A DNA stretch of 64,000 nt from a virus. Lineage: Duplodnaviria > Caudoviricetes. The DNA is taken from IMG/VR virus record IMGVR_UViG_3300042274_000720, positions 2,832-66,831 of that record, one strand, 5' to 3'. The translations under genes were made by a program, and so were the position numbers. The notes beneath the pieces are model-generated. The model did not search any database, had not been told where the DNA came from, and was given only the letters and a program-made list of their open reading frames with translations. Positions 1 through 64,000 of this stretch are shown here, piece by piece; positions within the stretch are counted from its first letter, which is position 1; every line of letters begins with the position of its first letter.

Positions 1-237
1 GCCGCTGAGATCAGCTTCGTCGTCGGACGACAGATCAACGCCGGGCACATCACGCAGTACCTCGCCATCAACAAGTACGAGACCGCTGAATGGTCACCTG
101 TCAGCGACTCACTCGAACAGGACGTAGCCGCTTTCGCAGCCAGGGTCGGCAACGGCCACATCAAGGTTCAGTGGTCCGACGTCGAATCAGACCGTTGGGA
201 GGAAGAAATGAAGAACCAGAGCCGCTGGCACGGCTGA
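1..237 (+). CDS. Hypothetical protein, 5'-truncated by window edge
   Basis: Frame 1 open from base 1 to TGA at 235-237 (AAEISFVVGRQ...SRWHG), GC3-biased codons, followed by a hairpin. Confidence 0.55.
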   Translation, partial: AAEISFVVGRQINAGHITQYLAINKYETAEWSPVSDSLEQDVAAFAARVGNGHIKVQWSDVESDRWEEEMKNQSRWHG

Positions 238-265
238 TGCCGCCACGGCCTTCGGCTCCAAAGCA

Positions 266-297
266 AGAAACCCGGCACCATGTGATGCCGGGTTTCT
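266..297. terminator. Hairpin between convergent genes (likely bidirectional terminator)
   Basis: AGAAACCCGGCA-N8-TGCCGGGTTTCT perfect 12-bp stem. Confidence 0.6.
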
Positions 298-313
298 GTT
301 TGGCCTGTGGCGA

Positions 314-1579
314 TCAGATATCGAAAGGGTCGTAGTCTTCGAGTCTGGATGTCGTCAGGGCTTCCTGCTCCTGCTTCCGTCGCATCGCCTCGATCGCTTT
401 CTCTGTGTCCTCCATCGACATTTTGCGACGGCTGATCACAGTCTTCAGACGCTCGGCTTCTCCGTCGCTGAGGTTGGAGAGGTTCCATCGGGGAATGCCG
501 AGCTTGGCAGCGATCTCAAGCTGCTTTTCGGTCTGGATTTGCTCGTGGTGCTCTGCGATGCGGCGGTCGATCTCAAGCTCATGCAGCGGAACGATCGCCT
601 GCGGCCTCCCCTGCATGATCGCCAGTTTTGGTGCCTTCTGGAAGGTTCCACGCTCCGCGTCGGCATTGGCACCTTTGTTGTAGAACGCACCCATCTCCGG
701 CCACACCTCCTTGACCAGCGGCAGCGACCGCTTCACGGAATCGTAGAAAGATTTCGCCGGGTGCATGCCGCCGATCTGGGTCCAGAGCTGATACATGCTG
801 ATCTCTCTGCGGTCGTGAATGCCCCTCTTGCGGGCGTTCAGGAAGGCGTAGAGGGTGAGAGCAGTGTGGTTTCCGCTGAGGGTCCGCACCGACGACAGCC
901 GGAGCGGAACGTAGTGCCCCATTTTCCAGCCGTTCACCTCGCCGCCAGTCAGAATCTGGTATGCCGTTTCGCTAAGTCGGCACATGGCACCATCGCGGTA
1001 GCTGAACATCTTGAAAACGAAGATCCCGTGTTGAGGCTGGCTGTCTGGAAGCGGAGTGCCAGCCCTGCATGACTTCCTCCACTCGCTGATGAAATCGAAA
1101 CGTGCGACCATGGCCGCATCGCTCTCGCCGCCGACAAGCTCGCCTGCGTCGACCTCCATCCGCTTGCTCGGCATGTAGCAGAACGTCGAATCCGCGATCA
1201 TGTCGAGAGAACGGTTGAAAGCCTTGATCTGATCGCCACTACGAGCGGCCGCATCGGACTCTTTGAAGCGGCTCAGGATGACGCTAGCAGCAGGCAGCGT
1301 GAACATCCTGCCATCATCGTTCGCACGCTCGGTGAGATCGATGAGCCTGAGCGTGGCGAAACTTCCAAACGGCAGGCCTTCGGCACCAGGTGCAATGAGA
1401 AGGTGCGACGTCGCCAGGGCTTTCGGAGTCTCAACGGATCTGATCCAATCGAGACCGGAACCGTCTGGCGCCGCTGCGTTGGACGGGTCGAAAGCGAGCT
1501 CCTTGCTCTTGCTGCTCTGCTGAGATGGCAGCGAAAAGGCCGCGAATGCACGGGCAAGCTTTGTGTTTTCGTGTTGCAT
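314..1579 (-). CDS. Plasmid-type replication initiator (RepA_C-like)
   Basis: C-terminal segment (VPLRLSSVRTLSGNHTALTLYAFLNARK...ISMYQLWTQIGG...VKEVWPE) resembles RepA_C family; ATG 1579 with GGGGA RBS. Confidence 0.55.
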   Translation of the reverse strand: MQHENTKLARAFAAFSLPSQQSSKSKELAFDPSNAAAPDGSGLDWIRSVETPKALATSHLLIAPGAEGLPFGSFATLRLIDLTERANDDGRMFTLPAASVILSRFKESDAAARSGDQIKAFNRSLDMIADSTFCYMPSKRMEVDAGELVGGESDAAMVARFDFISEWRKSCRAGTPLPDSQPQHGIFVFKMFSYRDGAMCRLSETAYQILTGGEVNGWKMGHYVPLRLSSVRTLSGNHTALTLYAFLNARKRGIHDRREISMYQLWTQIGGMHPAKSFYDSVKRSLPLVKEVWPEMGAFYNKGANADAERGTFQKAPKLAIMQGRPQAIVPLHELEIDRRIAEHHEQIQTEKQLEIAAKLGIPRWNLSNLSDGEAERLKTVISRRKMSMEDTEKAIEAMRRKQEQEALTTSRLEDYDPFDI

Positions 1580-1714
1580 GATGTTCCCCCTGTTCCCCTG
1601 ACCCACGCTAATATTCTACGATAGCGGGGGTAATTTCCTACGAACAAATCTCGCAGGCAAGGGAGCGATGGTCAAGGGAAATTGCGTCAACAAATAAACA
1701 AAATGACGTAAACA

Positions 1715-1800
1715 TATTTGTGCAACGAAAATGTGCAACTTATTTCAACGTGAATTCAACGTGGATTCAAATTGAGTTGATGTGAATCCAACCTGAAACA
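1715..1800. repeat. AT-rich degenerate ~11-bp tandem repeats upstream of repA (possible oriV)
   Basis: TTCAACGTGAA/TTCAACGTGGA/TTCAAATTGAG at 1744-1776 plus TGTGCAAC x2 in an AT-rich intergenic stretch. Confidence 0.35.
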
Positions 1801-1932
1801 CAGTGAGATGACCTGATTCACTGTGCCAAACCACTGCCTCCGGCACCGACAACATCGCTCGGCATCGACTCTCATTTTGGGTCAACAAAATCGTTGCAGA
1901 GATGAGAAGTAATGGGGAGAGAAGACCCTCGA

Positions 1933-2520
1933 TTACGGCACCAAAGTCTTCAAAACCGAGATAGAGGACTGGAACGCCTGAGTCCGAAGTCCGGCATGCA
2001 CGATAGCCACGGCATCGGCAAGGTGCTCGTTCTTCGCCACGAGCCGACCACGGCTCATCAGCCACGGCGCCGCCGGGTACATGGCCGTCGCCCACGCGAT
2101 CATGTCAGCCTTCGAGGCGGTCTTCTTCCCCACCGTCGCCAACTTGGTCTCCATCGGCGAGACCTCGATGATCGGCAGCGGAGAGGAAGCGAGGACTCCC
2201 AAACAGATGCCGTTCGACATGGCACCACGAGCGGATTGAGTGCCGCTCGGCACCTCGGCGATCACCATCGCGGCACCCACGCAGAAGCGATGGAAAGCCG
2301 CCCGCAGTTCGCTGGCACGGCGGAGGTCGTCGGAACTCGCCCGCACCTGCTTCGACCCCGTCTTCTCGGTGTCCACCAACAGGAGGTCGACCACCTTGAC
2401 TTCCAATGTTGACAAGTTAATTGCCGCTCGACACATACCCCAGTGGGCAAGAGCAGGGTCCACGCCCACCACGGTCAGCGACCCACCTCCACCAATGTTG
2501 ACAAGTCCGCCGTCAGGCAT
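1933..2520 (-). CDS. RuvC-like Holliday junction resolvase / RNase H-fold nuclease
   Basis: VVGVDP...IAEVP...VSPMETKLATVGKKTASKADM...HLADAVAI acidic motif pattern. Confidence 0.75.
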   Translation of the reverse strand: MPDGGLVNIGGGGSLTVVGVDPALAHWGMCRAAINLSTLEVKVVDLLLVDTEKTGSKQVRASSDDLRRASELRAAFHRFCVGAAMVIAEVPSGTQSARGAMSNGICLGVLASSPLPIIEVSPMETKLATVGKKTASKADMIAWATAMYPAAPWLMSRGRLVAKNEHLADAVAIVHAGLRTQAFQSSISVLKTLVP

Positions 2521-2584
2521 CCGCTATCTCCAATGTTGACAAGCCTACCACACAATGCTACAACGCTTGTCCAATGTTGACAAG
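2403..2584. repeat. Four perfect copies of CCAATGTTGACAAG (operator-like)
   Basis: Copies at 2403, 2492, 2530 and 2571; TTGACA(2536)-N17-TACAAC forms a plausible sigma70 promoter for the XRE gene. Confidence 0.85.
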
Positions 2585-2597
2585 ATAGCTGTGAGGG

Positions 2598-3266
2598 ATG
2601 CCGATGGCAAGGGGTAAAGAGGCAGGAGCGGTTGAGTCTGGCAATCGGATCAGGGCTGTCCGCAAGGGCAAGGGGATGTCGGCGAGAGAGCTTGCCGATC
2701 GGATGACTGAAGCCGGTCATAAGTTCTCGTACACGGCCATCACCAAAATTGAAAACAATCAGAGGACCCTCCACGAGGACACCCTCCATGTGATCGCGAA
2801 AGTGCTCGGCGTGCCGCCGGACTCCCTTCTCGACGACTCCGCTCCGACCCAGAAAGTGCCGGTCGTGCCTGCTGAGGAACTGATCGACACGCTCGTCAGC
2901 GGTCAGGAGATCGACAGTGAACATGAGATCGCCGTGGTCAGTGACGGTCGCCTTGTCGGCCTTACCGGGCTTCGGACTGAGCTTGGCGACGGCATCATCG
3001 TCGCTGACCTGAGCCAGAAGGAGATGGAGCCGGGCTTCTGGCTCGTGTCTGAGAAAGGGCGTCTGCACGTCGATGAAGTCGTTGAGGGCGACTACAGCAA
3101 GGAACCGCCGGCCAGCGTGGCTCTCGTCGGATACATCGTCGGTGTCTGGAAACCCCTCGATCAGCGGATTCCATACCGCGATGTGCAGAAATCGGACGCT
3201 GAGAAGCGGCATGATGAGGAAGAAGGTGTGGACTCGTTCATACGTCGACGTCTGAAACCTAAATAA
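2598..3266 (+). CDS. XRE-family HTH transcriptional regulator
   Basis: NRIRAVRKGKGMSARELADRM...SYTAITKIENNQRTLHEDTLHVIAKVLGV HTH_3 pattern. Confidence 0.85.
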   Translation: MPMARGKEAGAVESGNRIRAVRKGKGMSARELADRMTEAGHKFSYTAITKIENNQRTLHEDTLHVIAKVLGVPPDSLLDDSAPTQKVPVVPAEELIDTLVSGQEIDSEHEIAVVSDGRLVGLTGLRTELGDGIIVADLSQKEMEPGFWLVSEKGRLHVDEVVEGDYSKEPPASVALVGYIVGVWKPLDQRIPYRDVQKSDAEKRHDEEEGVDSFIRRRLKPK

Positions 3267-3271
3267 GGAGG

Positions 3272-4963
3272 ATGGCTGTGTCGGCTATCCGCAAGACCAA
3301 ACACTTGCTTTACCGCTTCAATCTGTTGCGAAAGCTTGGGGAGGATAGCCGAAAGATGGATATTATTCTTCGACTCTTGTGCCGTGGACTCGACATCTCG
3401 ACCGTCTCTGCGACCCTCACCGACCTCTGCCAGCAGCTCGTCGTCGACGGTGGAGCGACTCAGGAAGAGGCGGCGTCCATCCCTGCCTGCGTCGCTTCCA
3501 CCCATGGTGAGACCGCATGGGAGATCGCACTTCGCTATCTCCACGGCAAAGACCTGCTCCGCGTCGACAATGATCTCGCTGTGCAATGGGCGTATGTCGG
3601 AGCGGTGCAAGGCAATCCGCACGCGTGCTCGTTCGTTGCTTCCTACCTTGGCGGCATCGTCGCCGATCACGTTGTTGATCAGGGAAAACGCAAAGCCGAT
3701 GGCCTGGCTCAGAAGCGTGTGCCGTGGATGAGCGAGGTGCTGTCGGCGTTGGTGTGGTGGTCGGCGAAGGCTGACCGCTCCGGCACGGCTTCCTCCATCG
3801 TCGAACGCCGAACTGACATGTACCGACATGCCGTGCCCGAGCAGATCCAGAAAGTTCTGACCTCTGCCGTCCAAGCGAACGTCGTCGTCATCAACGACCG
3901 CAAGGAAGCCGCTGCCGCTTCGGCTGATGCTGATGTCGTCGTCGATGCGAAACGGCAGCGTCTGACGGAAATCAAAGAGGAACGCATCGCCCGCTACCTC
4001 GCTCGCAATGGTGCGAAAGAAGGCTGGGAGAACGAAGGCGGCGACGTCGACCCTGGTGAGTCTCCCGGCATGTCCATCGACTACGGCGAAGTGCCCACTC
4101 ACCTGGTCGTGAATGGTGAGATCAGCATTCCGAACGGTCGCCAGGACGACCTGCGGAAGCTGTCGATCCTCTCTGACCCCCTGCCGCTTCCGAAGTTGCC
4201 GAACCTCGACGTGCTGGAGCAGACGCTGCGTGCCGAGTTCCCATACGCCGAGGCGGCTGTCGGTCTCATCGTGAAAGACCTCCGCTTGTCCGCACGCTGG
4301 GGTCGCCGCGAGATGCATCTGAAGCCGTTGCTGTTGGTCGGCCCGCCGGGCACTGGCAAGTCGCGTCTCGCTCGTCGCCTCGCCGAACTGAGCGGCGCCG
4401 CCTTTGAACTGATCGGCTGTGCTGGCATGAGCGATAACCGCAGCGTTCAGGGGACTTCGAGAGGCTACCACACTGGTCACGCTTCCGTCTTTGCCCGCCG
4501 TCTGTCGGCCTCCAACTGCGGCGGCGGCATCTTCGTTTTCGACGAGATCGACAAGAGCGGTCATGGCAATGTGAACGGCTCGATCATCGACACCTTGATG
4601 TCGGTGACGGAGCCGGAGTCGACGTTCACCGACGACTACCTGCAGGCTCCTATGGACCTGTCTCGCTGCACGTTCATCGCGACCGCCAACCGCATTGACC
4701 GCCTTCCGATGCCGTTGCTCAGCAGATTCCGCGTGATCGAGGTCGCGGCACCGACTGTCGATCATGTGCCGGCGATCTGTGAAGCGATCCTGAGCGACCT
4801 CGCCAATGAATGGCAGATCAAGCGTGCCTGGTTGCGTCCGCTGGACGGCATCGAGATGGAAGCCCTGATGACGCACTACAAGAAGGTGAAGAGCATCCGC
4901 AGCCTTCGCCGTGCTGTGGAGAGGGTCGTTGATCTCCGAGAACGTGGTGCCGCTCTCAACTGA
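3272..4963 (+). CDS. Lon-type AAA+ ATPase lacking a protease domain
   Basis: Walker A GPPGTGKS, Walker B IFVFDEIDK, FTDDYLQAPMDLSRCTFIATAN, PLLSRF; protein ends right after the lid. Confidence 0.8.
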   Translation: MAVSAIRKTKHLLYRFNLLRKLGEDSRKMDIILRLLCRGLDISTVSATLTDLCQQLVVDGGATQEEAASIPACVASTHGETAWEIALRYLHGKDLLRVDNDLAVQWAYVGAVQGNPHACSFVASYLGGIVADHVVDQGKRKADGLAQKRVPWMSEVLSALVWWSAKADRSGTASSIVERRTDMYRHAVPEQIQKVLTSAVQANVVVINDRKEAAAASADADVVVDAKRQRLTEIKEERIARYLARNGAKEGWENEGGDVDPGESPGMSIDYGEVPTHLVVNGEISIPNGRQDDLRKLSILSDPLPLPKLPNLDVLEQTLRAEFPYAEAAVGLIVKDLRLSARWGRREMHLKPLLLVGPPGTGKSRLARRLAELSGAAFELIGCAGMSDNRSVQGTSRGYHTGHASVFARRLSASNCGGGIFVFDEIDKSGHGNVNGSIIDTLMSVTEPESTFTDDYLQAPMDLSRCTFIATANRIDRLPMPLLSRFRVIEVAAPTVDHVPAICEAILSDLANEWQIKRAWLRPLDGIEMEALMTHYKKVKSIRSLRRAVERVVDLRERGAALN

Positions 4964-5003
4964 CCGCTATAAACGTCTGCGAACCATCAGGAGTTTTTTG
5001 CAA

Positions 5004-5174
5004 ATGCGTCTTATTCTCATCCAGAGTGCCGAAGAAATTAAGAAGTACGAACAAGGACTTCCCTACGAACATGAAGTGCGGGAGTTCGAGACGGAAGCCG
5101 AAGCCGCGGCCTACCGTATGGGTGTCGAAGATGCCGCTGGCTACGACGAGCCGATGATCATCGAGGCCGGCTGA
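5004..5174 (+). CDS. Small hypothetical protein
   Basis: AGGAG RBS, MRLILIQSAEEIKKYEQG... Confidence 0.5.
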   Translation: MRLILIQSAEEIKKYEQGLPYEHEVREFETEAEAAAYRMGVEDAAGYDEPMIIEAG

Positions 5175-5238
5175 AATGCTTAATGGGTGCCGCCCCGTGA
5201 AGAGCGGCACCCCTACGCTATCGCGATGCCCATGACGT

Positions 5239-5559
5239 TCACATGCTGTTGATGCAGGTGTCGATGATCGGGTTGAACCCCTTCGGCTCTCCCATCTCGC
5301 ACAGCGTCACAAGGTCGAGCTTGTTCTGAACGCGAGTGGTCAGCAGACCCAGAGCGACGATGGTGCCGGGCATGTAGTCCATGGAGCCGGGGATCGCAGC
5401 GATCAGACGCTCCATGGACGGAAAGCTCTTCGCGAAGCAGATGGCTCCGAGGACGTGATGCTCCGACATGCCGGTGTCGAACCCATTTTGTCGGATACGC
5501 TTGAGAGCGAGCTTCGCTTCGGCTTCGAGACGCTCCATGAAGATCTCGTGGGTGGTCAT
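5239..5559 (-). CDS. Hypothetical protein
   Basis: ORF MTTHEIFMERLEAE..., GC3 bias, tightly packed in an operon. Confidence 0.55.
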   Translation of the reverse strand: MTTHEIFMERLEAEAKLALKRIRQNGFDTGMSEHHVLGAICFAKSFPSMERLIAAIPGSMDYMPGTIVALGLLTTRVQNKLDLVTLCEMGEPKGFNPIIDTCINSM

Positions 5560-5561
5560 GT

Positions 5562-5876
5562 TCAGAACCCCCACTGCTTGCCGAGAGCAGGGTTAGCGAT
5601 CAGCTGGGCCGCTTCGCGGAGTTCGGGATCGACCTCTTCACCGCCCTCTTCCATCGCGTCGAACACGCTGATCACGTCACTCGCAAGCTCGCCGAGCACC
5701 TCAAGCTGACCGAGACTGAGGTGATCGATGCCGGCGACGATGCCGGCGACGCTGTCGCAGGAGCCTACGAAGGCGAGCACGCTGTCGATGGTCGCCTGAT
5801 CGTAGTCCTGGTCGATGTTCGTGAGAGCCGCCGAAGTCATGATGTGCTCGCTGATTTGCTCGTGGATTTCCATCAC
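5562..5876 (-). CDS. Hypothetical acidic protein
   Basis: ORF with GGAGG RBS, coupled to the upstream gene. Confidence 0.6.
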   Translation of the reverse strand: MMEIHEQISEHIMTSAALTNIDQDYDQATIDSVLAFVGSCDSVAGIVAGIDHLSLGQLEVLGELASDVISVFDAMEEGGEEVDPELREAAQLIANPALGKQWGF

Positions 5877-6259
5877 GCACGGCCTCCATCGATGACCTGG
5901 AGGCGAGGACTAGCATCGGTGGAAGCGGCATCGAACGAACCGAGCTCGCTGAGGCGGTAGTCGATCTCGCGAAGGAGGACAGCGGCAGAGCGGGCAGCAC
6001 GCTGCAAGCACGAGGTTCCGATGTCGATGCGATCGCAGAAGAACGCCGCCGCTTCGCGGATTTCGCTGAGGACCTTGATGTTGCTCTCGCTGCGGATGGC
6101 GGTCTTCAGATCGGAGAAGCCGGTAAATTGCATGAGATAGCGAGTGGTGTCGTTGAGATCGGCACGGGAGCCGCCCTTCTCAACAGCCTGATTCATCATG
6201 TAGAAGCGGCTCTCTTCAAAGAAGCAGTAATATACGATATTCATGTTTTCAGACTCCAT
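5873..6259 (-). CDS. Hypothetical protein
   Basis: MESENMNIVYY...LQVIDGGRA; start trimmed from the ORF track. Confidence 0.55.
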   Translation of the reverse strand: MESENMNIVYYCFFEESRFYMMNQAVEKGGSRADLNDTTRYLMQFTGFSDLKTAIRSESNIKVLSEIREAAAFFCDRIDIGTSCLQRAARSAAVLLREIDYRLSELGSFDAASTDASPRLQVIDGGRA

Positions 6260-6348
6260 ATGTTGACAACATCCACGGTTATATCGGAAATGTTGACAAA
6301 GATCTAGATCCAAAATCGTGCCATGCGTTAACAAAATATGTTGACAAC
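6260..6348. promoter_or_regulatory. Three ATGTTGACAA copies in the divergent promoter upstream of xis-int
   Basis: ATGTTGACAACAT palindrome at 6260-6272, further copies at 6290-6299 and 6338-6347; same core as the 2403-2584 repeats. Confidence 0.7.
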
Positions 6349-6456
6349 CGCTCACATGTGAGTCATGGTCCTTGCCGGCGCCGAGGAACAGTATGTGACC
6401 CCGAAACAGTATCGAGATGGTGCCGGAACTGGAGGTAAACACGGAGCAAAATCAGG

Positions 6457-6759
6457 ATGAGCAAATGCATGACGGTGCCGGCGGCGGCGGCACATTTCGG
6501 GGTGTCTAGGAACACGATCTACAACTGGCTTTCGAGCGGCATCCTGCCTCACCTGCGACTGCCTGGTGGGCAGTACCGCATCAGGGAGCATGACATCGAG
6601 GAAGCCGAGAAGCGGATGCAGGGGGGATACGAATGGCAAGACCGCGGAAGGGTCTCCGGATTCGACAGCGAACCGATGGTCTCTGGGAACTCGTCGGTCA
6701 CCACCCTGTCTCAGGAGAGAAAATCAGGGTTTCGTGCGGCACTCGCGATGAACGGGTAG
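6457..6759 (+). CDS. xis: Excisionase-like HTH_17 protein
   Basis: MTVPAAAAHFGVSRNTIYNWLSSGILPHLRLPGGQYRI; overlaps the int start. Confidence 0.75.
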   Translation: MSKCMTVPAAAAHFGVSRNTIYNWLSSGILPHLRLPGGQYRIREHDIEEAEKRMQGGYEWQDRGRVSGFDSEPMVSGNSSVTTLSQERKSGFRAALAMNG

Positions 6760-7739
6760 CCGAGGATTTCCTGAAGGAATTCAAGCACGGTTTGGCGACG
6801 GCGAAGGTCATGGCACCTTCGCCGGTTCCCTTGTTGCGGCAGCTACTGACAGCCTACGACGAGAACAACGCCGTCGCTTCGGAGTCCACGCAGAAGCACT
6901 GCGTGAAGCACCTGATCCGCCACCTCGGCCATCTGGAGCCGACGCAGATCAACTCCGAGATCGCAAAGGACTACGCCGAAGCCCGCCGGAAAGACGTGTG
7001 GACCACGCCTGGGCGCGGCGCAGAGGTGAAGGGGGTTGCCGACAGCACGATCAAGCGTGAACTCACTGCCCTGCGCGCAGCCATCGGCTGGGCATGGAAG
7101 TCCGACAGGAAGGGGTGGTTCCGCGGCGACGGAAAGCCTGAATTCGCTATGCCGAAGTTCCAGCGTCAGCGTGTCCGTGACCGCTGGCTGACCAAGGAAG
7201 AAGCTCGGCACCTGCTGAGCGTCGTCAGCACTCCGCACACGCGGCTCTTCATCCAGATCTCGCTTGAGACGGCCGCACGCAAGGAGGCTGTGGAGGATCT
7301 GCTCTGGGAATTCGTCAATCTCGAAACCGGATACATCGACTTCGGCGAGGCCAGTGGCAACAAGCTGCGTCCGGCACAGAAGCTCAGCGACCGACTCCTG
7401 CGTGAACTGAGGGCGGCTTACCTGGTTCGCACGACTGACTACGTTCTCGAATGGAACGGTGCGAGAGTCGGCGATATTAAAAAGTCATTCCAGAAGGCCG
7501 CCATCCGTGCGGGCTTCATCAGCGGCTACCGACTGAACAAATTCGGCGAGACGGTTCCTGTCACTGACGTCACCCCGCACATCCTGAAGCACACCTCGAT
7601 CAGCTGGATGGTGCAGAGTGGCATGCCTGCTTCCGAGATCACGAAGTTCACCGAAACTTCGGTGGAAATGATCGAGCGTGTGTACGGCAAGCATGATCCC
7701 AACATCTACCTGAAAGCCCATGCGGCAACGAATTTTTGA
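6633..7739 (+). CDS. int: Tyrosine integrase
   Basis: ETAARKEA (R), PHILKHTS (HxxK/R box), IERVYGKH (Y); adjacent to the att site. Confidence 0.9.
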   Translation: MARPRKGLRIRQRTDGLWELVGHHPVSGEKIRVSCGTRDERVAEDFLKEFKHGLATAKVMAPSPVPLLRQLLTAYDENNAVASESTQKHCVKHLIRHLGHLEPTQINSEIAKDYAEARRKDVWTTPGRGAEVKGVADSTIKRELTALRAAIGWAWKSDRKGWFRGDGKPEFAMPKFQRQRVRDRWLTKEEARHLLSVVSTPHTRLFIQISLETAARKEAVEDLLWEFVNLETGYIDFGEASGNKLRPAQKLSDRLLRELRAAYLVRTTDYVLEWNGARVGDIKKSFQKAAIRAGFISGYRLNKFGETVPVTDVTPHILKHTSISWMVQSGMPASEITKFTETSVEMIERVYGKHDPNIYLKAHAATNF

Positions 7740-7758
7740 GGTACATTAGGAGAACATC

Positions 7759-7826
7759 GTTTCGTGCCGTATCGTACCGTGCCGGTACGAAACCCTGGGA
7801 TAAAACGTGAAAACACGGTACGAAAC
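7759..7826. repeat. Putative integrase arm-type sites of the left element
   Basis: CGGTACGAAAC at 7783 and 7816; inverted near-copy at 7759-7769. Confidence 0.5.
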
Positions 7827-7872
7827 GGGTTTACGAGGCTAGGGTTTGTGCGGGTTTGGGCGGGGGATCATC

Positions 7873-7920
7873 CCCTTGGTAAGGGAGAGGTCGAGAGTTC
7901 AAATCTCTCCGGCAGCACCA
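7873..7920 (+). tRNA. 3' half of tRNA-Thr(GGT): att-site duplication, not a full gene
   Basis: CCC-TTGGTAA-GGGAG anticodon arm, GAGAGTTCAAATCTCTC T-arm, GGCAGCACCA 3' end; no D-arm or acceptor 5' strand upstream. Confidence 0.85.
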
Positions 7921-8037
7921 CTTCAACGCCTCGCAACTCCTTGAGTTTGCGGGGTTTTTTATTGCCTTCGCCGATCTTGGTAATCGGCAGAAAAAGGCGT
8001 AACGTGTCCGGACAAAGCAGGAACATGCACGATAATC

Positions 8038-8055
8038 CGTGCAAAATCCGTGCAG
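8038..8055 (+). repeat. Putative arm site, left prophage end
   Basis: CGTGCAAAATCCGTGCAG matches 63938-63955 at 16/18. Confidence 0.55.
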
Positions 8056-8087
8056 CGCACAGAGTGCGCATTTTTCCGGAGACTGCT

Positions 8088-8252
8088 ATGGCCGATGACA
8101 GACCCACGCTCCGCGTCCGACTTGCTAGGGCTGAGGAATCAGCGCAACAATGGTGCGAGGCAGCCCGGCGCGCTTCCGCCGAGGTTCGCCGCCTCGAAGC
8201 TAGGGTCGAGGAGCTTGAGGCCGAGATCAAGCAGTTGAGGGGGAATGCGTGA
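8088..8252 (+). CDS. Small coiled-coil hypothetical protein
   Basis: GGAGA RBS, MADDRPTLRVRLARAEE...; stop overlaps the next start. Confidence 0.5.
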   Translation: MADDRPTLRVRLARAEESAQQWCEAARRASAEVRRLEARVEELEAEIKQLRGNA

Positions 8253-8852
8253 AGCACATCATCACGACCATCATCATCGCGATGATGGCGACGCCGGTCG
8301 CCGCCGAGACGGTCTCCGGCCGGGCGTCCGTCATTGACGGCGACACACTCGAGATCCGCGGCGAGCGCATCCGGCTACACGGGATCGACGCGCCGGAAAG
8401 CGGCCAGCAGGCGGCGAACGCACTGGACAGCTACATCGGCCGGCGCTCCGTGGAATGCCAGGGCAAGGAACGCGACCGCTACGGCCGCCTGATCGCCGTC
8501 TGCTACGCCGGCGAGGCCGACCTCAACGCCACGATGGTCCGCAATGGCTGGGCCCTCGCCTACACCAAGTACAGCAAGGACTATCTGCTGCACGAGCAGG
8601 CCGCGGCGCAAGAGCTGCGCGGCATCTGGAAGACCGACTTCGATCCGCCTTGGGAGTGGCGGCGTCGGGGGCGCAGCGGCGGGGCCAGCAGGGCAGCGGC
8701 GTCACCGCGGCGCGGCTCGGGTGGCGACAAGGACTGCAGCGACTTCAGCACGCACGCCGAGGCGCAGGCCTTTTTTTGAAAGAGCCGGACCGGGCGACCC
8801 GCACCGGCTTGACGGTGACAGCGATGGTCGGGCGTGCGAGGCGCTGCCTTGA
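8249..8852 (+). CDS. Secreted thermonuclease (SNase) with C-terminal Excalibur domain, split by a frameshift at 8771-8779
   Basis: Signal peptide; VIDGDTL, RIRLHGIDAPE, DRYGRLIA; DCSDFSTHAEAQAFF continues in +1 frame as ERAGPGDPHRLDGDSDGRACEALP. Confidence 0.8.
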
Positions 8853-8958
8853 TACCCTACACCAGCGGCATCCATACACAGCTTCGCCAGCGCCCATATA
8901 ATGGTCCAGAACAGGAGGGGGAAAGCTTGTGGCGTCGGCTTTCCCCCGGAGCACAAAG

Positions 8959-9342
8959 CTAGTCGCAGAAAGACTTACAGTTATTTCTGGCTCGGTTGGT
9001 GCATGATCGAGAGCTGTCGTCGCAGCGGTCGAAGCAGCTAGACCTACGGCTATCACCGGATGGATATTGCGCACGGCATCGATTACTACAGGCTTGGTAC
9101 TGCGTGTCGCAGCCGTGAGACTTTATGCAGCTATTGCACCCAGAAAACTGAGCAAGGTCTCCCTCGAATCTACTTTCAAGTTCTATTGGGGCGGTCTCGG
9201 AATAACTGTAAGGCTCCTTGTCTAATTTTGACGAGGCCTCGACGTGCGACATCGAAAAAACTGTCGCTGAGAGGATTAAAGCTGCAGAAAACAGTATCTT
9301 CCGCACCAATGGGCTGAGTATCGACCGTTTGTAGTATGTCAT
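8959..9342 (-). CDS. Low-GC secreted cysteine-rich protein (moron)
   Basis: AGGAGG RBS, signal peptide, 10 Cys in the last ~60 aa. Confidence 0.7.
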   Translation of the reverse strand: MTYYKRSILSPLVRKILFSAALILSATVFSMSHVEASSKLDKEPYSYSETAPIELESRFEGDLAQFSGCNSCIKSHGCDTQYQACSNRCRAQYPSGDSRRSSCFDRCDDSSRSCTNRARNNCKSFCD

Positions 9343-9504
9343 CCTACCCTCCTAATTCTAGCGCCACTGCTGCCCACGAGCCTCATTTTGCAAGGCACCA
9401 GCAGCCAGAGGCAGTGGTAGGTGCTGAATATGAAGAATAGCTCCAAGCCACTTGATTGATCGCTGAAAGCGCGCAGTTCAGCCAGACTGATAGATCTCCG
9501 GCGG

Positions 9505-10113
9505 TCACCGCCCGATCGCGCCCTTCACTGCGTCGACCGCCCGGGCGAGCACGTCCACGCCGGTCGCCGGGGCAGCGCTCGCCGCCACCTCTTTGTCCTT
9601 GCTCCGCTTGACCACGGAGACCCCCAGCACCGCCAGGGCCACGCCCCAGATGGGCGCCAGGTTGATGAGCGCGGCGATGATGGCCGGCGCCTCGGTTGGG
9701 GTCGCGACGATCGCATAGGCAGCCGCCGCCATGGTGGCCGTCCACGTCAGCGCGACTGCGTAGCCGAAGGTGGGGCGCCAGCGCCGCACGTAGGCGTCGT
9801 TCGACGCCGCCTCAGCGCGGGCGGTGCGGTTGATCTGCACCAGTTGCGTGGTCTCGGCCTCCAGGCGATTGGTCTCGGCCTGCACTGCCAGGCGCTCCAG
9901 TTCCGCCTTGTGCTCCAGTTCCGCCGCGCGCAGCTTGGCGAAGGCTTCAGGATCCGCCTTGATGGCGGCCCCTACTTTCTCCGGCGTCGGTTCGTCGACG
10001 CCCAGCCACGAGGCCACGAGGCCGCCGACCGCGCCGCCGGCCGGCCCGCCCAGGAGGGTGCCGACGACAGGCGCCGCCGACCCCACGATCCGTCCGATGT
10101 CGCTCCACTGCAT
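9505..10113 (-). CDS. Holin of 3TM / GTA-holin-like family
   Basis: APVVGTLLGGPAGGAVG N-terminus, YVRRWRPTFGY, two C-terminal TMs; follows the endolysin. Confidence 0.75.
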   Translation of the reverse strand: MQWSDIGRIVGSAAPVVGTLLGGPAGGAVGGLVASWLGVDEPTPEKVGAAIKADPEAFAKLRAAELEHKAELERLAVQAETNRLEAETTQLVQINRTARAEAASNDAYVRRWRPTFGYAVALTWTATMAAAAYAIVATPTEAPAIIAALINLAPIWGVALAVLGVSVVKRSKDKEVAASAAPATGVDVLARAVDAVKGAIGR

Positions 10114-10116
10114 CGC

Positions 10117-10686
10117 TCAGGCCTCCATCGTGGGCGCCAGCGAGACACGCGCCCGCACCCAGCCGAATGTGAAGTCCTCGTTGTCTTCGCGGCCCTCGGA
10201 CAGTTCGAGGTAGCGGTGCCCCTGGGAACAGTTCAGCGCCGCCAGTAGCACGCGCTCGCCCACGGTGCCACGGACCTTCAGATAGGCCTCCAGCGCCTGG
10301 ATCGTCTTCGGCCCCACGTGGCCGTCTACCGTCAGGTCGGGATAGTCCCGGCCCTTGCGGTTCATGGCGTTGAGCCAGCGTTGAAGCCAGGTGGACGCCA
10401 CCGGCTGGCCCATGTTCACGCCGGTGTCGACCAACTCGTGCCCGATCGACGGGCTGACGACGGCGACGCGGCCGAAGCCGGGCTCCACAATGTAGCGGTG
10501 CTCATAGATGCGCCGCGCCTCGTCCTCTGTCAGGGCCTGAACGTCCTCGGCCGTGCACGGGCTGTCGCGCCAGCGAGAGAGCGCCGCCAGGGTGATGCCG
10601 AACTTGGTCGGGCCGCCCCGGTCGGACGGGTGGTTGGTGTACTCGCTGCCCTCGACAGCCAGGATGTGGTCGATGATGTCGCGCAT
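10117..10686 (-). CDS. Endolysin, GH108 muramidase with PG-binding domain
   Basis: VEGSEYTNHPSDRGGPTKFGIT; DTGVNMG; LTVDGHVGPKT; GWVRARV. Confidence 0.9.
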   Translation of the reverse strand: MRDIIDHILAVEGSEYTNHPSDRGGPTKFGITLAALSRWRDSPCTAEDVQALTEDEARRIYEHRYIVEPGFGRVAVVSPSIGHELVDTGVNMGQPVASTWLQRWLNAMNRKGRDYPDLTVDGHVGPKTIQALEAYLKVRGTVGERVLLAALNCSQGHRYLELSEGREDNEDFTFGWVRARVSLAPTMEA

Positions 10687-10701
10687 GGTTGGTCTCTCCA
10701 T

Positions 10702-10729
10702 AAAAAAAGCCGCCCTCTATGGGGCGGCT
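10702..10729 (-). terminator. Rho-independent terminator upstream of the lysis genes
   Basis: AGCCGCCCC-loop-GGGCGGCT followed by T7 on the minus strand. Confidence 0.7.
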
Positions 10730-10786
10730 GCAGGTAATTCTCGGGTGGCCGTGGGTTCGTCAGTTCAGCGCCTCATAGCGCTTCTC

Positions 10787-10966
10787 TCAATCGTCCCAGG
10801 ATTCCTCCATGATTCTCATCTTCTCTCTGATTCGCTCGTAGTCCTCGACTGTCAGAGGCTCGTGCGGGAACAGCACGCGCTCGATGGTCGGCAAGAGCGA
10901 GAGCAAGCCGCAGATCGCCATGACGACGGTGATGAGCGTCTTTGCGTCTCGCTCGCCCTGGGTCAT
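10787..10966 (-). CDS. Small membrane-anchored protein
   Basis: ATGA overlap with the giant gene stop; MTQGERDAKTLITVVMAICGLLSLLP... Confidence 0.55.
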   Translation of the reverse strand: MTQGERDAKTLITVVMAICGLLSLLPTIERVLFPHEPLTVEDYERIREKMRIMEESWDD

Positions 10967-13900
10967 TCGAAAAGCTCGTTCAGCTTGTCGTTGGTCCGAT
11001 CCATCTTTTCCTCCAACTCCGTCATCCGCGCATCGAACTCTTCCGGGGTGATGCGGTTCCGGCCGTAGTCGCGCTCGACACTTCGCATCTTGGTCTTGAT
11101 GGCGCGCTGGGCCTTTTCGATATCCCATTCCTTCCAGTCGATTCCGGCCTCGACGTCGACACCTTTTGCCTTGATGCCGACACTGGACAAAATGGCCTCC
11201 GGCTTTCCGTAGGGGCGGTCCAGGTAATCCAGCGCCGGCCCTTCCGGTCCACCGGGAATGATACCCGCCCGCTGCCATTTCTCAAAATACCAGGAGCCCG
11301 GCACCCACGGCGCGGACGGCATCCACGCCTTCCAAAGGTAGTCGCCGGCCTTCGCCATCCGCTCGCCCTGGTCATCCACCAGAGGGTCGTAGATATTCTC
11401 TCCGGTGAACGCCGAGCGGTTCAGTATCATTTCGCCGACAAGAGCAATAGGCCCGCTAGGCTGGAGCCATGTGGGCAGGGGCAGCGGCGAGCGGTTGTAG
11501 CCCTGGTCGAAGACGTCGCCGGCCGGAATCCACCGGCGCACGTCCAGGAAGACCGGGTTGTCGTATTCGTCATTCCAGGGCATCCGCAGCATTCGCGGCA
11601 CCCCGACCCAGGTCCAGCCCTCCTCCTCCTTACGAAGCCCCTTGCGCTCCTCTTCCTCGTCGCCACCGGAGGCGAGAGAGCCGAGGGCGTTCACCATGTA
11701 CGCCAGGGTGAAGTATTTCGCGAGCTTCCACGGACGGGCCGCGAGGGACTGCGCGATCACCGGCACCGCTCGATAGGTGTAGGATATGAACGGCAGAACG
11801 GAGCGGCGCGCGGCGTTGATCCAGGGCGCCCGGATGTCGTAGTTGAGGAACTGTTCGCGCGCGGCGGCGGCCGCCATTTCCGGAGTGTCGCCAAGCCCGC
11901 GGCGGCGGATGTAGAGCGCCGTGCGGAACACATCGTCCTCCATCCGGTAGGCGTTCATCATGGCGTTGTCCGCCTTCTTCGCCCACTGCGCCATGCGGCG
12001 CCCCATCTCGCCCAGCGTAAAGACCATCGCGGCCTGGCTGTCGCCCTTGCGCTCCTGGCGCGCGATCTCATCCAGCAGAGGCCCCAGGACATTCTGGCGC
12101 ACTTCCTGCGAGATCATGTCGGACCCGAAGGCGCCGGCGCCCTTGGCCTCCTCGAAGTACCCGTCACCCTTCGCAACAGCGCGCACGGCGCGGGCAAGGT
12201 CGGTGAAGCGGACGTCGGCCATGTCCATGAACATGAGGTTCGACATGACGTTGTTGGTGTGGACGACAGGGCTGCGGGCCGTCTTGTTCAGCTTCCACTG
12301 CGTCAGGACGGCCTGCCACAGGCCGGGGTCGCGGTGCATCCGGTCCAGTTCCGCCAGATCGCGCCACACCTCGGCGCGGACCCACATTCCGGCCAGGGCG
12401 CCATACCGCTTCTTGCCCCCCGTGTTGGGGATTGCGGCTTCGGGCACCTTCACCCAATCGACCCCGGCGAACGTGCTCAGCTTCGTCGCCTCCAGGCTGG
12501 ACACCTTCACGCCCTCGGGCTCGTCCTTCTGCGCCCACGCCTCGTTCTCCGCAATGTCCTTGTAGAAGCGCGCGGTCGCAAGGTCGCGGGACATGGTGTG
12601 GAAGGTCTTGGCGACCGTGTAGCGGGCGTCAAGGATTTCGCCCATCTGCGCCCGCTCCTCCTTGGTGAAGTCGCGCCAGAGAGTCACCTTGCCGCCCTTC
12701 TTCGTCGCGCGCACTTCCCACACGCCGCGATCCTCGTGCCCCTCGAACCGCTTGGGCACAGGCTTGTCCGCCGGCAGGTAGACGCGGGCCTTTACCTTGC
12801 GGGCGCGCTCGCCTTGCCACTCCACGCCGGATAGGTCGTCCATCTCGGGATCGTGCATCAGGTCCATGACGCGGAACTTGCGGCCGACCGACACCTCGGG
12901 CGTCAGGGCTCCGTCGGCCGCCGCACGGTCGCCGTCGGACAGTTTCGCCGCCTCCACGTCCATAAACAGGCCGCGCCCCTTGAGAGCTTCGCCCACGATC
13001 CCCCGGCGGCGGGCGGTATTTTTCATGCGCGTGATCGCGCCGGCAAGCGGCGTCTCTGTCTTTTCCATCTCGTGCTTGGCGTAGACGCGGTGAAGGTAGG
13101 CGCCCCGGTTGCGCTGGTAGGCTTCCGGGCTGACAAGGCCCAGGCGCACGGCTTCGGCGCCCATGTCATCCACCGCCTGCCGGATCGGTGCTGCCAGCTT
13201 CCCGAGGTCGCCCTCCGCCACCCGCTCGCCCGTGAGCATGGCCTGAAGCACGCGTGACTCCTCCAGGCCCACGTCTGCTTCCGTGAGGGTCTTCACGAAG
13301 TCCATGCCCTTGTTGAGAAGGGCGCGTTCCTCGTCCTGGCGCTGGAGGTCGCGGCGCTTGTATTCCTCGCTCAGGCCGTAACGGTCGATCAGTCCGGCAC
13401 GGGCGCGCTCGATGATCGGGTTCACGAGGTTGCCCAGCGCGGACCCGTCTTCAAATTTCGCCTCCGTGACGGCCCGGCTGATCTTCGCCATGGCGGCCTT
13501 GCCCGCTACGGACTCGCCGGCGGCATCCACGCGCCCGACAACCGGGATCATCTGGAACGCGCCCCGGAACGCAGCCTCAAACGGCTGGCCGTCCATAATG
13601 GCGCGAACCAGCGTGCGCTGACGATGAGGCACGGTCTCGGGCGTGGCAGGCAGGTCTTCAATGCGGAGGCGCGCCCGGACGGAGCCCACGGCCTGCTGGG
13701 CGTCCAGCGCCGTCTCCACCGCCCGGTCCCGGGCCTGCATTCCACGCTCGCGCGCCCGGATTTGGCCTCGCGCCGCCCGGGCAAACACGTCCTCTGCCGT
13801 GGCAACATCATCCACCGTCTTGAAGCCCAGCCCCTCCAGAGCACCCCGCACCTTTGCGAGGACACGGCGGATGCGCTCGAACAGTCGGCGCGCGGCGCCG

Positions 13901-16900
13901 GACAGCCCTTTGCCGGCCGCGCGGCCGCGCTGGTAGGCCTCGAAGGCATAGGCCTCAGCCTCTTCCTGATCGAGGCTGTTGATGTCGATGTTGAGGCCCA
14001 GGCTCCGCGCCATCTCCTTCAGCTTGGGCAGATCGTTGCGCAGAGCCGTCAACTCGCCCTGCGTCAGGCCGAAGCCGGTGCGCAAGGAGTGCCAGCCCTC
14101 GTGATAGGTGGTGCTCATCGGGTCGCTGCCGCGCATGGCGATGGCGGCGACGCCGGTCAGCGGGTCCGTCATGCCCGCGACGCTGATGGGCTTGCCGGTC
14201 ACGGCGCCGCCGGATCGGGTGACCGATTCCGCCGTGCCCTCATAGACCACCTTGTCCTGGAGGATGAGCTTGTCGGGATCCAGGCCCATGGACTTCCACG
14301 CCTTGCGGACGGCCCGCTCCACATCGGGGCGCATCCTGTCGAACTCGGGCGTGGCCCGGAGCTTGACGGCACCGTCGCCGACCTCCGCCAGAAACGCAGA
14401 CCGCGCGTCCGCGCTCTTGAACTGGAAGCCCGGCACCGCACTGCGCCCCTTGAAGGCCGAATACCATCCCCCGTGCTTCTCCGCCGTGGCCTTGACGCCG
14501 GCGTAGGTCTCGCGCGGCACGCGGTTCTTGAACGACGCGACGAACAGGTCTTCGCCGGTCTTGCCGTGCTTCGCCTCGGCGGTGTCGAACGCGACGCCGT
14601 GCACCGCGCCATCATCGAACGATTTGGCGTCGCGGGGCGCGTCCCCGGCGGCAACTGCCTGAAGCCATGCGGCCCGAGAGGCTGCATCATCGAACGTGAA
14701 TAGCTTGGAACGCGCCAGGTAGGCGCCTCCGTACTGCTCCGCCAGCTTGGCCAGGCGCCCAAACTCGGAGCGCCCGAGGTACTTCTTGGGCTTCGCGGCC
14801 GTGCCGGTCAGTGTGAACTCCATCCCGCCGATGGTGACGTCACCGTCCGCCGGCATGTCCACGTCAGGCGTGGCCGGTTCCAGCCGATCCGGCACGCTCG
14901 CATCCTCGATGCGGTCGAAGAACTCCCCGATGCTCTCGGCGGTGCTGTAGTCGCTGGTGGTGGAATGGATGCGCTCCACCACGTCCTTGTCGGTCTGCTT
15001 TTCCAGCACGAGGACGTGCGCTCGCACGCTCGTCCCGGCCCGCTCGAACGTCACCGCCGGGAGCTTGATGTCGGCGACCATGAAGACGTCCTTCATGGCG
15101 TCCTGCTCCAGCAGACGTTCCAGCGCCTTGTCGGCGGTCGGGCCTTCCGGCACCAGGGCGACGATGCGTCCACCGTTGCGCAGATGCCGCGCCGCCTTGC
15201 CGACGTGCTCCATCGCCGTCTTGCCGCCGCGTCCGAACGGCGGGTTCATCACGATCGCGTCGAACTTGTTGGCGCCGACGTCCAGGGCCTCGAAGCGATC
15301 CGTCACGACACGCGCGCCGGGGCTGGCGAGTGCCGCGCGGCTCGACAGGTTCTCGGACGGCTCGACCAGGGTGCGGACGCTCCCCTCCGGGAAGAAGCGC
15401 GCAATTGCGCCGTGGCCGGCGGACGGCTCCAGCACCTTCTCGCCGAACTTCACGTTCGCCCACTCGACCATCTTGAGCCCCAGCGGCTCAGGCGTGGCGA
15501 AGTAATCCACGCCCTCGCGCTGATCGCGGCGGCCGGCCTTCTTCTGCTGGGCGTAGTAGAAGGTCTTGGCGCGCTCGAAAGGAGACATGGCCGTGTTGTC
15601 GGCCCGGTCGCGCTCCTTGCCGCCCTTGCCATCGGTCGGTGCCGGCTCGAACGTGTCGCTGTCCATGAAGGCGTCGATGAACGACTGCTTCAGCGCCCGC
15701 GCCCGGTTGCCCATGGCGAGGTTTTCGGCGGTGCCGGCGCGCTCAGCGATTTTGCCCGCGAAGGTCCACCGCTCCCAGGCCGTGCCGGTGTTCATGTACT
15801 CGAACACGGCGTCCGACACCTGCCCGACGCGGTAGATGCGCCCCTCCTCCTGGGTGGCGGTGGTCGGGCGCACGGGCATCCCCAGGTTCAGCAACACCCG
15901 CTGGTGCTGGCCGGTCGTGTCGTGCAGGCTGATCCCTGCCTCGCCGGCGGCGGACTGGATGATGATGAGGTCACGCCCGCTGCCGTCCTCGTTGAACAGG
16001 CGCTTCGCCTCGCGGCGCTGCTTGACCGGCACCTTGCCGTTGTAGACCAGCGCGTCGGGGAACACCTTGGTCAGCGTCTCGATGGGCGCCCGCATGTCGG
16101 AGAAGGACATGCCCTTGACGTCTGGGTTGCGCTTCAGGAACTCCTTGTAGAGCGCGTGGAGGTTCACGTCCTCCTGTTTGCCGTTCCGGTAGACGGTGGC
16201 CTTGGCGCCAGGTGCGATCGACAGGTCGAACGGGTTGAAACCGCCGCCCTCGTTGTAGTCGTGGAAGACGACCACCTTGCGGCCCAACGCGAGGTGCTGC
16301 TTGATGCGCGGCACGGCGTGGTGAGCCTTGATGGCCTCCAGCAGGCGCATCCGGCTCAGGTAGTCGAATTTCTCCATCACCTGATCGTGCAGCGGCCGGA
16401 ACTTGCCGTCGTCCGCCTCCGACAGGAACTTCAGGGCCTCGTCCACCTTGTTGCCGATGGCGTCGTCCACCAGGGCAAAGCGCCGCTCGTAGTCCGCATC
16501 GACATCCAGGGCCCGCCCGGACAGCGCGCCGTCGCGCTTCAGCATCTCGTGGAACTCGCGTTCCAGCACCTCGCCGTTCACGCTGGCGTCCGGCTTGGTC
16601 AGGCGGTTGGTCCGCATCCGGTAGCCGAAGTGCTGCATGAAGAAGCGCGCCCGGCCGTCGCCCGCGTTGTACCGCTGCGCCTCCGCCTGATCGACGGCCT
16701 GGTAGTCGAACAGGTAGCCCTCGGCATAGTCGATCGTCTCCACGTAGGAGAACGGCGTGGCCGACAGGAACAGGACATCAGATCGCGGCCGGCTGCGCAG
16801 ACGCTCTGCCTCCGCCGCGACCTTGGCCTCCAGGTCGCGGTACATGGCGTGCAGTTTGTCGCGCTTCGTCTCCGCCTCGCGCCACTGGCGATCGTCGTCG

Positions 16901-19900
16901 CTCGTGGCGAGGGCTTCAACGTCCCGGCTCAGGGCCTCGATCTTGTCCACGAGGTCGCGGTGCGTGTAGCGCGCCCGCGTGTTCAGCGCACCGGGATGGT
17001 TCGTGATGGCGCGGAAGGTGTCCAGGGCAGAGGTTGCCCGCCCATCGGCCGCGCGCATGAGGCTGTGGGACTCGTCGGGCACCACCAAGTCCCACTCGCG
17101 GTCCGCCAGGTGGCGGTTGGCGCCCAGGTTTGCGTAGGTGGTGACGACGACCCCTTTGCCGGCGTCCGTGGTGCTGTCCAGCGGCGTGATGGTCAGGCCC
17201 AGGTTCTTCGCCGACTTGATCCACTCGGCCACGATGTCCTGGCTCGGCGCCACGATCAGGATGTTGTCGCGACCCTGCTTCGCATACCGCTTGATAACGC
17301 CCAGGCCGACGTAGGTCTTGCCGGTTCCCGTGCCGTTGGTGAACAGGAAGCCGTGCTTGTCGGGCTGCGACAGGCGGGCCTCGGCCTTCTGCACGTCCTC
17401 CTGCTGCGCCGGCTGGAGGAACGGCAGCGTCTCGCGGATGTTGTCGATGTCGCCGGGGCGGACCGGGATGCTCTCCGCCGCTTCCTGGGCGGCGCGCTTG
17501 TCCTCTAGGCCGTGTGCGTCGTCAGCAGTTGCCGCAACTGCTTCTGCTCGGATGCGGTCAGTGCGGAGTCCATCGACGCCAGCATCACCGCCTCGTCCGC
17601 GTCCACCACGTTCGGCAGCGCCCCGGCCGCGTTCGGCTCCTCCCTCACGAAGGCCGCGATCGCCTCGCTCTCCCACACGAGCGGCGCCAGTCGATGAAAC
17701 GCCGCCACGACGTGCGCCGGGTTGCCCGCCTTCTTCAGCTCGGCCGACTCGCGCTCCAGCGCCTTGTCCATCAGATCGCCCGGCAGCGGGAACATCTGCT
17801 GCGCCCACTCGGTCTCCAGGGGCTGCGTCTCCGCGATCCTGTTCCACACCTCGGGGGGCACCTGATGCATAGTCGGTCTCCTGCTCGGGGGCTGCGTCAA
17901 TCTCGGCGGCCGGCGTCATGCCGGTGGCGTCGAAGCCGGGGTAGTATCGCACCCCCTCATACCAGGAGCGCAAGTAGGGGCGCGCTTCCTCGCCCAGGTC
18001 GTTGACCATGGCGCGGGCATAGTCGGAGAATTTCCGGGCCCCCGCCTCGATATGGTAGCCAGCCAGGGTGATGCCGGCCTGCAGGATCTCCGGGTCCAGG
18101 CCGCTGTTCAGTTGCGAGCCCGACAGCTTGCGCTTGAGCAGTTCCCGCGCCTTGGCGGCGGCGTCCTCGGTGAAGACCTTGTTGCTCTTGCCGTACTCGG
18201 TGTCCTGGGCACCAGCGGGAGCGGCGCGGCCACGGTCCGCGTTCTCGCCCTTGGCCGGAGCCCCGGGGGCCGGCTGCGCGGTGCCGAACATATCGGGCTG
18301 ATCCCGCTCCGCCGAGAACAGGCCGCCGTCCTGATCGCGCGCCGACTGCTGACCGCCCCGGCGCATCTTGGATTGCGCGCCGCGCACGCTGGCTTCATCC
18401 TGGTCGCGCCGCTGTTTTTCGGCTTGGACGTCGGCCTTCGCGCGCCGCTCGGCACCGGGCATGACAGCCTGTTCGCGCGGACCATCGGCCGTTTCGATGG
18501 TGTCGGCGGTGCGGTCTGCCCGAGTGGCGGGGGCGACGGGCGCCTCCGCCCCGAACATATCCTCGGTGGCGGTGTCCCGCTCTACTTCTTGATCGGCCCG
18601 AGTTTCGCCTGCAAAGCCAGGATCGCCTTCACGTTCTCGCTGATCTGCCGCTGCCTCGAAGGACTCAAGCCCGCGAACGGTTTCGAGGAACCGCTTTCGG
18701 GCTTCGCCGACGGTGACGTCTCCACCCTTGAGGGCGCGGGCTTGTTCGGTGAGCGCATTGGACACAGGCCCCTTTCGCTGCGCCAGCTTCTCGATTACGG
18801 CGGCAAGCCGCTGGTTCTCGGTCATGCTGCGCTGGTTGGATTGCGCGTCCAGGACGTTCCCGGCGCTCGCCAGGAGCGTTTCGTTGTCGACCGCCGTGCG
18901 GAAGACGGACTTCATCAGACGCAAGTTCTTGGTGGCATTGTCGAGGACTTTGGCGCGCTCCGCAATGAGCGTTTCGGCCATGGCCTCGGCACCGAAAAGC
19001 GATCCCTGCTCGCCCTCGGCGAAGCCAGCGGAGACGATCTCACCCACCAGCAACCGCGCTTCGCTCGCACTGCGCGGCGACACCTTCGCCAGATAGCCCA
19101 GGGCGGCCACCTGCTGCTTGGGGTCGCTGATCCGGCGGCCGACTTCCGCCGCGTATTGCTCGGGCACGGCGCCGTTCACCACCATTCCCCAGGCGTCATC
19201 GCCCAGGTCGGCCAGAGCCTTGCCGTCCTGATAGGCGCGGCGGTTCGGCGGGATGTGGTCCTCGATGGTCTCGGGACGACCGCCATTACGGAACACGCGG
19301 GCCACGTCGAGCGCCTTGGTGCTCTCTCCACCCTCGGCCAGGTTCTTCATGGCGCCGTGGAACATGGCGTCATCGGCGGAAACACCATCCGCCTCGCGCA
19401 GCACCACCGCGCGGATGGCCGGGTTCTGCCCCTCGCGCTTCAGGCGCTTCGCCAGCCCGAGGCGCTGGTGGCCGTCCACGATGAACCGCTTGCCGGCGGT
19501 GTCCTCCCAGACGACGGCGACGCCCGAGTAATCCGGGTTCCACCGCTTCACGCCGCGAAGCTGTTCCGTCACTCCCTCGGCGTCGCCGCCGTCCTTGAAC
19601 TGGAACCGCTTGGCGTCGACCTCGATCGTGTCAGGGTCCAGAAGGGCCGTGTCCGCCGGCGCAGGCGGCGTTTCCTCCGCGGCGACTTCGGGCTGCGGGT
19701 CTGCCCCTGGCACCTCGCCGGTCATGCGCGGGCCGGCGGGCTCCAGTGGTTCGGCCGGCTGAGGTTCTACCGACTCGGCGGCGGGGGCCGGCGGGGTGGT
19801 TTCGGCGGCGGGGGCTTGGGAACGCGGCGCCTCCTGCTGCCGGTCGTCCTGCCCTTCGGCCGACGGCGGCGGAGCAGCACCGATCTGAACGCCGCGCGCC

Positions 19901-21159
19901 CGAAGGTCGTCAACGATCCCCACCAGGACGGACCCGTCCTCCATGAGGACTTTCAGGCCGTCGCCGCGTTCGCTGGCGAACGCGTCCGCCACGATGCCGG
20001 CGGCACCATTGACGGAGACCGGCGTGTTCACAGGCGGCAGGCCGTTCCGCCCCAGGATCGCGTCGGCCTTCTTGGTCGCGGCGGTGTCCGCCATGACCTT
20101 CTGCCCCTCGGCGATCAGGTCCGTCGGGATCGGACTCGCCTCGTCCTCGGGTGTAATCGGCGGCGGCGTGGTTGCGGCCTGCTCGCGCTCGCCCGGCGGG
20201 AGCGGGTCGACCTCGGGTTCGCCGTAGAGCATGGTGGCGGGAATGTCGCCTGGCGGCGCGGCCTGGTTGCGCGTGTCGGGAAGCGGCGCCGTCTTATCGC
20301 GCTGCGGGTCGTCGTTCTTGACGAAGGGATGCGTGGCCGTCGCCATGCCGGCGCCCATGCCGGCACCGATGACCATCGAGTAGCCGACCTTCTCGAGGGC
20401 TTCGCCGACGGTCACGTCCTCGCCAAGCTCACCCACGTCATAGGCCGTCTGCAACGCCTCGGTCGCGCCCTCCTGGAGCCCTTCAGCGACGGTGCCCTGG
20501 ATCACGCGCGACAACAGGCTCTTGCCGCCCTTCAGGATGATCCCGAGGGGTAGCATTTCGGTCGCGCCTTCGGCCATGGCGTAGGCCGTGGCGTCCTGCG
20601 CGGCCTCCTCCGGCGTGCGTCCCTGTTCACGGGATTCGGCGTAGCGGTCACCGAACACCTGAGCGCCGATCGTAGCTGCGCCAGCTGCCGGGGTCCGGGT
20701 GGCGATGGACGCGGCGACACCCGGAAACATCTGCGCGCCCGCAACACCCAAGTTGTAGGCGATACCTTTTCCCGACCACTTGTCGACGTTCGGCGCGTTC
20801 TCCTGGAGCGCCTGCCCCGCCTCCGCGCTCATACGCTCGCCGCTCGCGGCCAGTGCGCCACGCCGGCTCTGCTGCATGTCTTGTCGTTCGCGCGCAACGC
20901 GGCTGATCAACGGATTGGCGGCGTCCTCGGCCAGGCGCCGATCGCTCTCGGAGAACGGATCACCCGCCTCCCCCGCCGCCTGCATGACACCGCCAATCCC
21001 CCGCTTGAATGCCTGCGGGACGTTCTCGACCAGCTTGCCGCCAATATCACCCCACGAGGCTTCGAAGGGGTTTCCGTCGACCGGGGCGAGACTGGTTTTC
21101 GACTGCTTCTGCTCGTTGTCGTCGGCGAACGGGTTGTAGTCGACCGGGGCCAGCGCCAT
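10963..21159 (-). CDS. 3398-aa large polyvalent (DarB-like) protein: ParB-like domain, strawberry-notch-type SF2 helicase, N6-adenine MTase, HExxH peptidase-like domain
   Basis: FIVDGHQRL (ParB-like), TNGTGTGKT/PDESH/SATP/EEGRIYR (helicase), VLEPSAGHG and NPPFG (MTase), HEGWH. Confidence 0.85.
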   Translation of the reverse strand: MALAPVDYNPFADDNEQKQSKTSLAPVDGNPFEASWGDIGGKLVENVPQAFKRGIGGVMQAAGEAGDPFSESDRRLAEDAANPLISRVARERQDMQQSRRGALAASGERMSAEAGQALQENAPNVDKWSGKGIAYNLGVAGAQMFPGVAASIATRTPAAGAATIGAQVFGDRYAESREQGRTPEEAAQDATAYAMAEGATEMLPLGIILKGGKSLLSRVIQGTVAEGLQEGATEALQTAYDVGELGEDVTVGEALEKVGYSMVIGAGMGAGMATATHPFVKNDDPQRDKTAPLPDTRNQAAPPGDIPATMLYGEPEVDPLPPGEREQAATTPPPITPEDEASPIPTDLIAEGQKVMADTAATKKADAILGRNGLPPVNTPVSVNGAAGIVADAFASERGDGLKVLMEDGSVLVGIVDDLRARGVQIGAAPPPSAEGQDDRQQEAPRSQAPAAETTPPAPAAESVEPQPAEPLEPAGPRMTGEVPGADPQPEVAAEETPPAPADTALLDPDTIEVDAKRFQFKDGGDAEGVTEQLRGVKRWNPDYSGVAVVWEDTAGKRFIVDGHQRLGLAKRLKREGQNPAIRAVVLREADGVSADDAMFHGAMKNLAEGGESTKALDVARVFRNGGRPETIEDHIPPNRRAYQDGKALADLGDDAWGMVVNGAVPEQYAAEVGRRISDPKQQVAALGYLAKVSPRSASEARLLVGEIVSAGFAEGEQGSLFGAEAMAETLIAERAKVLDNATKNLRLMKSVFRTAVDNETLLASAGNVLDAQSNQRSMTENQRLAAVIEKLAQRKGPVSNALTEQARALKGGDVTVGEARKRFLETVRGLESFEAAADQREREGDPGFAGETRADQEVERDTATEDMFGAEAPVAPATRADRTADTIETADGPREQAVMPGAERRAKADVQAEKQRRDQDEASVRGAQSKMRRGGQQSARDQDGGLFSAERDQPDMFGTAQPAPGAPAKGENADRGRAAPAGAQDTEYGKSNKVFTEDAAAKARELLKRKLSGSQLNSGLDPEILQAGITLAGYHIEAGARKFSDYARAMVNDLGEEARPYLRSWYEGVRYYPGFDATGMTPAAEIDAAPEQETDYASGAPRGVEQDRGDAAPGDRVGAADVPAAGRSDGQGAGARVGRAEEGGQPGARRGGVSSTGAARVGERGDRGLREGGAERGRGAAERGGRGRGGDAGVDGLRTDRIRAEAVAATADDAHGLEDKRAAQEAAESIPVRPGDIDNIRETLPFLQPAQQEDVQKAEARLSQPDKHGFLFTNGTGTGKTYVGLGVIKRYAKQGRDNILIVAPSQDIVAEWIKSAKNLGLTITPLDSTTDAGKGVVVTTYANLGANRHLADREWDLVVPDESHSLMRAADGRATSALDTFRAITNHPGALNTRARYTHRDLVDKIEALSRDVEALATSDDDRQWREAETKRDKLHAMYRDLEAKVAAEAERLRSRPRSDVLFLSATPFSYVETIDYAEGYLFDYQAVDQAEAQRYNAGDGRARFFMQHFGYRMRTNRLTKPDASVNGEVLEREFHEMLKRDGALSGRALDVDADYERRFALVDDAIGNKVDEALKFLSEADDGKFRPLHDQVMEKFDYLSRMRLLEAIKAHHAVPRIKQHLALGRKVVVFHDYNEGGGFNPFDLSIAPGAKATVYRNGKQEDVNLHALYKEFLKRNPDVKGMSFSDMRAPIETLTKVFPDALVYNGKVPVKQRREAKRLFNEDGSGRDLIIIQSAAGEAGISLHDTTGQHQRVLLNLGMPVRPTTATQEEGRIYRVGQVSDAVFEYMNTGTAWERWTFAGKIAERAGTAENLAMGNRARALKQSFIDAFMDSDTFEPAPTDGKGGKERDRADNTAMSPFERAKTFYYAQQKKAGRRDQREGVDYFATPEPLGLKMVEWANVKFGEKVLEPSAGHGAIARFFPEGSVRTLVEPSENLSSRAALASPGARVVTDRFEALDVGANKFDAIVMNPPFGRGGKTAMEHVGKAARHLRNGGRIVALVPEGPTADKALERLLEQDAMKDVFMVADIKLPAVTFERAGTSVRAHVLVLEKQTDKDVVERIHSTTSDYSTAESIGEFFDRIEDASVPDRLEPATPDVDMPADGDVTIGGMEFTLTGTAAKPKKYLGRSEFGRLAKLAEQYGGAYLARSKLFTFDDAASRAAWLQAVAAGDAPRDAKSFDDGAVHGVAFDTAEAKHGKTGEDLFVASFKNRVPRETYAGVKATAEKHGGWYSAFKGRSAVPGFQFKSADARSAFLAEVGDGAVKLRATPEFDRMRPDVERAVRKAWKSMGLDPDKLILQDKVVYEGTAESVTRSGGAVTGKPISVAGMTDPLTGVAAIAMRGSDPMSTTYHEGWHSLRTGFGLTQGELTALRNDLPKLKEMARSLGLNIDINSLDQEEAEAYAFEAYQRGRAAGKGLSGAARRLFERIRRVLAKVRGALEGLGFKTVDDVATAEDVFARAARGQIRARERGMQARDRAVETALDAQQAVGSVRARLRIEDLPATPETVPHRQRTLVRAIMDGQPFEAAFRGAFQMIPVVGRVDAAGESVAGKAAMAKISRAVTEAKFEDGSALGNLVNPIIERARAGLIDRYGLSEEYKRRDLQRQDEERALLNKGMDFVKTLTEADVGLEESRVLQAMLTGERVAEGDLGKLAAPIRQAVDDMGAEAVRLGLVSPEAYQRNRGAYLHRVYAKHEMEKTETPLAGAITRMKNTARRRGIVGEALKGRGLFMDVEAAKLSDGDRAAADGALTPEVSVGRKFRVMDLMHDPEMDDLSGVEWQGERARKVKARVYLPADKPVPKRFEGHEDRGVWEVRATKKGGKVTLWRDFTKEERAQMGEILDARYTVAKTFHTMSRDLATARFYKDIAENEAWAQKDEPEGVKVSSLEATKLSTFAGVDWVKVPEAAIPNTGGKKRYGALAGMWVRAEVWRDLAELDRMHRDPGLWQAVLTQWKLNKTARSPVVHTNNVMSNLMFMDMADVRFTDLARAVRAVAKGDGYFEEAKGAGAFGSDMISQEVRQNVLGPLLDEIARQERKGDSQAAMVFTLGEMGRRMAQWAKKADNAMMNAYRMEDDVFRTALYIRRRGLGDTPEMAAAAAREQFLNYDIRAPWINAARRSVLPFISYTYRAVPVIAQSLAARPWKLAKYFTLAYMVNALGSLASGGDEEEERKGLRKEEEGWTWVGVPRMLRMPWNDEYDNPVFLDVRRWIPAGDVFDQGYNRSPLPLPTWLQPSGPIALVGEMILNRSAFTGENIYDPLVDDQGERMAKAGDYLWKAWMPSAPWVPGSWYFEKWQRAGIIPGGPEGPALDYLDRPYGKPEAILSSVGIKAKGVDVEAGIDWKEWDIEKAQRAIKTKMRSVERDYGRNRITPEEFDARMTELEEKMDRTNDKLNELFE
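17505..17870 (-). CDS. Nested +1-frame gene (121 aa) inside the giant ORF
   Basis: AGGAG 7 nt before ATG; nested frame carries the GC3 bias while the host frame becomes G/R-rich low complexity. Confidence 0.75.
   Translation of the reverse strand: MHQVPPEVWNRIAETQPLETEWAQQMFPLPGDLMDKALERESAELKKAGNPAHVVAAFHRLAPLVWESEAIAAFVREEPNAAGALPNVVDADEAVMLASMDSALTASEQKQLRQLLTTHTA
18582..18758 (-). CDS. Second nested +1-frame ORF (58 aa) inside the giant ORF
   Basis: AAGGGG before ATG; C-terminal half (RQRQISENVKAILALQAKLGPIKK) carries the GC3 bias. Confidence 0.45.
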   Translation of the reverse strand: MRSPNKPAPSRVETSPSAKPESGSSKPFAGLSPSRQRQISENVKAILALQAKLGPIKK

Positions 21160-21162
21160 TCT

Positions 21163-22071
21163 TTACTCCTCCACCACGCGGTAGAACTTGCCGTCCCGCT
21201 CGACGTACCAGTTTCCGTCAGGCGCCTTGCGCGCATCGGGATAATCCGCCGGCGGCTTCTTTCCACGCGCACCATCCTGGGGCCTCTCCGCTCCTTCCTG
21301 AGCAGAGGCGTCGCCGCCGGTGACGAGGTTGACGGCCTTGTCAAACCACCCCGCCTCGTCCTTCTTCTCCGGCGGCGGGGGCGGCGCGTCAGGGACCGAA
21401 ATGCCGGCCCGCTGCTGGGCCATGCGCCAGAGTTCCCCGTCATCGGTGCGACGCGACGACATATCAGCCTTCATGGACTTGTAGATGGACGACGCGATGC
21501 GCAGGCGGGCCGTCGGGTCCGCGCGGCCGGTGCGGATGAAGTCGATCGCTTCGTCCCGCGTCATGTCGCCGCTCTGCGTGAGGTATTCGATCATCCGCGC
21601 ATCGGCCGGAAGATCAGCCGTACCGCTCTCTGCCGCCGGCTTCAGCGGGTTCCCCTGAGCATCGGTGACCGGCACGGCCTTGTTGTCGGGGCCATAGGTG
21701 TAGAGGTTGCCGTCGTCGCCAACGACCGTTTCGCGGTTCGACAGCAGACCGCGCCGGGCCTCCCGCTCCTTCTCCGCTTCCGAAGACCGGAACGCGCGGT
21801 CGGCGGCGCTCTCGCCAGCACGAAAACCACGGTCCTTGCGCGCCTCGCCAGCCCGGAACGCCCGGTCCGCCGTGTTCTCGCCGACCGTGAATTGCTGCTG
21901 GTCGTCCTGCCGCGCCATGGCGTTGCCGTGCTCGATCCCGATCAGCTCCTTGCGCCGACCGTGCTCCAGTTCCGCCAGCCGCGCCTCACGCGCCGCCCGG
22001 CCGTTCTCGACCATGCCCGTGCCGAGGCCCTGCAGAAGGCCGCCGGCGACCTGTGCCCATTCCTTCGCCAT
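21163..22071 (-). CDS. Putative internal virion / ejection protein
   Basis: Position between tail genes and the giant protein; helical, charged. Confidence 0.5.
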   Translation of the reverse strand: MAKEWAQVAGGLLQGLGTGMVENGRAAREARLAELEHGRRKELIGIEHGNAMARQDDQQQFTVGENTADRAFRAGEARKDRGFRAGESAADRAFRSSEAEKEREARRGLLSNRETVVGDDGNLYTYGPDNKAVPVTDAQGNPLKPAAESGTADLPADARMIEYLTQSGDMTRDEAIDFIRTGRADPTARLRIASSIYKSMKADMSSRRTDDGELWRMAQQRAGISVPDAPPPPPEKKDEAGWFDKAVNLVTGGDASAQEGAERPQDGARGKKPPADYPDARKAPDGNWYVERDGKFYRVVEE

Positions 22072-22077
22072 GGTGCC

Positions 22078-22737
22078 TTACCCCCGCTTCCGTTCGTCAG
22101 CCTCGGCCGGGCGGCGCTGCTCGCCCTCGCCGCCTTCCCCGCCCTGGCGCTTGCGGGCGAAATGCTCCTTCAAGCCCGGCATGGCCTGATCCAGTTGCCC
22201 GGCGCGGTCGGCCTCCACCAGCCGGCGCATTTCCTCCTGATAGCGCCTCTGGTCGAGTTCGCCGTTCTCCTGCTTGTACTGGCGGAACTGGTCGACCGCG
22301 CGATAGAACGCGCCGTCGATCTCCTCCTGGCTGAACTGGTGGATGCCGGCCTTCTCCGCCGTCTGCGCGAGGTCGGCCACGATCTCGGCCATGGCTTCCA
22401 GGACAAGCTGGCGCCCAAGCTGCTGGCCGTTCTCCTGCGCGGACTTGTCCACGCGCGACATTGCCATGGCGACGATACCGGAAAGCGCCTCCTGCGGCGT
22501 GCTGGCGGCGACCGCCGCCTTCATGCGCTGGATCACCTGCGGGAAGGTCTTCTCGCTGTAGATGATGCGCAGGGCGTTGTCGATGGTCTGCTCATAGAGC
22601 GCCTGTTCCTGCGGCGACGCCTGCCCGCCGCCCTGCTGCTGCCCCTGCTGGGTCGCCGGGGCGCCGCCGCGCTCGGGCATGGGGGCGCCGTTGCCCTGCG
22701 CCGGCTCCCGGCGGGGCATGAGTCCACGTTTTTCCAT
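22078..22737 (-). CDS. Hypothetical virion-region protein
   Basis: Co-oriented ORF, helical, strong GC3. Confidence 0.6.
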   Translation of the reverse strand: MEKRGLMPRREPAQGNGAPMPERGGAPATQQGQQQGGGQASPQEQALYEQTIDNALRIIYSEKTFPQVIQRMKAAVAASTPQEALSGIVAMAMSRVDKSAQENGQQLGRQLVLEAMAEIVADLAQTAEKAGIHQFSQEEIDGAFYRAVDQFRQYKQENGELDQRRYQEEMRRLVEADRAGQLDQAMPGLKEHFARKRQGGEGGEGEQRRPAEADERKRG

Positions 22738-22750
22738 GATCTGTCCCTGT

Positions 22751-23890
22751 TCAGAAGGTGCCGCTCATCAGCCAGTCGGCGCTGAAGCGTTCATCAGGGT
22801 TGAAGTAGCCGGGGCGGTTGTCGACGTCCTCCTGGGTCAGGAGGCCGCGCAGCCCGTAGTTCTCCGGCGCCGCCGGGGTGTTGCCGCCCTGCCCGTACCC
22901 GGCCGGCGACGGGTTGGGCGCCGGGGAGCCCCCGGTCGCGGGCGCACCACCACCACCACCGTCACCGTCGCGGAAGGGATCGCCGCCGGAGAACGCGCTG
23001 ACAGCGTTCTTCGCCATGCCGCGCGCGGTGCGCCCCTTCTCCGCCGGGGTTCCGGTGCCCAGCATCCCGCCCAGCGCCTTGCCCGCCATGGCGCCCGGCA
23101 TCCCGGCGACCATCCCGCCGGCCAGGGCGCCCGCGTTGCGGAAGTCGCCCCGGCGAATGCCGTCGATCGCCCGATACCCCTTCATGGCAAGCCCGACCAT
23201 GGGTACGCCGCCGGCCAGGATGCCCGCGATCGCGTTGGGATCGGACTTCCGGGGATCGGCCGTCAGCCCCATCATACCGCCCACGGCCGCCAGCGAGCGG
23301 TCCACCGGGTTGTTGGAGTTCATCGGGTTGTCGAAGTCGTTGTAGGCGTTCGCCGCCTGCATTTCCTTGGTGCGCTTGGCGCCGCCCGTCAGCCCGTTGA
23401 TGCCGGTTGTCGAGTGGCTCTTGAGGCGGTCGATGGCGTTGAAGCCGTGGACGGGGTTGTTCGTCATGCCGGGATGACCGCGCCCGCCAGTCGCGCCGCC
23501 CAACTTGCCGCCCATCTGGCTCGTGTTGTTGACGCCGGCGCCGATGCTGGTGGACGGGCCGTTGCGGTTGGACGTGCCGCCCATGCCGGGGTGACCACCG
23601 CCGCCACCGTCACGGCCGCCGCCGCGGCCACCTCCCCCACCGCCGACAGAGCCGCCGCCGCTGCCGGCGCCGGGGCCATGACCGGGATCGGCGCCGGGCG
23701 GGAAGGCCGGAACCTCGTCGGGGCCGATGATCTGCTGGCCGTTCTCGTCAATGCCGCCGCCGCGCTCCCGGAGCACCGCCGCCTCGTCCTCGGTGATGTA
23801 GGCCAGGAAATGCGGCTGGCCCTTCACGCTGGCCTTGCGTGGCGCCTCGGCGGTGCCGCTCTTGATCGCGCTCAGAAGTCCCTTGGTCAT
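22751..23890 (-). CDS. Gly-rich putative internal virion protein
   Basis: HFLAYITEDEAAVLRERGG motif familiar from phage internal proteins; Gly-rich with hydrophobic segments. Confidence 0.55.
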   Translation of the reverse strand: MTKGLLSAIKSGTAEAPRKASVKGQPHFLAYITEDEAAVLRERGGGIDENGQQIIGPDEVPAFPPGADPGHGPGAGSGGGSVGGGGGGRGGGRDGGGGGHPGMGGTSNRNGPSTSIGAGVNNTSQMGGKLGGATGGRGHPGMTNNPVHGFNAIDRLKSHSTTGINGLTGGAKRTKEMQAANAYNDFDNPMNSNNPVDRSLAAVGGMMGLTADPRKSDPNAIAGILAGGVPMVGLAMKGYRAIDGIRRGDFRNAGALAGGMVAGMPGAMAGKALGGMLGTGTPAEKGRTARGMAKNAVSAFSGGDPFRDGDGGGGGAPATGGSPAPNPSPAGYGQGGNTPAAPENYGLRGLLTQEDVDNRPGYFNPDERFSADWLMSGTF

Positions 23891-23898
23891 GGTTCACC

Positions 23899-24873
23899 TC
23901 ACGCGACGGCCGGCTGGTTGGGCACGAACACCACGCGGCGCTGGCGGGGGTCGTAGACGTAGCGGCCGGGGCCGGTCGTGCCGTAAATCTGCCGGTCGTA
24001 GACCTCGCCCGGCGTTGGGCCCTGCGCGCCGGAGCCCGCGCCCGACCGGCTCAGGAGGCCGGTCATCCCGCCGCCACCACCGTAGTTGTCGGCGATCATC
24101 TGCTGCTTGGCGCGCATCTCCTCGATGTTCGCCCGCGCCCGCGCCTGGGCCTCGTCCTCCGGCGAGGTCGCCGAGGCCATCGCCAGCAGCCCGCCGCCGA
24201 GGCCCTTGGCCGCCTGCCCGACCAGTTCGCCGTTGCGCTCCAGCCAGCCGCCCTCGCCGAAGAACGCGGTCTTGGCGCCGCTTCCACCACCACCGCCGCC
24301 ACCGGACGCGCCGGAACCGCCGCCGAAGATGGAGCCGTGGTTGGTGGGGAGCGAACTGCTGGTGCCGTCCGCCGCGCTGGTGACCTGCAGGGCCTCGCTC
24401 GCCTTCGACAGCGGCGCATCCACCGCCGCGCCCTGCGACGCCGCCACCGGGACGGCCGCCGCTGCCTGCGACACGCTGGCCTGGATGCCCTCGGACGTGC
24501 TGGACTCCTCGCCGCCGAACGCGCCCTTGAGCGGGTCGGCCAAGTCCTGCCCGCCGATGCCGCCCATGACGCCGCCGGTGACCAAGCCACCCAGCGCGCC
24601 CATCCTGGCGCCGTCCATGAAGTCGCCGCCCATCACCATCGAGGCCACGCCGCCCAGCGCCGCACCGTAGCCGGCCTGGGTGATCGCGCCCGTGATGACG
24701 TCGCCCACGATCCCGTCCAGCCCCACGCTCTCGGTGATGCCGGAAACGATGTCGCCCCAGCCGCCCGTCGAACCGCCGAACGCTGCCCCGGCCGTGAACA
24801 CGACGGCGCCGGCGGAGAGAGCCACCGGCGCGACGTCCTTCACGGTGTCGAGGACTTTGCTGAAAAAGCCCAT
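23899..24873 (-). CDS. Gly/Ala-rich putative ejection (DNA transfer) protein
   Basis: MGFFSKVLDTVKDVAPVAL..., GxxxG hydrophobic helices. Confidence 0.55.
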   Translation of the reverse strand: MGFFSKVLDTVKDVAPVALSAGAVVFTAGAAFGGSTGGWGDIVSGITESVGLDGIVGDVITGAITQAGYGAALGGVASMVMGGDFMDGARMGALGGLVTGGVMGGIGGQDLADPLKGAFGGEESSTSEGIQASVSQAAAAVPVAASQGAAVDAPLSKASEALQVTSAADGTSSSLPTNHGSIFGGGSGASGGGGGGGSGAKTAFFGEGGWLERNGELVGQAAKGLGGGLLAMASATSPEDEAQARARANIEEMRAKQQMIADNYGGGGGMTGLLSRSGAGSGAQGPTPGEVYDRQIYGTTGPGRYVYDPRQRRVVFVPNQPAVA

Positions 24874-24886
24874 GATTCCCTCCTCC

Positions 24887-25549
24887 TCAGTACGTCGGCT
24901 TGGGCGTGACGTCGAAGTTCTGCTTCAGGTCCGGGTTGCCGGTGGACGGCCACTCCAGGTCGATGTTGTACATCTGCTCCACGAAGTTCAGGTTCGCATC
25001 GCGCAGGGCGCCGATGTGCTCGTTCAGCTGGTTGCGCGCCTTGACCGGGATCGCCGAGTTGTTGGCGATGTTGCTGAACATATCGGCGTAGCCGCGCTCC
25101 ATGGACGCGATCATGGAGGCCGCATCCTTGCGCTCGGTGGCCGCAACCGACATGGCGGCGATCTTTTCCCTGCTCGCATTGTCCAGCTTGAGTCGATCCA
25201 TCTGCGCGGACAGTTCGGTGTCCAGCAGGCCGCGCTGCAGTTTGTAGTCGTGCTCGGAGGCGTCCTTGCGCTGCGTGTGCTCCTGGGCCGACAGGCGACT
25301 GGTCTGCCCGAAGTTCTGGTGCGAAAAATTCTTCTGGAAGGTCTGGCTGGCGTCCTGGCTGGCGATCGGCAGGGCGACGTCATAGGCCGCGTTCTCCGCC
25401 GCGCCGACGGCCATGGAGGAGTTCAGCAAGCCGCGCCGGTTCGCCTGCTGAAGGCCCTGCGTGCGGGCCTTCTTCATCAGCGGCGAGTTCTGGCTGGTGA
25501 TCTTGGTCACGCCGTCGGCGACCGAATCGTTTCCGTATGCCCCGTACAT
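24887..25549 (-). CDS. Hypothetical virion-region protein
   Basis: Co-oriented ORF, Q/A-rich helical. Confidence 0.6.
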   Translation of the reverse strand: MYGAYGNDSVADGVTKITSQNSPLMKKARTQGLQQANRRGLLNSSMAVGAAENAAYDVALPIASQDASQTFQKNFSHQNFGQTSRLSAQEHTQRKDASEHDYKLQRGLLDTELSAQMDRLKLDNASREKIAAMSVAATERKDAASMIASMERGYADMFSNIANNSAIPVKARNQLNEHIGALRDANLNFVEQMYNIDLEWPSTGNPDLKQNFDVTPKPTY

Positions 25550-25562
25550 GGTCGGTACTCCC

Positions 25563-25865
25563 TTACTTGCTCTGCCCGGTCACCCGGTTGGCGATCCACT
25601 TGGCGCCCTGCTTCTCGATCAGCAGCAGCGCCGGGTGGCAGACGAAGCCGGCCACCAGCAGCATCCCGTCACGATAGGCCATGTCCGGCTCCAGGAACTC
25701 GCCCACGGTCACGCCCAGCCAGAAGCCGGCCAGGACGTTGATGAAGAACACACCCCAGCGGAGCGCGTAGCCCTTCTGCGTGTGGGCCCACAGGTAGTTG
25801 ACGAGGGCGCCGAAGCCGCCCAGCAGGCCCGCCATAGCCATTTCCGTGAAGCGAAATTCGGGCAC
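25563..25865 (-). CDS. Small 3-TM protein, possible LydA-like holin
   Basis: GTG start with AGGAGG RBS; three hydrophobic segments. Confidence 0.5.
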   Translation of the reverse strand: MPEFRFTEMAMAGLLGGFGALVNYLWAHTQKGYALRWGVFFINVLAGFWLGVTVGEFLEPDMAYRDGMLLVAGFVCHPALLLIEKQGAKWIANRVTGQSK

Positions 25866-26197
25866 TATTCCTCCTCCGACCGCTGCACAGGACAGCCGAC
25901 TTCTTCGCAGTGGACCGCGTGGATGTAGTAGAGGGTGAGCCCGTACACCGCGGCGTTGACGAAATCGAAGATCGACCACAGCACGTCGCTCACGGGATGC
26001 AGGGTGCTCCCCCAGGCCGACACGATCCAGTCCACCTCCAGGCCGGCGAACAGCGCCGACGAAATGGCGATCGCCAGGGACACGGCTGCGCCCCGATGGC
26101 GCCCGCGCTGGCGCAGGCGGAAGGTGGCGACGAGCGCCCACACGGCGATGATCGCGTGCGCCCCGGTGGCGACGACGTAAAGGGCTGATTGTGGCAT
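25865..26197 (-). CDS. Small 3-TM membrane protein
   Basis: Three hydrophobic helices; stop overlaps the next start. Confidence 0.55.
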   Translation of the reverse strand: MPQSALYVVATGAHAIIAVWALVATFRLRQRGRHRGAAVSLAIAISSALFAGLEVDWIVSAWGSTLHPVSDVLWSIFDFVNAAVYGLTLYYIHAVHCEEVGCPVQRSEEE

Positions 26198-26203
26198 GGT
26201 GCG

Positions 26204-26869
26204 TCAGTCCGGCCAGCCGGTCGACGTGTCGTAGGCCACCACCTCGTCCACGGTGGTCAGCGCCATGATGGCCTGCTCGTGCGCTCGGAACGCTTCCCAC
26301 GCCGCCGCGCCCTGGAGGCCCTTGGTGTAGACCATGTTCTGAATGTCGTCGGTGCCCAGCGGCGGTGTGTACGTGTCGTCGGCCGTCCGCCACGGCTGCT
26401 TGGCATCTGTCGTCGGTGTGCCCTGCATCTCCATCTCGGCCAGGAGGTCGCGCACCTTGAGCATCCGGGCGATCGACCGTTCGTCGCCGTCGAGGGTGTA
26501 GGTCACGCCATCCACCGGGCAGGCCCAGGTGAACGAGGCTTCCAGTTCGATGCGGTCGCGGGTCGCCTTGGCGTCGCTGATCCGGGTGAGCTTCGCGTTG
26601 CTCAAGGCTTCAACGGCGACATCGGCATCCTTCGCGACGCGCGCATCAACAGCGGCTTGATCTGCGACGGACCATGCATTGTCCCAAGCATACGCACCGT
26701 AAACCCACGGCTCCGGTAGCGGGCCGACGCTCACCACGTCATGCGTCTCCGTCGAGACGTCCAAGACACGCTTTGGAGACGTGAGGCCGGATGTGGTCAG
26801 GGTGACGTCGGAACCATCATCGAATAGGTGCTGGATGATATTGTCAGCCTTCCGGCGGATGGCGAGCAT
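26204..26869 (-). CDS. DUF4376-like tail fibre-associated protein
   Basis: AKATRDRIE...WRTADDT...AIMALTTVDEVVAYD..GW pattern; follows the tail fibre. Confidence 0.65.
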   Translation of the reverse strand: MLAIRRKADNIIQHLFDDGSDVTLTTSGLTSPKRVLDVSTETHDVVSVGPLPEPWVYGAYAWDNAWSVADQAAVDARVAKDADVAVEALSNAKLTRISDAKATRDRIELEASFTWACPVDGVTYTLDGDERSIARMLKVRDLLAEMEMQGTPTTDAKQPWRTADDTYTPPLGTDDIQNMVYTKGLQGAAAWEAFRAHEQAIMALTTVDEVVAYDTSTGWPD

Positions 26870-29262
26870 CAGCGTCCCTCCACAATCAGATCGGTGGCAG
26901 AAACAGCGCGTCCAATCCGGCGCCCCGTGTCGGTGGTGGTGAGGCTGCCGTCGTCAGCGACGTTGTAGACGGTGCCGGGGGTCAATCCAGTCTGCGCCTT
27001 GTTCACACCGAAGCTGGTGATGCTCAACGTTTCTCCGTCGCCTGCACCGCCTTCGGCAAGGCCGATCCAATCAGAGACGTCCGTGTTCGTGTGGCCTGTT
27101 CGGAACACATTGCCATAAACAGTCGCGGCGGAAGTATCAATCGACTGTAGAATGACGCGACTGTTATTCGCGTCGAACACGGGCTGTAGCACGACTCGAT
27201 TTGATGTGGAGTTGTAAATGACTGGATCATTGATCGTGCATTTGTAGGCATCGCTGACGTTTATGACAACGTAAGTCGTGTATCCGGTGGACTTCTCCCG
27301 CGAAGACAAGACCGCACTGTGCGCGACTTCGTCCCATACCAGTCCACCACCTGCCCACGATGCGAAATCTTTCGTGACGAAATCACCCCACTCGATTTCA
27401 AGTCCTTTGATCGTGCCGACAGACGCGACAATTCGATCTTCGTCACTGTCATCCGCAACACCGAGAACTTTGTCAGTGCCAGGAATGCGGACAACATGGA
27501 GTCCTTTTGACGCAGGAAATGGCGTGATGTGCGGCCACGCCTCAACATATGAAATGTCCACATCGCCAATAAAATACGTGCCGCACTTGTACCCCGTTAC
27601 AGCAGCAAAAGAAGCAGAAACCAATACAACATTGGGGTAGATATCTGAAACATCCACAACACTGTACATATTTACAGTATTCATTGGCGGAAGGTTTTCT
27701 ATCTGATAGCGGCCACCCCAAGTCATCGTAGTGCCCGACACCGTTCCGAAGAACCCGAATTGCTCGTCCGTCCCAGACCTATCAGCCAGTCCGAGATAGC
27801 CGCCCGCAGACGCAACCCAAACAACTTTTTGCGGCGTCGGCACTGCGCTGGTGTCTGTATCAATCTGCTCAATATTTCCGAAAGTTTCGTTGACAAAATC
27901 AAACGCTACGGCGCATGACCTTCCATAGTAATTTTCTTTCAGCCAGACAACGGCGTCACCGTTTCCCGACGCAGCAGCAGAATAAACATAAGGGTCCGTA
28001 ATTGTGTTAGGCGACTGAATTTCGGCGCCAAACGTGATTACTTCACCAGAAACGACGCCGACGACAGCCATTACGCGGTCATAGTTGCCGCCATTTGTGA
28101 AGAAGATTCCGATTTTGCCGGTGAAGGGATCGAATGCAGCAGCCCCATTTCCATTGATGTACGTGTTTATGTATTCACTGGCTTCGGCACCAAGCGCGTC
28201 AGCAACGATGGTGCTGGTCACGACGGACACAGTGCCATCCGCGTTCAGCTTGACGACTTCTCCCGACGCAATAGCACCGGACGCCACAACAACAGGACCA
28301 CCAGCGACAGCATCCACTTCGGGCTTCGTGTAGTAGCTGCCCAGGTCCGCGGCCGACGCCACCCACGCCCCGCCCACACGAATGTAGGTCTTGCCGTCCG
28401 TCGTGTTGTGGTAGACGTCGCCGACCTGAAGCGCGGTGCCATCGTCGCGGGTGGTCGGGGCACTGGCCGCCGGCGTCAGGAAACTATCAGCATAGCCTTC
28501 CGCCGTCGCCTCGGCCGCCGCCGCCGCCGTGGCGCTGGCGGCCGATGCCGTGGCGCTGGCCGCCGCCTCGGCCGCCCAGGTCTTCGCGCTCTTGGTGGTC
28601 GTGCCGTCGGGGCTCTCGCTGTCCTGCGCCCACGCCTTCGCGGAGCCGCCCGTGGCCGTCAGGTCTCCATGGGCATATTCCTTCGCCGCGTACTCCGACC
28701 CATCGACCGCTGCCCCCGTTTCGGTCGCCCAATCCTTCGCGGAGCCCTCAGGAACCGTCGTGCCGATCGCGTGCTCCTTGGCGGAGTACCCCTCGCCGGT
28801 CGCTGCCTCGCCGCCGGTCTTGGTCGCCCAATCCTGCGCCTGATTGACGATCCCCTGCGGCGGCGACACCAGCCGGAAGTCGGTGCCGTCGTAGATCACC
28901 ACGTAGCCCGCACCGGCCACAATGTCGCCCGCCTGGACCGCGCTGCCGTCGTGGCGCTTGATCGCCTTCACACCCAGGCCGTTGACGTTGATCGTCGCCG
29001 CGCCCGTGTTCTCGGCACCCGGCTTGAACCGCACCTCCAGGCCCTCGGTGTAGGCGCTCGGCGCGTAGGGCAGCGTCACCACGTAGGCGTCGGCCGTGCC
29101 GCTGTCGGTGCCCCAGGTGACCCGGCCCTGCTTGATTTCGGCCTCGTTCGGCAGCTTGTCGAAGCCCGCCGCCACGGCGTCGAACTGGCCGTTCAGGCTT
29201 TCCGCCCGCGCCAGCGTGTGCTTGGTCTGCGACGAATCGTGGTTGAAGAAGTCGTTGGTCAT
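26869..29262 (-). CDS. Tail fibre / receptor-binding protein
   Basis: N-terminal DSGTADAYVVTL...NTGAATINVNGLG module, Ala-rich stalk, low-GC central domain. Confidence 0.8.
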   Translation of the reverse strand: MTNDFFNHDSSQTKHTLARAESLNGQFDAVAAGFDKLPNEAEIKQGRVTWGTDSGTADAYVVTLPYAPSAYTEGLEVRFKPGAENTGAATINVNGLGVKAIKRHDGSAVQAGDIVAGAGYVVIYDGTDFRLVSPPQGIVNQAQDWATKTGGEAATGEGYSAKEHAIGTTVPEGSAKDWATETGAAVDGSEYAAKEYAHGDLTATGGSAKAWAQDSESPDGTTTKSAKTWAAEAAASATASAASATAAAAAEATAEGYADSFLTPAASAPTTRDDGTALQVGDVYHNTTDGKTYIRVGGAWVASAADLGSYYTKPEVDAVAGGPVVVASGAIASGEVVKLNADGTVSVVTSTIVADALGAEASEYINTYINGNGAAAFDPFTGKIGIFFTNGGNYDRVMAVVGVVSGEVITFGAEIQSPNTITDPYVYSAAASGNGDAVVWLKENYYGRSCAVAFDFVNETFGNIEQIDTDTSAVPTPQKVVWVASAGGYLGLADRSGTDEQFGFFGTVSGTTMTWGGRYQIENLPPMNTVNMYSVVDVSDIYPNVVLVSASFAAVTGYKCGTYFIGDVDISYVEAWPHITPFPASKGLHVVRIPGTDKVLGVADDSDEDRIVASVGTIKGLEIEWGDFVTKDFASWAGGGLVWDEVAHSAVLSSREKSTGYTTYVVINVSDAYKCTINDPVIYNSTSNRVVLQPVFDANNSRVILQSIDTSAATVYGNVFRTGHTNTDVSDWIGLAEGGAGDGETLSITSFGVNKAQTGLTPGTVYNVADDGSLTTTDTGRRIGRAVSATDLIVEGR

Positions 29263-31340
29263 CGGACAACCCGCCTCGGTGAATAGTGCAGGATCAGGCC
29301 GTGCAAGGTGTACGGCTGCTCAAAGGTCGCGCTCGACACCACCACGACGCTGCAGTTGGTGCCGGTGCCGTCGATGTGCGCCTGGGCAACGCCCTCCGAC
29401 GGCGAGGACCAGTAGAAGTCATCCCAGGTGTCTTCGTTGAAGTGTCCGCCGCCGCCGCGCACGGTGAAGTTCTGGCCGGCGTAGGGCGTCAGGTCGGGGT
29501 CGCTGTATTGGAAGTCGGCGACCACCCCCAGGTTCGTCTCCGGCCCCGAGTCCAGTTCCAGGTGCGCCATGAGCCAGCGTTTGCTCTGCGTCGGCGTGCC
29601 GGCGTGGTTGTGCGCCAGGCGCACGAAGGCGTCGATGGCGCTGCCGTCGAAGCTGGTGCCGCTGTCCATCTGGTAGACGTAGCCGTCCGTCGACCCGAAG
29701 TAGATCACCTCCTCGCCGGTCGCGCTCTCGGACGAACAGATGGCCTTGACCACCTTGCCCAGGTCCAGCGGCATCGCGGCCGGGGCCTTGCCGCCCAGCC
29801 ACAGCACCAGGGCTGTGCCGTCCGACCAGAACAGGCGGTACTGGTCCTTGGAGCGCACGCGGCACGAGGCGGCCACGGTCACGCCGTCGCGGCGCTTGGT
29901 GGCGAACAGCGGCTCGACCAGCTGCGTCAGGGTGCCGGCCTTGAAATCGCCGAACGCCTGCGTGGTGGTGAGCGAGCGCAGGCCCCGGTCGTCCAGGTAG
30001 ATCGGGTTGCCGATCTTCTGGCCCGAGTGGGCGATCGCGCCGCTGTCGTTGGAGAAGGTCTTGAGCTGCCAGGAGGCCGAGTCCGTGCCGTAGAGGACTG
30101 CGATCTTGTTGCGGCCGAACGCCACCATGGCGCCCGCCACGTCCGCCATGAGGCCCGTCAGGTCTTCGCCGATGCCGATCTCGCCGGCGCCGGTGAGCGG
30201 CGACCACTCATAGGGGTTGCCGATGCTGGAGTGCTGGAGCGAGCCGCCGGGAAAGCCCAGGAACAGGTGGTTGTAGTGGGCCGCGATGTGGGTGGGCGTG
30301 TCGGTGTCCATGCCGGTCTTGATCTGCACGAACACGCTGCCGTCCCACTCGAACGCCATGCCGACACCGTTGCAGCCGTACATCCGCTTGAGGTCGGAGG
30401 CGCCATAGAAGTTGTGCGTCACGAACTCGTAGCGCCCGCCGGCCGGGAGCGTGACCGGCGTAGCATCGGACTGGCACGTCGCCACACCGCCGCCGTTCAT
30501 CAACTCCCCGACCTGGAAGGTTCCAGTCACGTTGGTCAGGTAGACGCTCCCGGCGGCGTCGCTGCTGGAAATGGCGCCGCTCTCGATGATCGTGCGGGTG
30601 ATGGTGCCCGTGGCGCCCGACGTGTTGCCGGTCAGGGTGTTTCCCTCGGGGAACAGCGGCGGCTCGGTGGTGGAGGTCTGGCCGCCGGTGAACTCGATCA
30701 CGTACCCCAGGTCTTGCTCCACCCACCCGGCAGCCGTCGCCTTGTGCATGACGCAGGCCGTCGCACCCGCGTTGTCGCGGAAGGCGTAGACGTCGCCGTT
30801 GTAGACCCACACGCCGCGAATGTCGCCGCTGCCCGGCACCGCGCCGATCTTGCCGCGCGCCGTCTCGATCGCGTCCCTGATCCAGGTGGTGTCGTCGGTG
30901 TCGTTGCTCGCACCTCGTTCCGAAGCCGAACCGTTCGCAACTGCGACCGTAGACGCCGACACCTGCAGGGCCTCGTCGTCCTGGAAGGTGCCGGCCACCT
31001 CCGTCAGCACGAGGTATCCCGCCGCGTCCCCGCCGGCCAGGGTGCCCGATGTGACCACGCCGGCCACCAGGGCAATGCCCGTGGCGCCGCTGGTCGCGCC
31101 GGTCACCGTGTCGCCCTCGGCGACGGCCGTGGCCCCGGCGTCGAAGTTGAGCACCCAATAGGACGCCCTGGACGGCCGGGTGCGCCCGTCGAACCGCTCG
31201 AACCCGTCGATGCGCCGGTAGCCCAGCGCCGAGGGCTCGTGGTTTAGGCAGGCGAGGCAGTGCCCCGCCGGCATGGAGATACGGGGCGAAACGAGGTCGA
31301 GCCCGCCGCCCAGCGCGGTGTAGTTGGACTGGCGGCTCAT
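29259..31340 (-). CDS. Tail nozzle / tubular protein B-like
   Basis: Beta-rich ~690 aa protein after the adaptor; start trimmed to MSRQSNY. Confidence 0.65.
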   Translation of the reverse strand: MSRQSNYTALGGGLDLVSPRISMPAGHCLACLNHEPSALGYRRIDGFERFDGRTRPSRASYWVLNFDAGATAVAEGDTVTGATSGATGIALVAGVVTSGTLAGGDAAGYLVLTEVAGTFQDDEALQVSASTVAVANGSASERGASNDTDDTTWIRDAIETARGKIGAVPGSGDIRGVWVYNGDVYAFRDNAGATACVMHKATAAGWVEQDLGYVIEFTGGQTSTTEPPLFPEGNTLTGNTSGATGTITRTIIESGAISSSDAAGSVYLTNVTGTFQVGELMNGGGVATCQSDATPVTLPAGGRYEFVTHNFYGASDLKRMYGCNGVGMAFEWDGSVFVQIKTGMDTDTPTHIAAHYNHLFLGFPGGSLQHSSIGNPYEWSPLTGAGEIGIGEDLTGLMADVAGAMVAFGRNKIAVLYGTDSASWQLKTFSNDSGAIAHSGQKIGNPIYLDDRGLRSLTTTQAFGDFKAGTLTQLVEPLFATKRRDGVTVAASCRVRSKDQYRLFWSDGTALVLWLGGKAPAAMPLDLGKVVKAICSSESATGEEVIYFGSTDGYVYQMDSGTSFDGSAIDAFVRLAHNHAGTPTQSKRWLMAHLELDSGPETNLGVVADFQYSDPDLTPYAGQNFTVRGGGGHFNEDTWDDFYWSSPSEGVAQAHIDGTGTNCSVVVVSSATFEQPYTLHGLILHYSPRRVVR

Positions 31341-32041
31341 GCGACCGGCCCCCACTCGATCGTCACCGGGGGCAGCTGGTCGCGCTCCAGGTCGCCCAGG
31401 AGTTCCCGGTAGTTCCGCTCGGCGGACGCAATCTGCACCTGCCCCTCGTCGTGCTCGCCCAGCAGCACCAGCGCCCGGTAGACGATGATCTGGTGGAAGC
31501 GCATCGGGAGACCCAACGGCTCGTCGTCGTTGGCCGTGAGCACCTGGGGCGTGCGGTAGTATTCGCCGCGGATGGTGTAGGCGTCGTCCGGCACCGGGCC
31601 GAACGCGATCTCGTTGGCCGGGGTGATGGCGTAGGCCACCGGCCGGTTCTGCGACTGCGCGCCCCGGTCATAGCGCGCCCGCCACAGGCCGTAGGTGATG
31701 TGCGTGATCTCGTTCTCGTCGCTCTGCCCCACGGACGTCTTGTAGAGCGAGGTCGGCTTGTAGCCCACGGCGTCGCGGTCGGTCATCCAGCGCGCCAGGT
31801 CGGTGATGTTCAGCGCCGCCGGGGTGTAGAGTTTGACGCCCGCGATCGTCTCGGCGGTCCACGTCTCGCGCAGGAACAGCCAGTTGGCGTTGGCGTTCTG
31901 GATGCGCCGCCACGCCTCGGCCGTCCACTGCACGACCTTCTGGATGCGCCCGGTCTGGTTGGCGACGGACGTGATCGCCGACGGCTGCACGGTGCCGCTC
32001 TCGCGGGCGACGTCCTTGCAGAGTTCCAGGAAGGTAGCCAT
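31337..32041 (-). CDS. Head-tail adaptor / tail tubular protein A-like
   Basis: MATFLELCKDVARESG, FGPVPDDAYTIRGEYY, FHQIIVYRAL. Confidence 0.7.
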   Translation of the reverse strand: MATFLELCKDVARESGTVQPSAITSVANQTGRIQKVVQWTAEAWRRIQNANANWLFLRETWTAETIAGVKLYTPAALNITDLARWMTDRDAVGYKPTSLYKTSVGQSDENEITHITYGLWRARYDRGAQSQNRPVAYAITPANEIAFGPVPDDAYTIRGEYYRTPQVLTANDDEPLGLPMRFHQIIVYRALVLLGEHDEGQVQIASAERNYRELLGDLERDQLPPVTIEWGPVA

Positions 32042-32058
32042 ACCGGGCGCTCCTCAGA

Positions 32059-32655
32059 TCACGCGGCGGCCGACGGGCGGCGGCCTTCGTCCTTGGTCGC
32101 GTCCTCCCAGGCGGCGATCTCCTCCGCCGAGGGCATGGACATGACGTTGTACGGGTAGGCCGGAACGTCCTTCTTGGTCGTGATAAGCTCGCCCGTCTGC
32201 CGGTCGCGGTGCTGCTCGTAGATCGTGCGGACCGCCAGCGTCAGAGCGAGGTAGTAACGGTAGGGCACGCTCACCGGCTCGCCGCGCGGGATCAGCATGG
32301 TCACGCCGTTGACAGTCACCGGCACCGGGCGCTCGCCGCCCTGCCCCTCCGCCTGGGCGATGGACATACGCACCATGGGGTCGCCCTTGGAGGACGTGCC
32401 CACCTTGCCGGCCGCGCGCTGCACGTCCTTCTTGGCCTCACGCTGCTCGGCGATCAGGGCCGCCGCGCGCTCGATCTCCTGCGTGCTGTCGTCCTCGGGC
32501 AGCAGGATGAAGTCGTCGGTGTGGACCTCGGCGATCTTGGCGCGGATCGTGGCGTAGCCGCTGTTGGGGTGGACCTGCAGGCCCAGCACGGCCTCGGCGA
32601 ACAGGCGCAGGTCGTCCTTGGTCGCCTGATCGAGGGGGATTTTCTTGGTGCTCAT
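32059..32655 (-). CDS. Hypothetical phage protein
   Basis: Co-oriented ORF in the head-tail cluster. Confidence 0.6.
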   Translation of the reverse strand: MSTKKIPLDQATKDDLRLFAEAVLGLQVHPNSGYATIRAKIAEVHTDDFILLPEDDSTQEIERAAALIAEQREAKKDVQRAAGKVGTSSKGDPMVRMSIAQAEGQGGERPVPVTVNGVTMLIPRGEPVSVPYRYYLALTLAVRTIYEQHRDRQTGELITTKKDVPAYPYNVMSMPSAEEIAAWEDATKDEGRRPSAAA

Positions 32656-32762
32656 GTGGATCGTCTCCGGGGAAAGGGGAAAGACGGGCGGGACGCGGCT
32701 TCACACGCCGAGAGGAAAGGACAGCAGGAAAGCGGAGTCCCGCCCGCGAGGCCCGCCGCGCG

Positions 32763-33131
32763 TCACTCCGACAGCGCGGCCTGGGCCTTCTCGATGGCCT
32801 CGACCACACCCTTGCGGGTGTTGCCGTTGCGCTCGGCCTTCAGCAGGGCGGCCAGCGCCTCCGCGTCCAGGCCGTCCAGCGCAGCGGTCACCTCGCTCAC
32901 GGTGCCGTCGAGAACCGAAAGGTCGACGTCCGCCGGCGCCGCGGGCGTGGTAGCGGGGGCATCATCGGCAGCGACGGTGAAGTCCACGCCGGCATCCGTG
33001 AGCGCGGCCACCATGTCGGCCGGGATCGCGGTCGGCACGCCGACGGGCACCGTGCGCCGCCGCCCGTTGACGTTGAGGTCCACGCCGCGCGTCTGACGGT
33101 GGCCGTGGACCACGATGGTCTTCATCTCCAT
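32763..33131 (-). CDS. Hypothetical protein with small C-terminal helical domain
   Basis: LAALLKAERNGNTRKGVVEAIE motif; GGAG RBS. Confidence 0.6.
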   Translation of the reverse strand: MEMKTIVVHGHRQTRGVDLNVNGRRRTVPVGVPTAIPADMVAALTDAGVDFTVAADDAPATTPAAPADVDLSVLDGTVSEVTAALDGLDAEALAALLKAERNGNTRKGVVEAIEKAQAALSE

Positions 33132-33143
33132 CGCCGCCTCTCC

Positions 33144-33461
33144 TTAGTTGTTGCGGCCGGCGACGTAGACGATCGCCTCACCGTTGGCGTTCAGGTCGGA
33201 GTCGGCGCCGATGGTGAAGCCGGGGCTGTCGCCGCCCTCGGTCCCCTCGTAGGGCGTGATGCCGTTGGAGGACAGCTTGGTGGTGGTGCCGGCGGTGACC
33301 GTCTTGATGCCGTGGCCGTTGGTCATCGCCGAGGTCCACTCCATGATGGTCGGCGCGGTGTCGCCGTAGTTGATGGCGCGCACCCAATCGGGCTTCCAGC
33401 CCAGCTGCACGTTGATGGCGGAGCCCGTGCCGGTGACGGTGCCGGTGATGAACTGCTTCAT
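33144..33461 (-). CDS. Hypothetical capsid-adjacent protein (possible decoration protein)
   Basis: Beta-rich ORF directly after the major capsid gene. Confidence 0.55.
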   Translation of the reverse strand: MKQFITGTVTGTGSAINVQLGWKPDWVRAINYGDTAPTIMEWTSAMTNGHGIKTVTAGTTTKLSSNGITPYEGTEGGDSPGFTIGADSDLNANGEAIVYVAGRNN

Positions 33462-33481
33462 CGCTATGGTCCTTCCTTGCG

Positions 33482-33517
33482 AAAAGCGAAAGGGGCGCCC
33501 CGGTCAGAGCGCCCCTT
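33482..33517 (-). terminator. Hairpin after the major capsid gene
   Basis: AAGGGGCGC-N10-GCGCCCCTT followed by TCGCTTTT on the minus strand. Confidence 0.45.
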
Positions 33518-33542
33518 GGTCAGGGTCGGCCGTCAGGCCGGC

Positions 33543-34550
33543 TTAGAGGTCGGAGGCACCGACTTCCGCACGGGCCATCCAGTTCTCGTTGAGGATGACG
33601 CAGGAGAAGTAGGTCTTCCAGCCGACGTAGCCGCGCTGGCCCAGCGGGTCGGACTTGTCGGCCTTGCCCGGCGAGATCACCGACGGGGTGATCGCGTTCA
33701 TGCCCTTGAGCGGCACGCAGGCGAAGGACTCCATGCCCAGGAACAGCACCGGGTAGACGTCGACGTTGCTGCCGCCGTCGGACACCATGCCGTTCAGGGT
33801 GCCGGAGCCGGCCGCCGCCCACGGGTCCAGGTCGGGCGACAGGACGTAGCGCACATCCTCCACCGTGCCGATCTCGTAGTCGGACACCGTGCGGCGGGAG
33901 CCGTACTCGGCCACCGGCACGAAGCCGGTCATGCCGCGAATGTCGTGCTCCAGGTCGGTGTGCGCGATCGCCACGTAACCCGCCTCGATCGGCGTGGTGT
34001 TGTAGTTCGGCGAGCCGTCCAGGATGCGCGTGATCTTCTTGGCCTTCTGCGCCTTGAGCGAGCGCGTGATCTTGCGCTGCAGGTTCAGGCTGATCGCCGT
34101 GTTCACCGCCGACCGGCTGGAGCCGTTGGCGTAGAAGACCGAGGTGCCGGCCTTGAGCACGCCGTAGGTGATCTGCTCCAGCGTGGCGCCCGCCTGCTCG
34201 CCGGCCAGCATCGAGGCGTTCTGCAGCACGGGGTCTTCGTGCGTGTCCTCGATCCGGTCGGTGATCTCGATGACGGCGCCGTACTGCTTGAGCGCGACAG
34301 TGACGTCCTCGTAGCTCATCTGCTGGGCGGAGGGCGTCACGCCTTCCGTCAGCGGCGAGGTCGCGGCGTCGAACGGGACCGGGCGACGGAACTTCATCGT
34401 GTCGGTCTTGTTCTTCGGCAGCGGCTTGGTCATGCCGAACTTCTGGAGCACCAGGACGGGCTCGGCATGGGACAGCATTTCCTTGGCGGCGTAGGCCGCC
34501 GTGCGCGGGGAAATGTCGCCGTACTCGGTACGGCCGTAGGTGATAGCCAT
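33543..34550 (-). CDS. Major capsid protein, N4-gp56 family
   Basis: YGDISPRTAAYAAKEML...KFGMTKPLPKNKTDTMKFRR...DPLGQRGYVGWK. Confidence 0.9.
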   Translation of the reverse strand: MAITYGRTEYGDISPRTAAYAAKEMLSHAEPVLVLQKFGMTKPLPKNKTDTMKFRRPVPFDAATSPLTEGVTPSAQQMSYEDVTVALKQYGAVIEITDRIEDTHEDPVLQNASMLAGEQAGATLEQITYGVLKAGTSVFYANGSSRSAVNTAISLNLQRKITRSLKAQKAKKITRILDGSPNYNTTPIEAGYVAIAHTDLEHDIRGMTGFVPVAEYGSRRTVSDYEIGTVEDVRYVLSPDLDPWAAAGSGTLNGMVSDGGSNVDVYPVLFLGMESFACVPLKGMNAITPSVISPGKADKSDPLGQRGYVGWKTYFSCVILNENWMARAEVGASDL

Positions 34551-34562
34551 GGGCTTTGGTCC

Positions 34563-35483
34563 TTACTTCTTGCCGGCGAAGTAGGTGAAGGCGGCTTCGA
34601 AGTCGTCGGGCGGGCCGCTCATGCGGCCGGGCCCACGCCCCGCCGCACCGGCGCCGTCCTGCAACTGGCGCTGCCGCTTCTGCTTCGCTGCATCGTTGGT
34701 GGGGGTGCCCTTCGCGGGCGCTGCATTCTGGAAGCCGGTCTGCATCTTGAAGAGGTTGATGGCGTAGGCGGCGGACTGCGCATCCACGATGGCGTCGGCG
34801 TTCTTTTCGACCATCGACCGAACCTCGGCGGGCTGGGCGGTGTACCAGTCCAGGAAATCGCTGGAGCCCACCACGTCCTGCCAGTCGGCGTGCTGCTGCG
34901 TGAGGGCGTCCTGCTGCTCCTGCAGGTACAGGTCGCGCCGTTCCTCGCTGTAGGCGGACAACTCCCGCTTCAGCGTGGCGTTCTCCTCGGCGATGGACGC
35001 GAGGCGGCGCTCGATGGGCCCGACCAGTTCGGGGTATTCCTCCTTGATCGCCTTCCAGTCGTCGTCCGTGCTCCCGGCGTCCTGGTCGGAGGCCGTGCGC
35101 TTCCCGGCGGCGTTCTGCTCGAACGCGGCCATGCGGTTCTGGAGTTCGGAAATCTGGCGCTGGTAGGCGGCGATGCGTCCGGCGTTGCTGCGGGCGCTCT
35201 GCCGCTCCTTCTCCAACTCCTGCTGCGCGGCTTCCCAGCGGCGGCGGAGCGGTTCGGGGGCGTCGGCCCACAGGTCGTCGGGGTTCTCGGGGGCCTTGTC
35301 CTCATGGCCGGCGGTCTGGGTGCCGGGGTCGTCGTCGCCGGTGTCCTTGTCCTCCGGCTCCGGGTCGGGCTCGTCGGCGGCGTTGCCGGTGGCTTCGGCG
35401 AACGCGGCCTCGTACTCGTCCTCGGTGGCGCCGGTGTCGGTGTCGGCGGTGTCGACGTCCTCGTGCTCCGTCTCGCGGGTCAT
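34563..35483 (-). CDS. Scaffolding protein
   Basis: Acidic N-terminus, coiled coil, DDFEAAF C-terminus; between portal and capsid genes. Confidence 0.7.
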   Translation of the reverse strand: MTRETEHEDVDTADTDTGATEDEYEAAFAEATGNAADEPDPEPEDKDTGDDDPGTQTAGHEDKAPENPDDLWADAPEPLRRRWEAAQQELEKERQSARSNAGRIAAYQRQISELQNRMAAFEQNAAGKRTASDQDAGSTDDDWKAIKEEYPELVGPIERRLASIAEENATLKRELSAYSEERRDLYLQEQQDALTQQHADWQDVVGSSDFLDWYTAQPAEVRSMVEKNADAIVDAQSAAYAINLFKMQTGFQNAAPAKGTPTNDAAKQKRQRQLQDGAGAAGRGPGRMSGPPDDFEAAFTYFAGKK

Positions 35484-35535
35484 GGGCTTGGCTCCTCTAG
35501 GGTGGCGGCCTCACTGTGAGGCGGCCGAAAACTCG

Positions 35536-35754
35536 TCAGCCGGCGCGCTCGAACGACAGCGGCGCGTCAACGGCGGGCTGGTCCTCCGCATCGGGCAGGG
35601 CCAGCAATTCCTTCAGGGCGGCGATGCGGCCTCGCAGGTAGCGGGCGCGGGCATCGTCCACGTTGGGGCTCTCCAGTTCGGCGCGGGCCGACTCCAGGCG
35701 CGGCGCGGCCCAGGCGGCGACGTCCCGCCAGGTCTCGCTGTAGCGGTCGACCAT
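35536..35754 (-). CDS. Small conserved post-portal protein
   Basis: ARYLRGRIAALKELLALP motif. Confidence 0.6.
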   Translation of the reverse strand: MVDRYSETWRDVAAWAAPRLESARAELESPNVDDARARYLRGRIAALKELLALPDAEDQPAVDAPLSFERAG

Positions 35755-35757
35755 GGC

Positions 35758-37827
35758 TTAGATGCCCTGCCCGTGGCGCTCTTTCAGCGCGGCCTCGGCG
35801 GCGAACGTCCGCTCCTTGGAACGCAACTCCTGCTGCTTGATCCCCAGCTTGGCCTGGAGGTCTTCCATCTTCATGTTGCGCTGCTCGGCCAGCGCCATCA
35901 GCTTGGTCTCGCGGTCGATTTCGGCCACCTGGAGCTTCACCTCGGCTTCCATCTGCGCGATCTGCTGCTGGACCTGCAGCTTCATCATTTCCGGGTCGGG
36001 CTGTCCGCCCTGCTCCTGGGCCTGGCGCTGCTCGGCCTCGATCTCCTGGTCGGTCTTGATGATCTCGTCGGCCGCCAGCATGTGCGCCTGAAGCGTCTTC
36101 CGCGCGGCGTCGGCGGGCTTGAGCAACTGGCCGAGGACCGGGTGGACCGTCCAGTTGGTCGTGATCGCCATGAGGTTCTGCGCCTGGATTTCGCGGACCA
36201 GCAGGACCGAAGAACCGCGGGCGTCCACCTCCATGTCGCCCTTGATCTCCTCGTTGTCGCTGAACTGCATGTTCCAGTCGTAGGCGCGGCGGATAGTCGG
36301 GATCGTCAGGTCGTCGTCCCAATTCTTGACCGCGCGGCGGAACACCACGTTGGCGGCGTTCTGGAGGATCGACATGCCCTGCGCCGTCTGCGTCTGGTGC
36401 GACGCGCTCTCGCCCTGAGCGACCAGCGGCAGGTTGGTTTCGTCGTCGGCGAACTGGCGGGCGAGCGCGATGATGTTGGCGAGTTCGGCTTGCCGGCTGT
36501 CGATCTGGAACGCATAGAAGGCGTTCTGCGCCGGCATGGACGGGTCGTTGTTGTACCACACCTTGTTGCGGCGGAGCGTGTAATCGCCGTCGGCCGGGGT
36601 GATGGCGCTCTTGTTGATGATGACCTGCGGCCCGGCGGACAGGCCGGTGTTGTCCATCATGGTGCGCCACGCGCCGTTGATGGCGGCTTGGCTGTCGCGC
36701 ATGAGGTAGGGCACGCCGAAGCCAAAGATGCCGGCGTCGTCCTTCTCGAAGTTCCAGACGGAGTACAGCGCGTCGCCGTTGTCCAGGAAGTGCGGCGAGA
36801 ACTTGATGACCTTGCCCTGGCAGAACCACACCTGCACCAGGACTTCCTGCAGGTCGTCGACCTCGATGTCCTTGAGCGTGTCGTCGCGGCCCATGCAGTT
36901 GCACAGCGTCTCGACGTCCTCGCGCTCCAGCGGGCCGTGGTACTCCCACACGATGTAGCGGCCGTCGTTGGCCTTGTCGCCGGCGCCGGTGATCGCGCGC
37001 AGCTGGGTGATGTAGTCCGGCAGGTTCTCGCGGCTCGCCTCCTTGAGCACCGACCGGATCGCGTCGCTGTTGAACGACGGCAGTTGCGCCAGGCGCTTCA
37101 TGTCCTTCGACGTGAACAGGTGGCGCTCGTAGGTGAACTGCGCCTCGTCCATGGTCCGCGCGCTCATGTCCGGGAAGAAGGCCCACGGATCGACGCGGCG
37201 GTATTCCGGGCGCGGGTCTTCCACCGTGGCGAGGACGTGCGTGCCGGCCATCGGGCCGTCTTCCGCCTTGCCCCACTTGCGCTGCACGCGCTGGCTGGTG
37301 ACCGGGCCCTTGATGATGCCGGTGCCCAGCACGCAGCCGTCGTGGATCGCGTCGCGGCACCGGATGTTGTAGCTCGACTCGCGCAGCTGGTCGTCGATCT
37401 CGCGCTCCATGGCCTCGGCGCGCTTCTTCGCCTCGGCGACCATGGCCTCCGCCTGCTGCTTCTGGCCCTCGTCCTGCGCTTCCTCCATTTCCGGGACCGG
37501 CGTGGGCGCGATGCCCCAATTGCGGTCATCGGTCGGGAACAGCATGTCCGCCAGCCGCGCCTCCCAGGCGTTCGTCTTGGATCGCGTGAGGTTGACGAAC
37601 ACCTGGGACTGCTGGCTGGCGGTCAGGCGAGAGTGGGTCTTGGGATCGTACTGGCCGTGGTACTGGCGCAGGTCTTCCAGCCAGCGGTCCTCGATCAGGC
37701 TCTTGCGCTGCACCTGCTCGTCGGCCTGCGCCTGGAGGCGCCCGACCACCTGGCCGAGGGCTTCTTCCATGCGCAGTTCGGCGTCCGCCTGCATCTGCGG
37801 GTCGGCGGCGAGGGCGAGATCGGGCAT
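35758..37827 (-). CDS. Portal protein
   Basis: ~690 aa after terL; WLEDLRQYHG, FVNLTRSKTNAWEARLADMLFP, coiled-coil C-terminus. Confidence 0.85.
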   Translation of the reverse strand: MPDLALAADPQMQADAELRMEEALGQVVGRLQAQADEQVQRKSLIEDRWLEDLRQYHGQYDPKTHSRLTASQQSQVFVNLTRSKTNAWEARLADMLFPTDDRNWGIAPTPVPEMEEAQDEGQKQQAEAMVAEAKKRAEAMEREIDDQLRESSYNIRCRDAIHDGCVLGTGIIKGPVTSQRVQRKWGKAEDGPMAGTHVLATVEDPRPEYRRVDPWAFFPDMSARTMDEAQFTYERHLFTSKDMKRLAQLPSFNSDAIRSVLKEASRENLPDYITQLRAITGAGDKANDGRYIVWEYHGPLEREDVETLCNCMGRDDTLKDIEVDDLQEVLVQVWFCQGKVIKFSPHFLDNGDALYSVWNFEKDDAGIFGFGVPYLMRDSQAAINGAWRTMMDNTGLSAGPQVIINKSAITPADGDYTLRRNKVWYNNDPSMPAQNAFYAFQIDSRQAELANIIALARQFADDETNLPLVAQGESASHQTQTAQGMSILQNAANVVFRRAVKNWDDDLTIPTIRRAYDWNMQFSDNEEIKGDMEVDARGSSVLLVREIQAQNLMAITTNWTVHPVLGQLLKPADAARKTLQAHMLAADEIIKTDQEIEAEQRQAQEQGGQPDPEMMKLQVQQQIAQMEAEVKLQVAEIDRETKLMALAEQRNMKMEDLQAKLGIKQQELRSKERTFAAEAALKERHGQGI

Positions 37828-37838
37828 TGGGCTGGTCC

Positions 37839-38582
37839 TCACAATCCGGCGCGGCTGTCGGCGGGCAGGACGGGCATGACGTCGTGCTTATCGGCCGGCT
37901 GGGTGGCGGCGCGCTGCAGGCCGGAGACGATCAGGTAGCGGGTGGCGTCCATGAGGTGATCGCTCTCCTTGACCACGCGGCCCTTCTCGTCACGGCGGTA
38001 GATGCGGTACTCGGCGAGCCAGTTGACGCAGGTGGAGAACACCTTGAGACGGCCGGTGCTCAACCGCTGCCACACCTCGTAGATGCCGGCCTCGACGCTG
38101 TTGTCCGCCGGGGCGATGTTGAGGCCCAGCTGGCGGTACATGACGTAGAGCTGCTGGCCGTCGACCTGGGTGCGCCCGCGCGAGGCTGGGTCGATGACGC
38201 CGGGAATCCAGTCGCCACGGGCTTTGATCGCCTGGGCGTGGATGCCGGGCTCGGCCTGCCCCCGGTAGTGCTCCGTGTAGAGGTAGACGCAATCGACGGA
38301 GCGGTCGTAGGCGCCCCATATGGCGGCGGTGCGGTTCCAGCCGACGTCCAGGCCGAAGGCGCGCGGCCAGAACGCGGGGATCATGAACGGCTTGACCACG
38401 AAGTCGCTTTCCACGATCGGGTAGATGGCGCCGGACCCCAGGCCGGGGATGCCCTTGGTTCGGGCGTCGCGCTCGTGCGGCGGGTAGGAGTCCAGCAGCT
38501 TGCTCTTGGTCGCCTCGTCGATGTGCGGCGCGTGGTCCCAGCCGCACATGACGACGTAGCGGTTGTCGCTGATCCGGGGCAT
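37839..38582 (-). CDS. terL: Terminase large subunit, C-terminal (nuclease) part
   Basis: GWDHAPHI...PPHERDARTKGIPGLGSGAIYP, AFGLDVGW, DHLMDATRY. Confidence 0.85.
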   Translation of the reverse strand: MPRISDNRYVVMCGWDHAPHIDEATKSKLLDSYPPHERDARTKGIPGLGSGAIYPIVESDFVVKPFMIPAFWPRAFGLDVGWNRTAAIWGAYDRSVDCVYLYTEHYRGQAEPGIHAQAIKARGDWIPGVIDPASRGRTQVDGQQLYVMYRQLGLNIAPADNSVEAGIYEVWQRLSTGRLKVFSTCVNWLAEYRIYRRDEKGRVVKESDHLMDATRYLIVSGLQRAATQPADKHDVMPVLPADSRAGL

Positions 38583-38671
38583 TACCAGTCCTGGAACGGG
38601 CTGCGCTGGCGGACCAGGGCCATGACGATGCAGAACGCGGCGATCAGCGCGAACAGGATCAGGTACTCCAT
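38582..38671 (-). CDS. 29-aa hydrophobic peptide inside the terL gap
   Basis: GGAG RBS; MEYLILFALIAAFCIVMALVRQRSPFQDW; TAATG overlap with the terL C-part start. Confidence 0.5.
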   Translation of the reverse strand: MEYLILFALIAAFCIVMALVRQRSPFQDW

Positions 38672-38928
38672 GGCGTCAGGCTCCGTGCTGAAGGAAAAAG
38701 CGGGGCTTACCTCGATTTCCTGCTTGATGCTTTGCCGGCGGCCCAGGCTTGCGGATGCCGTGCGCGCGAAGTGTCCCCCTCGCTAAAGGGTGTGGGGCGC
38801 GCATCGGTTACCGATCGAGGTCTTCGCAGCCGCGGCGGCTCCGGGTGGACGACACACCCCCGGACCACCTGCCCCGTGTTGCGGCTGTAGGAGTGGCCGC
38901 CACCCACATGACCACTTGCAAGCCGGGC

Positions 38929-39681
38929 TCACGGTCCCGGCAGGAAACCTTTGGCGACGGCGCTCAGGCCGGACAGCGGCGTGAACGTGGCGATCAGGAG
39001 CCCGCCGGTGGTGGCCGTGCGGGTCAGGGCCTCGGTGTAGACGTCGGCCGGCGGCTCCTCGTCCAGCCACACCACATGCTGCGCGGTGCCCTGGAAACTC
39101 TTGCGACCCTGCTGGTAGCTCTTGAACCCGAGGACGCTGTAGCCGCCGCTCTCGTGGCGAATCCGCACGGTGTCCAGCAGGTCGGCGACGCCCTGGCGCC
39201 ATGCGCAGCTTGTCAGGTCCACCGCGTCGCCGGGGATCAGCCCGGTCGCGCTGACCGCCTTGTGCTTGCCCTCCCACTCGACCTCCCCCAGCAGCTTGGA
39301 CTGGAGAATGTCGCGGGTCGTCTCGTTGGTGTCGCCCGCCACCCACACGCGGACCGGCCCCGGAAAGCGGCGACCGGCCCACCAGTGCGGATACCGCCCC
39401 GTGAGCCATGTGGCGACGGCATAACCGCCGGCTTCGGACTTGCCCGTCCGGTTGCCGGCCATCATGGCGACCTCGTTGTACTCCCCCGTGGAGTCCAGGA
39501 ACTCGATGTGCGGCCCGTACAGGTGGCGCGCGTGGAACACCTCGCCCCGCCAGGTGTGTGTCTCGTCGGGGAACAGGTGTTCGTACCGCTTGCGCTTCTC
39601 CCGCCGGTCCTTCTCCGCCAGCAAGAGCAACAGTTCCTCGCGCTGCTTACGGGGCAGCGCGGCGATCTGCTCCGGTGTCAT
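38929..39681 (-). CDS. terL: Terminase large subunit, N-terminal (ATPase) part
   Basis: MAGNRTGKS Walker A, VVWLDEEPP Walker B, TFTPL; ATGA-coupled to terS. Confidence 0.85.
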   Translation of the reverse strand: MTPEQIAALPRKQREELLLLLAEKDRREKRKRYEHLFPDETHTWRGEVFHARHLYGPHIEFLDSTGEYNEVAMMAGNRTGKSEAGGYAVATWLTGRYPHWWAGRRFPGPVRVWVAGDTNETTRDILQSKLLGEVEWEGKHKAVSATGLIPGDAVDLTSCAWRQGVADLLDTVRIRHESGGYSVLGFKSYQQGRKSFQGTAQHVVWLDEEPPADVYTEALTRTATTGGLLIATFTPLSGLSAVAKGFLPGP

Positions 39682-40118
39682 CGGTGCAGGGTGGCGTCGA
39701 GCGCAGCCATCAGGGCGACGAGGCGGTTGTCCAGTTCGGCGTCGTCCATCTGGCGGATCGCCACCTCGCCGCTCAACTCCACCTGCTGCTTGTCGCCGTA
39801 GCTGGCCGGCTTGAGCTTCGCCGCGGCCCACTTACGGGCGTCGACCCGGAGCCTGTAAGCCTGGGCCTGCTCCTTGCTGGTTGCGCTCATGCTCTCGTCG
39901 GCGAGGCTGATGATCTCCTCGGCGTAGTGGTCGGCCTGGTCTTCTCGTGCGCGCGCGTATTGGGCAGAAAAGTCAGCCTTGCGGCAAAGCCACACCCTCA
40001 CCGTCTCGCGGTGCGGCATGCCGGGATCTTCGCAGATTGCTCGCAAGCTCTCCCCGTCGGCGATGCGACGGCAGATTTCGTCTGCGAGCTTCTGCGTAAA
40101 TCTGCTGGGCCTTCCCAC
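39678..40118 (-). CDS. terS: Terminase small subunit (Sf6-type)
   Basis: GRPSRFTQKLADEICRRIADGESLRAIC...RLRVDARKWAAAKLKP..YGDK. Confidence 0.9.
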   Translation of the reverse strand: MGRPSRFTQKLADEICRRIADGESLRAICEDPGMPHRETVRVWLCRKADFSAQYARAREDQADHYAEEIISLADESMSATSKEQAQAYRLRVDARKWAAAKLKPASYGDKQQVELSGEVAIRQMDDAELDNRLVALMAALDATLHR

Positions 40119-40173
40119 TGCCGACCTCCCCGCACGATGATCCGTTCGCCCCGGCCCCGTGCAAGCTCACACG

Positions 40174-40205
40174 AAAAAGCCCGCCGCGGCTGGACCGGGC
40201 GGGCT
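40174..40205 (-). terminator. Terminator upstream of terS (tR'-like)
   Basis: AGCCCGCC...GGCGGGCT followed by TTTT on the minus strand. Confidence 0.55.
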
Positions 40206-40238
40206 GGATTTAGGCGCACTTCGCCTAACACGAGAAAA

Positions 40239-40267
40239 TGGTTACCGGAAGGTGGGTGAACCGTCAA
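40239..40267 (-). promoter_or_regulatory. Putative late promoter (pR'-like)
   Basis: TTGACG-N17-TAACCA on the minus strand just upstream of the terminator. Confidence 0.4.
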
Positions 40268-40344
40268 CCCTCATCCGTGTTGCGAGCGGTATCTTTTCGC
40301 CATAAGATGCCGCGCGCAACAAACCAGCTAAGTTGGAGGCATTG

Positions 40345-40659
40345 ATGAACGAAACCGATCTCAAGATCCTAACGGACAGAGCATTGGAAGCGGCGAGGCT
40401 CGCCGGTGGTGAAACGGCGTTCCGCGCTGATGTCAACAACTGGCCTAAAGAACTCGTCGGGAAATGGGTAGATATATCGAAAGATATAGCAGACGATCAC
40501 GGCCTGAAACTCGCTGGTGTCCGAACGGACTCGTTCGGATTTTTTAAGATTGGCGCCACGCAGGACTGTGTAAACGGAGGCTTCTACAACGGTGTTCCGA
40601 TTGTCATGACGGAAGTTCCATTCGATACCGTCGAACTTGTCTTTAGGCCGAAGGTCTAA
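40345..40659 (+). CDS. Low-GC moron, hypothetical protein
   Basis: GGAGG RBS; opposite strand; distinct codon usage. Confidence 0.65.
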   Translation: MNETDLKILTDRALEAARLAGGETAFRADVNNWPKELVGKWVDISKDIADDHGLKLAGVRTDSFGFFKIGATQDCVNGGFYNGVPIVMTEVPFDTVELVFRPKV

Positions 40660-40708
40660 AGTGAAGCGGGGTCGGAGGCGGGGCTGCCCAGCCTCCGACT
40701 GAAGACTG

Positions 40709-41470
40709 TCACCGCAGCCTCCACACCACCGGCTTGCCGCCGCCGCCATCGATGCGCACGAGCCCGGCCCGCTTCCAGGCCTGCAGCTGGCCCAGGATCG
40801 CCACCCGGTCGGCGCTCACCTGATCGGCGAAGCCCAATACCTCATCGGCGGGCAGGCCATCGCCGGTCAGGGCCATGGCCAGCCACAGGTGCACGTCGGA
40901 GGGCGTGGACACGGGTAGCACTCCGTCGTCGCTCTCCCGCTCGGGCCGGACGTCCAGGGTCAGCACGTCGACCAAGTCGCTCCAGGCCTCGCCATCCGTC
41001 AGTGCCGTGCGCCTCCACCAGCCAGAGAGCCAGCGCAGGGCTGTGCCGAGGTGGCGTTGGTCGCGGATGGTCCATGCGTCGTCGATCAGGGCGGCTCGCA
41101 GCACCGGCCAGTGGCGCCCCGCCTCCCGCCGGCACCGCCCGACCAGTGCCTCGGCATAGGCCACATGCTCGGGCAGTTCGCCCGGCCGCCGGTTGGCGCC
41201 GTAGCTCGCCGTGACGGATGGCTCCCGGTGGGCAAGCAGGTACACCCGCCGAAGCGTCTCCCCGGCCCAGCGGTTCAGCCTTGGCAGGGCGCGCAGCCGG
41301 CGGCGGTCGTCGTCGCTGACGTCGAGCATGCGGATGGCGACGCGCCTGACGCCCTCGTCCAGCGTCGTGACCTCGACCGACTCGCCCTTGGCCTGACGCT
41401 CCACCGTCGGCCGGTTGCGCTCGCTCAGCGCCCGGTCGATGGCGTCGCGCTGACGCAGGTTCTTGCCCAT
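40709..41470 (-). CDS. Hypothetical protein, possible late regulator (Q position) with C-terminal wHTH
   Basis: Position before the late promoter/terminator; C-terminal ...ILGQLQAWKRAGLVRIDG...WRL. Confidence 0.4.
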   Translation of the reverse strand: MGKNLRQRDAIDRALSERNRPTVERQAKGESVEVTTLDEGVRRVAIRMLDVSDDDRRRLRALPRLNRWAGETLRRVYLLAHREPSVTASYGANRRPGELPEHVAYAEALVGRCRREAGRHWPVLRAALIDDAWTIRDQRHLGTALRWLSGWWRRTALTDGEAWSDLVDVLTLDVRPERESDDGVLPVSTPSDVHLWLAMALTGDGLPADEVLGFADQVSADRVAILGQLQAWKRAGLVRIDGGGGKPVVWRLR

Positions 41471-42162
41471 CAGGATTGCGCTCCGTCGGTTCCGAAGGCC
41501 TGCCGCGCCTCCGCCAGGATTTCGGCCTTCCGGCGTTCGAGTTCCGCCATGGACATGGGCGGCTCGTCGTGATGCTGCGGGCGCGCCCGGGCAACAGGCT
41601 TCACGGCTCCCTTGGCAATCTCGCGGACGCGGGCCTGAGCGCTCTTCGGTTGCGCCCTCCGGCCGGCTTCCGTCGGCGTGCTGGCGATCACCCGGAGGCG
41701 CTGCAGGGTCTGGCTGTCGCACTTCACCGCCGCCCAGCACAGGCGGCGGATGCCGGCGATGGTCGGCTTCTTGTCCTGGGTCCGGCGCCACTCGGCGAAG
41801 GCCGCCTCGATCGCCCACATCGGGTACTCGCCCAGGTCGGCGCACCAGTCGCTTGCGATGCCGCGGTGGACCGCGTCGGGCATCTTGGCGACGTAGTGGT
41901 GGGCAAGCGCCACCATGACCCGGCCGGCAATCTCGGCCTTCTCCGCGGGGCGAAGCCGCGCCTCAATGGCGGGGATCGCCCGCTGCGCATCGGTGCGCTG
42001 CTCGTCGCTGACCACGGCCGGCGGACGCCACGGCAGTTCGATCTCGTCGTAGCCGTGGTCGGTGGAGATGGGCTTAGTCGGAGCCGTAACCAGCGACGTC
42101 AGCGAAGCCGGCAAAGAAGCCGGAGTGGGTGTCGTGACCGTGCTGAGTTCGGTGCTGGGCAT
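41470..42162 (-). CDS. Putative helicase loader (P-like)
   Basis: Follows rep; DWCADLGEYPMWAIEAAFAEWRR...PTIAGIR pattern. Confidence 0.55.
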   Translation of the reverse strand: MPSTELSTVTTPTPASLPASLTSLVTAPTKPISTDHGYDEIELPWRPPAVVSDEQRTDAQRAIPAIEARLRPAEKAEIAGRVMVALAHHYVAKMPDAVHRGIASDWCADLGEYPMWAIEAAFAEWRRTQDKKPTIAGIRRLCWAAVKCDSQTLQRLRVIASTPTEAGRRAQPKSAQARVREIAKGAVKPVARARPQHHDEPPMSMAELERRKAEILAEARQAFGTDGAQS

Positions 42163-43051
42163 GGGGGCGTCCTCCGGTGGTGACTTCGGGGTGCTGTTCG
42201 GCGTGGCGGAGCTGGGCGAGAGCGTCTCGCATCGAGTTCTTGACGTAGGCCGGTGAGCCTGGAGGGCCTTCGCCGCGCTGGCGCTTTCGTTCCAGGCCCT
42301 CGGTGATGACCGTCTGCACCAGGTCGAAGGGAACGCCCTCCCGCACCCAGGCCTTGACGGTTGCCAGCGCGTTGGTCGGGGACCGTGGAGACGGATCGCC
42401 ACCCCACAGCCTCGTGACCTCGGCGCTCCAGTGGCGCAGGATCGCCCGCGCCGTTTCGGTGGCGACGTCGCTGTCGGGATCGCCCGACGACGCCGAGGGA
42501 CCGCCCTCGTGCGTGTGCGCGCGACCGCCACCACTCCTAGGTTCCTGACGGTTCAGTGACGGTTCGTCTGAACTGGCGTTCAGGGGTGGGGTGAACGTGC
42601 GTTCAGGGGTCAGTGAACGTGCGTTCAGGGGTGAACGCTGGTTCAGGGGTGAACTGGCGTTCAGGGGTGGAGCCTCCTGACCCCTGTCCTGGGGTTCAGG
42701 GGTCGGACCGCCGACCTCTGTCCGTGCGTTCAGGGGTGCGCCCTCGTCACCCCTGTCCGAGTGTTCAGGGGTTGCCGCATCCTGACGGGACCGCCCGCCA
42801 GGGGTGAGGCGGTACTTCACCACCCCACGAATGCCCTTGCCGATCGGCTTGATCTCGCCGGCGTCGACCAGGGCGGAAAGGATCTTGTGGACGTTCCGCT
42901 CGCCCGTCCGGCACATGCTGGCGAGCGTGCTGACGGAGGGCCATGCGACCATGCCGCCGTCCGCGTGGTCGGCCAGTGCAAGCATGACCAGTCGCGAGGT
43001 GCCTGTGGCGTTCGAGTGGTCCCAGACCAGCGTGGAGGCTTTCAGGCTCAT
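42074..43051 (-). CDS. Phage replication initiator (lambda O-like, N-terminal HTH)
   Basis: RLVMLALADHAD...AWPSVSTLASMC; internal PLNA repeats from the ori. Confidence 0.8.
   Translation of the reverse strand: MSLKASTLVWDHSNATGTSRLVMLALADHADGGMVAWPSVSTLASMCRTGERNVHKILSALVDAGEIKPIGKGIRGVVKYRLTPGGRSRQDAATPEHSDRGDEGAPLNARTEVGGPTPEPQDRGQEAPPLNASSPLNQRSPLNARSLTPERTFTPPLNASSDEPSLNRQEPRSGGGRAHTHEGGPSASSGDPDSDVATETARAILRHWSAEVTRLWGGDPSPRSPTNALATVKAWVREGVPFDLVQTVITEGLERKRQRGEGPPGSPAYVKNSMRDALAQLRHAEQHPEVTTGGRPHAQHRTQHGHDTHSGFFAGFADVAGYGSD
42569..42772. repeat. Iteron array (phage origin) inside rep
   Basis: Eight GTTCAGGGGT copies (42578, 42601, 42623, 42641, 42659, 42694, 42728, 42763); five preceded by TGAAC, forming TGAAC-N4-GTTCA. 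Confidence 0.8.
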
Positions 43052-43335
43052 CTGCATGGCCTCCCGGCCAGGGTGGCGCCGTTGCGGCGGGTCAGGGCGA
43101 CAGCGAGCGCCTGACGCGACATCCGGTCGTCCAGAGCATCTCTCCGGGCGCGGTGGACACGGGCCCTCAGGCGGGCCACCAGGTGGTCATGCGCGGCTTC
43201 GAGCAGCAGATGAGCGACGCCCCAGTTGTCGGCCCGCAGCCGCGGCGAGATCACAGCCACGCACTCGGTCGGCGTCAGGCCGGCGGCGCGAGCCCAGACG
43301 ACGTGTTCGGCGGCAATGGCGGCGGACACGCTCAT
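43048..43335 (-). CDS. Hypothetical protein
   Basis: Coupled ORF in the early operon. Confidence 0.5.
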   Translation of the reverse strand: MSVSAAIAAEHVVWARAAGLTPTECVAVISPRLRADNWGVAHLLLEAAHDHLVARLRARVHRARRDALDDRMSRQALAVALTRRNGATLAGRPCR

Positions 43336-43874
43336 GCCGGCACCTTTCGCGCCTGGAACATTCCCTCGCGATCCAGCACCGCCCGCATGCGCGCCGCGCC
43401 CTTGGTGGCGGAGCGGTCCACAGCCTCCAGCAGCCCGGCCACCTCAGCGTCACGGTCGGCCGTCGAGAGGATGCCGCCCTTCAGCGCCTCGTAGGCCTGC
43501 TCGAAGTTCCCGCCGGCGACGATGGCGATATGCCCCTCGTCGGCGAGCTGGTTGGTCAGGATCGCGAGCTGGAGGAACACGCGCGTCATGTTAGCGCCGC
43601 CGGTGGGATCGTCCGGCCGCGCCGAGACGTCGTCCATGACGGCGGATGCGGTGCGCTCCAGCCGCTCCATCAGCTTGTCCCGCTTGCGCCCGCGCAGGTC
43701 GTCCAGCGGCTCGGCGGCAGCGCGCACCAGACGGTCGCGTTCGACGACCAGGCCCGCGGCCTCGCGGCTCTTCCCGGCGCGGTGCATCAGGTCCATGGCG
43801 CCCCTGACCCACATGGCGTAGAGGGCTGGCACCAGGGCCAGTTCGACGCGGCGGCGGTCGTTCATGTAGGTCAT
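43332..43874 (-). CDS. Hypothetical helical protein
   Basis: Start trimmed to MTYMNDRRR; ATGA coupling. Confidence 0.55.
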   Translation of the reverse strand: MTYMNDRRRVELALVPALYAMWVRGAMDLMHRAGKSREAAGLVVERDRLVRAAAEPLDDLRGRKRDKLMERLERTASAVMDDVSARPDDPTGGANMTRVFLQLAILTNQLADEGHIAIVAGGNFEQAYEALKGGILSTADRDAEVAGLLEAVDRSATKGAARMRAVLDREGMFQARKVPA

Positions 43875-45397
43875 GCCGCACCTCCGGCCAAAAGGTGAGA
43901 ATTTCGCACCGTTTTCCCCGCCTGCTCGGCCACGCGCGCGGCCCACTCCCGGCGATCCTTCGCCTTGGGCGCCACCTGCCTGATCTCGGCCACGCGCTCC
44001 CAATCGGCGCGCGGCAGGTCCAGGCGGGTCAGGCTCGGGAAGTCCATGGTGGCGATGGTCGCGGCCGGAAGCCCGCCCACCGGCGGCAGCAGGTGCAGCG
44101 GCACGCCGTTGACGGTGACGGACAGGCGGGCCACGTATTCGGCACCGCAGCCGGGGCAGCGGTCGGCGCCGGCCTCGACGACGAGGTAGCAGCGCGGACA
44201 CCGCGAGGTCGGCGGAACCTGGCGTTCCAAGCCCGCAACACCACCCTGGAGCGTCCACGGCCGGTCGGCGTCCGGCATGCCGTGGTGGGTGACATTGCCA
44301 ACCAGGTCGACGACGATGCCGTGCGGCTTCGGCCCACGGGCCATAGCGCCGAGCCGGGCCAGGACGTCGCCCGTTCCTTCTCCGTCATGGGCTCGCGAAT
44401 CGAACCCGGCAGCGTAGACCGGCCGCATGGGGCGCCCGTTCTGCTGCTGGTACAGGCCCGTGGACATGGTCCGGCGCTTCATCAGCGCGCCGGCGACGGC
44501 AGGAACGTCGAAGCCCTCGCCGATCAGCTCGCAACTCGCGAGCTGCTGCGTCCGGCCGCTGCGGAACGCGTCCACGACCGCGCGGCGATCCGCTTGGGTC
44601 ATGGTCCCGTCGACGGTGGCACTATGCCAGCCGGCGGCCTCGAAAGCGGCGTCAGTGGCTGCGACGTGGTCGAGGTCGACGCAGAAGGACAGGACCTTCT
44701 TGCCTGCCATCAGGCGGCCATACCACGCGACGGCGGCGCGCAGGACCTCGGGCGTGTTCATCACCTTCGCCAGGTCGGAGCGCTTGTAGTCGCCCATCGA
44801 CTTGCCGACCGCCTCCATGCCGACCAGCGGCACCGGCGGAGCATAGACCTTCAGGCCGGCGAGGTAGCCCATACGCACCAGCCAGCGGATTGCCGGCCCG
44901 CGCACAGCCTCGCCGAACGTGTCGCCGAGGCCCCGGCCGTCCAGGCGGTAGCCGGTCGCCGTCGCACCGAAGCGGGTGGCGTTCAGGGCCGCGCCAATGA
45001 TCCGCTGCCACTGGCCCGCCGGGGTGTGGTGCGCCTCGTCGGGCACCAGCAGGTCGAGCGAGGCCAGCCACGCCCGGATGCTCGGATCGTTGCGCCGCCG
45101 GTCGAGGGTGGCGACGCTCGCGACGTGCACGTTGTGGCCCGTCAGCTCATGGCCCGGCGCGATCACGCCATGGTCGACACCGGCCGCCGACAGCGCGCCC
45201 GACAGCTGCTGCACCAGCTCGTCGCGGTGGGCGATGAGGCAGATGCGCCAGCCGAGGGCGGCCAAGGTGGCGATGACCGACGCGATGACCACGGACTTGC
45301 CGCCACCGGTGGGCAGGACGTAGAGGACATGGGCCCGGCGCTGGATGCAGGCGAGGATCTGATCGCGGCCGGTGGATTGGTAGGGGCGCAGCTTCAT
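43871..45397 (-). CDS. SF2 DEAD/DEAH helicase with C-terminal Zn ribbon
   Basis: LRPYQ, LPTGGGKS, PDEAHH, TAT, QQNGRPMR, CPRC...CPGC. Confidence 0.9.
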   Translation of the reverse strand: MKLRPYQSTGRDQILACIQRRAHVLYVLPTGGGKSVVIASVIATLAALGWRICLIAHRDELVQQLSGALSAAGVDHGVIAPGHELTGHNVHVASVATLDRRRNDPSIRAWLASLDLLVPDEAHHTPAGQWQRIIGAALNATRFGATATGYRLDGRGLGDTFGEAVRGPAIRWLVRMGYLAGLKVYAPPVPLVGMEAVGKSMGDYKRSDLAKVMNTPEVLRAAVAWYGRLMAGKKVLSFCVDLDHVAATDAAFEAAGWHSATVDGTMTQADRRAVVDAFRSGRTQQLASCELIGEGFDVPAVAGALMKRRTMSTGLYQQQNGRPMRPVYAAGFDSRAHDGEGTGDVLARLGAMARGPKPHGIVVDLVGNVTHHGMPDADRPWTLQGGVAGLERQVPPTSRCPRCYLVVEAGADRCPGCGAEYVARLSVTVNGVPLHLLPPVGGLPAATIATMDFPSLTRLDLPRADWERVAEIRQVAPKAKDRREWAARVAEQAGKTVRNSHLLAGGAA

Positions 45398-46086
45398 GGC
45401 AGCAGCTCCGCCGCATAATCGTGCGGCTTCTCCAGGCGCTTCCGGCACGGCGGTATCCACAGCATGGACGGACCGATCTGAAGGCGCTGGCCGTCGGTGC
45501 GCCAGACGATCCAGCAGTAGGCCGTCGCCGTGGAGCCCTTCGGGTCCAGCCGGCCCTTGTGCATCGGCACCCGCTCGGCAAACTGCGCCACGATGTAGGG
45601 CCGCGTCGCGATGGGGTCGAACAGTTCCCGCCAGCGGTCCACGGACTCGAGGAAGGCCGTGCGGACGAGCATGGCGACGCCGACGCGGGCGATGCCAACG
45701 GCGCGCCGCACGAACTGATCGGCCACGCGGAACGGCGGGTTGGTGATGATCCAGTCGACGCGCTTGGCCTTGATGACGGCGCTCTCCGAGTCCGGCCACA
45801 GGAAATCGGCGACGCGCTCTTGCCGGGCATAGCGGTCGGAGTAGTCGAAGACGTCGCTGGTCCGGACGGTGGCGAAGTATTCCCGCAGCGGCTCGGCCAT
45901 GCTGCCGATGCCGCAAGCAGGCTCCCACACGGACATCTGGGCGAGTCGGTCGGCGCGCCACCCGTGGCCGATGATGACGTGCTCGACCAGCGCCCGCGTC
46001 GCCCAGGGCGGCGTTGGGAAGAAGTCCAGGCTGTCGCGGGGCTCGCGGCGCTGCTGCATGACGGCGGAGGATGTGTTCTGGCTCAT
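45394..46086 (-). CDS. DNA adenine (amino) methyltransferase
   Basis: DFFPTPPW, VWEPACGIG, IITNPPF. Confidence 0.85.
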   Translation of the reverse strand: MSQNTSSAVMQQRREPRDSLDFFPTPPWATRALVEHVIIGHGWRADRLAQMSVWEPACGIGSMAEPLREYFATVRTSDVFDYSDRYARQERVADFLWPDSESAVIKAKRVDWIITNPPFRVADQFVRRAVGIARVGVAMLVRTAFLESVDRWRELFDPIATRPYIVAQFAERVPMHKGRLDPKGSTATAYCWIVWRTDGQRLQIGPSMLWIPPCRKRLEKPHDYAAELLP

Positions 46087-46889
46087 CGCCACACCCCCGG
46101 CACCTTGGCCGGCTGGCCCTGATAAGCCCGGCCGTGGTGGTGCGCGCAGTAGGCGCCTTTGGCGATCTCGCCCTGGCAGTAGCGCCAGCCCTTGCGCACG
46201 TCGCCGTCGATCCAGCGGCAGCCCACCGGGTCGCGGTCGTGCGCGGGCTTGCGGCCGCCGTCGCTGATGGTGCCCAGCGTCTCGACGCCGCGGGGAAAGG
46301 TGACGGGCGCCCGCCGGGTCATGGTCCCGGTTGCCCTCGGGCGCCCGTCGCTAGCGGCCTGGGCGGGCCGCTCCGGCTTCTGCGGGGTGGACGGCACCGG
46401 CCCGGCCGGGTCACCACTCCCATCGGGGCACGCGGGGGGAAGCTCGCGCTTGGCGCCGCCCACCCCGCAAGAGCCGGAAAAAGTGGCCGGGGCATGGGGG
46501 TCAGAGGCCCCGGCCGAGTCGGAGGAGGAAACGTCCAACGGCACAAGGGCCGTGGTGTCCGGGCCGTCCGAAGCCCGAACCTCGGTGGCCGACGCGGCAG
46601 CGCGCCGGCGGATCTTGTAGACGTTATGGACGGAGCAACCGCAGGCGGCGGCGACGTCCTTGGGCGCCATGCCCTCGGCGAGCAGCGCCATGACGCGGTC
46701 GGCATCCACCGAGCCGCGCGGGGCCGGTGCCTGGGCGGGCTCGTCGGCGGCGACTTCGGCCAGCACGGCGTTGACGACGGTCAGGGTGACCAGGCACTTG
46801 CAGGACAGCGCGACCGGGTCGGTGGTGCCTGCCTCGTAGGCGGCGAGGACGCGGCGACGTGTGGCGGCGGGGATGGAGCGCTTAGACAT
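46083..46889 (-). CDS. HTH protein with C-terminal GcrA-like Cys/His domain
   Basis: Two HTH-like segments; GCRWIDGD...YC...GAYCAHHHGRAY. Confidence 0.65.
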   Translation of the reverse strand: MSKRSIPAATRRRVLAAYEAGTTDPVALSCKCLVTLTVVNAVLAEVAADEPAQAPAPRGSVDADRVMALLAEGMAPKDVAAACGCSVHNVYKIRRRAAASATEVRASDGPDTTALVPLDVSSSDSAGASDPHAPATFSGSCGVGGAKRELPPACPDGSGDPAGPVPSTPQKPERPAQAASDGRPRATGTMTRRAPVTFPRGVETLGTISDGGRKPAHDRDPVGCRWIDGDVRKGWRYCQGEIAKGAYCAHHHGRAYQGQPAKVPGVWR

Positions 46890-47088
46890 CACGCACCTCC
46901 AGGATCTCGACGGCGCCATGCTCTCCGCACCAGCCGTAGTCCTCGGTCATGGGCCACATGGGGCGGAGGCCCTGGTCGGTGCGCTCGTTCACGGGCGGGT
47001 AGCGCCGGCACTGGCCGTTCGTGGCGCCCGGCTTGAGGTTGCGGGACCAGAAGTAGCAGGTGGCGCAGCGGATCGTCGGGTTCGGCAT
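46882..47088 (-). CDS. Small Cys-containing phage protein
   Basis: CATCYFW...GQCRRYPP...WP...WCGEH. Confidence 0.6.
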   Translation of the reverse strand: MPNPTIRCATCYFWSRNLKPGATNGQCRRYPPVNERTDQGLRPMWPMTEDYGWCGEHGAVEILEVRDV

Positions 47089-47090
47089 CG

Positions 47091-47612
47091 TCACCACCCC
47101 TTTTCCCGAAGTTGCAGCGCGGCAGCATGCCAGTGGATGATGGCGTCCGACTCGTCCAGGGTCTGCGGATCGAAGCCCAGCGCGCGCAGATGATCGCGGG
47201 CCTCTTCCTTCGTCGCGTTGCCCTTGCCGACGACGGCCTTGTAGGCGGACGACCGGCCGTTCTCGGCGCACCAGAGCACGCGCTTGCGGGCCACGTCCTC
47301 GATGGTCTCCGCCAGGGCGTAGAGTAGGCGCGCGGTCTTGAAGCTCGTCTTGCCGCCGGCGTGGATCGGGCTCTCGTAGATGATCCCGCGCACCTTGTGC
47401 TCGCTGATCATCATGCCAAGCCAGCCGCGCATCGCATCGGTGGAGGTCGTGCGGGCGGTGCCGCTGCCGAGCAGGCCTGCGTTGAGCCCGCCGGCGGCGA
47501 TCTCCATGGGCGTGGTGACGAACGGCTGGCCGATCTGCCCGACGGCCCACCCGGTGTTGGTGGCCTGGTCGAGGGCGAGAAGGACGCCGGTGTGGTTGGT
47601 GGTGGTGGACAT
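47091..47612 (-). CDS. RuvC-like resolvase
   Basis: LLALDQATNTGWA, IYESP, GKGNATK, DESDAI. Confidence 0.7.
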   Translation of the reverse strand: MSTTTNHTGVLLALDQATNTGWAVGQIGQPFVTTPMEIAAGGLNAGLLGSGTARTTSTDAMRGWLGMMISEHKVRGIIYESPIHAGGKTSFKTARLLYALAETIEDVARKRVLWCAENGRSSAYKAVVGKGNATKEEARDHLRALGFDPQTLDESDAIIHWHAAALQLREKGW

Positions 47613-47816
47613 GCATCTTCCCCCTGCGTGTCGTAGGCTGCGGGCCTTCCACCCGCCGGGGCACGCCATTGCCGTGGCGCTCCTCTGCCGTGTTGTCCGG
47701 TTGCACGGCTCCGGCCGACGCGCAACGGCAGGGACGGGAAAGGCGAACCCGGCGCGGACCCTGCCGCCGCTGTCGACCGTCGGAGGCCGTCCGATCGCAC
47801 CGCGCCGGGTGTCTCG

Positions 47817-48734
47817 TCAGACGGTGTAGGCGCCGCCACTCATGCCGCCGGCCGCGCGCTTGGACGGCGGAACGGCGGTGCCGGGGCGCTCCAGGCGGTG
47901 GACGTTGGTGTCCGCCTCGTCGCCGAACTCCAGGCCGTCGTCCTCGGCTTCGGCGGTCGCTTCCGCCTGGTCCTCGCCCTGCACTTCAGCGCGCTCGGCG
48001 TAGCCCATGCCCTCGGCATCTTCGACCGGCGCCGGCTCCGCTGCCTCGCTCAGTTCCTGGTCGCGCTGCTTCCAGCCGTCGGCCCAGATGGTCCGGCGGA
48101 CCTTGTCGCTCTTCTTGTGCGGGTTGTCCTTGAGCGTCCCGCCCGCATCGCGCTGGTCGCGCCCGGCATTGAAGACGGCGCCCGCGTCCTCGGGCATGTC
48201 CTCGGCGCTGATGTTGGCCTCGTCCCAAGCGTCCTCCGCCGTGGCGACGGCGTCGGCCAGTTCGGGCGCCTCGCCCTTGGCGCCATCTTCGGCCTCGGCG
48301 GCCACCGGCTCGGGCTCGGGATGGACGATCTCGCCGCTCTCGCCGATGGGCTCGCCCTCGCCCTGCCAGGGCTGGGCATCGGCGGCGGCCTGAGCCGCAT
48401 TCAGCGTGTCCACGTCGTCAGCCGTCACCTGGTCTTCGTCGAACAGGTCGCCCTGGGCGTCGAGGTCCAGGTGCAGACGGATTTCATCGAACGAGCGCAG
48501 GAAGTCGGCGCGCTTGTCGTCGCTCATCTTCTGGAGCTTGAGGCCCAGCTTGATCGCCTCGCTGTGCCCGCCGCAGTCCTTCAGCCGCTTCCAGGCCGAC
48601 GCGTTGTGGCTGGTCGCGTCGTCCTTCTTCTGGCCGGCGCTGATGACGTTGTTGATGTGCCACTTCACATCCTTCTTCGGCAGGCCGGCGACGGTGTTCT
48701 CGCTACCGGCGGCGTCCTTCAGCTTCTTCGCCAT
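47817..48734 (-). CDS. Acidic protein with GapR-like N-terminus and Rmf-like motif
   Basis: Helical N-domain ending LDLDAQGDLF; FNAGR...DNPH...RTIWADGW motif. Confidence 0.45.
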   Translation of the reverse strand: MAKKLKDAAGSENTVAGLPKKDVKWHINNVISAGQKKDDATSHNASAWKRLKDCGGHSEAIKLGLKLQKMSDDKRADFLRSFDEIRLHLDLDAQGDLFDEDQVTADDVDTLNAAQAAADAQPWQGEGEPIGESGEIVHPEPEPVAAEAEDGAKGEAPELADAVATAEDAWDEANISAEDMPEDAGAVFNAGRDQRDAGGTLKDNPHKKSDKVRRTIWADGWKQRDQELSEAAEPAPVEDAEGMGYAERAEVQGEDQAEATAEAEDDGLEFGDEADTNVHRLERPGTAVPPSKRAAGGMSGGAYTV

Positions 48735-48748
48735 GGTCAGGGTCTCCT

Positions 48749-49276
48749 TCAGGCTTCCGTGCCGCCGACGACGCGGAGGCGGGCGTGGGTGGGTTCGTCG
48801 ATGGTGCCGGCGGCGCGCGCGGCATCGAGGATCTGGTTGGTGATGGCGGTCAGGCGCTCGCGGGAGCGCGCCAGCTGGACCACGGCGTCGGCGTCCAGAG
48901 GTTCCGCCTGCCCGGCCATGCCGCCGAACTGCCCCACCAGCTCCACCAAGCGGAACAGCAGGGTGTTGATGCTGTCGGCCGGCGGTGCGGCTTCGCGCGA
49001 GCGCCAGGTGATGTCCAGGCCGAGTTCCGCCGCATGGGCCAGCAGCATGAGCGGCTGCCGTTCCTCGGGCGCCAGCTGCGGCGCCATCATCAGCGCCCGG
49101 TCCAGGCGGATGGCGCGCGGGTGGGCCAACGCATGGCTGGGGCAGTTGTGATGACCGGCCTTACGGACCTGATCCACGCCATAGCCGGTCGCGGCGGCAC
49201 ACCGCTTGTCGCCCAGCAGCTCAATCGCGCGGCGGATTGCGTCTTCCAAGGTGTCGGGTTCGCGTTCGTGCGTCAT
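48749..49276 (-). CDS. CII-like regulator
   Basis: Position after cro; TLEDAIRRAIELLG...AIRLDRAL. Confidence 0.55.
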   Translation of the reverse strand: MTHEREPDTLEDAIRRAIELLGDKRCAAATGYGVDQVRKAGHHNCPSHALAHPRAIRLDRALMMAPQLAPEERQPLMLLAHAAELGLDITWRSREAAPPADSINTLLFRLVELVGQFGGMAGQAEPLDADAVVQLARSRERLTAITNQILDAARAAGTIDEPTHARLRVVGGTEA

Positions 49277-49392
49277 GGGTTTGTCCGGAATTCGGGAATG
49301 GGTTGGACATCGCGGGTGGTGCGGCGACGCGGGCCTTACGGCACCATCACCTCATGAACAGGGTCAGGAATTGCATCGGCAGCCGCACCGCC

Positions 49393-49632
49393 ATGGGCAC
49401 CGTCATCCCCTTCCCCGAGAGCCGCATCGTCCGCCCGGCCGTCGTCGGCAGCCCGTTCACGGAGGCTGTCGGTGTCCTGGGGCTGGCGGCGTTCCTGCTG
49501 GCGGACGCGGTCGCGGCAGACTCGGACCAGGCGCTGCGGCTCGGGCTGTCGGGCCTCAGCGCCCAGCTCGCGGCGCTTCACACGCAGGCGCGGCGGCAGG
49601 TCGAGAAGGGCGCGGCAGATGGCAAGCGATGA
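49393..49632 (+). CDS. Small antisense-oriented ORF between cro and cII
   Basis: MGTVIPFPE..., GC3-biased, helical. Confidence 0.4.
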   Translation: MGTVIPFPESRIVRPAVVGSPFTEAVGVLGLAAFLLADAVAADSDQALRLGLSGLSAQLAALHTQARRQVEKGAADGKR

Positions 49633-49634
49633 GG

Positions 49635-49895
49635 TCATGCGCTGGCTCCCGCCGCCACTTTCGGCGTGCGCGGCGTAGGGGCTGGCCGGCGTGTCGCGGC
49701 GATGCGGGCGAGCGCGTCAAGGCTCACCCCTTCGATACCTCGCGCATCGGCCGCTTTGACGATGTCGAGCCAGCGGTACGCGGGTATGCTGTTGCGATTG
49801 CGCCAAGCCCGCACGGTGACACCGCTCTCGCCGATGTCATCCCCCAGCGCCTCGGCGCTCGGCCAAAGGCCGATGATGTCTGCGTAGGTCTCCAT
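49635..49895 (-). CDS. cro: Cro-like repressor
   Basis: IIGLWPSAEALGDDIG...TVRAWRNRNSIPAYRWLDIV; divergent from cI. Confidence 0.75.
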   Translation of the reverse strand: METYADIIGLWPSAEALGDDIGESGVTVRAWRNRNSIPAYRWLDIVKAADARGIEGVSLDALARIAATRRPAPTPRTPKVAAGASA

Positions 49896-49903
49896 ACCAC
49901 TTA

Positions 49904-49948
49904 CGATACGCATTGCATCGGTATCGCACAAGACCTTTTGTATCAGAC
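49904..49948 (-). promoter_or_regulatory. PR/OR-like operator-promoter
   Basis: 45-nt near-duplicate (inverted) of 52911-52955. Confidence 0.7.
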
Positions 49949-49982
49949 TAAGCCGATGGGTGGCGCTACAATGTGTCTCACC

Positions 49983-50699
49983 ATGACGACAGTAGCCGAA
50001 AGATTGCGGGAGAAGCGTGAGGCTGCGGGCTACGAGTCCGCGTCGGACTTCGCGCGCGCCCATGGCTTCACGGAGCCGACGTACCGGGCCCACGAGAACG
50101 GCACCCGCAATCCCGGCGCGCCGGCGCTCAAGCAGTATGCTGAGGCGCTGGGCGTGGACTGGCGATGGCTTATGCTCGGCGACGACTTCGTTGAGCTGGG
50201 CGATCAGGTCGTCACGATATCGCCGGAGCAGCGTGGGGAGCGCGAGCGCAAGGAGGCGAGCCGCGTGAGCTCGACATCCATCTCGGTCGATGAATTGGAT
50301 GTCAGGGCCAACGGGGGGTACGGCCTAGTGCATGACGCGAAGGAGTCGGAGCCGGTCGTATCGCGCTGGCAGATGCCGGGGGACTTGGTGCGGGGCCAGA
50401 CGACGGCGCCACCGAAAAGCTTGAAGATCATCACCGTATACGGCGACTCGATGACGCCCGACTTCCTGCCGGGCGAGCGCGTCCTTGTGGACCTCGACGA
50501 CAGGCGGCCGTCACCGCCGGGCGTCTTCGTCCTCTGGGACGGTATGGGGCTGGTCATCAAGCGCCTGGAACTGGTGCCGGGCACCGACCCGCCGATGGTT
50601 CGGCTGATCCCGCGCAACGACCAGTATCAGACCTATGAGCAGCCGATCACCGATATGCACATCAACGGCCGCGTGATCGGGAAGTGGCTGTGGACGTGA
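49983..50699 (+). CDS. cI: CI repressor (XRE HTH + S24 peptidase)
   Basis: HTH ...YRAHENG; ANGG cleavage-like site, VYGDSMTP, VIKRL. Confidence 0.9.
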   Translation: MTTVAERLREKREAAGYESASDFARAHGFTEPTYRAHENGTRNPGAPALKQYAEALGVDWRWLMLGDDFVELGDQVVTISPEQRGERERKEASRVSSTSISVDELDVRANGGYGLVHDAKESEPVVSRWQMPGDLVRGQTTAPPKSLKIITVYGDSMTPDFLPGERVLVDLDDRRPSPPGVFVLWDGMGLVIKRLELVPGTDPPMVRLIPRNDQYQTYEQPITDMHINGRVIGKWLWT

Positions 50700-50734
50700 T
50701 CGGCCGCGTCGTATGGATCGGGAGGCGAGTATGA
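50696..50734 (+). pseudogene. Relic 3' end of another S24 repressor
   Basis: Translates VIGRVVWIGRRV*. Confidence 0.65.
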
Positions 50735-51045
50735 GGGGGCGGTTGTCGACCACGGCGCTTGCCGTTGCCGCCGCAATGACCGGGGTGGCGTCCGTCCACG
50801 CCGAGGACCTGGACACGCCAGGCCTGCCGCAACTCGACCAGCTGCTCACCGAGGCGGAACCGGAGCCCCGTGACAACCGGCAGGACGAAGACGCCGAGCG
50901 AATGCGGGTAGAGCGGGCATGGTGCGTTCTTGATCACCTAGACCTCGCATCCGGCGACGGCTTTGCCCTGCTCTGGCGTGCGTGCGACGACTTGGCAGCG
51001 GCGGGGCGTTACAGCAGCCCGAATGCAGCCGGATTTGGCGACTAA
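50731..51045 (+). CDS. Hypothetical exported protein
   Basis: Signal-peptide-like N-terminus; ATGA overlap with the relic stop. Confidence 0.55.
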   Translation: MRGRLSTTALAVAAAMTGVASVHAEDLDTPGLPQLDQLLTEAEPEPRDNRQDEDAERMRVERAWCVLDHLDLASGDGFALLWRACDDLAAAGRYSSPNAAGFGD

Positions 51046-51046
51046 C

Positions 51047-51094
51047 CTGACGGTGATCGGCCGCGTGGTGTGGATCGTGGGGAGGAAGGTGTGA
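51047..51094 (+). pseudogene. Second relic repressor 3' end
   Basis: Translates LTVIGRVVWIVGRKV*. Confidence 0.6.
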
Positions 51095-51143
51095 CACGCA
51101 TTCAAATGGCTGCCCTGGCGCTCCGTCAGGAGTGTTGACAAAT

Positions 51144-51644
51144 ATGGCAACACTGAACGATCTTATGGCCCAAGGAGTTTTGCAGCGCTTTGAGCCCGAC
51201 CTTCCGCCTGAGCGCCTTTGCTACCGCCAGTTCTACATCAGTCAGGCATTCGTTCGATGGGCGGACCAAATCCTTCCAGACCTTATTCCTCGATGGGATA
51301 CGGAACTTGAGCCCATCCAACAGGTGCAAGATCTTCTAGGAAAGTTCATCTGCGGAGAGCGCCTCGCCTGGATTAATGAGTACCACCCTATGCGCCCGGA
51401 AGAACGAGGCGTATGGGAAATGAAAACCGCTGATGTCCGCATCTACGGATGGTTTTACCGACGCGACGTGTTCATCGCGCACCAGGGGTGCGATGCGACT
51501 CGCGCGAAAGGCAACGACGGCTTTTCCAGCCTTCACGGGAGCCTAAGGGCCGAAACGGAACGGTTTCGAAGCACGTTGGACCTAGACCCGCCGTTGTTCA
51601 TTGAAGGAAGCGACCCCGATGACGTCTTTTCGCCTGAAAATTGA
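51144..51644 (+). CDS. RelE/HigB-like toxin candidate
   Basis: GVWEMKTADVRIYGWF resembles the RelE-fold core; low GC. Confidence 0.5.
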   Translation: MATLNDLMAQGVLQRFEPDLPPERLCYRQFYISQAFVRWADQILPDLIPRWDTELEPIQQVQDLLGKFICGERLAWINEYHPMRPEERGVWEMKTADVRIYGWFYRRDVFIAHQGCDATRAKGNDGFSSLHGSLRAETERFRSTLDLDPPLFIEGSDPDDVFSPEN

Positions 51645-52026
51645 CCCCAAGCGCCGGGCAGTAGCTCGTTTCGTGATGACCGTTCGCGATGAGCTTCAGC
51701 GAGCTCTGGCGGAAGAAGCTGCGCGCACGGGCCTGACCAAGTCGGAAGTAGCCAACCGGCTCGGCATCCACCGATCTGCGATCTCGCGCCGCATCAAAGG
51801 AACAGACAACTTGTCGCTCACCTCGGTCGCCGAGATGATGTGGGCTATGGACCGCGACCCCATCTTTGGCAGCAAGCCGAAATACCAAAAAGCTGGGAGC
51901 AATGAACAAGTCGCACGCCTGAGCGATGAGGTCCGGCCCGAGTACAGAAAATTAGGAAACGCCTCCAGCGCATCAGGTAACATCGATCGCGCAGCTTCCC
52001 GAAAAATGTCCTACACTGCGGCCTGA
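51619..52026 (+). CDS. XRE-HTH antitoxin candidate with long C-terminal tail
   Basis: GLTKSEVANRLGIHRSAISRRIKGTDNLSLTSVAEM; overlaps the upstream gene. Confidence 0.65.
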   Translation: MTSFRLKIDPKRRAVARFVMTVRDELQRALAEEAARTGLTKSEVANRLGIHRSAISRRIKGTDNLSLTSVAEMMWAMDRDPIFGSKPKYQKAGSNEQVARLSDEVRPEYRKLGNASSASGNIDRAASRKMSYTAA

Positions 52027-52031
52027 ATGTA

Positions 52032-52478
52032 ATGAATAAATATATGCACGTAGCCTACTGCGACGACGTAAGGCACGAACTGAGCGGCAAGATATCACTC
52101 ATAGGATGCTATGGCTCTGAAATGGTTTTGGAGAGTATTCCTGCCATTGTACCAAAGTTCTGCATGTTCATCTGGATTGCTGTGCCATTCAATGAAGCAC
52201 CGGAGAATGCGACCATACGTGTTTCTCTAGATGGAAAAGAAATAATTAGTAATGAAGTTAATTTTCGAAAGGCGCCTGATCTCGGTGAAGAGGAAACCTC
52301 TAGCCCGACTAAATGGCTGGTCGCAAATCCGATTTATGAGTTCTCGCCTTTTGAAATTCCGCAGCCCGGCGTATTGCGGGTCAGCGCATTTTTTGAAGAG
52401 GAAGAACTAAGAGCGCCGGCACTAACTATCAGTGAAGCCTCTCGTGCGCCCTCGCCGGAAGAGAAAAGCACCCACTAA
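52032..52478 (+). CDS. Beta-rich protein (DUF6941-like)
   Basis: YCDDVRHELSGKISLIGCY motif recalled for this family. Confidence 0.55.
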   Translation: MNKYMHVAYCDDVRHELSGKISLIGCYGSEMVLESIPAIVPKFCMFIWIAVPFNEAPENATIRVSLDGKEIISNEVNFRKAPDLGEEETSSPTKWLVANPIYEFSPFEIPQPGVLRVSAFFEEEELRAPALTISEASRAPSPEEKSTH

Positions 52479-52488
52479 CACTGCTTCC

Positions 52489-52515
52489 GCCCCGCCCACC
52501 GGCGGGGCATTTTTT
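52489..52515 (+). terminator. Rho-independent terminator
   Basis: GCCCCGCC-CACC-GGCGGGGC followed by ATTTTTT. Confidence 0.75.
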
Positions 52516-52575
52516 GACTCGCCGCGAGAACGCATAAGGAACAAAATGGCGAACCATCACCACAGGAGGTACGCC

Positions 52576-52806
52576 ATGAAGCTCACGTCCGGCCTTTTCG
52601 CCGTCATCGCCCAGGGGCGCGTCCGCTGGCTCGTCAGTGCCGAGTCGGCCCCGGAGGCCATCGACATCGCCCGGCCGCTCGCGCACATCGGCGGCATCAC
52701 CGGCACCCTGACCGCCCGCGAAGCTGGGGAAGCGGAGGCAGCGCGGTATCACGAGGCGAGCCGGTCCTGGAGCGGAGAGGTGGCGCTGGCAGCACTGCCC
52801 GTGTAG
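52576..52806 (+). CDS. Small hypothetical protein
   Basis: AGGAGG RBS, own terminator. Confidence 0.6.
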   Translation: MKLTSGLFAVIAQGRVRWLVSAESAPEAIDIARPLAHIGGITGTLTAREAGEAEAARYHEASRSWSGEVALAALPV

Positions 52807-52829
52807 GCGCACCAGCCCCTCTACGCCAA

Positions 52830-52862
52830 GCCCCGCCCGCCCCAGCCGGCGGGGTTCTTTTT
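52830..52862 (+). terminator. Rho-independent terminator
   Basis: GCCCCGCC...GGCGGGGT followed by TCTTTTT. Confidence 0.65.
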
Positions 52863-52910
52863 GTGCAGAAGGCATCTACGCAATACGGCGTGATGCATCG
52901 AAAGCGGTAC

Positions 52911-52955
52911 GTCTGATACAAAAAGTATTGCATTGCACCGATGCATTGCGTATCG
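52911..52955 (+). promoter_or_regulatory. PL/OL-like operator-promoter
   Basis: GTCTGATACAAAA...ACCGATGCATTGCGTATCG mirrors 49904-49948. Confidence 0.7.
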
Positions 52956-52991
52956 TTCACCCATCACCACCGCACAGGGGAGATGGGGAAG

Positions 52992-53270
52992 ATGACCTCC
53001 CAAGCTGAAACCACCGCTGCCGTCACCGACATCCCATACCTCGCGAACAAGGTCGCCGAGTTCGAGGCCGCCCCGCCGCGCTCGTTGCGCCGCGACTTCC
53101 TGTTGTCAGCCCTGATGGGAGACATGCAGGACCTCGGCATCGAGCCGACGCCCGAGTTGCTGGAGGAGGCTGGCATCGCCCGGCGCGACGTCGCCGGCCA
53201 CTGGGACGCCGCTTGTTCCATGCTGCGCAAGCACCGGAACACCACCGGGGAGGGCCGCACCGATGCGTGA
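52992..53270 (+). CDS. Hypothetical early protein
   Basis: First ORF after PL. Confidence 0.55.
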   Translation: MTSQAETTAAVTDIPYLANKVAEFEAAPPRSLRRDFLLSALMGDMQDLGIEPTPELLEEAGIARRDVAGHWDAACSMLRKHRNTTGEGRTDA

Positions 53271-53688
53271 CACCCGCACCCTCGGCACCGAGTGCCACGA
53301 CCTGATCGAGACGCTGTACGGCCAGGCGCTTGCCGCCGGTGACGAGCTGCTGTCCGAACGCTGCTCCGCCGCCATGGAGGCCCTGCGCGACATTGGCCGC
53401 GTCGGCGAGCCGCTGCGCCTCGAGGCGGGCGGCGTCTACGTCACCCGCGACTTCCGCCGCGTGCGCATCGTCGACACGGAATACCGCTACGGCAGCGACG
53501 ACTCGTTCCTCTGCCTCGGGCTGATCAGCCTGCCCAGCGGCGGCGAGCTGATCGAGCTCTATACGTTCGAGGGGCGCCGCTTCCTCGGGCGGAGCGCGGA
53601 TCCGTCGGACATCGTCGGCCTCTGGCACGACGGCCTCGCCGCTCCGGCCCCGGCGCTACCCGAGCCCTACCCGCAAGCCGCCGAATAG
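53263..53688 (+). CDS. Hypothetical early protein
   Basis: Coupled ORF; LEAGGVYVTRDFRRVRIV. Confidence 0.55.
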   Translation: MRDTRTLGTECHDLIETLYGQALAAGDELLSERCSAAMEALRDIGRVGEPLRLEAGGVYVTRDFRRVRIVDTEYRYGSDDSFLCLGLISLPSGGELIELYTFEGRRFLGRSADPSDIVGLWHDGLAAPAPALPEPYPQAAE

Positions 53689-53806
53689 CTCCCCCGCCCG
53701 AGCCCGCCGACAGCCCCGAAGTCGGCGGCTTGGGGCGCGGCCAGGGTTTCCCTCCCCCTCCCTGGCCCTGGCCGCGCAACAAGCCGCGGAACATGGAGAC
53801 GCACCC

Positions 53807-54271
53807 ATGCATCAGCAACACGACAGCACCACCCGCTTTGCCGACCGCCTCATCGAGATCGCGCCGGCCATCCACAGCCTTGGCGTCGACGGCGCCTGCG
53901 TCGTCGCCGAGCTCAAGGAGCAGGAGACGAAGCGCGGCTTCTTCGCCCGCCGCCTGATCTGCCGGGACGACGCCGACGCGCACCGCCAGCTCGCCCGCGT
54001 CCTCAGCCGCATGTCCGAGCGCGGCCTGGTCGCTCTCTACGCCACCTGGACGCGCCGCTGGTCGGCCGACCGGAAGGAGCCCGTCGTGGTGACGCTGGAC
54101 GAGCGCCGGAAGATCGAGACCGAGGAAACGCACGGCGACCCCGAACGGGCGAAGAGCCTGCGCCGCATCCTGGCTGTGAAGCTGCGGGAGGCCCACAAGG
54201 ACGGCCGCCCGGTGCACTACGAGGCGACGGCTCAGGAGCGGCCGGAGACGGTCGCGGCGGCGGCGGAGTGA
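53807..54271 (+). CDS. Hypothetical early protein
   Basis: GGAG RBS, GC3 bias. Confidence 0.55.
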   Translation: MHQQHDSTTRFADRLIEIAPAIHSLGVDGACVVAELKEQETKRGFFARRLICRDDADAHRQLARVLSRMSERGLVALYATWTRRWSADRKEPVVVTLDERRKIETEETHGDPERAKSLRRILAVKLREAHKDGRPVHYEATAQERPETVAAAAE

Positions 54272-54642
54272 TGGCGATGAAGCAGATCGGCAACGCCCTT
54301 CACTTCACCCCCGAAGAAGCGCACGACGTCTCGCTGAAGATTTCGGACGTGAACTGCTTTCTCGACGGCATGGAGTTCGCGCGCGGTGAAGGCCTGCCCT
54401 GGCAGTTCGCTCAAGGGCGAGAATTTCTCCGGGATCTGAATATCAAGCTCAAGAAGATGGAGTGGCGCCAGCCGGAGGATCGGGAGGGCGAGACCGCGCC
54501 GGCGACGCCGGACCCGATGTCCGCCCGTCTGACCAGCGAGCTTCAGCAGCTCCGCGCCGCCATCAAGGCCGGAGACACCTACGAGGAACTGCTGATCCGC
54601 GTGCACGACATGCTGGACGCCCTGAAGGCGAAGGAGGCCTGA
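54268..54642 (+). CDS. Hypothetical early protein
   Basis: Coupled ORF. Confidence 0.55.
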   Translation: MMAMKQIGNALHFTPEEAHDVSLKISDVNCFLDGMEFARGEGLPWQFAQGREFLRDLNIKLKKMEWRQPEDREGETAPATPDPMSARLTSELQQLRAAIKAGDTYEELLIRVHDMLDALKAKEA

Positions 54643-54645
54643 CCG

Positions 54646-54894
54646 ATGTCGGAGATCAACGACACGATCGAGCGCCTGTCCGGCGCCATCGAGGAACTGG
54701 AAAAGACCTTCGACGCCCTCATGCAACTGGGCGCTGACGCCGAACCCGGCGCGCCGAAGGGCGCCCTGAAGCCGGATGCGGTGACGGTGTTCGGCGCCGC
54801 CGCGCTGGGGAACGCCTCGGACGAATTCAACAAGGACCTGGCCGAGGCCCGCGAGGCGCTGGCCGATCTGAAGCGCGCTGCGGCGGAGGCCTGA
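54646..54894 (+). CDS. Hypothetical early protein
   Basis: Flanked by a 17-bp direct repeat containing RBS and start. Confidence 0.55.
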   Translation: MSEINDTIERLSGAIEELEKTFDALMQLGADAEPGAPKGALKPDAVTVFGAAALGNASDEFNKDLAEAREALADLKRAAAEA

Positions 54895-54977
54895 CCGATG
54901 TGCCGCCTGATCCGCGCCCTGTTTCGCCGCCGCCGGCGCAAGCCGGCGCCCCTGATCGTGAACGTGAGGTTCCCGCG

Positions 54978-55154
54978 ATGAACGGTCTCCACCTCATGCG
55001 GCACCGCGCCGCCCTGACCGCCTACGAGGATGCCCTTGCCGCCGGGCTGTCCGAGCCCGAGGCGGCGGAGGCCGCGCACAGCGCCGCCCAGGACGTCGAC
55101 GACGAGCGGGGCGACCACCTCTACCAGCAGCGCCGGGAGGATCGTCATGGCTGA
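54978..55154 (+). CDS. Small hypothetical protein
   Basis: GAGG RBS; MNGLHLMRHRAAL... Confidence 0.45.
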   Translation: MNGLHLMRHRAALTAYEDALAAGLSEPEAAEAAHSAAQDVDDERGDHLYQQRREDRHG

Positions 55155-55434
55155 CCCCCAGACTGACGCCGCGATCGCCAAGCTCTGGCCGGAACGGTGG
55201 GCCAAGGCTACCAGCAAGGGCCGTAACAACCTCCGCCGCTCCTACAAGCGGCACCTCGCCATCAAAGCGCTGCCAAAGTACGCGAAGTGCGGCAATTGCA
55301 AGCACCTGGCCGAAGGGCCTTCGTCGCTCAAGTGGCGACCGGTCTGCGCGCTTGGCTCGGGGTCCGGCGTCTACCAACTCGCCACGGCCTCGGGCATCTG
55401 CGAGCACTGGGACAAGAAGGGAGGTGCGTCATGA
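55147..55434 (+). CDS. Small Cys-containing protein
   Basis: KCGNCKHL...VC...GICEHW. Confidence 0.5.
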   Translation: MADPQTDAAIAKLWPERWAKATSKGRNNLRRSYKRHLAIKALPKYAKCGNCKHLAEGPSSLKWRPVCALGSGSGVYQLATASGICEHWDKKGGAS

Positions 55435-55643
55435 CGATGCTCGCCATCACCTACATCTGGGCTGGCCTGACCGGCTCCATGGTCGTCGACGTCATTGCGA
55501 AGGACGGCGGGATGACGGTCGGACAGCGCCGCTTCCTCATGGGCGCGAGCGTGGTTTTCTGGCCGCTTCTGATCCCCTCCGCCATCGTTCGCGGCGCATG
55601 GAACGCTTGGAGCGAGTTCAAGGCCAAGCGGGGTGCGTCATGA
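55431..55643 (+). CDS. Small 2-TM membrane protein
   Basis: ATGA coupling on both sides; VVFWPLLIP. Confidence 0.5.
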   Translation: MTMLAITYIWAGLTGSMVVDVIAKDGGMTVGQRRFLMGASVVFWPLLIPSAIVRGAWNAWSEFKAKRGAS

Positions 55644-56527
55644 CCAACATTCCCGTTGAAGAGCGCGTCAACTGGATCGGCGCCAGCGAGAGCGCCATCC
55701 TGCTGGGTGTAAGCCCCTTCGGCACGCCTTTCGAGCTTTGGTATGAGAAGGCCGGCCAGTTGCCGCGCGGCGACCACGGCGGCGAGCGCATCGACGCCGG
55801 CCGCCACCTGGAACCTGCCATCGCCGCTTGGGCGGCGGAGCGCTGGAACTGGAACCTGCGCAATGTGCCCGAATACCTGACGCACCCGACGGTGCCGAAG
55901 ATGGGCTGCAGCCTGGACTTCGAGGACGCTGACGACGGCGCGCCGGTCGAGATCAAGAACGTCGACGGCCTGATCTTCAAGCAGCAGTGGACCGCCGAGG
56001 GCGGGGAACTGCTCGACGCGCCGATCTACTACCTGATCCAGGTGCAGCACCAGCTTGCGTGCAGGCCCGACGCTCCGCACGGATGGCTGATCGCCTGCGT
56101 CGGCGGCAACCGCCTCTTCCGCCTGAAGGTGCCGCGCCACCAGGGCGCGATCGCGCGCATCGAGGGCGCCATCCGCGAATTCTGGGCCTCCGTCGAGGCC
56201 GGTGTGCCGCCGGCGCCGGACTTCAACATCGACGCGGCGGCCGTCATGCGGCTGTACGCGACCATAGACGGCGCGGAGCCGGTCGACCTCACCGACGACA
56301 ACCGCCTGCCCGACCTGTGCGCCGAATACAAGGCCGCCGGCCAGGCGGAGAAGGAGGCCAAGGCCCGGAAGGACGCGGCCAAGGCCGAGATCCTGACCAA
56401 GATCGGCGGCGCCGCCCGCGCCTTCGTCAACGGCTTCAACGTCAGCGCCGGCATGGTGAACCGCAAGGAACACGTCGTCGCCGCTACCAGCTACCGCAGC
56501 TTCCGCATCACCGAGAAGAGGGCCTGA
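55640..56527 (+). CDS. YqaJ-like (lambda exo family) exonuclease
   Basis: IGASE...GRHLEPAIA...GCSLDF...VEIKN...YYLIQVQHQL. Confidence 0.85.
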   Translation: MTNIPVEERVNWIGASESAILLGVSPFGTPFELWYEKAGQLPRGDHGGERIDAGRHLEPAIAAWAAERWNWNLRNVPEYLTHPTVPKMGCSLDFEDADDGAPVEIKNVDGLIFKQQWTAEGGELLDAPIYYLIQVQHQLACRPDAPHGWLIACVGGNRLFRLKVPRHQGAIARIEGAIREFWASVEAGVPPAPDFNIDAAAVMRLYATIDGAEPVDLTDDNRLPDLCAEYKAAGQAEKEAKARKDAAKAEILTKIGGAARAFVNGFNVSAGMVNRKEHVVAATSYRSFRITEKRA

Positions 56528-56531
56528 TCCC

Positions 56532-57452
56532 ATGTCCGAAACCAACGCGCTTACCTTGCAGCAGGGCGAGAAGCCGAACGCGCTGCCCGTGACCGACACC
56601 AGCAGCTTTTCCAACCTGCTCGACACCAACCGGTTCAACCACATCTGGCGCGTCGCCAACGTCTTCGCCGCTTCTGGCCTCGTGCCCAAGCAGTTCCACA
56701 ACAACCCGGCCGGCTGCTTCGTCGGCGTGCAGATGGCGCTTCGCCTCAACGTCGACCCGTTCATGTTCCTTCAGAACATCTACATGAGCCCGGACGGAAA
56801 ACCGGCGCTCTACGGGCAGATGGCCATCGCGCTCATCAACACGTCCGGCCGCCTGGATGAGCCGCTGGACCTCATCGTTGACGGCGAAGGTGACCACCGC
56901 GGCTGCACGGCCATCGGCATGCTCAAGGGCGGCACCAAGCGCGAACTCCGCGTCGACATCGCCACGGCCAAGGCGGAGGGCTGGTTCAACCGGAACCCCA
57001 AGTGGAAAAACATGCCCGACCAGATGCTCCGCTACCGCGCCGGCGCTTGGTGGGGGCGCGCCTACTGTCCCGAGGCCCTGATGGGCATGCAGACGGCCGA
57101 AGAGCTGCAGGACATCGAGATGGAGCGGCAGCGCGACGGCTCGTGGTCGGTGGCGCAGCAGCAGCCCAAGCCCACGTCTCTCGGCAAGCTCGACACCCTG
57201 GCGAGCGGTCAGATGCCCAGCGGATGGGACGATGCCGTGAGCCTTCAGGCGGAGCCTGCCCAGCAGCAGGAAGAGACGCCGCCGCCGGCGCAGAGCCAGA
57301 GCCAGAGCCAGAAGCCCACCGCCAAGAAGCAGGCCCAGCAGCCCGAAGTGCCGCCTGCTGATCCCCCGCACGACCCCGAGACGGGCGAAATCCACGACGA
57401 GCAGAACCCGCCGCCGGCCGACGACGAAGAACTGTCCTTCGGCGACGGCTGA
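56532..57452 (+). CDS. Single-strand annealing protein (RecT-like)
   Basis: Follows the exonuclease; WKNMPDQMLRYRAGAWWGRAYCPEALMGM. Confidence 0.7.
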   Translation: MSETNALTLQQGEKPNALPVTDTSSFSNLLDTNRFNHIWRVANVFAASGLVPKQFHNNPAGCFVGVQMALRLNVDPFMFLQNIYMSPDGKPALYGQMAIALINTSGRLDEPLDLIVDGEGDHRGCTAIGMLKGGTKRELRVDIATAKAEGWFNRNPKWKNMPDQMLRYRAGAWWGRAYCPEALMGMQTAEELQDIEMERQRDGSWSVAQQQPKPTSLGKLDTLASGQMPSGWDDAVSLQAEPAQQQEETPPPAQSQSQSQKPTAKKQAQQPEVPPADPPHDPETGEIHDEQNPPPADDEELSFGDG

Positions 57453-57591
57453 CGCAGCAGCCCGGACGCGCGGCCCTCGGGCCGCCGTCTCGGGACTGGA
57501 GCCGGCAGGTCTTCCCCTCCCCGCCCTCCCGCGCCATGCCCCGGCGCGGTGCCGGCTCCAGCCCTGAGACGATCCGCTACAGGAGCGCACC

Positions 57592-59388
57592 ATGCATGTC
57601 ACCCTGACCAACTACCTCGGCATCCAGCACGTCGACCTGAACTCCTCGCCGCTCGCCCTCGTCATCGGCCCCAACGGCGCCGGCAAGTCGAGCATCCAGG
57701 CCGCCGTCGCCGCAGCGCTCACCGGCCAGCCGTTGCCGGCGGGGCTCAACAAGAAGGACGCCGGGACGCTGGTGCATGGCGCCGGCACTGAAGCCGCCGT
57801 CACCGTTGCCACCGAAGGCGGCAGCGTGTCCGTCTCCTGGCCGCAGTGCGAGGTTGTCACCGACCGCAAGGCGCCGCAGGCGTCGGACATCGCGGCCGGC
57901 CTGGTGCGGCTGACCGATCTGCCGGCCAAGGACCGGGCGGCGCGCCTGATCGAGGTGCTGGGCGCCGAGCCCTCCTTCGCCGACCTGGTGGAGGCGGTGA
58001 CGACGACCGGCATCCTCGTTCCGCCGAAGGGCGACGACGTGGCCGTCGAGAGCCTGCGCAAGATGATCGGCGACATGGAGGCGAGCGACGACACGCTCGC
58101 GTGGTGCGCAAGCATCTGGAAGCGCATCCAGGGCAAGGGCTGGGACGGTGCGTCGAAGGATCTGGCCGACCAGGGCGCGAAGCTGAAAGGCGCATGGGAA
58201 AAGACCACCGGCGAGAAGTACGGCTCCAAGAAGGGCTCCGACTGGAAGCCGGATCTTCCCGCGAACCCGGCACACATGGACGAAGCCGAGCTTCAACAGG
58301 CCGTAGCCGCCGCCGAAGCCGAGCGCGACGAGGCGCTGAAGCGCCAGGGTGCCGGGACCGCCGAGCTTGAGCGGGTGCGCGAGCTGGCGGGCCGCGCGGT
58401 GCCTGACGTCGACGCCCTGGACAAGGCGTTCGACGACGCCGAGGCCGCCCACGCCAAGGCCATCGAGGCGCTGCGCCAGACGCCGAAGCCCGACGAAGGC
58501 CGCCACCCCAAGCAGCCGTGCCCGCACTGCAACGAGGCCGTCGCCATTATCGAGCATCGCGAAGGCCCGGCGCGGAAATACGAGTTGAAGGCGCCCGGCC
58601 CCGCACCGAGCGAGACCGAGATCAAGGCGATGCGCAAGGCCCGACATGAAGCCGAGTTCGCGGAGCAGCGGGCGGAGCGTGCCGTGCACGAGGCGGCGGC
58701 GCGGGCGAACGAGGCCAAGCGCGCGGTTGTGGCGATCCAGGACGCGAAGGCAAAGCTGGAGCAGCTGGAGGCCGAAGCCGCCGGCGCCGAGGGCGCGGCA
58801 GCAGCCGTCGAGGCCACGCGGGAAAAGGTGCAGGCGGCCCAGAAGACGCTCGGCGACTTCCGCCGCTGGCGGGAGGCCCGGAGCCTCCACAGCGAGATCA
58901 CGCGCCTCGCCGCCGTGGTGCAGATCATGAAGCCCAACGGCCTGCGCCAGCGCGTCCTCGCCCGTGTCCTCTCCGAGTTCAACGAGCGCCTCGCGAAGCT
59001 GTCGGACGCCGCCGGCTGGTCGCGTGTGCAGGTGAAGGAAGACATGAGCGTCATCTACGGCATTCGGCCGGCGTTGCAGCCCTTCTCGTCGGAGAGCCAA
59101 GTCTGGCGGGCGGCCGTCACGCTGCAGGTGGCCGTCGCCCAGGTGGACGGTTCCAGCGCCGTATTGATCGACCGGGCGGACGTGCTCGACAGCAAGAGCC
59201 GCGGCGGCCTGCTCCGGATGCTCAAGGGCTGCGGCACGCCGGCCCTGATCTCCATGACGGCCGCGCCCGGCATCGTGCCGGACCTGGGGAAGGCCAAGAG
59301 CGGCGGGACGTGGGTCCTGACGGACGGCCGGGCGGTGACGCATGCCGAAGCGACGGCGCCGGCCGCGCCGGCTCAGGCGGCGGAGTAA
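57592..59388 (+). CDS. SMC/Rad50-like coiled-coil ATPase with CPHC hook
   Basis: IGPNGAGKSS, central CPHC, degenerate signature FSSESQ, LIDRADVLD. Confidence 0.75.
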   Translation: MHVTLTNYLGIQHVDLNSSPLALVIGPNGAGKSSIQAAVAAALTGQPLPAGLNKKDAGTLVHGAGTEAAVTVATEGGSVSVSWPQCEVVTDRKAPQASDIAAGLVRLTDLPAKDRAARLIEVLGAEPSFADLVEAVTTTGILVPPKGDDVAVESLRKMIGDMEASDDTLAWCASIWKRIQGKGWDGASKDLADQGAKLKGAWEKTTGEKYGSKKGSDWKPDLPANPAHMDEAELQQAVAAAEAERDEALKRQGAGTAELERVRELAGRAVPDVDALDKAFDDAEAAHAKAIEALRQTPKPDEGRHPKQPCPHCNEAVAIIEHREGPARKYELKAPGPAPSETEIKAMRKARHEAEFAEQRAERAVHEAAARANEAKRAVVAIQDAKAKLEQLEAEAAGAEGAAAAVEATREKVQAAQKTLGDFRRWREARSLHSEITRLAAVVQIMKPNGLRQRVLARVLSEFNERLAKLSDAAGWSRVQVKEDMSVIYGIRPALQPFSSESQVWRAAVTLQVAVAQVDGSSAVLIDRADVLDSKSRGGLLRMLKGCGTPALISMTAAPGIVPDLGKAKSGGTWVLTDGRAVTHAEATAPAAPAQAAE

Positions 59389-59393
59389 TCGGG

Positions 59394-61352
59394 ATGCACC
59401 ACCGCCCCATCATGGCCGACGTCGAGATCCGCCACTTCCACCTGTTCTGCGGCTTAGGCGGCGGCGCGCGCGGCTTCAACCGTGGCGCCGCCCGTGTCGG
59501 CAACCTCCGCGCCCGCTTCCGCTGCATCGGCGGCGTGGACGTTGACGCGGCCGCCGCGCGGGACTTCGAGCGCCTTGCCGGTGCGCCCTGTGCGGCCCTG
59601 GACCTGTTCGACCGCGACCAGTACCGGGCCTTCCACGGCTCCGAGCCGCCGGCCGGTTGGCGCGAGGCGACCGCCGCTGACATCCAGGGCGCCGCCGGTG
59701 GTGAACGCCCGCACATCGTCTTCCTGTCGGCGCCGTGCAAGGGCTTCTCCGGCCTGCTGTCGCAGTCGCGCAGCACGTCCGCCAAGTACCAGGCCCTGAA
59801 CCGCCTGACCCTGCGCGGCATCTGGCTCACGCTGGAGGCGTGGGCGGACGACCCGCCGGAGCTGATGATCTTCGAGAACGTGCCCCGCATCATGACGCGC
59901 GGCCGCCACCTGCTCGACCAGATCAGCGCGCTCCTGGGCCGCTACGGATACGCCGTCGCCGAGACGACGCACGACTGCGGCGAGATCGGCGGACTGGCCC
60001 AGAGCCGCAAGCGCTTTCTGCTGGTCGCCCGTCACCGCGAGAAGGTGCCACCGTTCCTCTACGAGCCGCCGAAGCGGAGCCTGCGCGGCGTCGGTGAAGT
60101 GCTGGAGCGGATGCCGCTGCCGGGCGATCCGGCGGCCGGGCCCATGCACCGGGTGCCTGCGCTCCAGTGGCGGACGTGGGTGCGGTTGGCGTTCGTGGAA
60201 GCCGGCAGCGACTGGCGCAGCCTGAACCGCCTGCGCGTCGACAACGGCCACCTTGCCGACTACCTGATCCTGCCCGAAACGGCGTGGCAGTCGGGTGTCA
60301 TGGGCGTGCAGCGCTGGGATGAGTCGGCCGGCACCATCGCCGGGCGGAGCGGCCCAACCAACGGCGCCTTTTCGGTGGCCGATCCCCGGCGCGCGGCCGG
60401 CGCCAGCGAGTACAGCCAGTACGGGGTTCTCGACTGGCGTGAGACCGCTGGCGCGGTCAGCGGGCAGTCGGCGGCCGGCGGCGGGAAGTACAGCGTCGCC
60501 GATCCGCGGATGGGCGAGAGCGGGCCACGGTTCAACAACGTCTACCGCATCGCTCGGTGGGATGACGTCTCGCCGGCCGTGACCGGCGGCGGCGGGCCGA
60601 CGGCCGGCGGCCTGTCGATCGCTGATCCCCGCTACTCCTGGGGCAAAGGCACCCATCAGAACAAGATGGCCGTCGTCGGCTTCGACGGCCCCGCCAAGAC
60701 CGTCACCGGCTCCGACCGGGTCGGCAGCGGCGCGCTTTCCGTCGCCGATCCCCGCGCCGCCACCGGCTTTGAGGGCGCGGGCAAATACCGCGTCGCCCCG
60801 TGGGACGGCGCGGCGGGCACCGTCATCGCCGGCAGCACGACCGGCCAGGGCGCTTTCGCAGTCCAGGACCCCCGCCCGCGGTTCGCACGCGACGGCCGGG
60901 ACGCCTACACCACCGGCGGCCACTACGGCGTGGTGCCGTGGGAGGACACCGCCGGCGCCGTCACCGCGAGCGGGCAGCACGACAACGGCCGCTGGAGCGT
61001 GGCCGACCCGCGCCTGCCCGAGGTGACCGAACGTGGCGTCTTCGTCATCCGCGCGCTGGACGACACCTGGCACCGGCCCTTCACCACGCTGGAGTTGGCC
61101 GCGCTTCAGTCGCTGGTCGACCCGGACGAGCACCTGGAGCTTGAGGGCCTGAGCGACAGCGCCTGGCGCGAGCGCATCGGCAACGCGGTCCCGCCGGCCG
61201 CCGCCGAGGCCATCGCCGGCGTGATGGGCCGAACCCTGTTGCTGGCCTGGACCGGCGAGACCTTCATGCTCTCCAGCGATCCGATCTGGGTGCGGCCGAT
61301 GACGACTGCACTTTCCGTCGACACTCCGGCCATGGAGGACACCGCATTATGA
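59394..61352 (+). CDS. DNA cytosine-5 methyltransferase with repeated variable region
   Basis: HLFCGLGGG, SAPCKGFS, FENVP, QSRKRF, ERIGNAVPP. Confidence 0.9.
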   Translation: MHHRPIMADVEIRHFHLFCGLGGGARGFNRGAARVGNLRARFRCIGGVDVDAAAARDFERLAGAPCAALDLFDRDQYRAFHGSEPPAGWREATAADIQGAAGGERPHIVFLSAPCKGFSGLLSQSRSTSAKYQALNRLTLRGIWLTLEAWADDPPELMIFENVPRIMTRGRHLLDQISALLGRYGYAVAETTHDCGEIGGLAQSRKRFLLVARHREKVPPFLYEPPKRSLRGVGEVLERMPLPGDPAAGPMHRVPALQWRTWVRLAFVEAGSDWRSLNRLRVDNGHLADYLILPETAWQSGVMGVQRWDESAGTIAGRSGPTNGAFSVADPRRAAGASEYSQYGVLDWRETAGAVSGQSAAGGGKYSVADPRMGESGPRFNNVYRIARWDDVSPAVTGGGGPTAGGLSIADPRYSWGKGTHQNKMAVVGFDGPAKTVTGSDRVGSGALSVADPRAATGFEGAGKYRVAPWDGAAGTVIAGSTTGQGAFAVQDPRPRFARDGRDAYTTGGHYGVVPWEDTAGAVTASGQHDNGRWSVADPRLPEVTERGVFVIRALDDTWHRPFTTLELAALQSLVDPDEHLELEGLSDSAWRERIGNAVPPAAAEAIAGVMGRTLLLAWTGETFMLSSDPIWVRPMTTALSVDTPAMEDTAL

Positions 61353-61720
61353 CCCCGAAACAGCACCAGCTCCTCGAATGGCTGCGCCAGTGGTTCCGCG
61401 CGCACGAGTACGGACCGAGCTACGACGAGATCGCCGCCGCCCTCGGCATCTGCAAATCCAACGTGCACCGCTGCGTCGCCCTCCTGAGGCGCGACGGCTA
61501 CCTCGTCCGCGAGGCTGGCGTCCGGGGGCTGAGGCTCACCGCCAAGGGCTGGGGCAAGACGTCGCCCCTCGCCGCCGCCCGCGCCCTCATCGAGGACGGC
61601 ATCATCAGCGAGGACGAAAACACTGGCCATGCCGTCGTCGACATGAACCGGCTGGGCGCGCTGGAGTTGGCGCTGAAGGGCGACGGGCCGCTGAAGATGC
61701 CCGCCATGGCGGCTGAGTAG
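61349..61720 (+). CDS. LexA-type DNA-binding-domain protein
   Basis: TPKQHQLLEWL...GPSYDEIAAALGI. Confidence 0.7.
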   Translation: MTPKQHQLLEWLRQWFRAHEYGPSYDEIAAALGICKSNVHRCVALLRRDGYLVREAGVRGLRLTAKGWGKTSPLAAARALIEDGIISEDENTGHAVVDMNRLGALELALKGDGPLKMPAMAAE

Positions 61721-61725
61721 GCTCC

Positions 61726-62319
61726 TCAGGAGCTGGACGCGACGAGAGGGGGGCAGCCATGTCCGCAATACCGCTGCAGGACGGTCTTATCCAGATGCTC
61801 GACCAGGTGCAGTACCCTGGCGGCTTCCTCACGAATTTCATCCACTTGTGGAAGCGCCCCGCCGGCCGCGAACAAGTCTCTGTACGACTTCAGCCAGGAG
61901 AAGGAGCGATCCAGCTTCATCAGCAGGGGGGCGGTCCCGGGAATTCTGAGAGCGAGCGGCTTGTTCTCGTCGATCAACCGTTCAGCCCGCGCCATCTCCG
62001 AGGGCAACACGCTTCGAAAGTAGCGTCCCATCTCGGCCTCATCGTCGGTGGTCCGGGTTATGAACTCAATCGCGACAACAGCTCGATAGAACTCACGATA
62101 GCCTTCGCGCGCGAGTTCCGCCGTTGGCCGAAGATCCCGACGCTCTTTCAGCAGGACCGCGTAAACCGCTCCGAGGACGCCGAAGACCGGTCCAGCCAAG
62201 TCAGCCATAAAGGACGGCATGTTGTCCGGCGCCAAGATCACGCCACACACCAAGCCGAAGGCCAGGGCGCCAAGGAATGGGACGACGTTCTCGGGCAGCT
62301 GTCGCAAAAGGGCTTGCAT
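61726..62319 (-). CDS. Lower-GC membrane-anchored moron
   Basis: Two N-terminal TMs; opposite strand; distinct codon usage. Confidence 0.6.
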   Translation of the reverse strand: MQALLRQLPENVVPFLGALAFGLVCGVILAPDNMPSFMADLAGPVFGVLGAVYAVLLKERRDLRPTAELAREGYREFYRAVVAIEFITRTTDDEAEMGRYFRSVLPSEMARAERLIDENKPLALRIPGTAPLLMKLDRSFSWLKSYRDLFAAGGALPQVDEIREEAARVLHLVEHLDKTVLQRYCGHGCPPLVASSS

Positions 62320-62498
62320 GTGAAGAGTAGGCTCCGCGTAAGGCGTGCGCGCCGCACGGGAAGCGCTGCGCCGTGGACTAAATTATCCCTAGGAATAAGC
62401 GATCTTCTGACGCGCGTCGAGGCAGGGGCCGAAAGGTCCGCCGCCCCCGACATGACTTCTTTGCAAAAAGTGCAAACAAATCTGGAGGGCCCCCATCC

Positions 62499-62831
62499 AT
62501 GAGAGAAGCGGCGAGGCAACTGGAGCCGCCCCTAAGCATCGCCGAGGCTGCCCGGCGCCTCGGCCTCGGCGAGAAAAGCCTACGCGCGTTCCTCCGCGGC
62601 ACGCCGAGAGCGCCTGACGGTGCGCCGCTCTACCACACGACGCCTACTGGCGGACGCGCCTTCGTTTACCCCGACCAACTCCCCCTGATCCGCGAGAACC
62701 TGCCGTGCCCCTCAAGCTCGTCCGTCGCGCCGGCTCCGACAACTGGTACCTCCGCGGCACCGTCCGAGGCCGCTCTGTATTCGAAAGCGCGGGCACTGAC
62801 GACGCGGAAGCGGCGGAAGCGGTCCGAGTAA
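62499..62831 (+). CDS. xis: Excisionase-like HTH protein
   Basis: PLSIAEAARRLGLGEKSLRAFL; overlaps the int start. Confidence 0.6.
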   Translation: MREAARQLEPPLSIAEAARRLGLGEKSLRAFLRGTPRAPDGAPLYHTTPTGGRAFVYPDQLPLIRENLPCPSSSSVAPAPTTGTSAAPSEAALYSKARALTTRKRRKRSE

Positions 62832-64000
62832 AGCGCGAGGCCGAACTCCTGGAAGAGTCGGTCTACGGCAAGAAGGCCGTGGCCACCTTCCTCGAAGCGG
62901 CGGTCGCCTACCTGGAGCACGATGGCGACCCGCGATTCCTCGGCCGCTATGACGGCGGGCGGTGGACAGGGCTGATAGGCCTGTTCGGCAGGCGACGGCT
63001 GTCGTCGCTGGGCCAGCAGGACCTGGACGAGGCGGCGAAGAAGCTCTATCCGACGGCGACGCCGGAGACCCGAAATCGTCAGTGCTACACGCCGTTCGTG
63101 GCCGTCTGGAACTATGCCGTCGCCGCAGGGATGGCCGATCCGCGCGACTGGCGCCGGCCGCGCCGCCCGAAGGGCACGGCCAAGCGCCGCAAGCCCACCC
63201 GCGCCGGCACCGGACCCACCGACTATGAGACCGCTGCCCGCTTCGTCGCTGCCATGGCCCCGGCTCCGGCCATGGTGCTGACCACCCTGTTCTATACAGG
63301 ACTGCGCCCCATCGAACTATTCGCGCTGGAAGCGCACGACGTACAGCCGGACGACAGGTGGATCATCGTCGACTCGTCCAAGTCGGGCGAGCCGCGCGGC
63401 GTGCCGATGCACGAGTTCCTGGTGCCCCTGCTCGCCACTCTGAAGTCGCGTGGCGGACGCCTGTTCCGCACGCCTCGCGGAGAGCCCTACCCCATCACCG
63501 AAGAAGGGGGCGGCCAGTGCGATAGCGCCATTCGCGGAGCCCGGCGGCGCACCGGCATTCAGGGGGTCAGCCTCTACACGGCAAGGCACACCGTCAGCAC
63601 GCAACTCGTCGTGCGCGACGTCCACCCCTACGTCAAGGATCAGATCCTAGGACACGCGGCCGACAGCATGAGCCGCCACTACACGCACGTTCCCCAGGCG
63701 CCGCTGATCGAGGCCATCAACCGCTTGCCCGTGCCCGCCCTCTGGCGCACGCTGCCATGGTGGGAAAAACCCCTGGCGCACTCCAAGCGGCTGACCAGGC
63801 GGGTGACCGGGAATGCGGCGGACGACGTCATCCGCCTGCGGCGCGACGGGCTGACTCTGCGCGAGATCGTGGCGGAAACGGGCGTCTCGATGGGGTCCGT
63901 CTGGACCATCCTCAACGAGGCCGGAATGACCGCCCCGCGTGCAAAAACAGTGCAGTCCGCTCACGCGAATAGGAAAAATAGCGGAAAATCAGGGCGCTAG
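62705..64000 (+). CDS. int: Tyrosine integrase with extra C-terminal HTH
   Basis: YTGLRPIEL, YTARHT, LGHA...RHYTH; then LRRDGLTLREIVAETGVSMGSVWTIL. Confidence 0.9.
   Translation: MPLKLVRRAGSDNWYLRGTVRGRSVFESAGTDDAEAAEAVRVKREAELLEESVYGKKAVATFLEAAVAYLEHDGDPRFLGRYDGGRWTGLIGLFGRRRLSSLGQQDLDEAAKKLYPTATPETRNRQCYTPFVAVWNYAVAAGMADPRDWRRPRRPKGTAKRRKPTRAGTGPTDYETAARFVAAMAPAPAMVLTTLFYTGLRPIELFALEAHDVQPDDRWIIVDSSKSGEPRGVPMHEFLVPLLATLKSRGGRLFRTPRGEPYPITEEGGGQCDSAIRGARRRTGIQGVSLYTARHTVSTQLVVRDVHPYVKDQILGHAADSMSRHYTHVPQAPLIEAINRLPVPALWRTLPWWEKPLAHSKRLTRRVTGNAADDVIRLRRDGLTLREIVAETGVSMGSVWTILNEAGMTAPRAKTVQSAHANRKNSGKSGR
63938..63955 (+). repeat. Putative arm site, right prophage end (inside the int 3' end)
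   Basis: CGTGCAAAAACAGTGCAG matches 8038-8055 at 16/18. Confidence 0.55.

Follow-up and report, generated by a model that had tools for sequence, protein, structure and literature searches.

The window analyzed here, a 64,000-nucleotide (nt) stretch of viral DNA, carries on its minus strand a giant open reading frame (ORF) at positions 10963 to 21159, which translates to 3398 amino acids (aa) and encodes a DarB-like polyvalent protein. Pfam matches in this protein were ResIII, Helicase_C, Helicase_C_4, AAA_34, and MTS. ResIII (residues 1248 to 1370), Helicase_C (1669 to 1779), and Helicase_C_4 (1727 to 1828) fall within an SF2 helicase module (residues ~1216 to 1880; minus strand, 15520 to 17514), whose motifs I, Ia, II, III, V, and VI were invariant in alignment A2. 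The MTS match (residues 1940 to 2019; minus strand, 15103 to 15342; E = 5e-6) marks the methyltransferase domain of a helicase-methylase dyad, in which an NPPF-type motif was invariant in the same alignment. With an SF2 helicase and an N6-adenine methylase joined in one giant multidomain product, the gene belongs with P1 DarB and with the DarB-like methylase-helicase dyad described for polyvalent proteins (Iyer et al. 2017, PMC5512222). On the N-terminal side of the helicase, residues ~994 to 1085 (minus strand, 17905 to 18180) form a predicted domain of four helices (AF2 pLDDT, 64 to 90). The giant gene adjoins lysis genes, and the DarB-like annotation of its relatives makes the giant protein a candidate for delivery by the virion. 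The genome that hosts it is ~60 kb, with no evident need for compression.

The DNA between the helical domain and the helicase can be read twice. In the giant (host) frame, it encodes a linker (residues ~1086 to 1214; minus strand, 17518 to 17904). In the +1 frame, an ATG at 17870 opens 121 codons that end at a TAG (17507 to 17505), and we refer to this nested gene (minus strand, 17505 to 17870) as B. Because B lies wholly inside the giant ORF, on the same strand and in a different frame, the two make up an embedded overlapping pair. The helicase module starts three codons past the nested stop codon, and in the window's copy no ATG, GTG, or TTG was found between that stop and the conserved N-terminal motif of the helicase. 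The helicase part was never seen with a start codon of its own after B. A promoter and terminator scan of positions 17200 to 18300 found no minus-strand promoter site and no terminator-like hairpin after the nested stop.

The coding signal switches to the +1 frame exactly from the ATG at 17870 to the TAG at 17505. Across the segment, the G+C fraction at codon positions 1, 2, and 3 was 0.93, 0.70, and 0.43 in the host frame and 0.70, 0.43, and 0.93 in the +1 frame; the third-position value (GC3) of the entire giant ORF was 0.85. In 120-nt sliding windows, host-frame GC3 dropped from 0.80 to 0.90 down to 0.40 to 0.50 between ~17860 and 17500, +1-frame GC3 reached 0.90 to 0.97 across the B segment, and right past the TAG host-frame GC3 was back at 0.97. 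A first-pass annotation of this DNA, made from the sequence alone, had proposed a fully nested +1-frame gene here from a hand count of codons ending in A or T and from an AGGAG-N7-ATG signal. The codon bias holds over the entire segment, and the signal is present as described: the Shine-Dalgarno (SD) sequence AGGAG lies at 17878 to 17882 (minus strand, within host Gln-Glu codons), 7 nt 5′ of the nested ATG.

Conservation of B was examined in related loci. A search of viral contigs with B alone found no related locus. Among 31 related viral contigs from IMG/VR, the B translation was conserved in all 31, always in the +1 frame relative to both flanks, with 30 to 48% identity and a best E value of 2e-30. 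A +1-frame B was likewise found by tblastn at five of five genome loci with upstream DNA and by HMM in locus L039 (E = 3e-25), and a +1-frame homologue was present in 46 of the 46 related loci for which upstream DNA was available. Six distinct cultured phages (8 records) carry B nested, each time inside one annotated giant coding sequence (CDS): Vibrio phages 1.232.O and D274, Klebsiella phage vB_KpnP_ZX1, Serratia phage Parlo, Pseudomonas phage Skulduggery, and Ruegeria phage 45A6. Cultured-phage records label the giant homologue "DarB-like antirestriction protein," "PLxRFG protein," or "N-6 adenine-specific DNA methylase," and B is annotated in none of the related loci. The giant gene contains 40 same-strand alternative-frame ORFs of at least 60 aa, of which only B was conserved as a translation. 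Contigs from two further metagenome runs cover all of B, including its two boundaries, and align to it with 0 differences and 0 gaps, so the layout is not an indel artifact of this assembly.

Some of the relatives retain the upstream helical domain in the host frame, at a variable distance from B. L055 and L059 lack it: their host ORF begins 53 to 90 codons ahead of the nested ATG. Even there, with a leader of 53 to 90 codons in place of the upstream part, B stands directly 5′ of the helicase. In 8 of 8 phage records, B was found together with this helicase subfamily, and the two flanks of B share one reading frame in every locus.

Start and stop signals of B are kept as well. The nested ATG was retained in 39 of 39 distinct loci, and an SD-like motif lies 4 to 12 nt upstream in 32 of these (82%), against a background of 6 to 9% when other positions, or other ATGs, in these loci were taken. 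In ~10 loci a +1-frame stop codon stands directly before the nested ATG, and the B stop codon is conserved among the relatives. As far as can be read from the sequence, B has initiation signals of its own.

We then compared selection on the two frames. In close pairs of relatives, substitutions were counted by codon position: those at B positions 1, 2, and 3 numbered 46, 35, and 113 (P = 1e-12), and those in the helicase flank numbered 94, 65, and 381 in the host phase. Inside the segment it is codon position 1 of the host frame that is most often substituted. Substitutions thus follow the phase of B within the segment and that of the host frame outside it, which supports purifying selection on the B frame across relatives. 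The host frame contained no stop codon within the B segment in any of the 46 loci, with 0.4 to 2.9 stops per locus expected from synonymous permutation and 1.6 to 13 from flank codon usage. Multiplied over 25 lineages, the probability of an open host frame was 1e-18 by synonymous permutation and 1e-40 by flank codon usage. In Vibrio phages (46% GC), 12 to 13 host-frame stops were expected and the frame is open; T occupies 5% of B third positions versus 33% in the flanks, while A remains at 27%. In free-standing copies of the B domain, the equivalent of the host frame contained 1, 11, 2, 1, and 4 stops (five of five tested). These data support the view that the host frame is kept open against expectation, so that both frames are open and the inner one carries the mark of purifying selection. 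The first-pass annotation had pointed to homologues, to selection in each frame, and to tblastn or HMM searches as ways to check its proposal, and on all three the nested gene held up: the +1 frame is open and conserved in every locus, the substitution counts follow it, and the searches recovered it nested in related loci and in cultured phages.

The two readings of the segment differ in what they are predicted to encode. The host-frame product across B is rich in G, R, D, E, and A, and AF2 gave it a pLDDT of 23 to 30 without secondary structure, compared with 80 to 94 for its flanks (alignment of host-frame translations). The host reading of B's DNA is therefore predicted to be disordered, in keeping with the earlier description of a G/R-rich linker that reads through the gene, and this linker is open in every relative. 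The 121-aa product of B (P0001), which had been described as globular-looking, is predicted to be an all-helical domain of seven helices (AF2 pLDDT, 95.4; pTM, 0.88). One part of the first-pass annotation probably needs revision. It had called B an overprinted gene, and this direction is probably wrong. A frame newly born inside an older gene is usually restricted in distribution and disordered or unusual in composition, and the older frame is folded and more widespread; since B is predicted to be folded, is constrained, and also occurs in ordinary non-overlapping genes, it does not have the character of a frame created de novo by overprinting, and it is the linker that looks like the secondary reading.

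Searches with B pointed to no characterized family. B had no match in Pfam, PHROGs, NCBIfam, or PADLOC, and neither had longer B-containing proteins, except for DUF6794 in the tail of P0092. Neither PDB nor BFVD yielded a Foldseek match at an E value of ≤0.001, and a search of the ESM Atlas gave no usable match. A VIA-align comparison with 48,161 chains had a best Z score of 4.6 (YpgQ), within the noise for helical proteins, and a PDB profile search gave matches only at E values of ≥0.055. The N-terminal domain of PrmC/HemK (PrmC_N, PF17827) matched weakly in 5 of 80 B family members (best E value, 0.0015); HemK chains reached an E value of 0.6 in the PDB profile search and were absent from the top 50 structural matches. 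LPD3 gave a single weak Pfam match in 1 of the 80 members. Two candidate relationships were rejected. TnpV (PF14198) had no match in the record at an E value of ≤10 and matched 0 of 80 family members at an E value of ≤1, and a resemblance of the N-terminal part of P0011 and P0023 to the window's upstream helical domain was dropped when BLASTP found no similarity. We regard the B family as new, with no recognizable fold and no relative established by these searches.

The family is nonetheless sizeable. Relatives of B fall into 326 clusters, most of ~120 aa and aligned from residue 1, and Met1 is common to the free-standing homologues and nested B. Among the best 150 relatives, there was no giant protein that carries B in its own frame. 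Most members have a pI of 4.1 to 5.3, and those of Vibrio phages have a pI of 9.1 to 9.3; these basic members argue against a simple DNA-mimic mechanism, and DNA mimicry is disfavored as a general mode of action. Three of six free-standing B-domain proteins are encoded beside restriction-modification (R-M) genes with an SF2 motor and an N6-methylase, and the other three have no neighboring helicase or methylase. Some are located in mobile islands next to type I R-M operons, and a B-domain gene can stand first in such an operon.

To examine how B might relate to its neighbor, we modeled B together with helicase-methyltransferase residues 1216 to 2060. The complex scored 0.69 (runs of 0.25, 0.69, and 0.71, so that one of the three scored just 0.25); 58 of 80 solved complexes and 2 of 110 mismatched pairs attain this mark, a calibration that is only roughly valid here, where our own alignments were used. 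The controls, two with an unrelated partner and one with an unrelated 883-residue protein replacing the helicase, all scored 0.00 (best of 3). The runs agreed in at least 0% of contacts, and the pLDDT of the partner was at least 83. The interface comprised residues 61 to 68, 90 to 101, 148 to 154, 252 to 256, 526 to 529, and 549 to 564 of the helicase fragment. These stretches are motifs I, Ia, II, III, V, and VI, all invariant in alignment A2. The model places B in the ATPase/DNA cleft of the helicase and suggests a helicase plug. The first-pass annotation had guessed at an in-cis inhibitor; the predicted complex and its controls fit that guess, which at this point has the standing of a structural model.

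Taken together, the sequence evidence makes it very likely that positions 17870 to 17505 (minus strand) are a genuine, independently initiated gene and that its DNA is dual coding. Ribosomes starting at the SD sequence and ATG of B would produce a compact helical protein of 121 residues. Ribosomes translating the giant ORF would read the segment one base earlier, as a disordered tether of ~125 residues rich in G, R, D, and E that would join the upstream part of the giant protein to the SF2 helicase-methylase module. Selection preserves the amino acid sequence of B and requires of the host frame no more than that it stay open, which is seen as the avoidance of T at B third codon positions. We further propose that B docks in the cleft formed by the two RecA-like lobes, spanning motifs I, Ia, II, III, V, and VI, where it would act as a brake or gate on ATPase activity and DNA translocation; because one mRNA encodes both, with B just ahead of the helicase, loading onto the nascent enzyme would be favored. 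This role, as a trans-acting partner of the helicase encoded immediately downstream, is in our view the most likely function of B, at about even odds. The statement as a whole, dual coding and brake function together, we judge to be somewhat probable.

The principal alternative accepts that B is a real nested gene but holds that its product is not aimed at the phage's own helicase. DarA, Hdf, and Ulx are assembly and packaging helpers for P1 DarB, and B could be such a helper for the giant protein; alternatively, it could be an anti-restriction factor directed against SF2 motors of the bacterial host (type I HsdR or type III Res). Its position beside the helicase would then reflect history or co-expression only. 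Relatives of the giant gene are annotated as DarB-like antirestriction proteins, in L059 a neighboring gene carries a DarA_N domain, and the free-standing B-domain proteins in mobile islands beside type I R-M operons could be anti-restriction cargo. Moreover, because close cousins of a true partner also reach the complex mark, a pose in the cleft of a generic SF2 fold might just as well stand for another true target, such as an SF2 enzyme of the host. Against this, B is linked one-to-one with its helicase subfamily and always directly precedes the helicase, even where other parts of the gene differ; at the head of a type I R-M operon, a built-in regulator is easier to account for than an anti-restriction gene; and both unrelated-partner controls and the 883-residue replacement control failed to score. 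We consider this alternative unlikely, although it is by far the strongest competitor of the proposed brake on the adjacent helicase.

A different view is that the giant ORF is not translated across the segment at all and that the region consists of three cistrons (the upstream protein, B, and the helicase), the open host frame being a by-product of base composition. In the window, which is 66% GC, G or C occupies 93% of host first positions, and the frame was open by chance in 16 to 45% of simulations; Prodigal-type calls on some contigs also split the region into B and a downstream gene. Against this, the host frame is open in all 46 loci, including the Vibrio phages with their 12 to 13 expected stops and their fall in third-position T from 33% to 5%, for a joint probability of 1e-18 to 1e-40, whereas free-standing copies of B do have stops in the equivalent frame. 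Both flanks keep to one frame throughout the loci, no stop codon interrupts the upstream part, and in the window the helicase motif three codons past the B stop is reached without an ATG, GTG, or TTG. We regard three cistrons as very improbable.

Slightly less probable still is that B is reached by programmed frameshifting, either through a +1 shift that would yield a truncated upstream-B fusion or through a -1 shift at the end of B that would yield a B-helicase fusion. Phages do make two products in fixed ratios by programmed frameshifts, B is one base off the host frame, and its end is the start of the helicase. Yet Met1 and its ATG are conserved in all loci with an SD-like motif, in-frame stop codons directly precede the ATG in ~10 of them, and free-standing homologues begin at the same Met. 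No slippery heptamer was seen by eye at either end of the window's copy, and a -1 shift at the end of B would not require an open host frame along B, yet that frame is open. B therefore does not have the features of a programmed frameshift product. That there is no gene here, but a chance ORF or a giant-protein domain displaced from its frame by compensating indels or assembly errors, is next to impossible: high-GC genomes are rich in long spurious ORFs, and the giant gene holds 40 alternative-frame ORFs of at least 60 aa, but only B among these is conserved as a protein, the out-of-frame layout recurs in every relative at 30 to 48% identity, contigs from two further metagenome runs are identical and free of gaps, no giant protein with an in-frame B occurs among the best 150 relatives, and the fold prediction for B is confident.

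The arrangement recalls several known systems. In phage lambda, the spanin genes Rz and Rz1 are embedded, Rz1 being a short lipoprotein, and both products are needed and work together physically. As in that pair, the inner gene B lies wholly within a same-strand outer gene, in the +1 frame, with its own start codon and ribosome binding site. In contrast, the part of Rz that Rz1 overlaps is structured, and together the two proteins make up the spanin, whereas B is predicted to be a folded protein whose outer reading is a disordered tether in a multienzyme giant, and the relation proposed for B and the giant protein is that of regulator and enzyme, known here from sequence and models. In hepatitis B virus (HBV), the polymerase spacer, which is disordered and poorly constrained, overlaps the preS/S envelope gene. 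There, too, the DNA for a disordered spacer of a multidomain protein encodes a constrained protein, with selection in the phase of the inner gene. HBV, however, is an animal virus with an extremely compact genome and two functionally unrelated products, while B has a predicted binding partner in the neighboring domain of the outer protein. Swi2/Snf2 enzymes offer a mechanistic parallel: AutoN and NegC of ISWI and the chromodomains of Chd1 pack on the ATPase lobes or cleft and gate ATP hydrolysis and translocation. The complex model suggests a similar helical element at the ATPase cleft. The Swi2/Snf2 elements are in-cis segments of eukaryotic remodelers, whereas B would be a separate polypeptide encoded inside the gene of its enzyme, and no relation in sequence or fold between B and these elements was found. 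To our knowledge, long same-strand overlaps in which both frames are demonstrably selected are rare in tailed phages. Reviews of overlapping genes use the lambda pair for comparison (for example, PMC3494269).

None of the literature searched describes a gene nested within a polyvalent or DarB-like gene. In the text of PMC5512222, "frameshift" and "overlapping" are absent, and the single uses of "reading frame" and "embedded" are unrelated to a second-frame gene; B is not one of the in-frame domains of polyvalent proteins described there. P1 itself was not found by tblastn with B. Gene callers are by design blind to long same-strand overlaps, and B has escaped annotation in six distinct cultured phages (8 records) as well as in dozens of phages known from metagenomes.

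The locus offers a clean test system: in the window, a single T-to-C change destroys the nested start codon and is silent in the host frame (TAT to TAC). The case also shows that what looks like a linker in a giant protein can be a second gene, with consequences for annotating and engineering phages and for predicting domain boundaries. More tentatively, and less likely than not in our view, B may be a dedicated off-switch that plugs the cleft and is loaded cotranslationally, a domain borrowed by type I R-M operons as a brake and by membrane effectors of bacterial islands as a sensor head, and the linkers of polyvalent proteins may systematically hide regulator genes. If the docking model is right, B would represent a new family that controls SF2 helicase-methylase machines, including the anti-restriction proteins that phages inject, and its free-standing relatives may control type I restriction enzymes.

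The source record of the window is a 66.8-kb IMG/VR provirus, and its giant open reading frame (ORF) of 3398 aa lies on the minus strand (21159 to 10963). Domain searches placed SF2 helicase signatures (ResIII, Helicase_C, Helicase_C_4, and AAA_34) at residues ~1248 to 1828 of the translation and a small methyltransferase domain at residues 1940 to 2019. Nested in this ORF on the same strand is a gene of 121 codons, here called B (ATG at 17870, TAG at 17507 to 17505), one base downstream of the host phase and with AGGAG (17882 to 17878) 7 nt 5′ of its ATG. GC content at codon positions 1, 2, and 3 across B is 0.93, 0.70, and 0.43 in the host frame and 0.70, 0.43, and 0.93 in the +1 frame; third-position GC (GC3) of the entire giant ORF is 0.85, and the GC3 signal changes frame sharply at the ATG and TAG of B. 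The codon counts by which the first-pass annotation singled out this frame are thus valid across the full segment. The B segment and both boundaries were recovered with 0 differences and 0 gaps in contigs from two further metagenome runs, which rules out an assembly error behind the out-of-frame layout. Immediately downstream of the giant gene lie two genes (both within 9505 to 10701, minus strand) with lysis-family matches, one holin-like (phrog_1544/phrog_3427) and one endolysin (phrog_315), and the six genes upstream (21163 to 26393) had no PHROG match.

Relatives were fetched by a search with the conserved start of the helicase, which yielded 31 loci from IMG/VR and 7 from bacterial metagenome-assembled genomes (MAGs). 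Each of the 31 viral loci, and each of the six MAG loci with upstream DNA still present, has a homologue of B (30 to 48% identity) that is +1 relative to the helicase and aligned from Met1, with the host frame unbroken; at one locus, L039, it was detected only by HMM (E value of 3e-25). B is also +1 relative to the upstream helical domain wherever that domain is detectable. Among 50,697 phage records searched by tblastn, eight carry B, representing six distinct cultured phages (Vibrio phages 1.232.O and D274, Klebsiella phage vB_KpnP_ZX1, Serratia phage Parlo, Pseudomonas phage Skulduggery, and Ruegeria phage 45A6). All eight place it in the +1 frame of a single annotated giant CDS, labeled “DarB-like antirestriction protein,” “PLxRFG protein,” “N-6 adenine-specific DNA methylase,” or “hypothetical protein,” and the small gene is annotated in none of them. 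The helicase N-terminal region (E value of ≤1e-10) was found in exactly those eight records and no others, and co-occurrence of the two is therefore one to one. As a control, we examined 40 alternative-frame ORFs of at least 60 aa in the window's giant gene, and only B was conserved as a protein across relatives. The prediction of a conserved +1-frame gene is borne out by these loci and phage records.

In two relatives, L055 and L059, the host ORF begins only a short way upstream of B (about 90 and 53 codons ahead of its ATG, respectively), spans B, and then runs on into the helicase; the rest of the upstream portion of the giant protein is encoded there by separate genes, one of them with a DarA_N domain. 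A short leader, a linker over B, and the helicase thus make up the conserved unit. At L059 (1664 to 5179), where the giant protein is divided among several genes, an upstream piece of 1171 aa has the DarA_N domain, a link between these phages and the Dar system of P1.

The initiation signals of the +1 frame are conserved as well. The ATG of B is present in 39/39 distinct loci. In 32 of them, 4 or more nucleotides matching AGGAGG lie 4 to 12 nt before it, against background rates in the same loci of 9% (other positions) and 6% (other ATGs); the other seven have G-rich runs in its place. In about ten loci, a stop codon in the frame of B lies immediately 5′ of its ATG, which excludes entry into B by an upstream frameshift.

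Both frames bear marks of selection. For a stop to arise in the host frame, a nested codon must end in T and the next one must begin with AA, AG, or GA. When synonymous codons were permuted with the B protein fixed, the host frame stayed open in just 2 to 63% of trials per locus, and when they were drawn from flank usage it stayed open in 0 to 20%; it is open in all actual loci. The product of these probabilities over 25 lineages is about 1e-18 (permutation) or 1e-40 (flank usage), figures that shared ancestry somewhat overstates. In the Vibrio phages (46% GC), where 12 to 13 host-frame stops are expected, third-position T is 5% in B versus 33% in the flanks and A remains at 27%, indicating specific avoidance of T rather than GC-richness. 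Five free-standing homologues of the B domain, used as a negative control, contain 1, 11, 2, 1, and 4 stops in the corresponding frame. Pairwise comparison of close relatives gave counts of differences over the nested segment of 46/35/113 at codon positions 1, 2, and 3 of B (chi-square P value of 1e-12), and counts over the adjacent helicase of 94/65/381 at positions 1, 2, and 3 of the host frame; the phase of purifying selection therefore moves by one base exactly over B. As judged from substitutions, the host-frame amino acids over B would be essentially free. Position counts and codon simulations together show the frame of B to be constrained and the host frame to be held open.

The two readings also differ in predicted structure. 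Across an 80-member alignment, Met1, W9, N10, F27, P63, L64, E67, A70, E93, A94, L112, and L116 of B are invariant or nearly so, and AlphaFold2 with this alignment gave a compact seven-helix domain (mean pLDDT of 95.4, pTM of 0.88), a confident fold for what had been called globular by eye. The host-frame reading (residues ~1086 to 1214 of the giant protein), modeled together with its flanks from 21 homologues, has a pLDDT of 23 to 30 and no secondary structure; it is flanked by a four-helix domain and the helicase, each with a pLDDT of 80 to 94. The giant protein is therefore predicted to read the DNA of B as a disordered tether, in agreement with the linker first proposed.

Other linkers of the giant protein drew attention. 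A second GC3 dip at 18520 to 18760 (minus strand; 0.47 to 0.68 in the host frame versus 0.78 to 0.82 in the +1 frame) encodes a low-complexity D/E/R/A-rich host peptide; since its alternative-frame ORFs are not conserved in relatives, it appears to be an ordinary linker and not another nested gene. By eye, a short motif of the GGLF...D(M/L)FG type (DGGLFSAERDQPDMFGTAQP) was seen at ~18270 to 18340 (host residues ~940 to 960); it recurs upstream of B in the linkers of L004, L015, and L023 (alignment A3 of relatives), and DMFG appears again about 90 residues further upstream in the window's protein. The motif may serve polyvalent proteins in docking or in processing.

With HMMER, 326 clusters of B were recovered from 1.8 billion representatives (E value of ≤1e-3), most of them about 120 aa and aligned from residue 1; the best 150 include no giant protein that carries the B domain in frame. 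Many of these 120-aa proteins come from short contigs on which the giant ORF is invisible to the gene caller, and on longer contigs seemingly stand-alone calls turn out to be nested. Nonoverlapping copies comprise one solitary gene on a 38%-GC contig and N-terminal domains of longer proteins in integrase-bearing islands. In three of six free-standing contexts, the neighbors are restriction-modification genes that include an SF2 motor and an N6-methylase: at L045 and L061/L062, a type I operon opens with the B-domain gene, and at L051, the B-domain gene lies beside genes for an MmeI-type methylase, an SNF2 helicase, Dcm, and Vsr. In the L061/L062 operon (9156 to 15895; HsdM, HsdS, and HsdR), a DarT-Macro (DarTG-like) pair is inserted between hsdS and hsdR. 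Two bacterial proteins, P0050 (L056, 722 to 2341) and P0149, join an N-terminal B domain to a C-terminal multipass membrane region, and one adjoins a divergent HTH_3 regulator; the architecture is reminiscent of sensor-effector defense proteins, and PADLOC gave no match for it. A 566-aa island protein (P0092; L044, 3562 to 5262) has two B-domain copies and ends in DUF6794. No relatives of B were found in profile or fold libraries, and TnpV was rejected as its identity by profile searches.

Because B is the folded, widespread, and constrained reading, unlike the disordered and unconstrained host reading, its frame would by the usual criteria be primary in the segment, the giant ORF having come to read over it. 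Free-standing copies at three loci of 38 to 61% GC (L052, 784 to 1137; L045, 8001 to 8354; L051, 8370 to 8717) have third-position T of 9 to 10%, G of 45 to 53%, and just 1 to 2 stops in the phage read-through frame, and they look recently released from nesting; the copy at L044 (32% GC) has ordinary composition and 11 stops. Given the low T and high G of those three, nested copies may have preceded free ones.

Given the strict linkage of B to the helicase, we modeled B in complex with residues 1216 to 2060 of the giant protein, each given as an alignment. The complex scored 0.69 (runs of 0.25, 0.69, and 0.71), and the best of three controls scored 0.00; in calibration, that mark was reached by 58/80 solved complexes and 2/110 mismatched pairs, counts that apply roughly to our own alignments. 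The runs agreed in at least 0% of contacts, with a partner pLDDT of at least 83. The model favors binding of B to this region, with confident contacts at fragment residues 61 to 68, 90 to 101, 148 to 154, 252 to 256, 526 to 529, and 549 to 564. In alignment A2 of relatives, they correspond to the invariant GTGTGKT (motif I), the motif Ia region, DE (motif II), SAT (motif III), motif V, and QxxGRxxR (motif VI); jointly, these motifs make up the cleft in which ATP and DNA bind, between the two RecA-like lobes. From this predicted docking, B may be read as a partner that gates the SF2 motor, most simply as a brake, and it would be translated from the shared mRNA just before the helicase leaves the ribosome. 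As the chief alternative, B would act on another SF2 enzyme, for instance a host restriction motor, or would assist in packaging the giant protein. For the earlier suggestion of an in-cis inhibitor, docking on the helicase is what the complex model predicts; we consider the chances that B is a helicase partner or brake to be about evenly balanced.

Embedded same-strand gene pairs are known from lambda Rz/Rz1, phiX174, and comS in srfAB, and the hepatitis B virus polymerase has a disordered spacer overlapping a constrained gene, as the giant-protein linker overlaps B. A full-text literature search did not find a description of a gene nested in polyvalent or DarB-like proteins. In the paper that defines DarB-like methylase-helicase dyads (PMC5512222), “frameshift” and “overlapping” are absent from the text, and its single uses of “reading frame” and “embedded” are unrelated to a second-frame gene. 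Conservation, selection, and fold models together confirm the original observation and support its reading as a real +1-frame gene with a host linker, and dual coding of the segment is very probable. B is a new protein family, the inner member of a nested gene pair, and is apparently linked to the enzyme domain that is encoded beside it.

Follow-up and report, generated by a model that had tools for sequence, protein, structure and literature searches.

A probable small gene overlapping, in the +1 frame, the ParB-like module of a giant polyvalent phage gene

The 58-codon ORF P0002, on the minus strand at 18582..18758 of the window (the whole 64,000-nt stretch of viral DNA analysed here), is very probably a genuine protein-coding gene, lying on the same strand as a 3398-codon host ORF and in its +1 frame, within the 3' end of the host's ParB-like module. 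Most likely it is this virus's version of a small gene, unannotated so far, that is conserved in ~170 related phage and prophage sequences, and the stretch seems to encode two proteins at once. Judged from sequence comparisons, the embedded frame as well as the host frame is under purifying selection, and the embedded gene has a putative translation start of its own, an ATG with a Shine–Dalgarno (SD)-like motif.

The host gene (10963..21159, minus strand) is a polyvalent ORF of the virion region with a ParB-like module, a ResIII/SNF2 helicase and a methyltransferase. Pfam searches found ResIII/Helicase_C_4 and MTS domains in the one 3398-aa polypeptide (P0001), and 273 length-matched relatives of the protein have domains such as ART-PolyVal, LPD38 and ddrB-ParB. 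An identical copy of the host gene is present in L011. The ParB-like module occupies host aa 507–835 (18655..19641, minus strand; alignments A1 and A3), reads FIVDGHQR at the invariant motif [FY]I[AV]DGHQR and carries the nested gene at its 3' end. P0001 matched no Pfam ParB family at E <= 0.01; the module is presumably ParB-like, a label that we take from the motif and from general knowledge. With several unrelated conflict-type domains combined in a giant polypeptide, the host product appears to be a polyvalent protein, a class known from phages as well as conjugative elements (Iyer et al., 2017, PMC5512222), which it resembles in its giant size, its multiple domains and its combination of a ParB-like module with an SNF2-type helicase and a methyltransferase. 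A search of that article by terms turned up nothing on genes nested in other frames, and our literature search found no publication on nested genes in polyvalent genes.

As a preliminary description of this DNA had correctly stated, the 58-aa +1 ORF is preceded by AAGGGG. The hexamer lies at 18769..18774 (minus strand), 10 nt 5' of the nested ATG. This SD-like motif is weak, with a long spacer, and is built from the host K-G codons of a conserved RKGP motif. The ATG itself (18756..18758, minus strand) is formed from the host codons AAT-GCG (N-A of KGPVSNAL), of which AAT is a rare T-ending choice. The same description had placed the ORF after the ParB-like region, which is right for the last ~29 codons, situated in the linker, but not for the first ~29, which overlap the conserved end of the module with its motif KGP[ILV]S[DN]AL ... 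F[LV]xx[VI]R. In this 5' overlap (nested codons 2–30; 18669..18755, minus strand; host aa 802–830, the C-terminal end of the module) the host frame is dominant, and it is conserved with L010, L007 and L014. The 3' overlap (nested codons 31–58; 18585..18668, minus strand) lies over the host linker and has its coding signal in the +1 frame, up to the nested stop codon TAG (18582..18584, minus strand), where the codon skew described below also stops. No DNA or peptide duplicate of the nested ORF was found elsewhere in the 66.8-kb genome.

With this layout, ribosomes would initiate independently at the ATG at 18758 by way of the AAGGGG supplied by the host R-K-G codons, on the same late mRNA as the host gene, translate ~29 codons over the end of the domain and ~29 over the linker, and terminate at the TAG at 18582. 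The sequence of the P/S/K-rich, disordered N-terminal half would be set largely by the host frame. Like several relatives, the window would use a second, alternative start, because a +1 TAA, 12 codons 5' of the nested ATG, separates the ORF from the usual one, which lies ~47 codons ahead of the end of F[LV]xx[VI]R.

The clearest signal in the window itself is a skew in codon usage. Over 24 host codons (18654..18583; aa 836–859), 17 end in A or T, while only 2 of the last 23 nested codons do, exactly the counts given in the preliminary description. From the host amino acids and the codon usage of the gene itself, 3.7 to 4.3 A/T-ending host codons would be expected (P = 8e-10 to 1e-8 per window of codons, with about 3400 such windows), and host amino-acid composition by itself, which had been named as a possible source of the bias, accounts for only about four of the 17. 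Within the giant gene, comparable skew occurs elsewhere only at the other nested ORF (host aa 1095–1212). Host third positions correspond to +1 second positions and host first positions to +1 third positions; the former are A/T-rich and the latter G/C-rich in the 3' half because selection there acts mainly on the +1 frame.

It is extremely improbable that the ORF arose by chance or that it is left over from a recent frameshift, or from a recombination joint, in a variable linker. Its length is by itself unremarkable at 66% GC: the +1 frame would stay open with P = 0.19 from the +1 stop density and with P = 0.05 when the host protein is synonymously recoded. In addition, neither the first ten viral loci nor 119 polyvalent proteins yielded a match to the nested peptide in tblastn and blastp searches, and the nested C-terminus weakly resembles an upstream host-frame motif. 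The early searches were empty because the relatives concerned were too distant for a 58-aa query. The resemblance was not significant, and an out-of-frame duplication of the upstream motif was rejected as an origin (HMM E = 8.5, rank 3 of 1577 six-frame pieces). The ORF is conserved in L014 and in the wider family, and its codon skew persists in lineages saturated for substitutions; a frameshift relic or recombination joint was dropped on the L014 and family data.

L014 is a prophage whose host module is 63% identical to that of the window. When the nested peptide was searched against it by tblastn, the +1 frame was matched at E = 5e-10. The L014 ORF has the same ATG and the same TAG, with the last 15 nt (P-I-K-K-stop) identical, which bears out the conservation of the stop codon that had been proposed as a check. 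Across the 3' overlap the two sequences are saturated for substitutions, and L014 has the same codon skew (18/29 host A/T endings, with 6.5 expected). Its +1 frame, unlike that of the window, continues without a stop as far upstream as an ATG ~47 codons ahead of the anchor (the end of F[LV]xx[VI]R in the host). A metagenome scan for closer relatives yielded none closer than a 57%-identical contig, and for the window's own clade the evidence of selection consists of the codon signature and this one orthologue.

The wider family was assembled as 174 loci, 77 of them non-redundant, with GC contents of 0.32 to 0.72. A +1 ORF of at least 60 codons spans the site in 74 of the 77 (median 102 codons, compared with 41 in the +2 frame), so that the nested frame, which might have proved to be private to this virus, is present in nearly all relatives; three lack it, and none was found in a Prochlorococcus phage 26% identical. 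At the low-GC loci the +1 frame would stay open by chance with a probability of 4e-5 to 1e-3 as estimated from stop density, and of 2.5e-4 to 6e-3 when the host protein is recoded synonymously; like the other family P values except those of the paired tests, these are not phylogenetically independent. Counted from the anchor, an ATG is present at −46 to −48 codons in 58 of the 77 relatives and at −28/−29, the position used in the window, in 7 more, and most family ATGs have AGGAG, AAGG or AGGA 5–10 nt upstream. The +1 peptides share the motif LS[DE]xQL..A...G..LA.LDALS..RK, and 24 of 29 high-GC relatives show the codon skew as well. These data establish, at the level of sequence comparison, that the frame, start position and stop position of the nested ORF are conserved among relatives.

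Members of the family have so far escaped annotation. The ORF was found by frame inspection, unannotated, in Ruegeria phage 45A6 and in the RefSeq record of Dunaliella viridis virus SI2, and it was unannotated in all three published phage records inspected; the family is absent from PHROGs and Pfam. When isolate phage records were searched by tblastn with a family member, nothing matched at E <= 1e-3. Among five profile matches inspected for free-standing copies, none was clean, the ORF having been called in each on account of a broken or frame-confused host gene.

The window copy might instead be a decaying or non-functional version of a real family gene, truncated at its N-terminus by the +1 stop and diverged in its helix, a reading that we regard as unlikely. 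In its favour are the +1 TAA upstream of the ATG, where L014 and most relatives stay open and by which the common upstream start is lost, the weak SD-like motif, and the failure of an HMM of the family +1 C-terminal region, built without the window, to match the window peptide. The only significant match to that peptide is L014, and the homology of the window peptide to the main family therefore rests on position, frame, length and alignment A4. Decay does not, however, agree with the +1 codon signature of the window, which would fade without selection and is no weaker than elsewhere in the family (P = 6e-7 over 29 codons), nor with the retention of the stop codon and C-terminal end in L014. 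Furthermore, L052, L064, L010, L056 and L142 have the second ATG as their sole start, with good SD motifs; in the first three of these the motif is AAGGAG or AGGA at a spacing of 9–10 nt.

Selection on both frames was most apparent from comparisons among relatives. Where host residues are identical, the share of identical codons rises from 0.48–0.60 in the flanks to 0.72–0.96 over the ORF, and it was higher inside the ORF than outside in all 16 of 16 independent pairs (Wilcoxon P = 3e-5). Fourteen independent close pairs had 0.093 differences per site upstream, 0.031 in the 3' overlap and 0.165 downstream. Changes at host position 1 versus position 3 numbered 14:9 in the 3' overlap and 68:347 upstream (Fisher P = 5e-6), and 52% of the changes in the 3' overlap were synonymous in the +1 frame, compared with 14–20% in controls. 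These sequence comparisons demonstrate constraint on host synonymous sites exactly over the nested ORF and identify the +1 frame as the main target of selection in its 3' half. Over the whole family, the +1 frame exceeds the host frame only slightly in amino-acid similarity across the 3' overlap (mean local score 29.6 vs 27.0), suggesting that both frames are constrained.

Suppression of synonymous sites, taken alone, fits coding and non-coding elements alike, and the source of the constraint could be structured RNA, a promoter internal to the gene or a site on the DNA to which the ParB-like protein binds, the open +1 frame being incidental. Such an element is very improbable, since it would leave unexplained the open frame in genomes with a GC content of 0.32–0.46 (by the synonymous-recoding null), the fixed ATG with its SD motif, the shift of substitutions to +1 third positions, and the +1 codon signature in high-GC lineages that have diverged beyond nucleotide recognition.

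Alternatively, ribosomes in the host frame could enter the +1 codons through a programmed +1 (or −2) frameshift, giving a shorter ParB-like isoform that ends in the helix. In two of the 77 relatives the open +1 stretch contains no ATG, and in some database gene calls (P0160, P0152) the host frame is joined to the nested one, apparently through indels or artefacts of the gene caller. The ATG is, however, conserved at fixed positions with SD-like motifs, AT-rich loci have a +1 stop 0–11 codons 5' of the ATG, as for an ordinary gene start, and an unsystematic look revealed no conserved slippery motif. We consider a frameshift quite improbable and favor an independently initiated gene.

The AlphaFold2 (AF2) model of the window product has one helix, at residues 33–53 (18600–18662), with a pLDDT of about 90, and a confident helix was also modelled in a family representative. 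In the family alignment, A2, the N-terminus is basic and disordered. The nested product is thus predicted to consist of a disordered N-terminal half and one confident helix, and this amphipathic helix (residues 33–53) is probably its functional part. By sequence, the product had no matches in Pfam, PHROGs or the PDB, and there was no usable match in the ESM Atlas. Because the gene travels with the module, in stand-alone as well as polyvalent architectures, we suggest, with low confidence, a small helical regulator, chaperone or inhibitor that may act with the ParB-like module or with the giant protein in its virion-borne or ejected form.

The arrangement recalls the lambda Rz/Rz1 pair, in which a small gene with its own start lies wholly inside a larger gene on the same strand, in the +1 frame, and both frames are selected. 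The nested ORF is likewise enclosed by 10963..21159 on the same strand in the +1 frame, a layout shared by the 74 relatives that have it. The nested product differs, having no lipoprotein signal, lipobox cysteine or lysis context; in a test for spanin features, P0002 had no cysteine, and hence no lipobox, and no hydrophobic N-terminus. The host gene also differs, being the ParB-like module of a virion or polyvalent protein. In phiX174, gene E is overprinted in D, and B and K in A. The similarity to overprinting of that type is that one DNA stretch would yield two proteins, one frame being compositionally odd and disordered and the other having a normal codon signal. In contrast, the genome studied here is large, with no obvious pressure on size, and in the 3' part it is the nested frame that has genome-typical codon usage and the linker of the giant protein that is atypical. 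Viral overprinting in general has been reviewed (PMC8227390).

Should the product be made, annotation would have missed an entire family of small phage proteins, carried by ~170 phage and prophage sequences, and at least some polyvalent linkers would be dual-coding DNA and not spacers. Point changes synonymous in the host could silence the nested gene while leaving the giant protein unaltered, a clean experimental handle, and dips in codon usage within giant genes may offer a practical route to more nested genes.

The second +1 gene nested in this host ORF (17505..17870, minus strand; 121 codons from its ATG) is conserved, with GGAG-N7-ATG, in 18 of 18 distinct viral loci, and related giant genes contain a third conserved nested +1 family. 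Since three nested families are conserved, polyvalent genes of this group appear to carry small overprinted genes repeatedly. The preliminary description had proposed such a general design, with the small genes placed in linkers; the repetition agrees with this, but the placement does so only in part, as half of the present ORF lies over the end of a domain. We tentatively propose that genes for giant polyvalent or ejected proteins might systematically carry several module-linked +1 genes at domain ends and linkers. The products of these would influence or cooperate with the neighbouring domain, whether as inhibitor, chaperone or release factor, and be co-inherited with it during shuffling, and the G/R/A/E-rich linkers would largely be a by-product of ordinary small genes being read with a one-base shift. 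The proposed link to polyvalency as such likewise stood only in part: nested genes recur in giant genes, but the ORF described here appears to be tied to the ParB-like module, since in Dunaliella viridis virus SI2 it is found in a stand-alone ParB-like gene of 792 aa.

The giant gene P0001 is a 3398-codon ORF on the minus strand (10963..21159) with three recognizable parts: a ParB-like module (amino acids 507–835, with the motif FIVDGHQR), a ResIII/SNF2-type helicase and a small methyltransferase domain. Among polyvalent proteins it has hundreds of length-matched relatives. The nested ORF, P0002 (18758..18582, minus strand), is read in frame +1 relative to P0001 and comprises 58 codons and a TAG. 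All numbers in the preliminary description were right: AAGGGG precedes the ATG by 10 nt, and A or T ends 17 of 24 host codons versus 2 of 23 nested codons. GC content of the window is 66%, and same-strand alternative-frame ORFs of comparable size are common in the GC-rich P0001. The chance of the +1 frame staying open was 0.19 from +1 stop density and 0.05 by synonymous recoding, and the open frame in the window is, by itself, not more than chance. The codon skew in the host frame is more than chance (P = 8e-10 to 1e-8 per scanned segment, among ≈3400 segments). Given the host residues and the synonymous codon preferences of P0001 itself, only ≈4 A/T endings were expected, showing that host composition alone, which the preliminary description had named as a possible explanation, does not account for the 17 seen. 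The skew stops at the +1 stop codon, and within P0001 it was seen at just one other place, a second +1 ORF referred to in the following as the first nested ORF.

We initially favored a frameshift or recombination joint of which the ORF would be a relic, because the peptide had no match in the first ten viral relatives, 119 polyvalent proteins or the rest of the genome, and because the host frame continued past the site in all relatives. The peptide faintly resembled a host motif upstream, but not significantly. The relic reading was dropped after species-representative genomes were scanned with an alignment of the ParB-like module, yielding L014. This prophage-like locus belongs to a Thalassobaculaceae MAG, and its ParB-like module is 63% identical to that of the window. 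The +1 frame of L014 contains an orthologous ORF (tblastn E = 5e-10) with the ATG in the same place, inside the conserved host motif KGPVSDAL. The stop codon, whose conservation had been proposed as a check, is a TAG at the same position, and the final 15 nt are identical. L014 shows the same host-frame A/T excess as the window, despite a mid-segment substituted to saturation; in a relic, wrong-phase three-base periodicity would not survive such a distance.

After two additional scans, the set comprised 174 loci with the host motif F[LV]xx[VI]R at the end of the ParB-like module, 77 of them non-redundant, with GC from 0.32 to 0.72. In 74 of these 77, the site was spanned by an open +1 frame of at least 60 codons (median 102; 41 for the +2 frame). 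At AT-rich loci, the chance of such an open frame was 4e-5 to 1e-3 by stop density and 2.5e-4 to 6e-3 when synonymous codons for the unchanged host protein were redrawn from the codon usage of the locus in question; the recoding null gave a combined P of 2e-38, from component values that are not phylogenetically independent. An ATG was located 46–48 codons before the host motif in 58 of the 77 loci and at 28–29 codons in seven more. Most of these had AGGAG, AAGG or AGGA 5–10 nt upstream, and at AT-rich loci a +1 stop fell just 0–11 codons before the ATG. The +1 peptides share the motif LS[DE]xQL..A...G..LA.LDALS..RK.

Identical host residues used identical codons at a fraction of 0.72–0.96 over the ORF versus 0.48–0.60 in the flanks. 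This suppression of host synonymous change coincides exactly with the ORF, and the fraction was higher inside than outside in all 16 independent pairs (P = 3e-5). Among 14 close pairs, likewise independent, the 3' overlap changed at one-third to one-fifth of the rate around it, with a 14:9 ratio of changes at host positions 1 and 3, versus 68:347 upstream (P = 5e-6), and 52% of the changes were synonymous in the +1 frame, versus 14–20% in controls. The A/T skew recurred in 24 of 29 high-GC relatives. Together, the open frame, starts, motif, suppression, substitution spectrum and skew form the usual hallmark of overlapping protein-coding genes, and P0002 is most likely a real, conserved and unannotated one.

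The nested gene accompanies the ParB-like module whatever lies downstream: in giant polyvalent genes (the window, L014 and Ruegeria phage 45A6), in host proteins ending ≈100–130 codons later, and in a stand-alone host gene of 792 aa in Dunaliella viridis virus SI2. It was lost in three of the 77 non-redundant relatives; a more distant Prochlorococcus phage was without the ORF. The losses seen (L016, L024, L094 and the Aureimonas prophages L017 and L028) showed early +1 stops or open R/S-rich junk lacking codon skew; in the two Aureimonas prophages the +1 frame is still open and the coding signal is gone.

The conserved end of the ParB-like module is covered by the 5' half of the nested gene; here the host frame is dominant, and the nested product begins with a disordered stretch that is basic or rich in P/S. 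Host R-K-G codons furnish the SD-like purine run, and the ATG is formed by a T-ending Asp or Asn codon and the next, G-starting codon. Over the 3' half, which overlies the start of the linker, the +1 frame is dominant. AF2 predicted a single helix with pLDDT of ≈90 or higher at residues 33–53 of the window product and 47–80 of a family representative, the remainder being disordered. The usual upstream start of the window copy is lost to a +1 TAA, and translation would begin at the second ATG, as in L010, L052, L064 and others. The nested start would probably be used for independent initiation on the late mRNA; the main mechanistic rival, a frameshift-derived isoform of the host protein, is at odds with the conserved ATG and its SD. 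Searches of families, structures and an atlas gave no lead on the product. Since the gene travels with the ParB-like module in these architectures, we would guess, from this linkage only, that the product works with it.

Same-strand embedded genes are a known kind, as with Rz1 in Rz and the cases in phiX174. Our literature search found no paper that describes genes nested within polyvalent or ParB-like genes of phages, and three published phage records had nothing annotated at the site. A profile search of 1.84 billion representatives returned 79 clusters, mostly of 81–103 aa; in all five inspected, the host gene was broken or frame-confused. Public gene calls at L192 (P0160), L225 (P0152) and L191 (P0123) either fuse the host and nested frames or call the nested ORF alone, the latter at a scaffold gap that interrupts the host gene. 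Such calls are annotation artefacts that place the hidden peptide in protein databases.

The preliminary description had proposed a repeated pattern of nested +1 genes for putative partner proteins, and the structural side of this generalization holds for the present group, as two further nested families are conserved. The first nested ORF (121 codons, from an ATG at 17870 to a stop at 17505, minus strand) has an AGGAG-type SD and +1-frame homologues of 41–44% identity in L010, L012, L013 and Ruegeria phage 45A6, all starting M-[HY]-Q with GGAG ≈7 nt upstream. The homologue alignment led to 18 distinct viral loci, one with a GC of 0.47; in all 18, the frame one base behind, which is the host frame, was open over the full 2.7 kb of the locus. 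Across the first nested ORF, the host frame reads as G/R/A-rich filler. The third family, of ≈87 aa and starting M-Q-K-L-N-P-K-K, lies in giant polyvalent ORFs of L012 (3715–3975, plus strand), L013 and L221–L224, with 65–74% identity between loci, over G/Q/E/P-rich low-complexity host filler.

The strongest codon skew was found at host codons ≈484–507 of L012, in a gene starting at L012:501 (21 of 24 A/T endings, P = 5e-13). The +1 frame there reads a K/Q/E-rich tail to a stop, with no obvious upstream ATG, and may represent either a relic or a further segment of nested coding sequence. Host codons ≈3102–3190 of the same locus, ≈90 codons with low GC at all three positions in a 66% GC gene, resemble a recent insertion of lower-GC DNA more than an effect of reading frame.

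Short D-M-F-G, L-F-G and L-F-D motifs recur in acidic linkers 3' of the ParB-like module in the window phage (18540–18560 and ≈18240–18260, minus strand) and in relatives including L003 and L010, and might serve as short linear motifs or as sites of processing. A stretch at host amino acids ≈960–1085 (≈17900–18280, minus strand) shares ≈100–125 residues at 60–80% identity with many otherwise very different polyvalent proteins, far above the conservation of the rest of the protein. The giant gene is identical at every base in L011, a 64-kb contig of JGI metagenome 3300042272, and its protein is recorded on eight contigs, the longest 386 kb, consistent with an integrated prophage.

Follow-up and report, generated by a model that had tools for sequence, protein, structure and literature searches.

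The window, by which we mean the whole stretch of 64,000 nucleotides that was analysed, includes a provirus cassette of three coupled low-GC genes, located after the gene for a cI-like S24 repressor and ahead of the early operon that encodes YqaJ and RecT. The cassette is 1.4 kb in size, and its features and those leading up to it are as follows.

49971..50699, + strand: cI-like repressor, HTH plus S24 peptidase (Pfam Peptidase_S24 5.4e-10, HTH_31/HTH_3)
50713-51045: 110-aa ORF between cI and the cassette
51047..51094, + strand: 3'-terminal relic of a different repressor gene (translation LTVIGRVVWIVGRKV, then stop), 49 nt upstream of gene 1
51131..51154, no strand assigned: inverted repeat AGTGTTGAC-N6-GGCAACACT, spanning the gene 1 start codon
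51144..51644, + strand: gene 1, 166 aa, predicted RelE/HigB-fold toxin
51619..52026, + strand: gene 2, 135 aa, XRE-HTH protein resembling antitoxins (HTH_3, E 2.1e-6)
52032..52478, + strand: gene 3, 148 aa, DUF6941 (PF22091, 2.3e-10)
52489..52516, + strand: strong intrinsic terminator closing the cassette, with a stem of 8 G-C pairs (52489-52508), a 4-nt loop and a T-run

GC content is 55% in gene 1, 58% in gene 2 and 47% in gene 3, against 66% for the window. An earlier note on this DNA had described three packed low-GC genes with their own terminator between cI and PL, in the position of rexAB, and all of these elements are present. The trio and its terminator are as described, and two corrections concern the surroundings: the 110-aa ORF precedes the cassette, and a 76-aa ORF, which has its own terminator, separates it from the early promoter. 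The comparison with the rexAB slot holds, the cassette being downstream of the S24 repressor gene and upstream of a + strand operon encoding the YqaJ exonuclease and RecT.

No + strand terminator was found between cI and 52489, and for this reason we propose that the repressor transcript probably reads on into the cassette. A scan of 49800-53100 for sigma-70 promoters gave no sites. Among the sequencing runs listed there were no RNA data holding the cassette, and the contigs of four wastewater/bioreactor runs, with low-depth copies of the same phage, included no variant lacking it. The public gene calls are wrong for two of the three genes, gene 1 being represented by a 58-aa fragment and gene 3 by a protein of 118 aa that starts at an internal ATG.

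Two features upstream of gene 1 bear on the origin and control of the cassette. The relic has a translation similar to the C-termini of S24 repressors encoded upstream of homologous cassettes, at a distance of 70-77 nt in two loci (L015 and L081) and about 1.6 kb in a third (L006). On this similarity it is likely to be the scar of acquisition of the cassette by recombination at a repressor gene. The inverted repeat is kept in 38 diverse loci, with 76% of cells paired as against 25-59% with slid partners, and its covariation is modest, being equalled in 6-9 of 500 shuffles. It is probably an operator for the HTH antitoxin or, as the other reading of the same letters, an RNA hairpin that covers the gene 1 start codon.

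Gene 1 has no family match in Pfam, NCBIfam, PADLOC or PHROG, and none to the HigB, Gp49, RelE or ParE sequence models. Its profile (A1), and likewise profile A6, found no toxin among solved structures at a meaningful E-value, and by sequence gene 1 could be tied neither to a RelE/ParE family nor to a solved structure. A word-based homologue search was also empty and missed even the protein of the window itself, which is a 58-aa fragment in the public gene calls, and single-protein scans of viral contigs for close relatives found none. The family has 424 cluster representatives at E<=1e-3, and gene 1 is the founder of a family without a Pfam model.

The AF2 model of gene 1 has a pLDDT of 94.9. 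It matches HigB of S. pneumoniae (6af3) with a VIA Z of 9.8 (rmsd 3.4, 102 residues aligned) and HigB1 of M. tuberculosis (7nbu_Y), which is a TAC toxin, with a Z of 9.2 (rmsd 2.8, 105 aligned). The best 22 VIA chains are without exception of the RelE/ParE fold, and the top Foldseek matches are all RelE, YafQ or HigB, with TM by target of 0.6-0.69. By its predicted fold, and at that level only, gene 1 is a RelE/HigB protein (RelE/ParE, BECR-fold superfamily), in line with its earlier description as RelE-like. The possibility that it is a spurious ORF was rejected, given the large conserved family and the confident fold. Conserved residues are E92, K/R94, R99 and K122, and over 89 homologues K/R94 is kept in 99%, R99 in 100% and K122 in 75% (87% if R and H are counted). 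The spacing of K/R94-R99-K122 (5 and 23 residues) resembles that of R68/R73/K92, the catalytic set of S. pneumoniae HigB (PMC9098466), the comparison being one of spacing. On the model and this spacing these residues may be catalytic. The product of gene 1 would, on our reading, be toxic.

In the case of gene 2 there are two possible starts, TTG at 51601, as in the ORF list, and ATG at 51619, which gives 135 aa. We favour the ATG because the conserved N-terminus of its relatives (MTSF...) starts there, and it gives an overlap of 26 nt with the end of gene 1. The HTH domain is followed by a C-terminal extension of 57 residues. The protein had been described as an overlapping XRE-HTH with a low-complexity tail of about 50 aa; the HTH, the overlap and the tail stand, and the low complexity applies to the remainder of the tail after the first 17 or so residues, which carry a conserved motif, R-x-I-x-F-x-L ... 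G-x-N. Genes 1 and 2 have the gene layout of a type II TA pair, being small, adjacent and co-oriented, with an antitoxin-type HTH domain and with the pair conserved: gene 1 is followed by a full-length gene 2 homologue in every one of the 11 viral loci and in 79 of the 80 genomic ones (90/91 overall). In PADLOC-DB v2 gene 2 has weak HTH-level matches to the candidate PDC-M64B/C, the best at 1.7e-5, and genes 1 and 3 match no defence-system model.

Gene 3 matches PF22091 (DUF6941) with a score of 41.3 bits, the cut-off being 27, residues 8-133 aligning with positions 4-124 of the 125 in the profile, and it also matches phrog_31406. Its AF2 model (pLDDT 91.5) is all-beta, so that the expectation of a beta-rich, DUF6941-like third gene was correct. 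The model is predicted to be an Ig-like beta-sandwich, for which the structural matches are only generic Ig-like ones with Z<=8.2. The listed Foldseek and VIA matches include no SecB chain and no chaperone relative, which agrees with the earlier view of the third protein as non-SecB. Identification as a SecB-like protein was rejected, as the all-beta sandwich is a different fold. The family alignment has a nearly invariant N-terminal motif, [FY]-C-D-D-[IV]-R-x-E-x-x-G-K, and its polar part, C-D-D-x-R-x-E-x-x-G-K, could mark a ligand or catalytic site instead of a chaperone role. Fused forms of DUF6941 were not found among longer proteins, which is weak evidence, and a literature search for "DUF6941" returned no paper. 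By analogy with the systems discussed below we propose that gene 3 is the partner of the antitoxin extension.

With regard to distribution, neighbourhoods were collected with a tightened alignment and a degenerate DNA pattern. The genome survey for gene 3 used its own family profile, PF22091 having missed genomes that contain the gene. Of the loci with gene 1, the 11 viral ones all contain gene 3, and so do 74 of the 80 genomic ones; two of the six genomic loci without it are cut by contig ends. It was found in 46/80 metagenome loci, the others being contig ends or members of a clade with gene 3 1.5 kb off. In this Bradyrhizobium-type clade gene 3 is on the opposite strand and the antitoxin tail is only 40 aa. 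In three loci (L017, L019 and L020) the trio is kept together despite inversions. All told the three genes occur together in well over a hundred loci. Neither of the two outcomes that could have spoken against the earlier note on computational grounds, a gene 1 with no RelE fold and a trio absent elsewhere, was observed. A survey that started from gene 3 found the order toxin-antitoxin-DUF6941 in 47/54 viral contigs, the gene two places ahead of gene 3 coding for a toxin of either of two families. DUF6941 occurs in about 2% of 401 sampled Pseudomonadota genomes and its motif in 56 IMG/VR contigs.

An S24 repressor gene is directly upstream in 18/39 viral loci. It is also upstream of the cassette in two cultured phages, Pseudomonas phage MD8 and Synechococcus phage MinM1, and many chromosomal copies were found with no repressor alongside. 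The first gene in MinM1 is a distant member of the gene 1 family (hhalign probability 71%), and hhalign detected no relation of the gene 1 family to the MD8-type toxin family or to the MD8 protein itself. The homologous cassette of MD8 is annotated as HigB/HigA (PMC8508860). In the sampled genomes DUF6941 is also found behind a HicA_toxin and HicB pair (L101), and behind a pair with an MqsA-like antitoxin (L102; TIGR03830, E 4.3e-5, below the curated cut-off). The toxin of the latter pair has no family match; its identification as MqsR was not confirmed, as only the antitoxin matches an MqsA family, and that weakly.

The length of the antitoxin tail varies with the presence of gene 3. Where gene 3 is adjacent, in about 65 loci, the tails are 41-73 aa. 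Clear absence of gene 3 was seen in two loci only (L078 and L083), on which this comparison is based; there the toxin motif is intact and the tails, at 27 and 32 aa, are the shortest. This is paralleled by a report that HigBA becomes chaperone-independent once the ChAD element is deleted (bioRxiv 10.1101/2024.02.24.581848). In MD8-type cassettes, which have the second toxin family, the antitoxin extension is N-terminal and there is no C-terminal tail, so the tailed antitoxin is not universal.

To our knowledge TAC (chaperone-dependent TA) systems have so far been defined by a SecB homologue. The SecB-type systems are demonstrated phage defences, and their chaperone is reportedly also a phage sensor. 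The cassette resembles TAC systems (HigB1-HigA1-SecB(TA) of M. tuberculosis, Rv1955-1957; HigBAC of E. coli; CmdTAC) in the order of a toxin, an antitoxin with a disordered extension and a small third protein in a single operon, in being prophage-borne, in having HigB1 itself among the best structural matches for gene 1, and in the shortened extension that goes with loss of the third gene in two loci. It differs in the third protein, which is an Ig-like DUF6941 protein and not a SecB homologue, and in that the extension is N-terminal in the MD8 type. We do not class the cassette as a TAC member, as gene 3 is a DUF6941 all-beta sandwich with no SecB match. DUF6941 accompanies HigBA-, HicAB- and MqsRA-like pairs, the three being TA families that are served by SecB-type chaperones (PMC5105189), and this supports the analogy. 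The TAC and NetFlax literature does not describe a DUF6941 partner, and we found no paper on the cassette.

Three other systems need to be compared. The cassette resembles HigBA in being toxin-first with overlapping genes, in the RelE/HigB fold and HTH antitoxin, and in the palindrome at the operon start, but gene 1, with 166 aa, is longer by about 25 residues at the N-terminus and about 15 at the C-terminus and lacks a match to the HigB, Gp49, RelE or ParE models, and there is an obligatory third gene. The slot behind cI in lambdoid phages carries exclusion genes, and our cassette is like lambda rexA-rexB in slot and orientation, after the repressor and before the early-left recombination operon, in being closed by a terminator and in being lower-GC moron-like cargo. 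It is unrelated to them in sequence and fold, and Rex is a two-protein system of a sensor and a membrane channel, with no nuclease toxin or antitoxin. Like omega-epsilon-zeta and PaaR2-PaaA2-ParE2 it consists of three small genes that are transcribed together, and one of the three encodes a DNA-binding protein. However in those systems the third protein is a transcriptional regulator, whereas here it is the HTH protein that takes the place of the antitoxin, and the additional protein, a beta-sandwich, does not bind DNA.

The cassette thus appears to be a counterpart, so far undescribed, of the chaperone-dependent TA systems, and with moderate confidence we regard it as a three-component, TAC-like type II TA module, carried as a repressor-linked moron and giving rex-like exclusion. 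In lysogens it would be co-transcribed with the repressor, probably. Gene 1 would be an mRNA endonuclease of HigB/RelE fold, probably ribosome-dependent, and gene 2 a DNA-binding antitoxin that neutralises it and is probably the repressor of the operon too, acting at the palindrome that spans the start of gene 1. The third gene would encode an obligatory Ig-like partner that binds the disordered antitoxin extension and keeps the antitoxin functional, as SecB does in TAC. An incoming phage would divert or titrate gene 3 protein, or expression would stop, and the antitoxin would fail; the freed toxin would then shut down translation and abort the infection. The toxicity, the neutralisation, the binding of the tail by gene 3, the stabilisation of the antitoxin and the phage trigger are inferred, and it is the position of the cassette alone that suggests a role in phage defence. 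By comparison the TAC-like reading is well supported, through the three antitoxin types, HigA-like, HicB and MqsA-like, that precede DUF6941 and through the short tails of the two loci that lack gene 3. The interpretation first proposed is as a whole partly supported.

A different division of labour, which we consider unlikely, is that gene 3 neutralises the toxin itself, or supplies the folded body of an antitoxin split in two, and that gene 2 is mainly a regulator or adaptor, as in omega-epsilon-zeta and PaaR2-PaaA2-ParE2. The HicB and HigA-like partners come from families that neutralise directly (PMC5105189), which counts against it. The near-obligate co-occurrence of gene 3, the gene 2 stop that adjoins or overlaps the gene 3 start and the nearly invariant polar surface motif speak for it, but two loci have an intact gene 1 together with gene 2 and no gene 3, and in some genomes gene 3 is on the opposite strand and apart from gene 1.

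Type II TA modules stabilise mobile elements, and the cassette could mainly be an addiction module for prophage retention or tuning of induction, and not for defence, with gene 3 only adjusting antitoxin turnover. Its link to a repressor gene whose expression marks lysogeny agrees with such an established role, as do the many chromosomal copies with no adjacent repressor. We think it quite improbable, as the slot is that of exclusion genes, SecB-type TAC systems of the same logic are shown phage defences, and the two toxin families and several antitoxin families that have been swapped around gene 3 fit a diversifying, defence-like evolution. In the last alternative the HigBA-like pair is an ordinary one, and gene 3 is a moron that has nothing to do with it, such as a protein for superinfection exclusion or one related to the surface. 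This would suit the generic Ig-like fold of gene 3, which has no functional annotation, and its separate transcribability in some genomes. It is very hard to credit when gene 3 follows at least five different TA pairs with the antitoxin stop adjoining or overlapping its start, remains at most about 2 kb away from genes 1 and 2 even after inversions, and is very rarely missing from gene 1-2 pairs.

To return to the TAC-like module, we suggest, tentatively, a more specific form of it, in which DUF6941 is a second addiction partner, unrelated to SecB, whose sandwich holds a short beta-strand motif of the disordered antitoxin extension until a phage structural protein competes for it, giving modular rex-like abortive infection. 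If this is true, toxin, antitoxin and sensor would be independently exchangeable in repressor-linked cassettes.

What we have is a widespread family of an Ig-like protein unrelated to SecB that is in the place of the third partner of TAC, beside the same three antitoxin families. If the TAC-like reading is confirmed, the third-partner design will have evolved at least twice, DUF6941 will gain a function, and a HigB-like toxin family of 424 cluster representatives, without a Pfam model, will be added to those known. The recurrent position after the repressor would then also suggest a common mechanism of exclusion encoded by lysogens.

The window derives from a 66.8-kb IMG/VR provirus record of about 66% GC, and the cassette in it comprises three closely spaced genes, all on the + strand: gene 1 for a predicted toxin, gene 2 for an antitoxin-like protein and gene 3 for a DUF6941 protein. 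The features of the region are as follows.

Features of the cassette and its surroundings in the window
49971-50699, + strand: repressor gene (cI-like), with HTH_31/HTH_3 and Peptidase_S24 domains
50696-50734: first repressor 3'-end relic, VIGRVVWIGRRV*, right after the cI stop
50713-51045: 110-codon ORF between repressor and gene 1
51047-51094: second repressor 3'-end relic, LTVIGRVVWIVGRKV*
51131-51154: inverted repeat AGTGTTGAC-N6-GGCAACACT, spanning the gene 1 start codon
51144-51644, + strand: gene 1
51601/51619-52026, + strand: gene 2
52032-52478, + strand: gene 3
52489-52516, + strand: terminator closing the cassette, 8 G-C pairs and a T-run
52576-52866: 76-codon ORF with its own terminator (52836-52853 and a T-run), lying after the cassette terminator and before the early promoter region

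The earlier note described three packed low-GC genes between cI and PL with their own terminator, and this is confirmed: GC is 55%, 58% and 47% for genes 1, 2 and 3 against about 66% across the window, and a scan found no + strand terminator between cI and that at 52489-52516. Past the 76-codon ORF, which has no family match, begins a + strand operon with YqaJ exonuclease and RecT recombinase genes. The cassette, between the S24 repressor and this operon, is therefore in the same place as lambda rexAB, as had been claimed. An AT-richer stretch ahead of the operon (52895-52960) carries the repeated words TGCATTGC and GCATTGCG, which may be repressor operators at a PL-like promoter. In two bioreactor metagenome runs, contigs match the window from 52488, at the terminator stem, onwards and are unrelated before it; these single low-depth contigs hint at a recombination boundary on the right edge of the cassette.

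Gene 1 has no match in Pfam, NCBIfam, PADLOC or PHROGs, and an exhaustive HMMER search gave a family of 424 cluster representatives at E<=1e-3 (235 at E<=1e-10), almost all full-length at about 160 aa. In an alignment of 89 members the motif G-V-W-E-L-K-T-x-D-x-R-x-F-G-W-F is conserved, and R28 and R99 are invariant. With Foldseek the AlphaFold2 model (pLDDT 94.9, pTM 0.90) has YafQ, HigB, HigB2 and RelE toxins as its top PDB matches throughout, at E of only about 2e-3 and TM by target of 0.6-0.69. An independent structure search gave S. pneumoniae HigB (Z 9.8, rmsd 3.4 Å, 102 aligned) and M. tuberculosis HigB1 (Z 9.2, rmsd 2.8 Å, 105 aligned), which is the toxin component of the classical toxin-antitoxin-chaperone (TAC) system, with the RelE/ParE fold in all of the best 22 rows. 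Gene 1 is thus, by its predicted structure, a RelE/HigB-fold protein founding a family absent from curated libraries, and the description "RelE-like" holds for the predicted fold, with about 25 N-terminal and 15 C-terminal residues added. Among homologues K/R94 is 99% conserved, R99 100% and K122 75% (87% counting R and H). They stand 5 and 23 residues apart, a spacing like that of R68/R73/K92 in S. pneumoniae HigB, itself the counterpart of RelE K54/R61/R81 (PMC9098466), and from spacing and aligned ranges we infer that they are putative counterparts.

Gene 2, which overlaps gene 1 by 26 nt, encodes an XRE-type HTH protein (HTH_3 2.1e-6); its start is likely the ATG at 51619, because relatives begin M-T-S-F/Y. 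The overlap, the HTH and a tail, here of 57 residues, were correctly noted earlier. The tail was also called low complexity, which applies only after a conserved opening, a strand-like R-x-I-x-F-x-L followed after about 8 residues by G-x-N.

Gene 3 scores 41.3 bits to DUF6941 (cut-off 27) and also matches phrog_31406 (function not annotated). Conservation among 56 homologues, with a nearly invariant N-terminal F-C-D-D-[IV]-R-x-E-x-x-G-K, favours the 148-aa reading over the 118-aa public call. That call, from an internal ATG, is wrong, as is the 58-aa C-terminal fragment called for gene 1, and exact-sequence look-up misses both genes. The predicted product was rightly described as beta-rich and non-SecB: an all-beta sandwich is predicted (pLDDT 91.5), and its PDB matches are generic Ig-like domains only, UNC119/PDE6-delta (TM about 0.4) and a flat list with Z up to 8.2 among them, with no SecB chain among those listed. 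In BFVD the matches are uncharacterised phage proteins.

The three genes occur together elsewhere, a point on which the earlier note had staked its proposal. Homologues of genes 2 and 3 lie directly downstream of gene 1 in 11/11 IMG/VR loci. In species-representative genomes, mostly Hyphomicrobiales (Bradyrhizobium, Rhodopseudomonas, Methylobacterium, Rhizobium, Brucella), gene 2 is present at 79/80 gene 1 loci and gene 3 at 74/80, two of the other six being truncated at contig ends. Gene 3 is at 46/80 metagenome loci, while 21/80 end too early; in nine, of a Bradyrhizobium-type clade, it lies about 1.5 kb off on the opposite strand. At three loci order and orientation vary, the genes still being neighbours. 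These (L017:6660-8420, Rhodopseudomonas; L020:4693-6930, Methylobacterium; L019:4902-6194, an uncultured alphaproteobacterial MAG of Bradyrhizobium-type layout) adjoin a gene for a large secreted protein with curlin-like repeats, around which inversions have reshuffled genes 1-3; in the Bradyrhizobium-type layout gene 3 is directly upstream of it, on the opposite strand.

With a degenerate DNA pattern for the gene 3 motif, 56 contigs were retrieved from IMG/VR. Of the 54 loci that could be analysed, 47 have a member of one of two toxin families two places upstream, 24 of the gene 1 family and 23 of the type that Pseudomonas phage MD8 carries, and the intervening gene stops on the gene 3 start or a few bases from it. 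The MD8 genes were annotated HigB-like and HigA-like from HMM comparison, the third being left undiscussed (PMC8508860). Gene 3 homologues occur in 9/401 evenly sampled Pseudomonadota genomes, in contexts that include both types, a HicA toxin with HicB antitoxin (Pfam), and a zinc-finger HTH protein that matches the MqsA family (TIGR03830) at E 4.3e-5, short of the curated cut-off, and follows a 126-aa protein with no family assignment.

An S24 repressor is directly upstream of the cassette in 18/39 viral loci, and also in phages MD8 and MinM1 (of Synechococcus) and at L015, L081 and L104. In the window one repressor relic precedes the inserted 110-codon ORF and one the cassette. The second resembles the C-termini of repressors preceding homologous cassettes, which makes it probable that the cassette arrived along with the end of a repressor gene from another phage. 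The TGA of the first overlaps the ATG of the 110-codon ORF, which has a signal-peptide-like N-terminus and no family match; relic and ORF (50696-51045) are probably a second moron, acquired separately.

The inverted repeat at the gene 1 start pairs in 76% of cells over 38 diverse loci, against 25-59% with slid partners, with modest covariation. It is most simply a candidate operator for the HTH antitoxin, the alternative being an RNA hairpin covering the start codon. In many relatives (L007:1822-1872, L013, L042, L076) the palindrome includes TTGAC, with TAGAAT, TAGAGT or TAGATT, using the rare TTA Leu codon, 16 nt on in gene 1 codons 5-7. These words could form an internal promoter for a transcript lacking the toxin start; the window's own -10-like word is a poor one.

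PADLOC has no models for gene 1 or gene 3, a literature search did not find DUF6941 by name, and the cassette is not described in recent papers on TAC systems, RelE/ParE, NetFlax or domain-centric discovery. In TAC systems a SecB-like chaperone accompanies a toxin-antitoxin pair of the HigBA, HicAB or MqsRA type (PMC5105189). It attaches to a disordered C-terminal extension of the antitoxin, the ChAD, without which the pair no longer needs the chaperone, and in E. coli HigBAC it doubles as a sensor that the lambda major tail protein draws away by competition (bioRxiv 10.1101/2024.02.24.581848). DUF6941 cassettes are alike in gene order, extended antitoxins, near-obligate linkage and a third gene common to the same antitoxin families, but the DUF6941 fold is unrelated, and the cassette is not a TAC member, as it lacks the SecB homologue that defines those systems. 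Gene 1 has a predicted RelE/ParE fold but is outside every curated sequence family.

Antitoxin tails are 41-73 aa over about 65 loci with an adjacent gene 3, and the sole clear loci without it, L078 and L083, keep their toxins intact while their tails are the shortest, at 27 and 32 aa. With the TAC-like logic, these lead us to favour, at somewhat better than even chances, a three-component toxin-antitoxin module in which gene 3 would hold the antitoxin extension and condition neutralisation of the toxin. The TAC analogy proposed earlier draws support from gene order, extended antitoxin and shared antitoxin families, but a C-terminal tail is not universal: in the MD8-type cassettes the extension is N-terminal. 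That, the tail of 40 aa in the Bradyrhizobium clade, where gene 3 is relocated, and the conserved polar motif of gene 3, which could instead mark a ligand or catalytic site, are caveats on our reading. At one further locus (L051:4320-5412) genes 1 and 2, with a 92-aa tail of other sequence, are followed by an unrelated 136-aa ORF instead of DUF6941, which may be a different third partner.

That gene 3 is the actual neutraliser we consider unlikely, and a role in stabilisation or induction, not defence, a little less likely again. That gene 3 is a hitch-hiking moron is very improbable. For the three-component module that we favour, the location of the cassette points to abortive infection or exclusion as the likely role.
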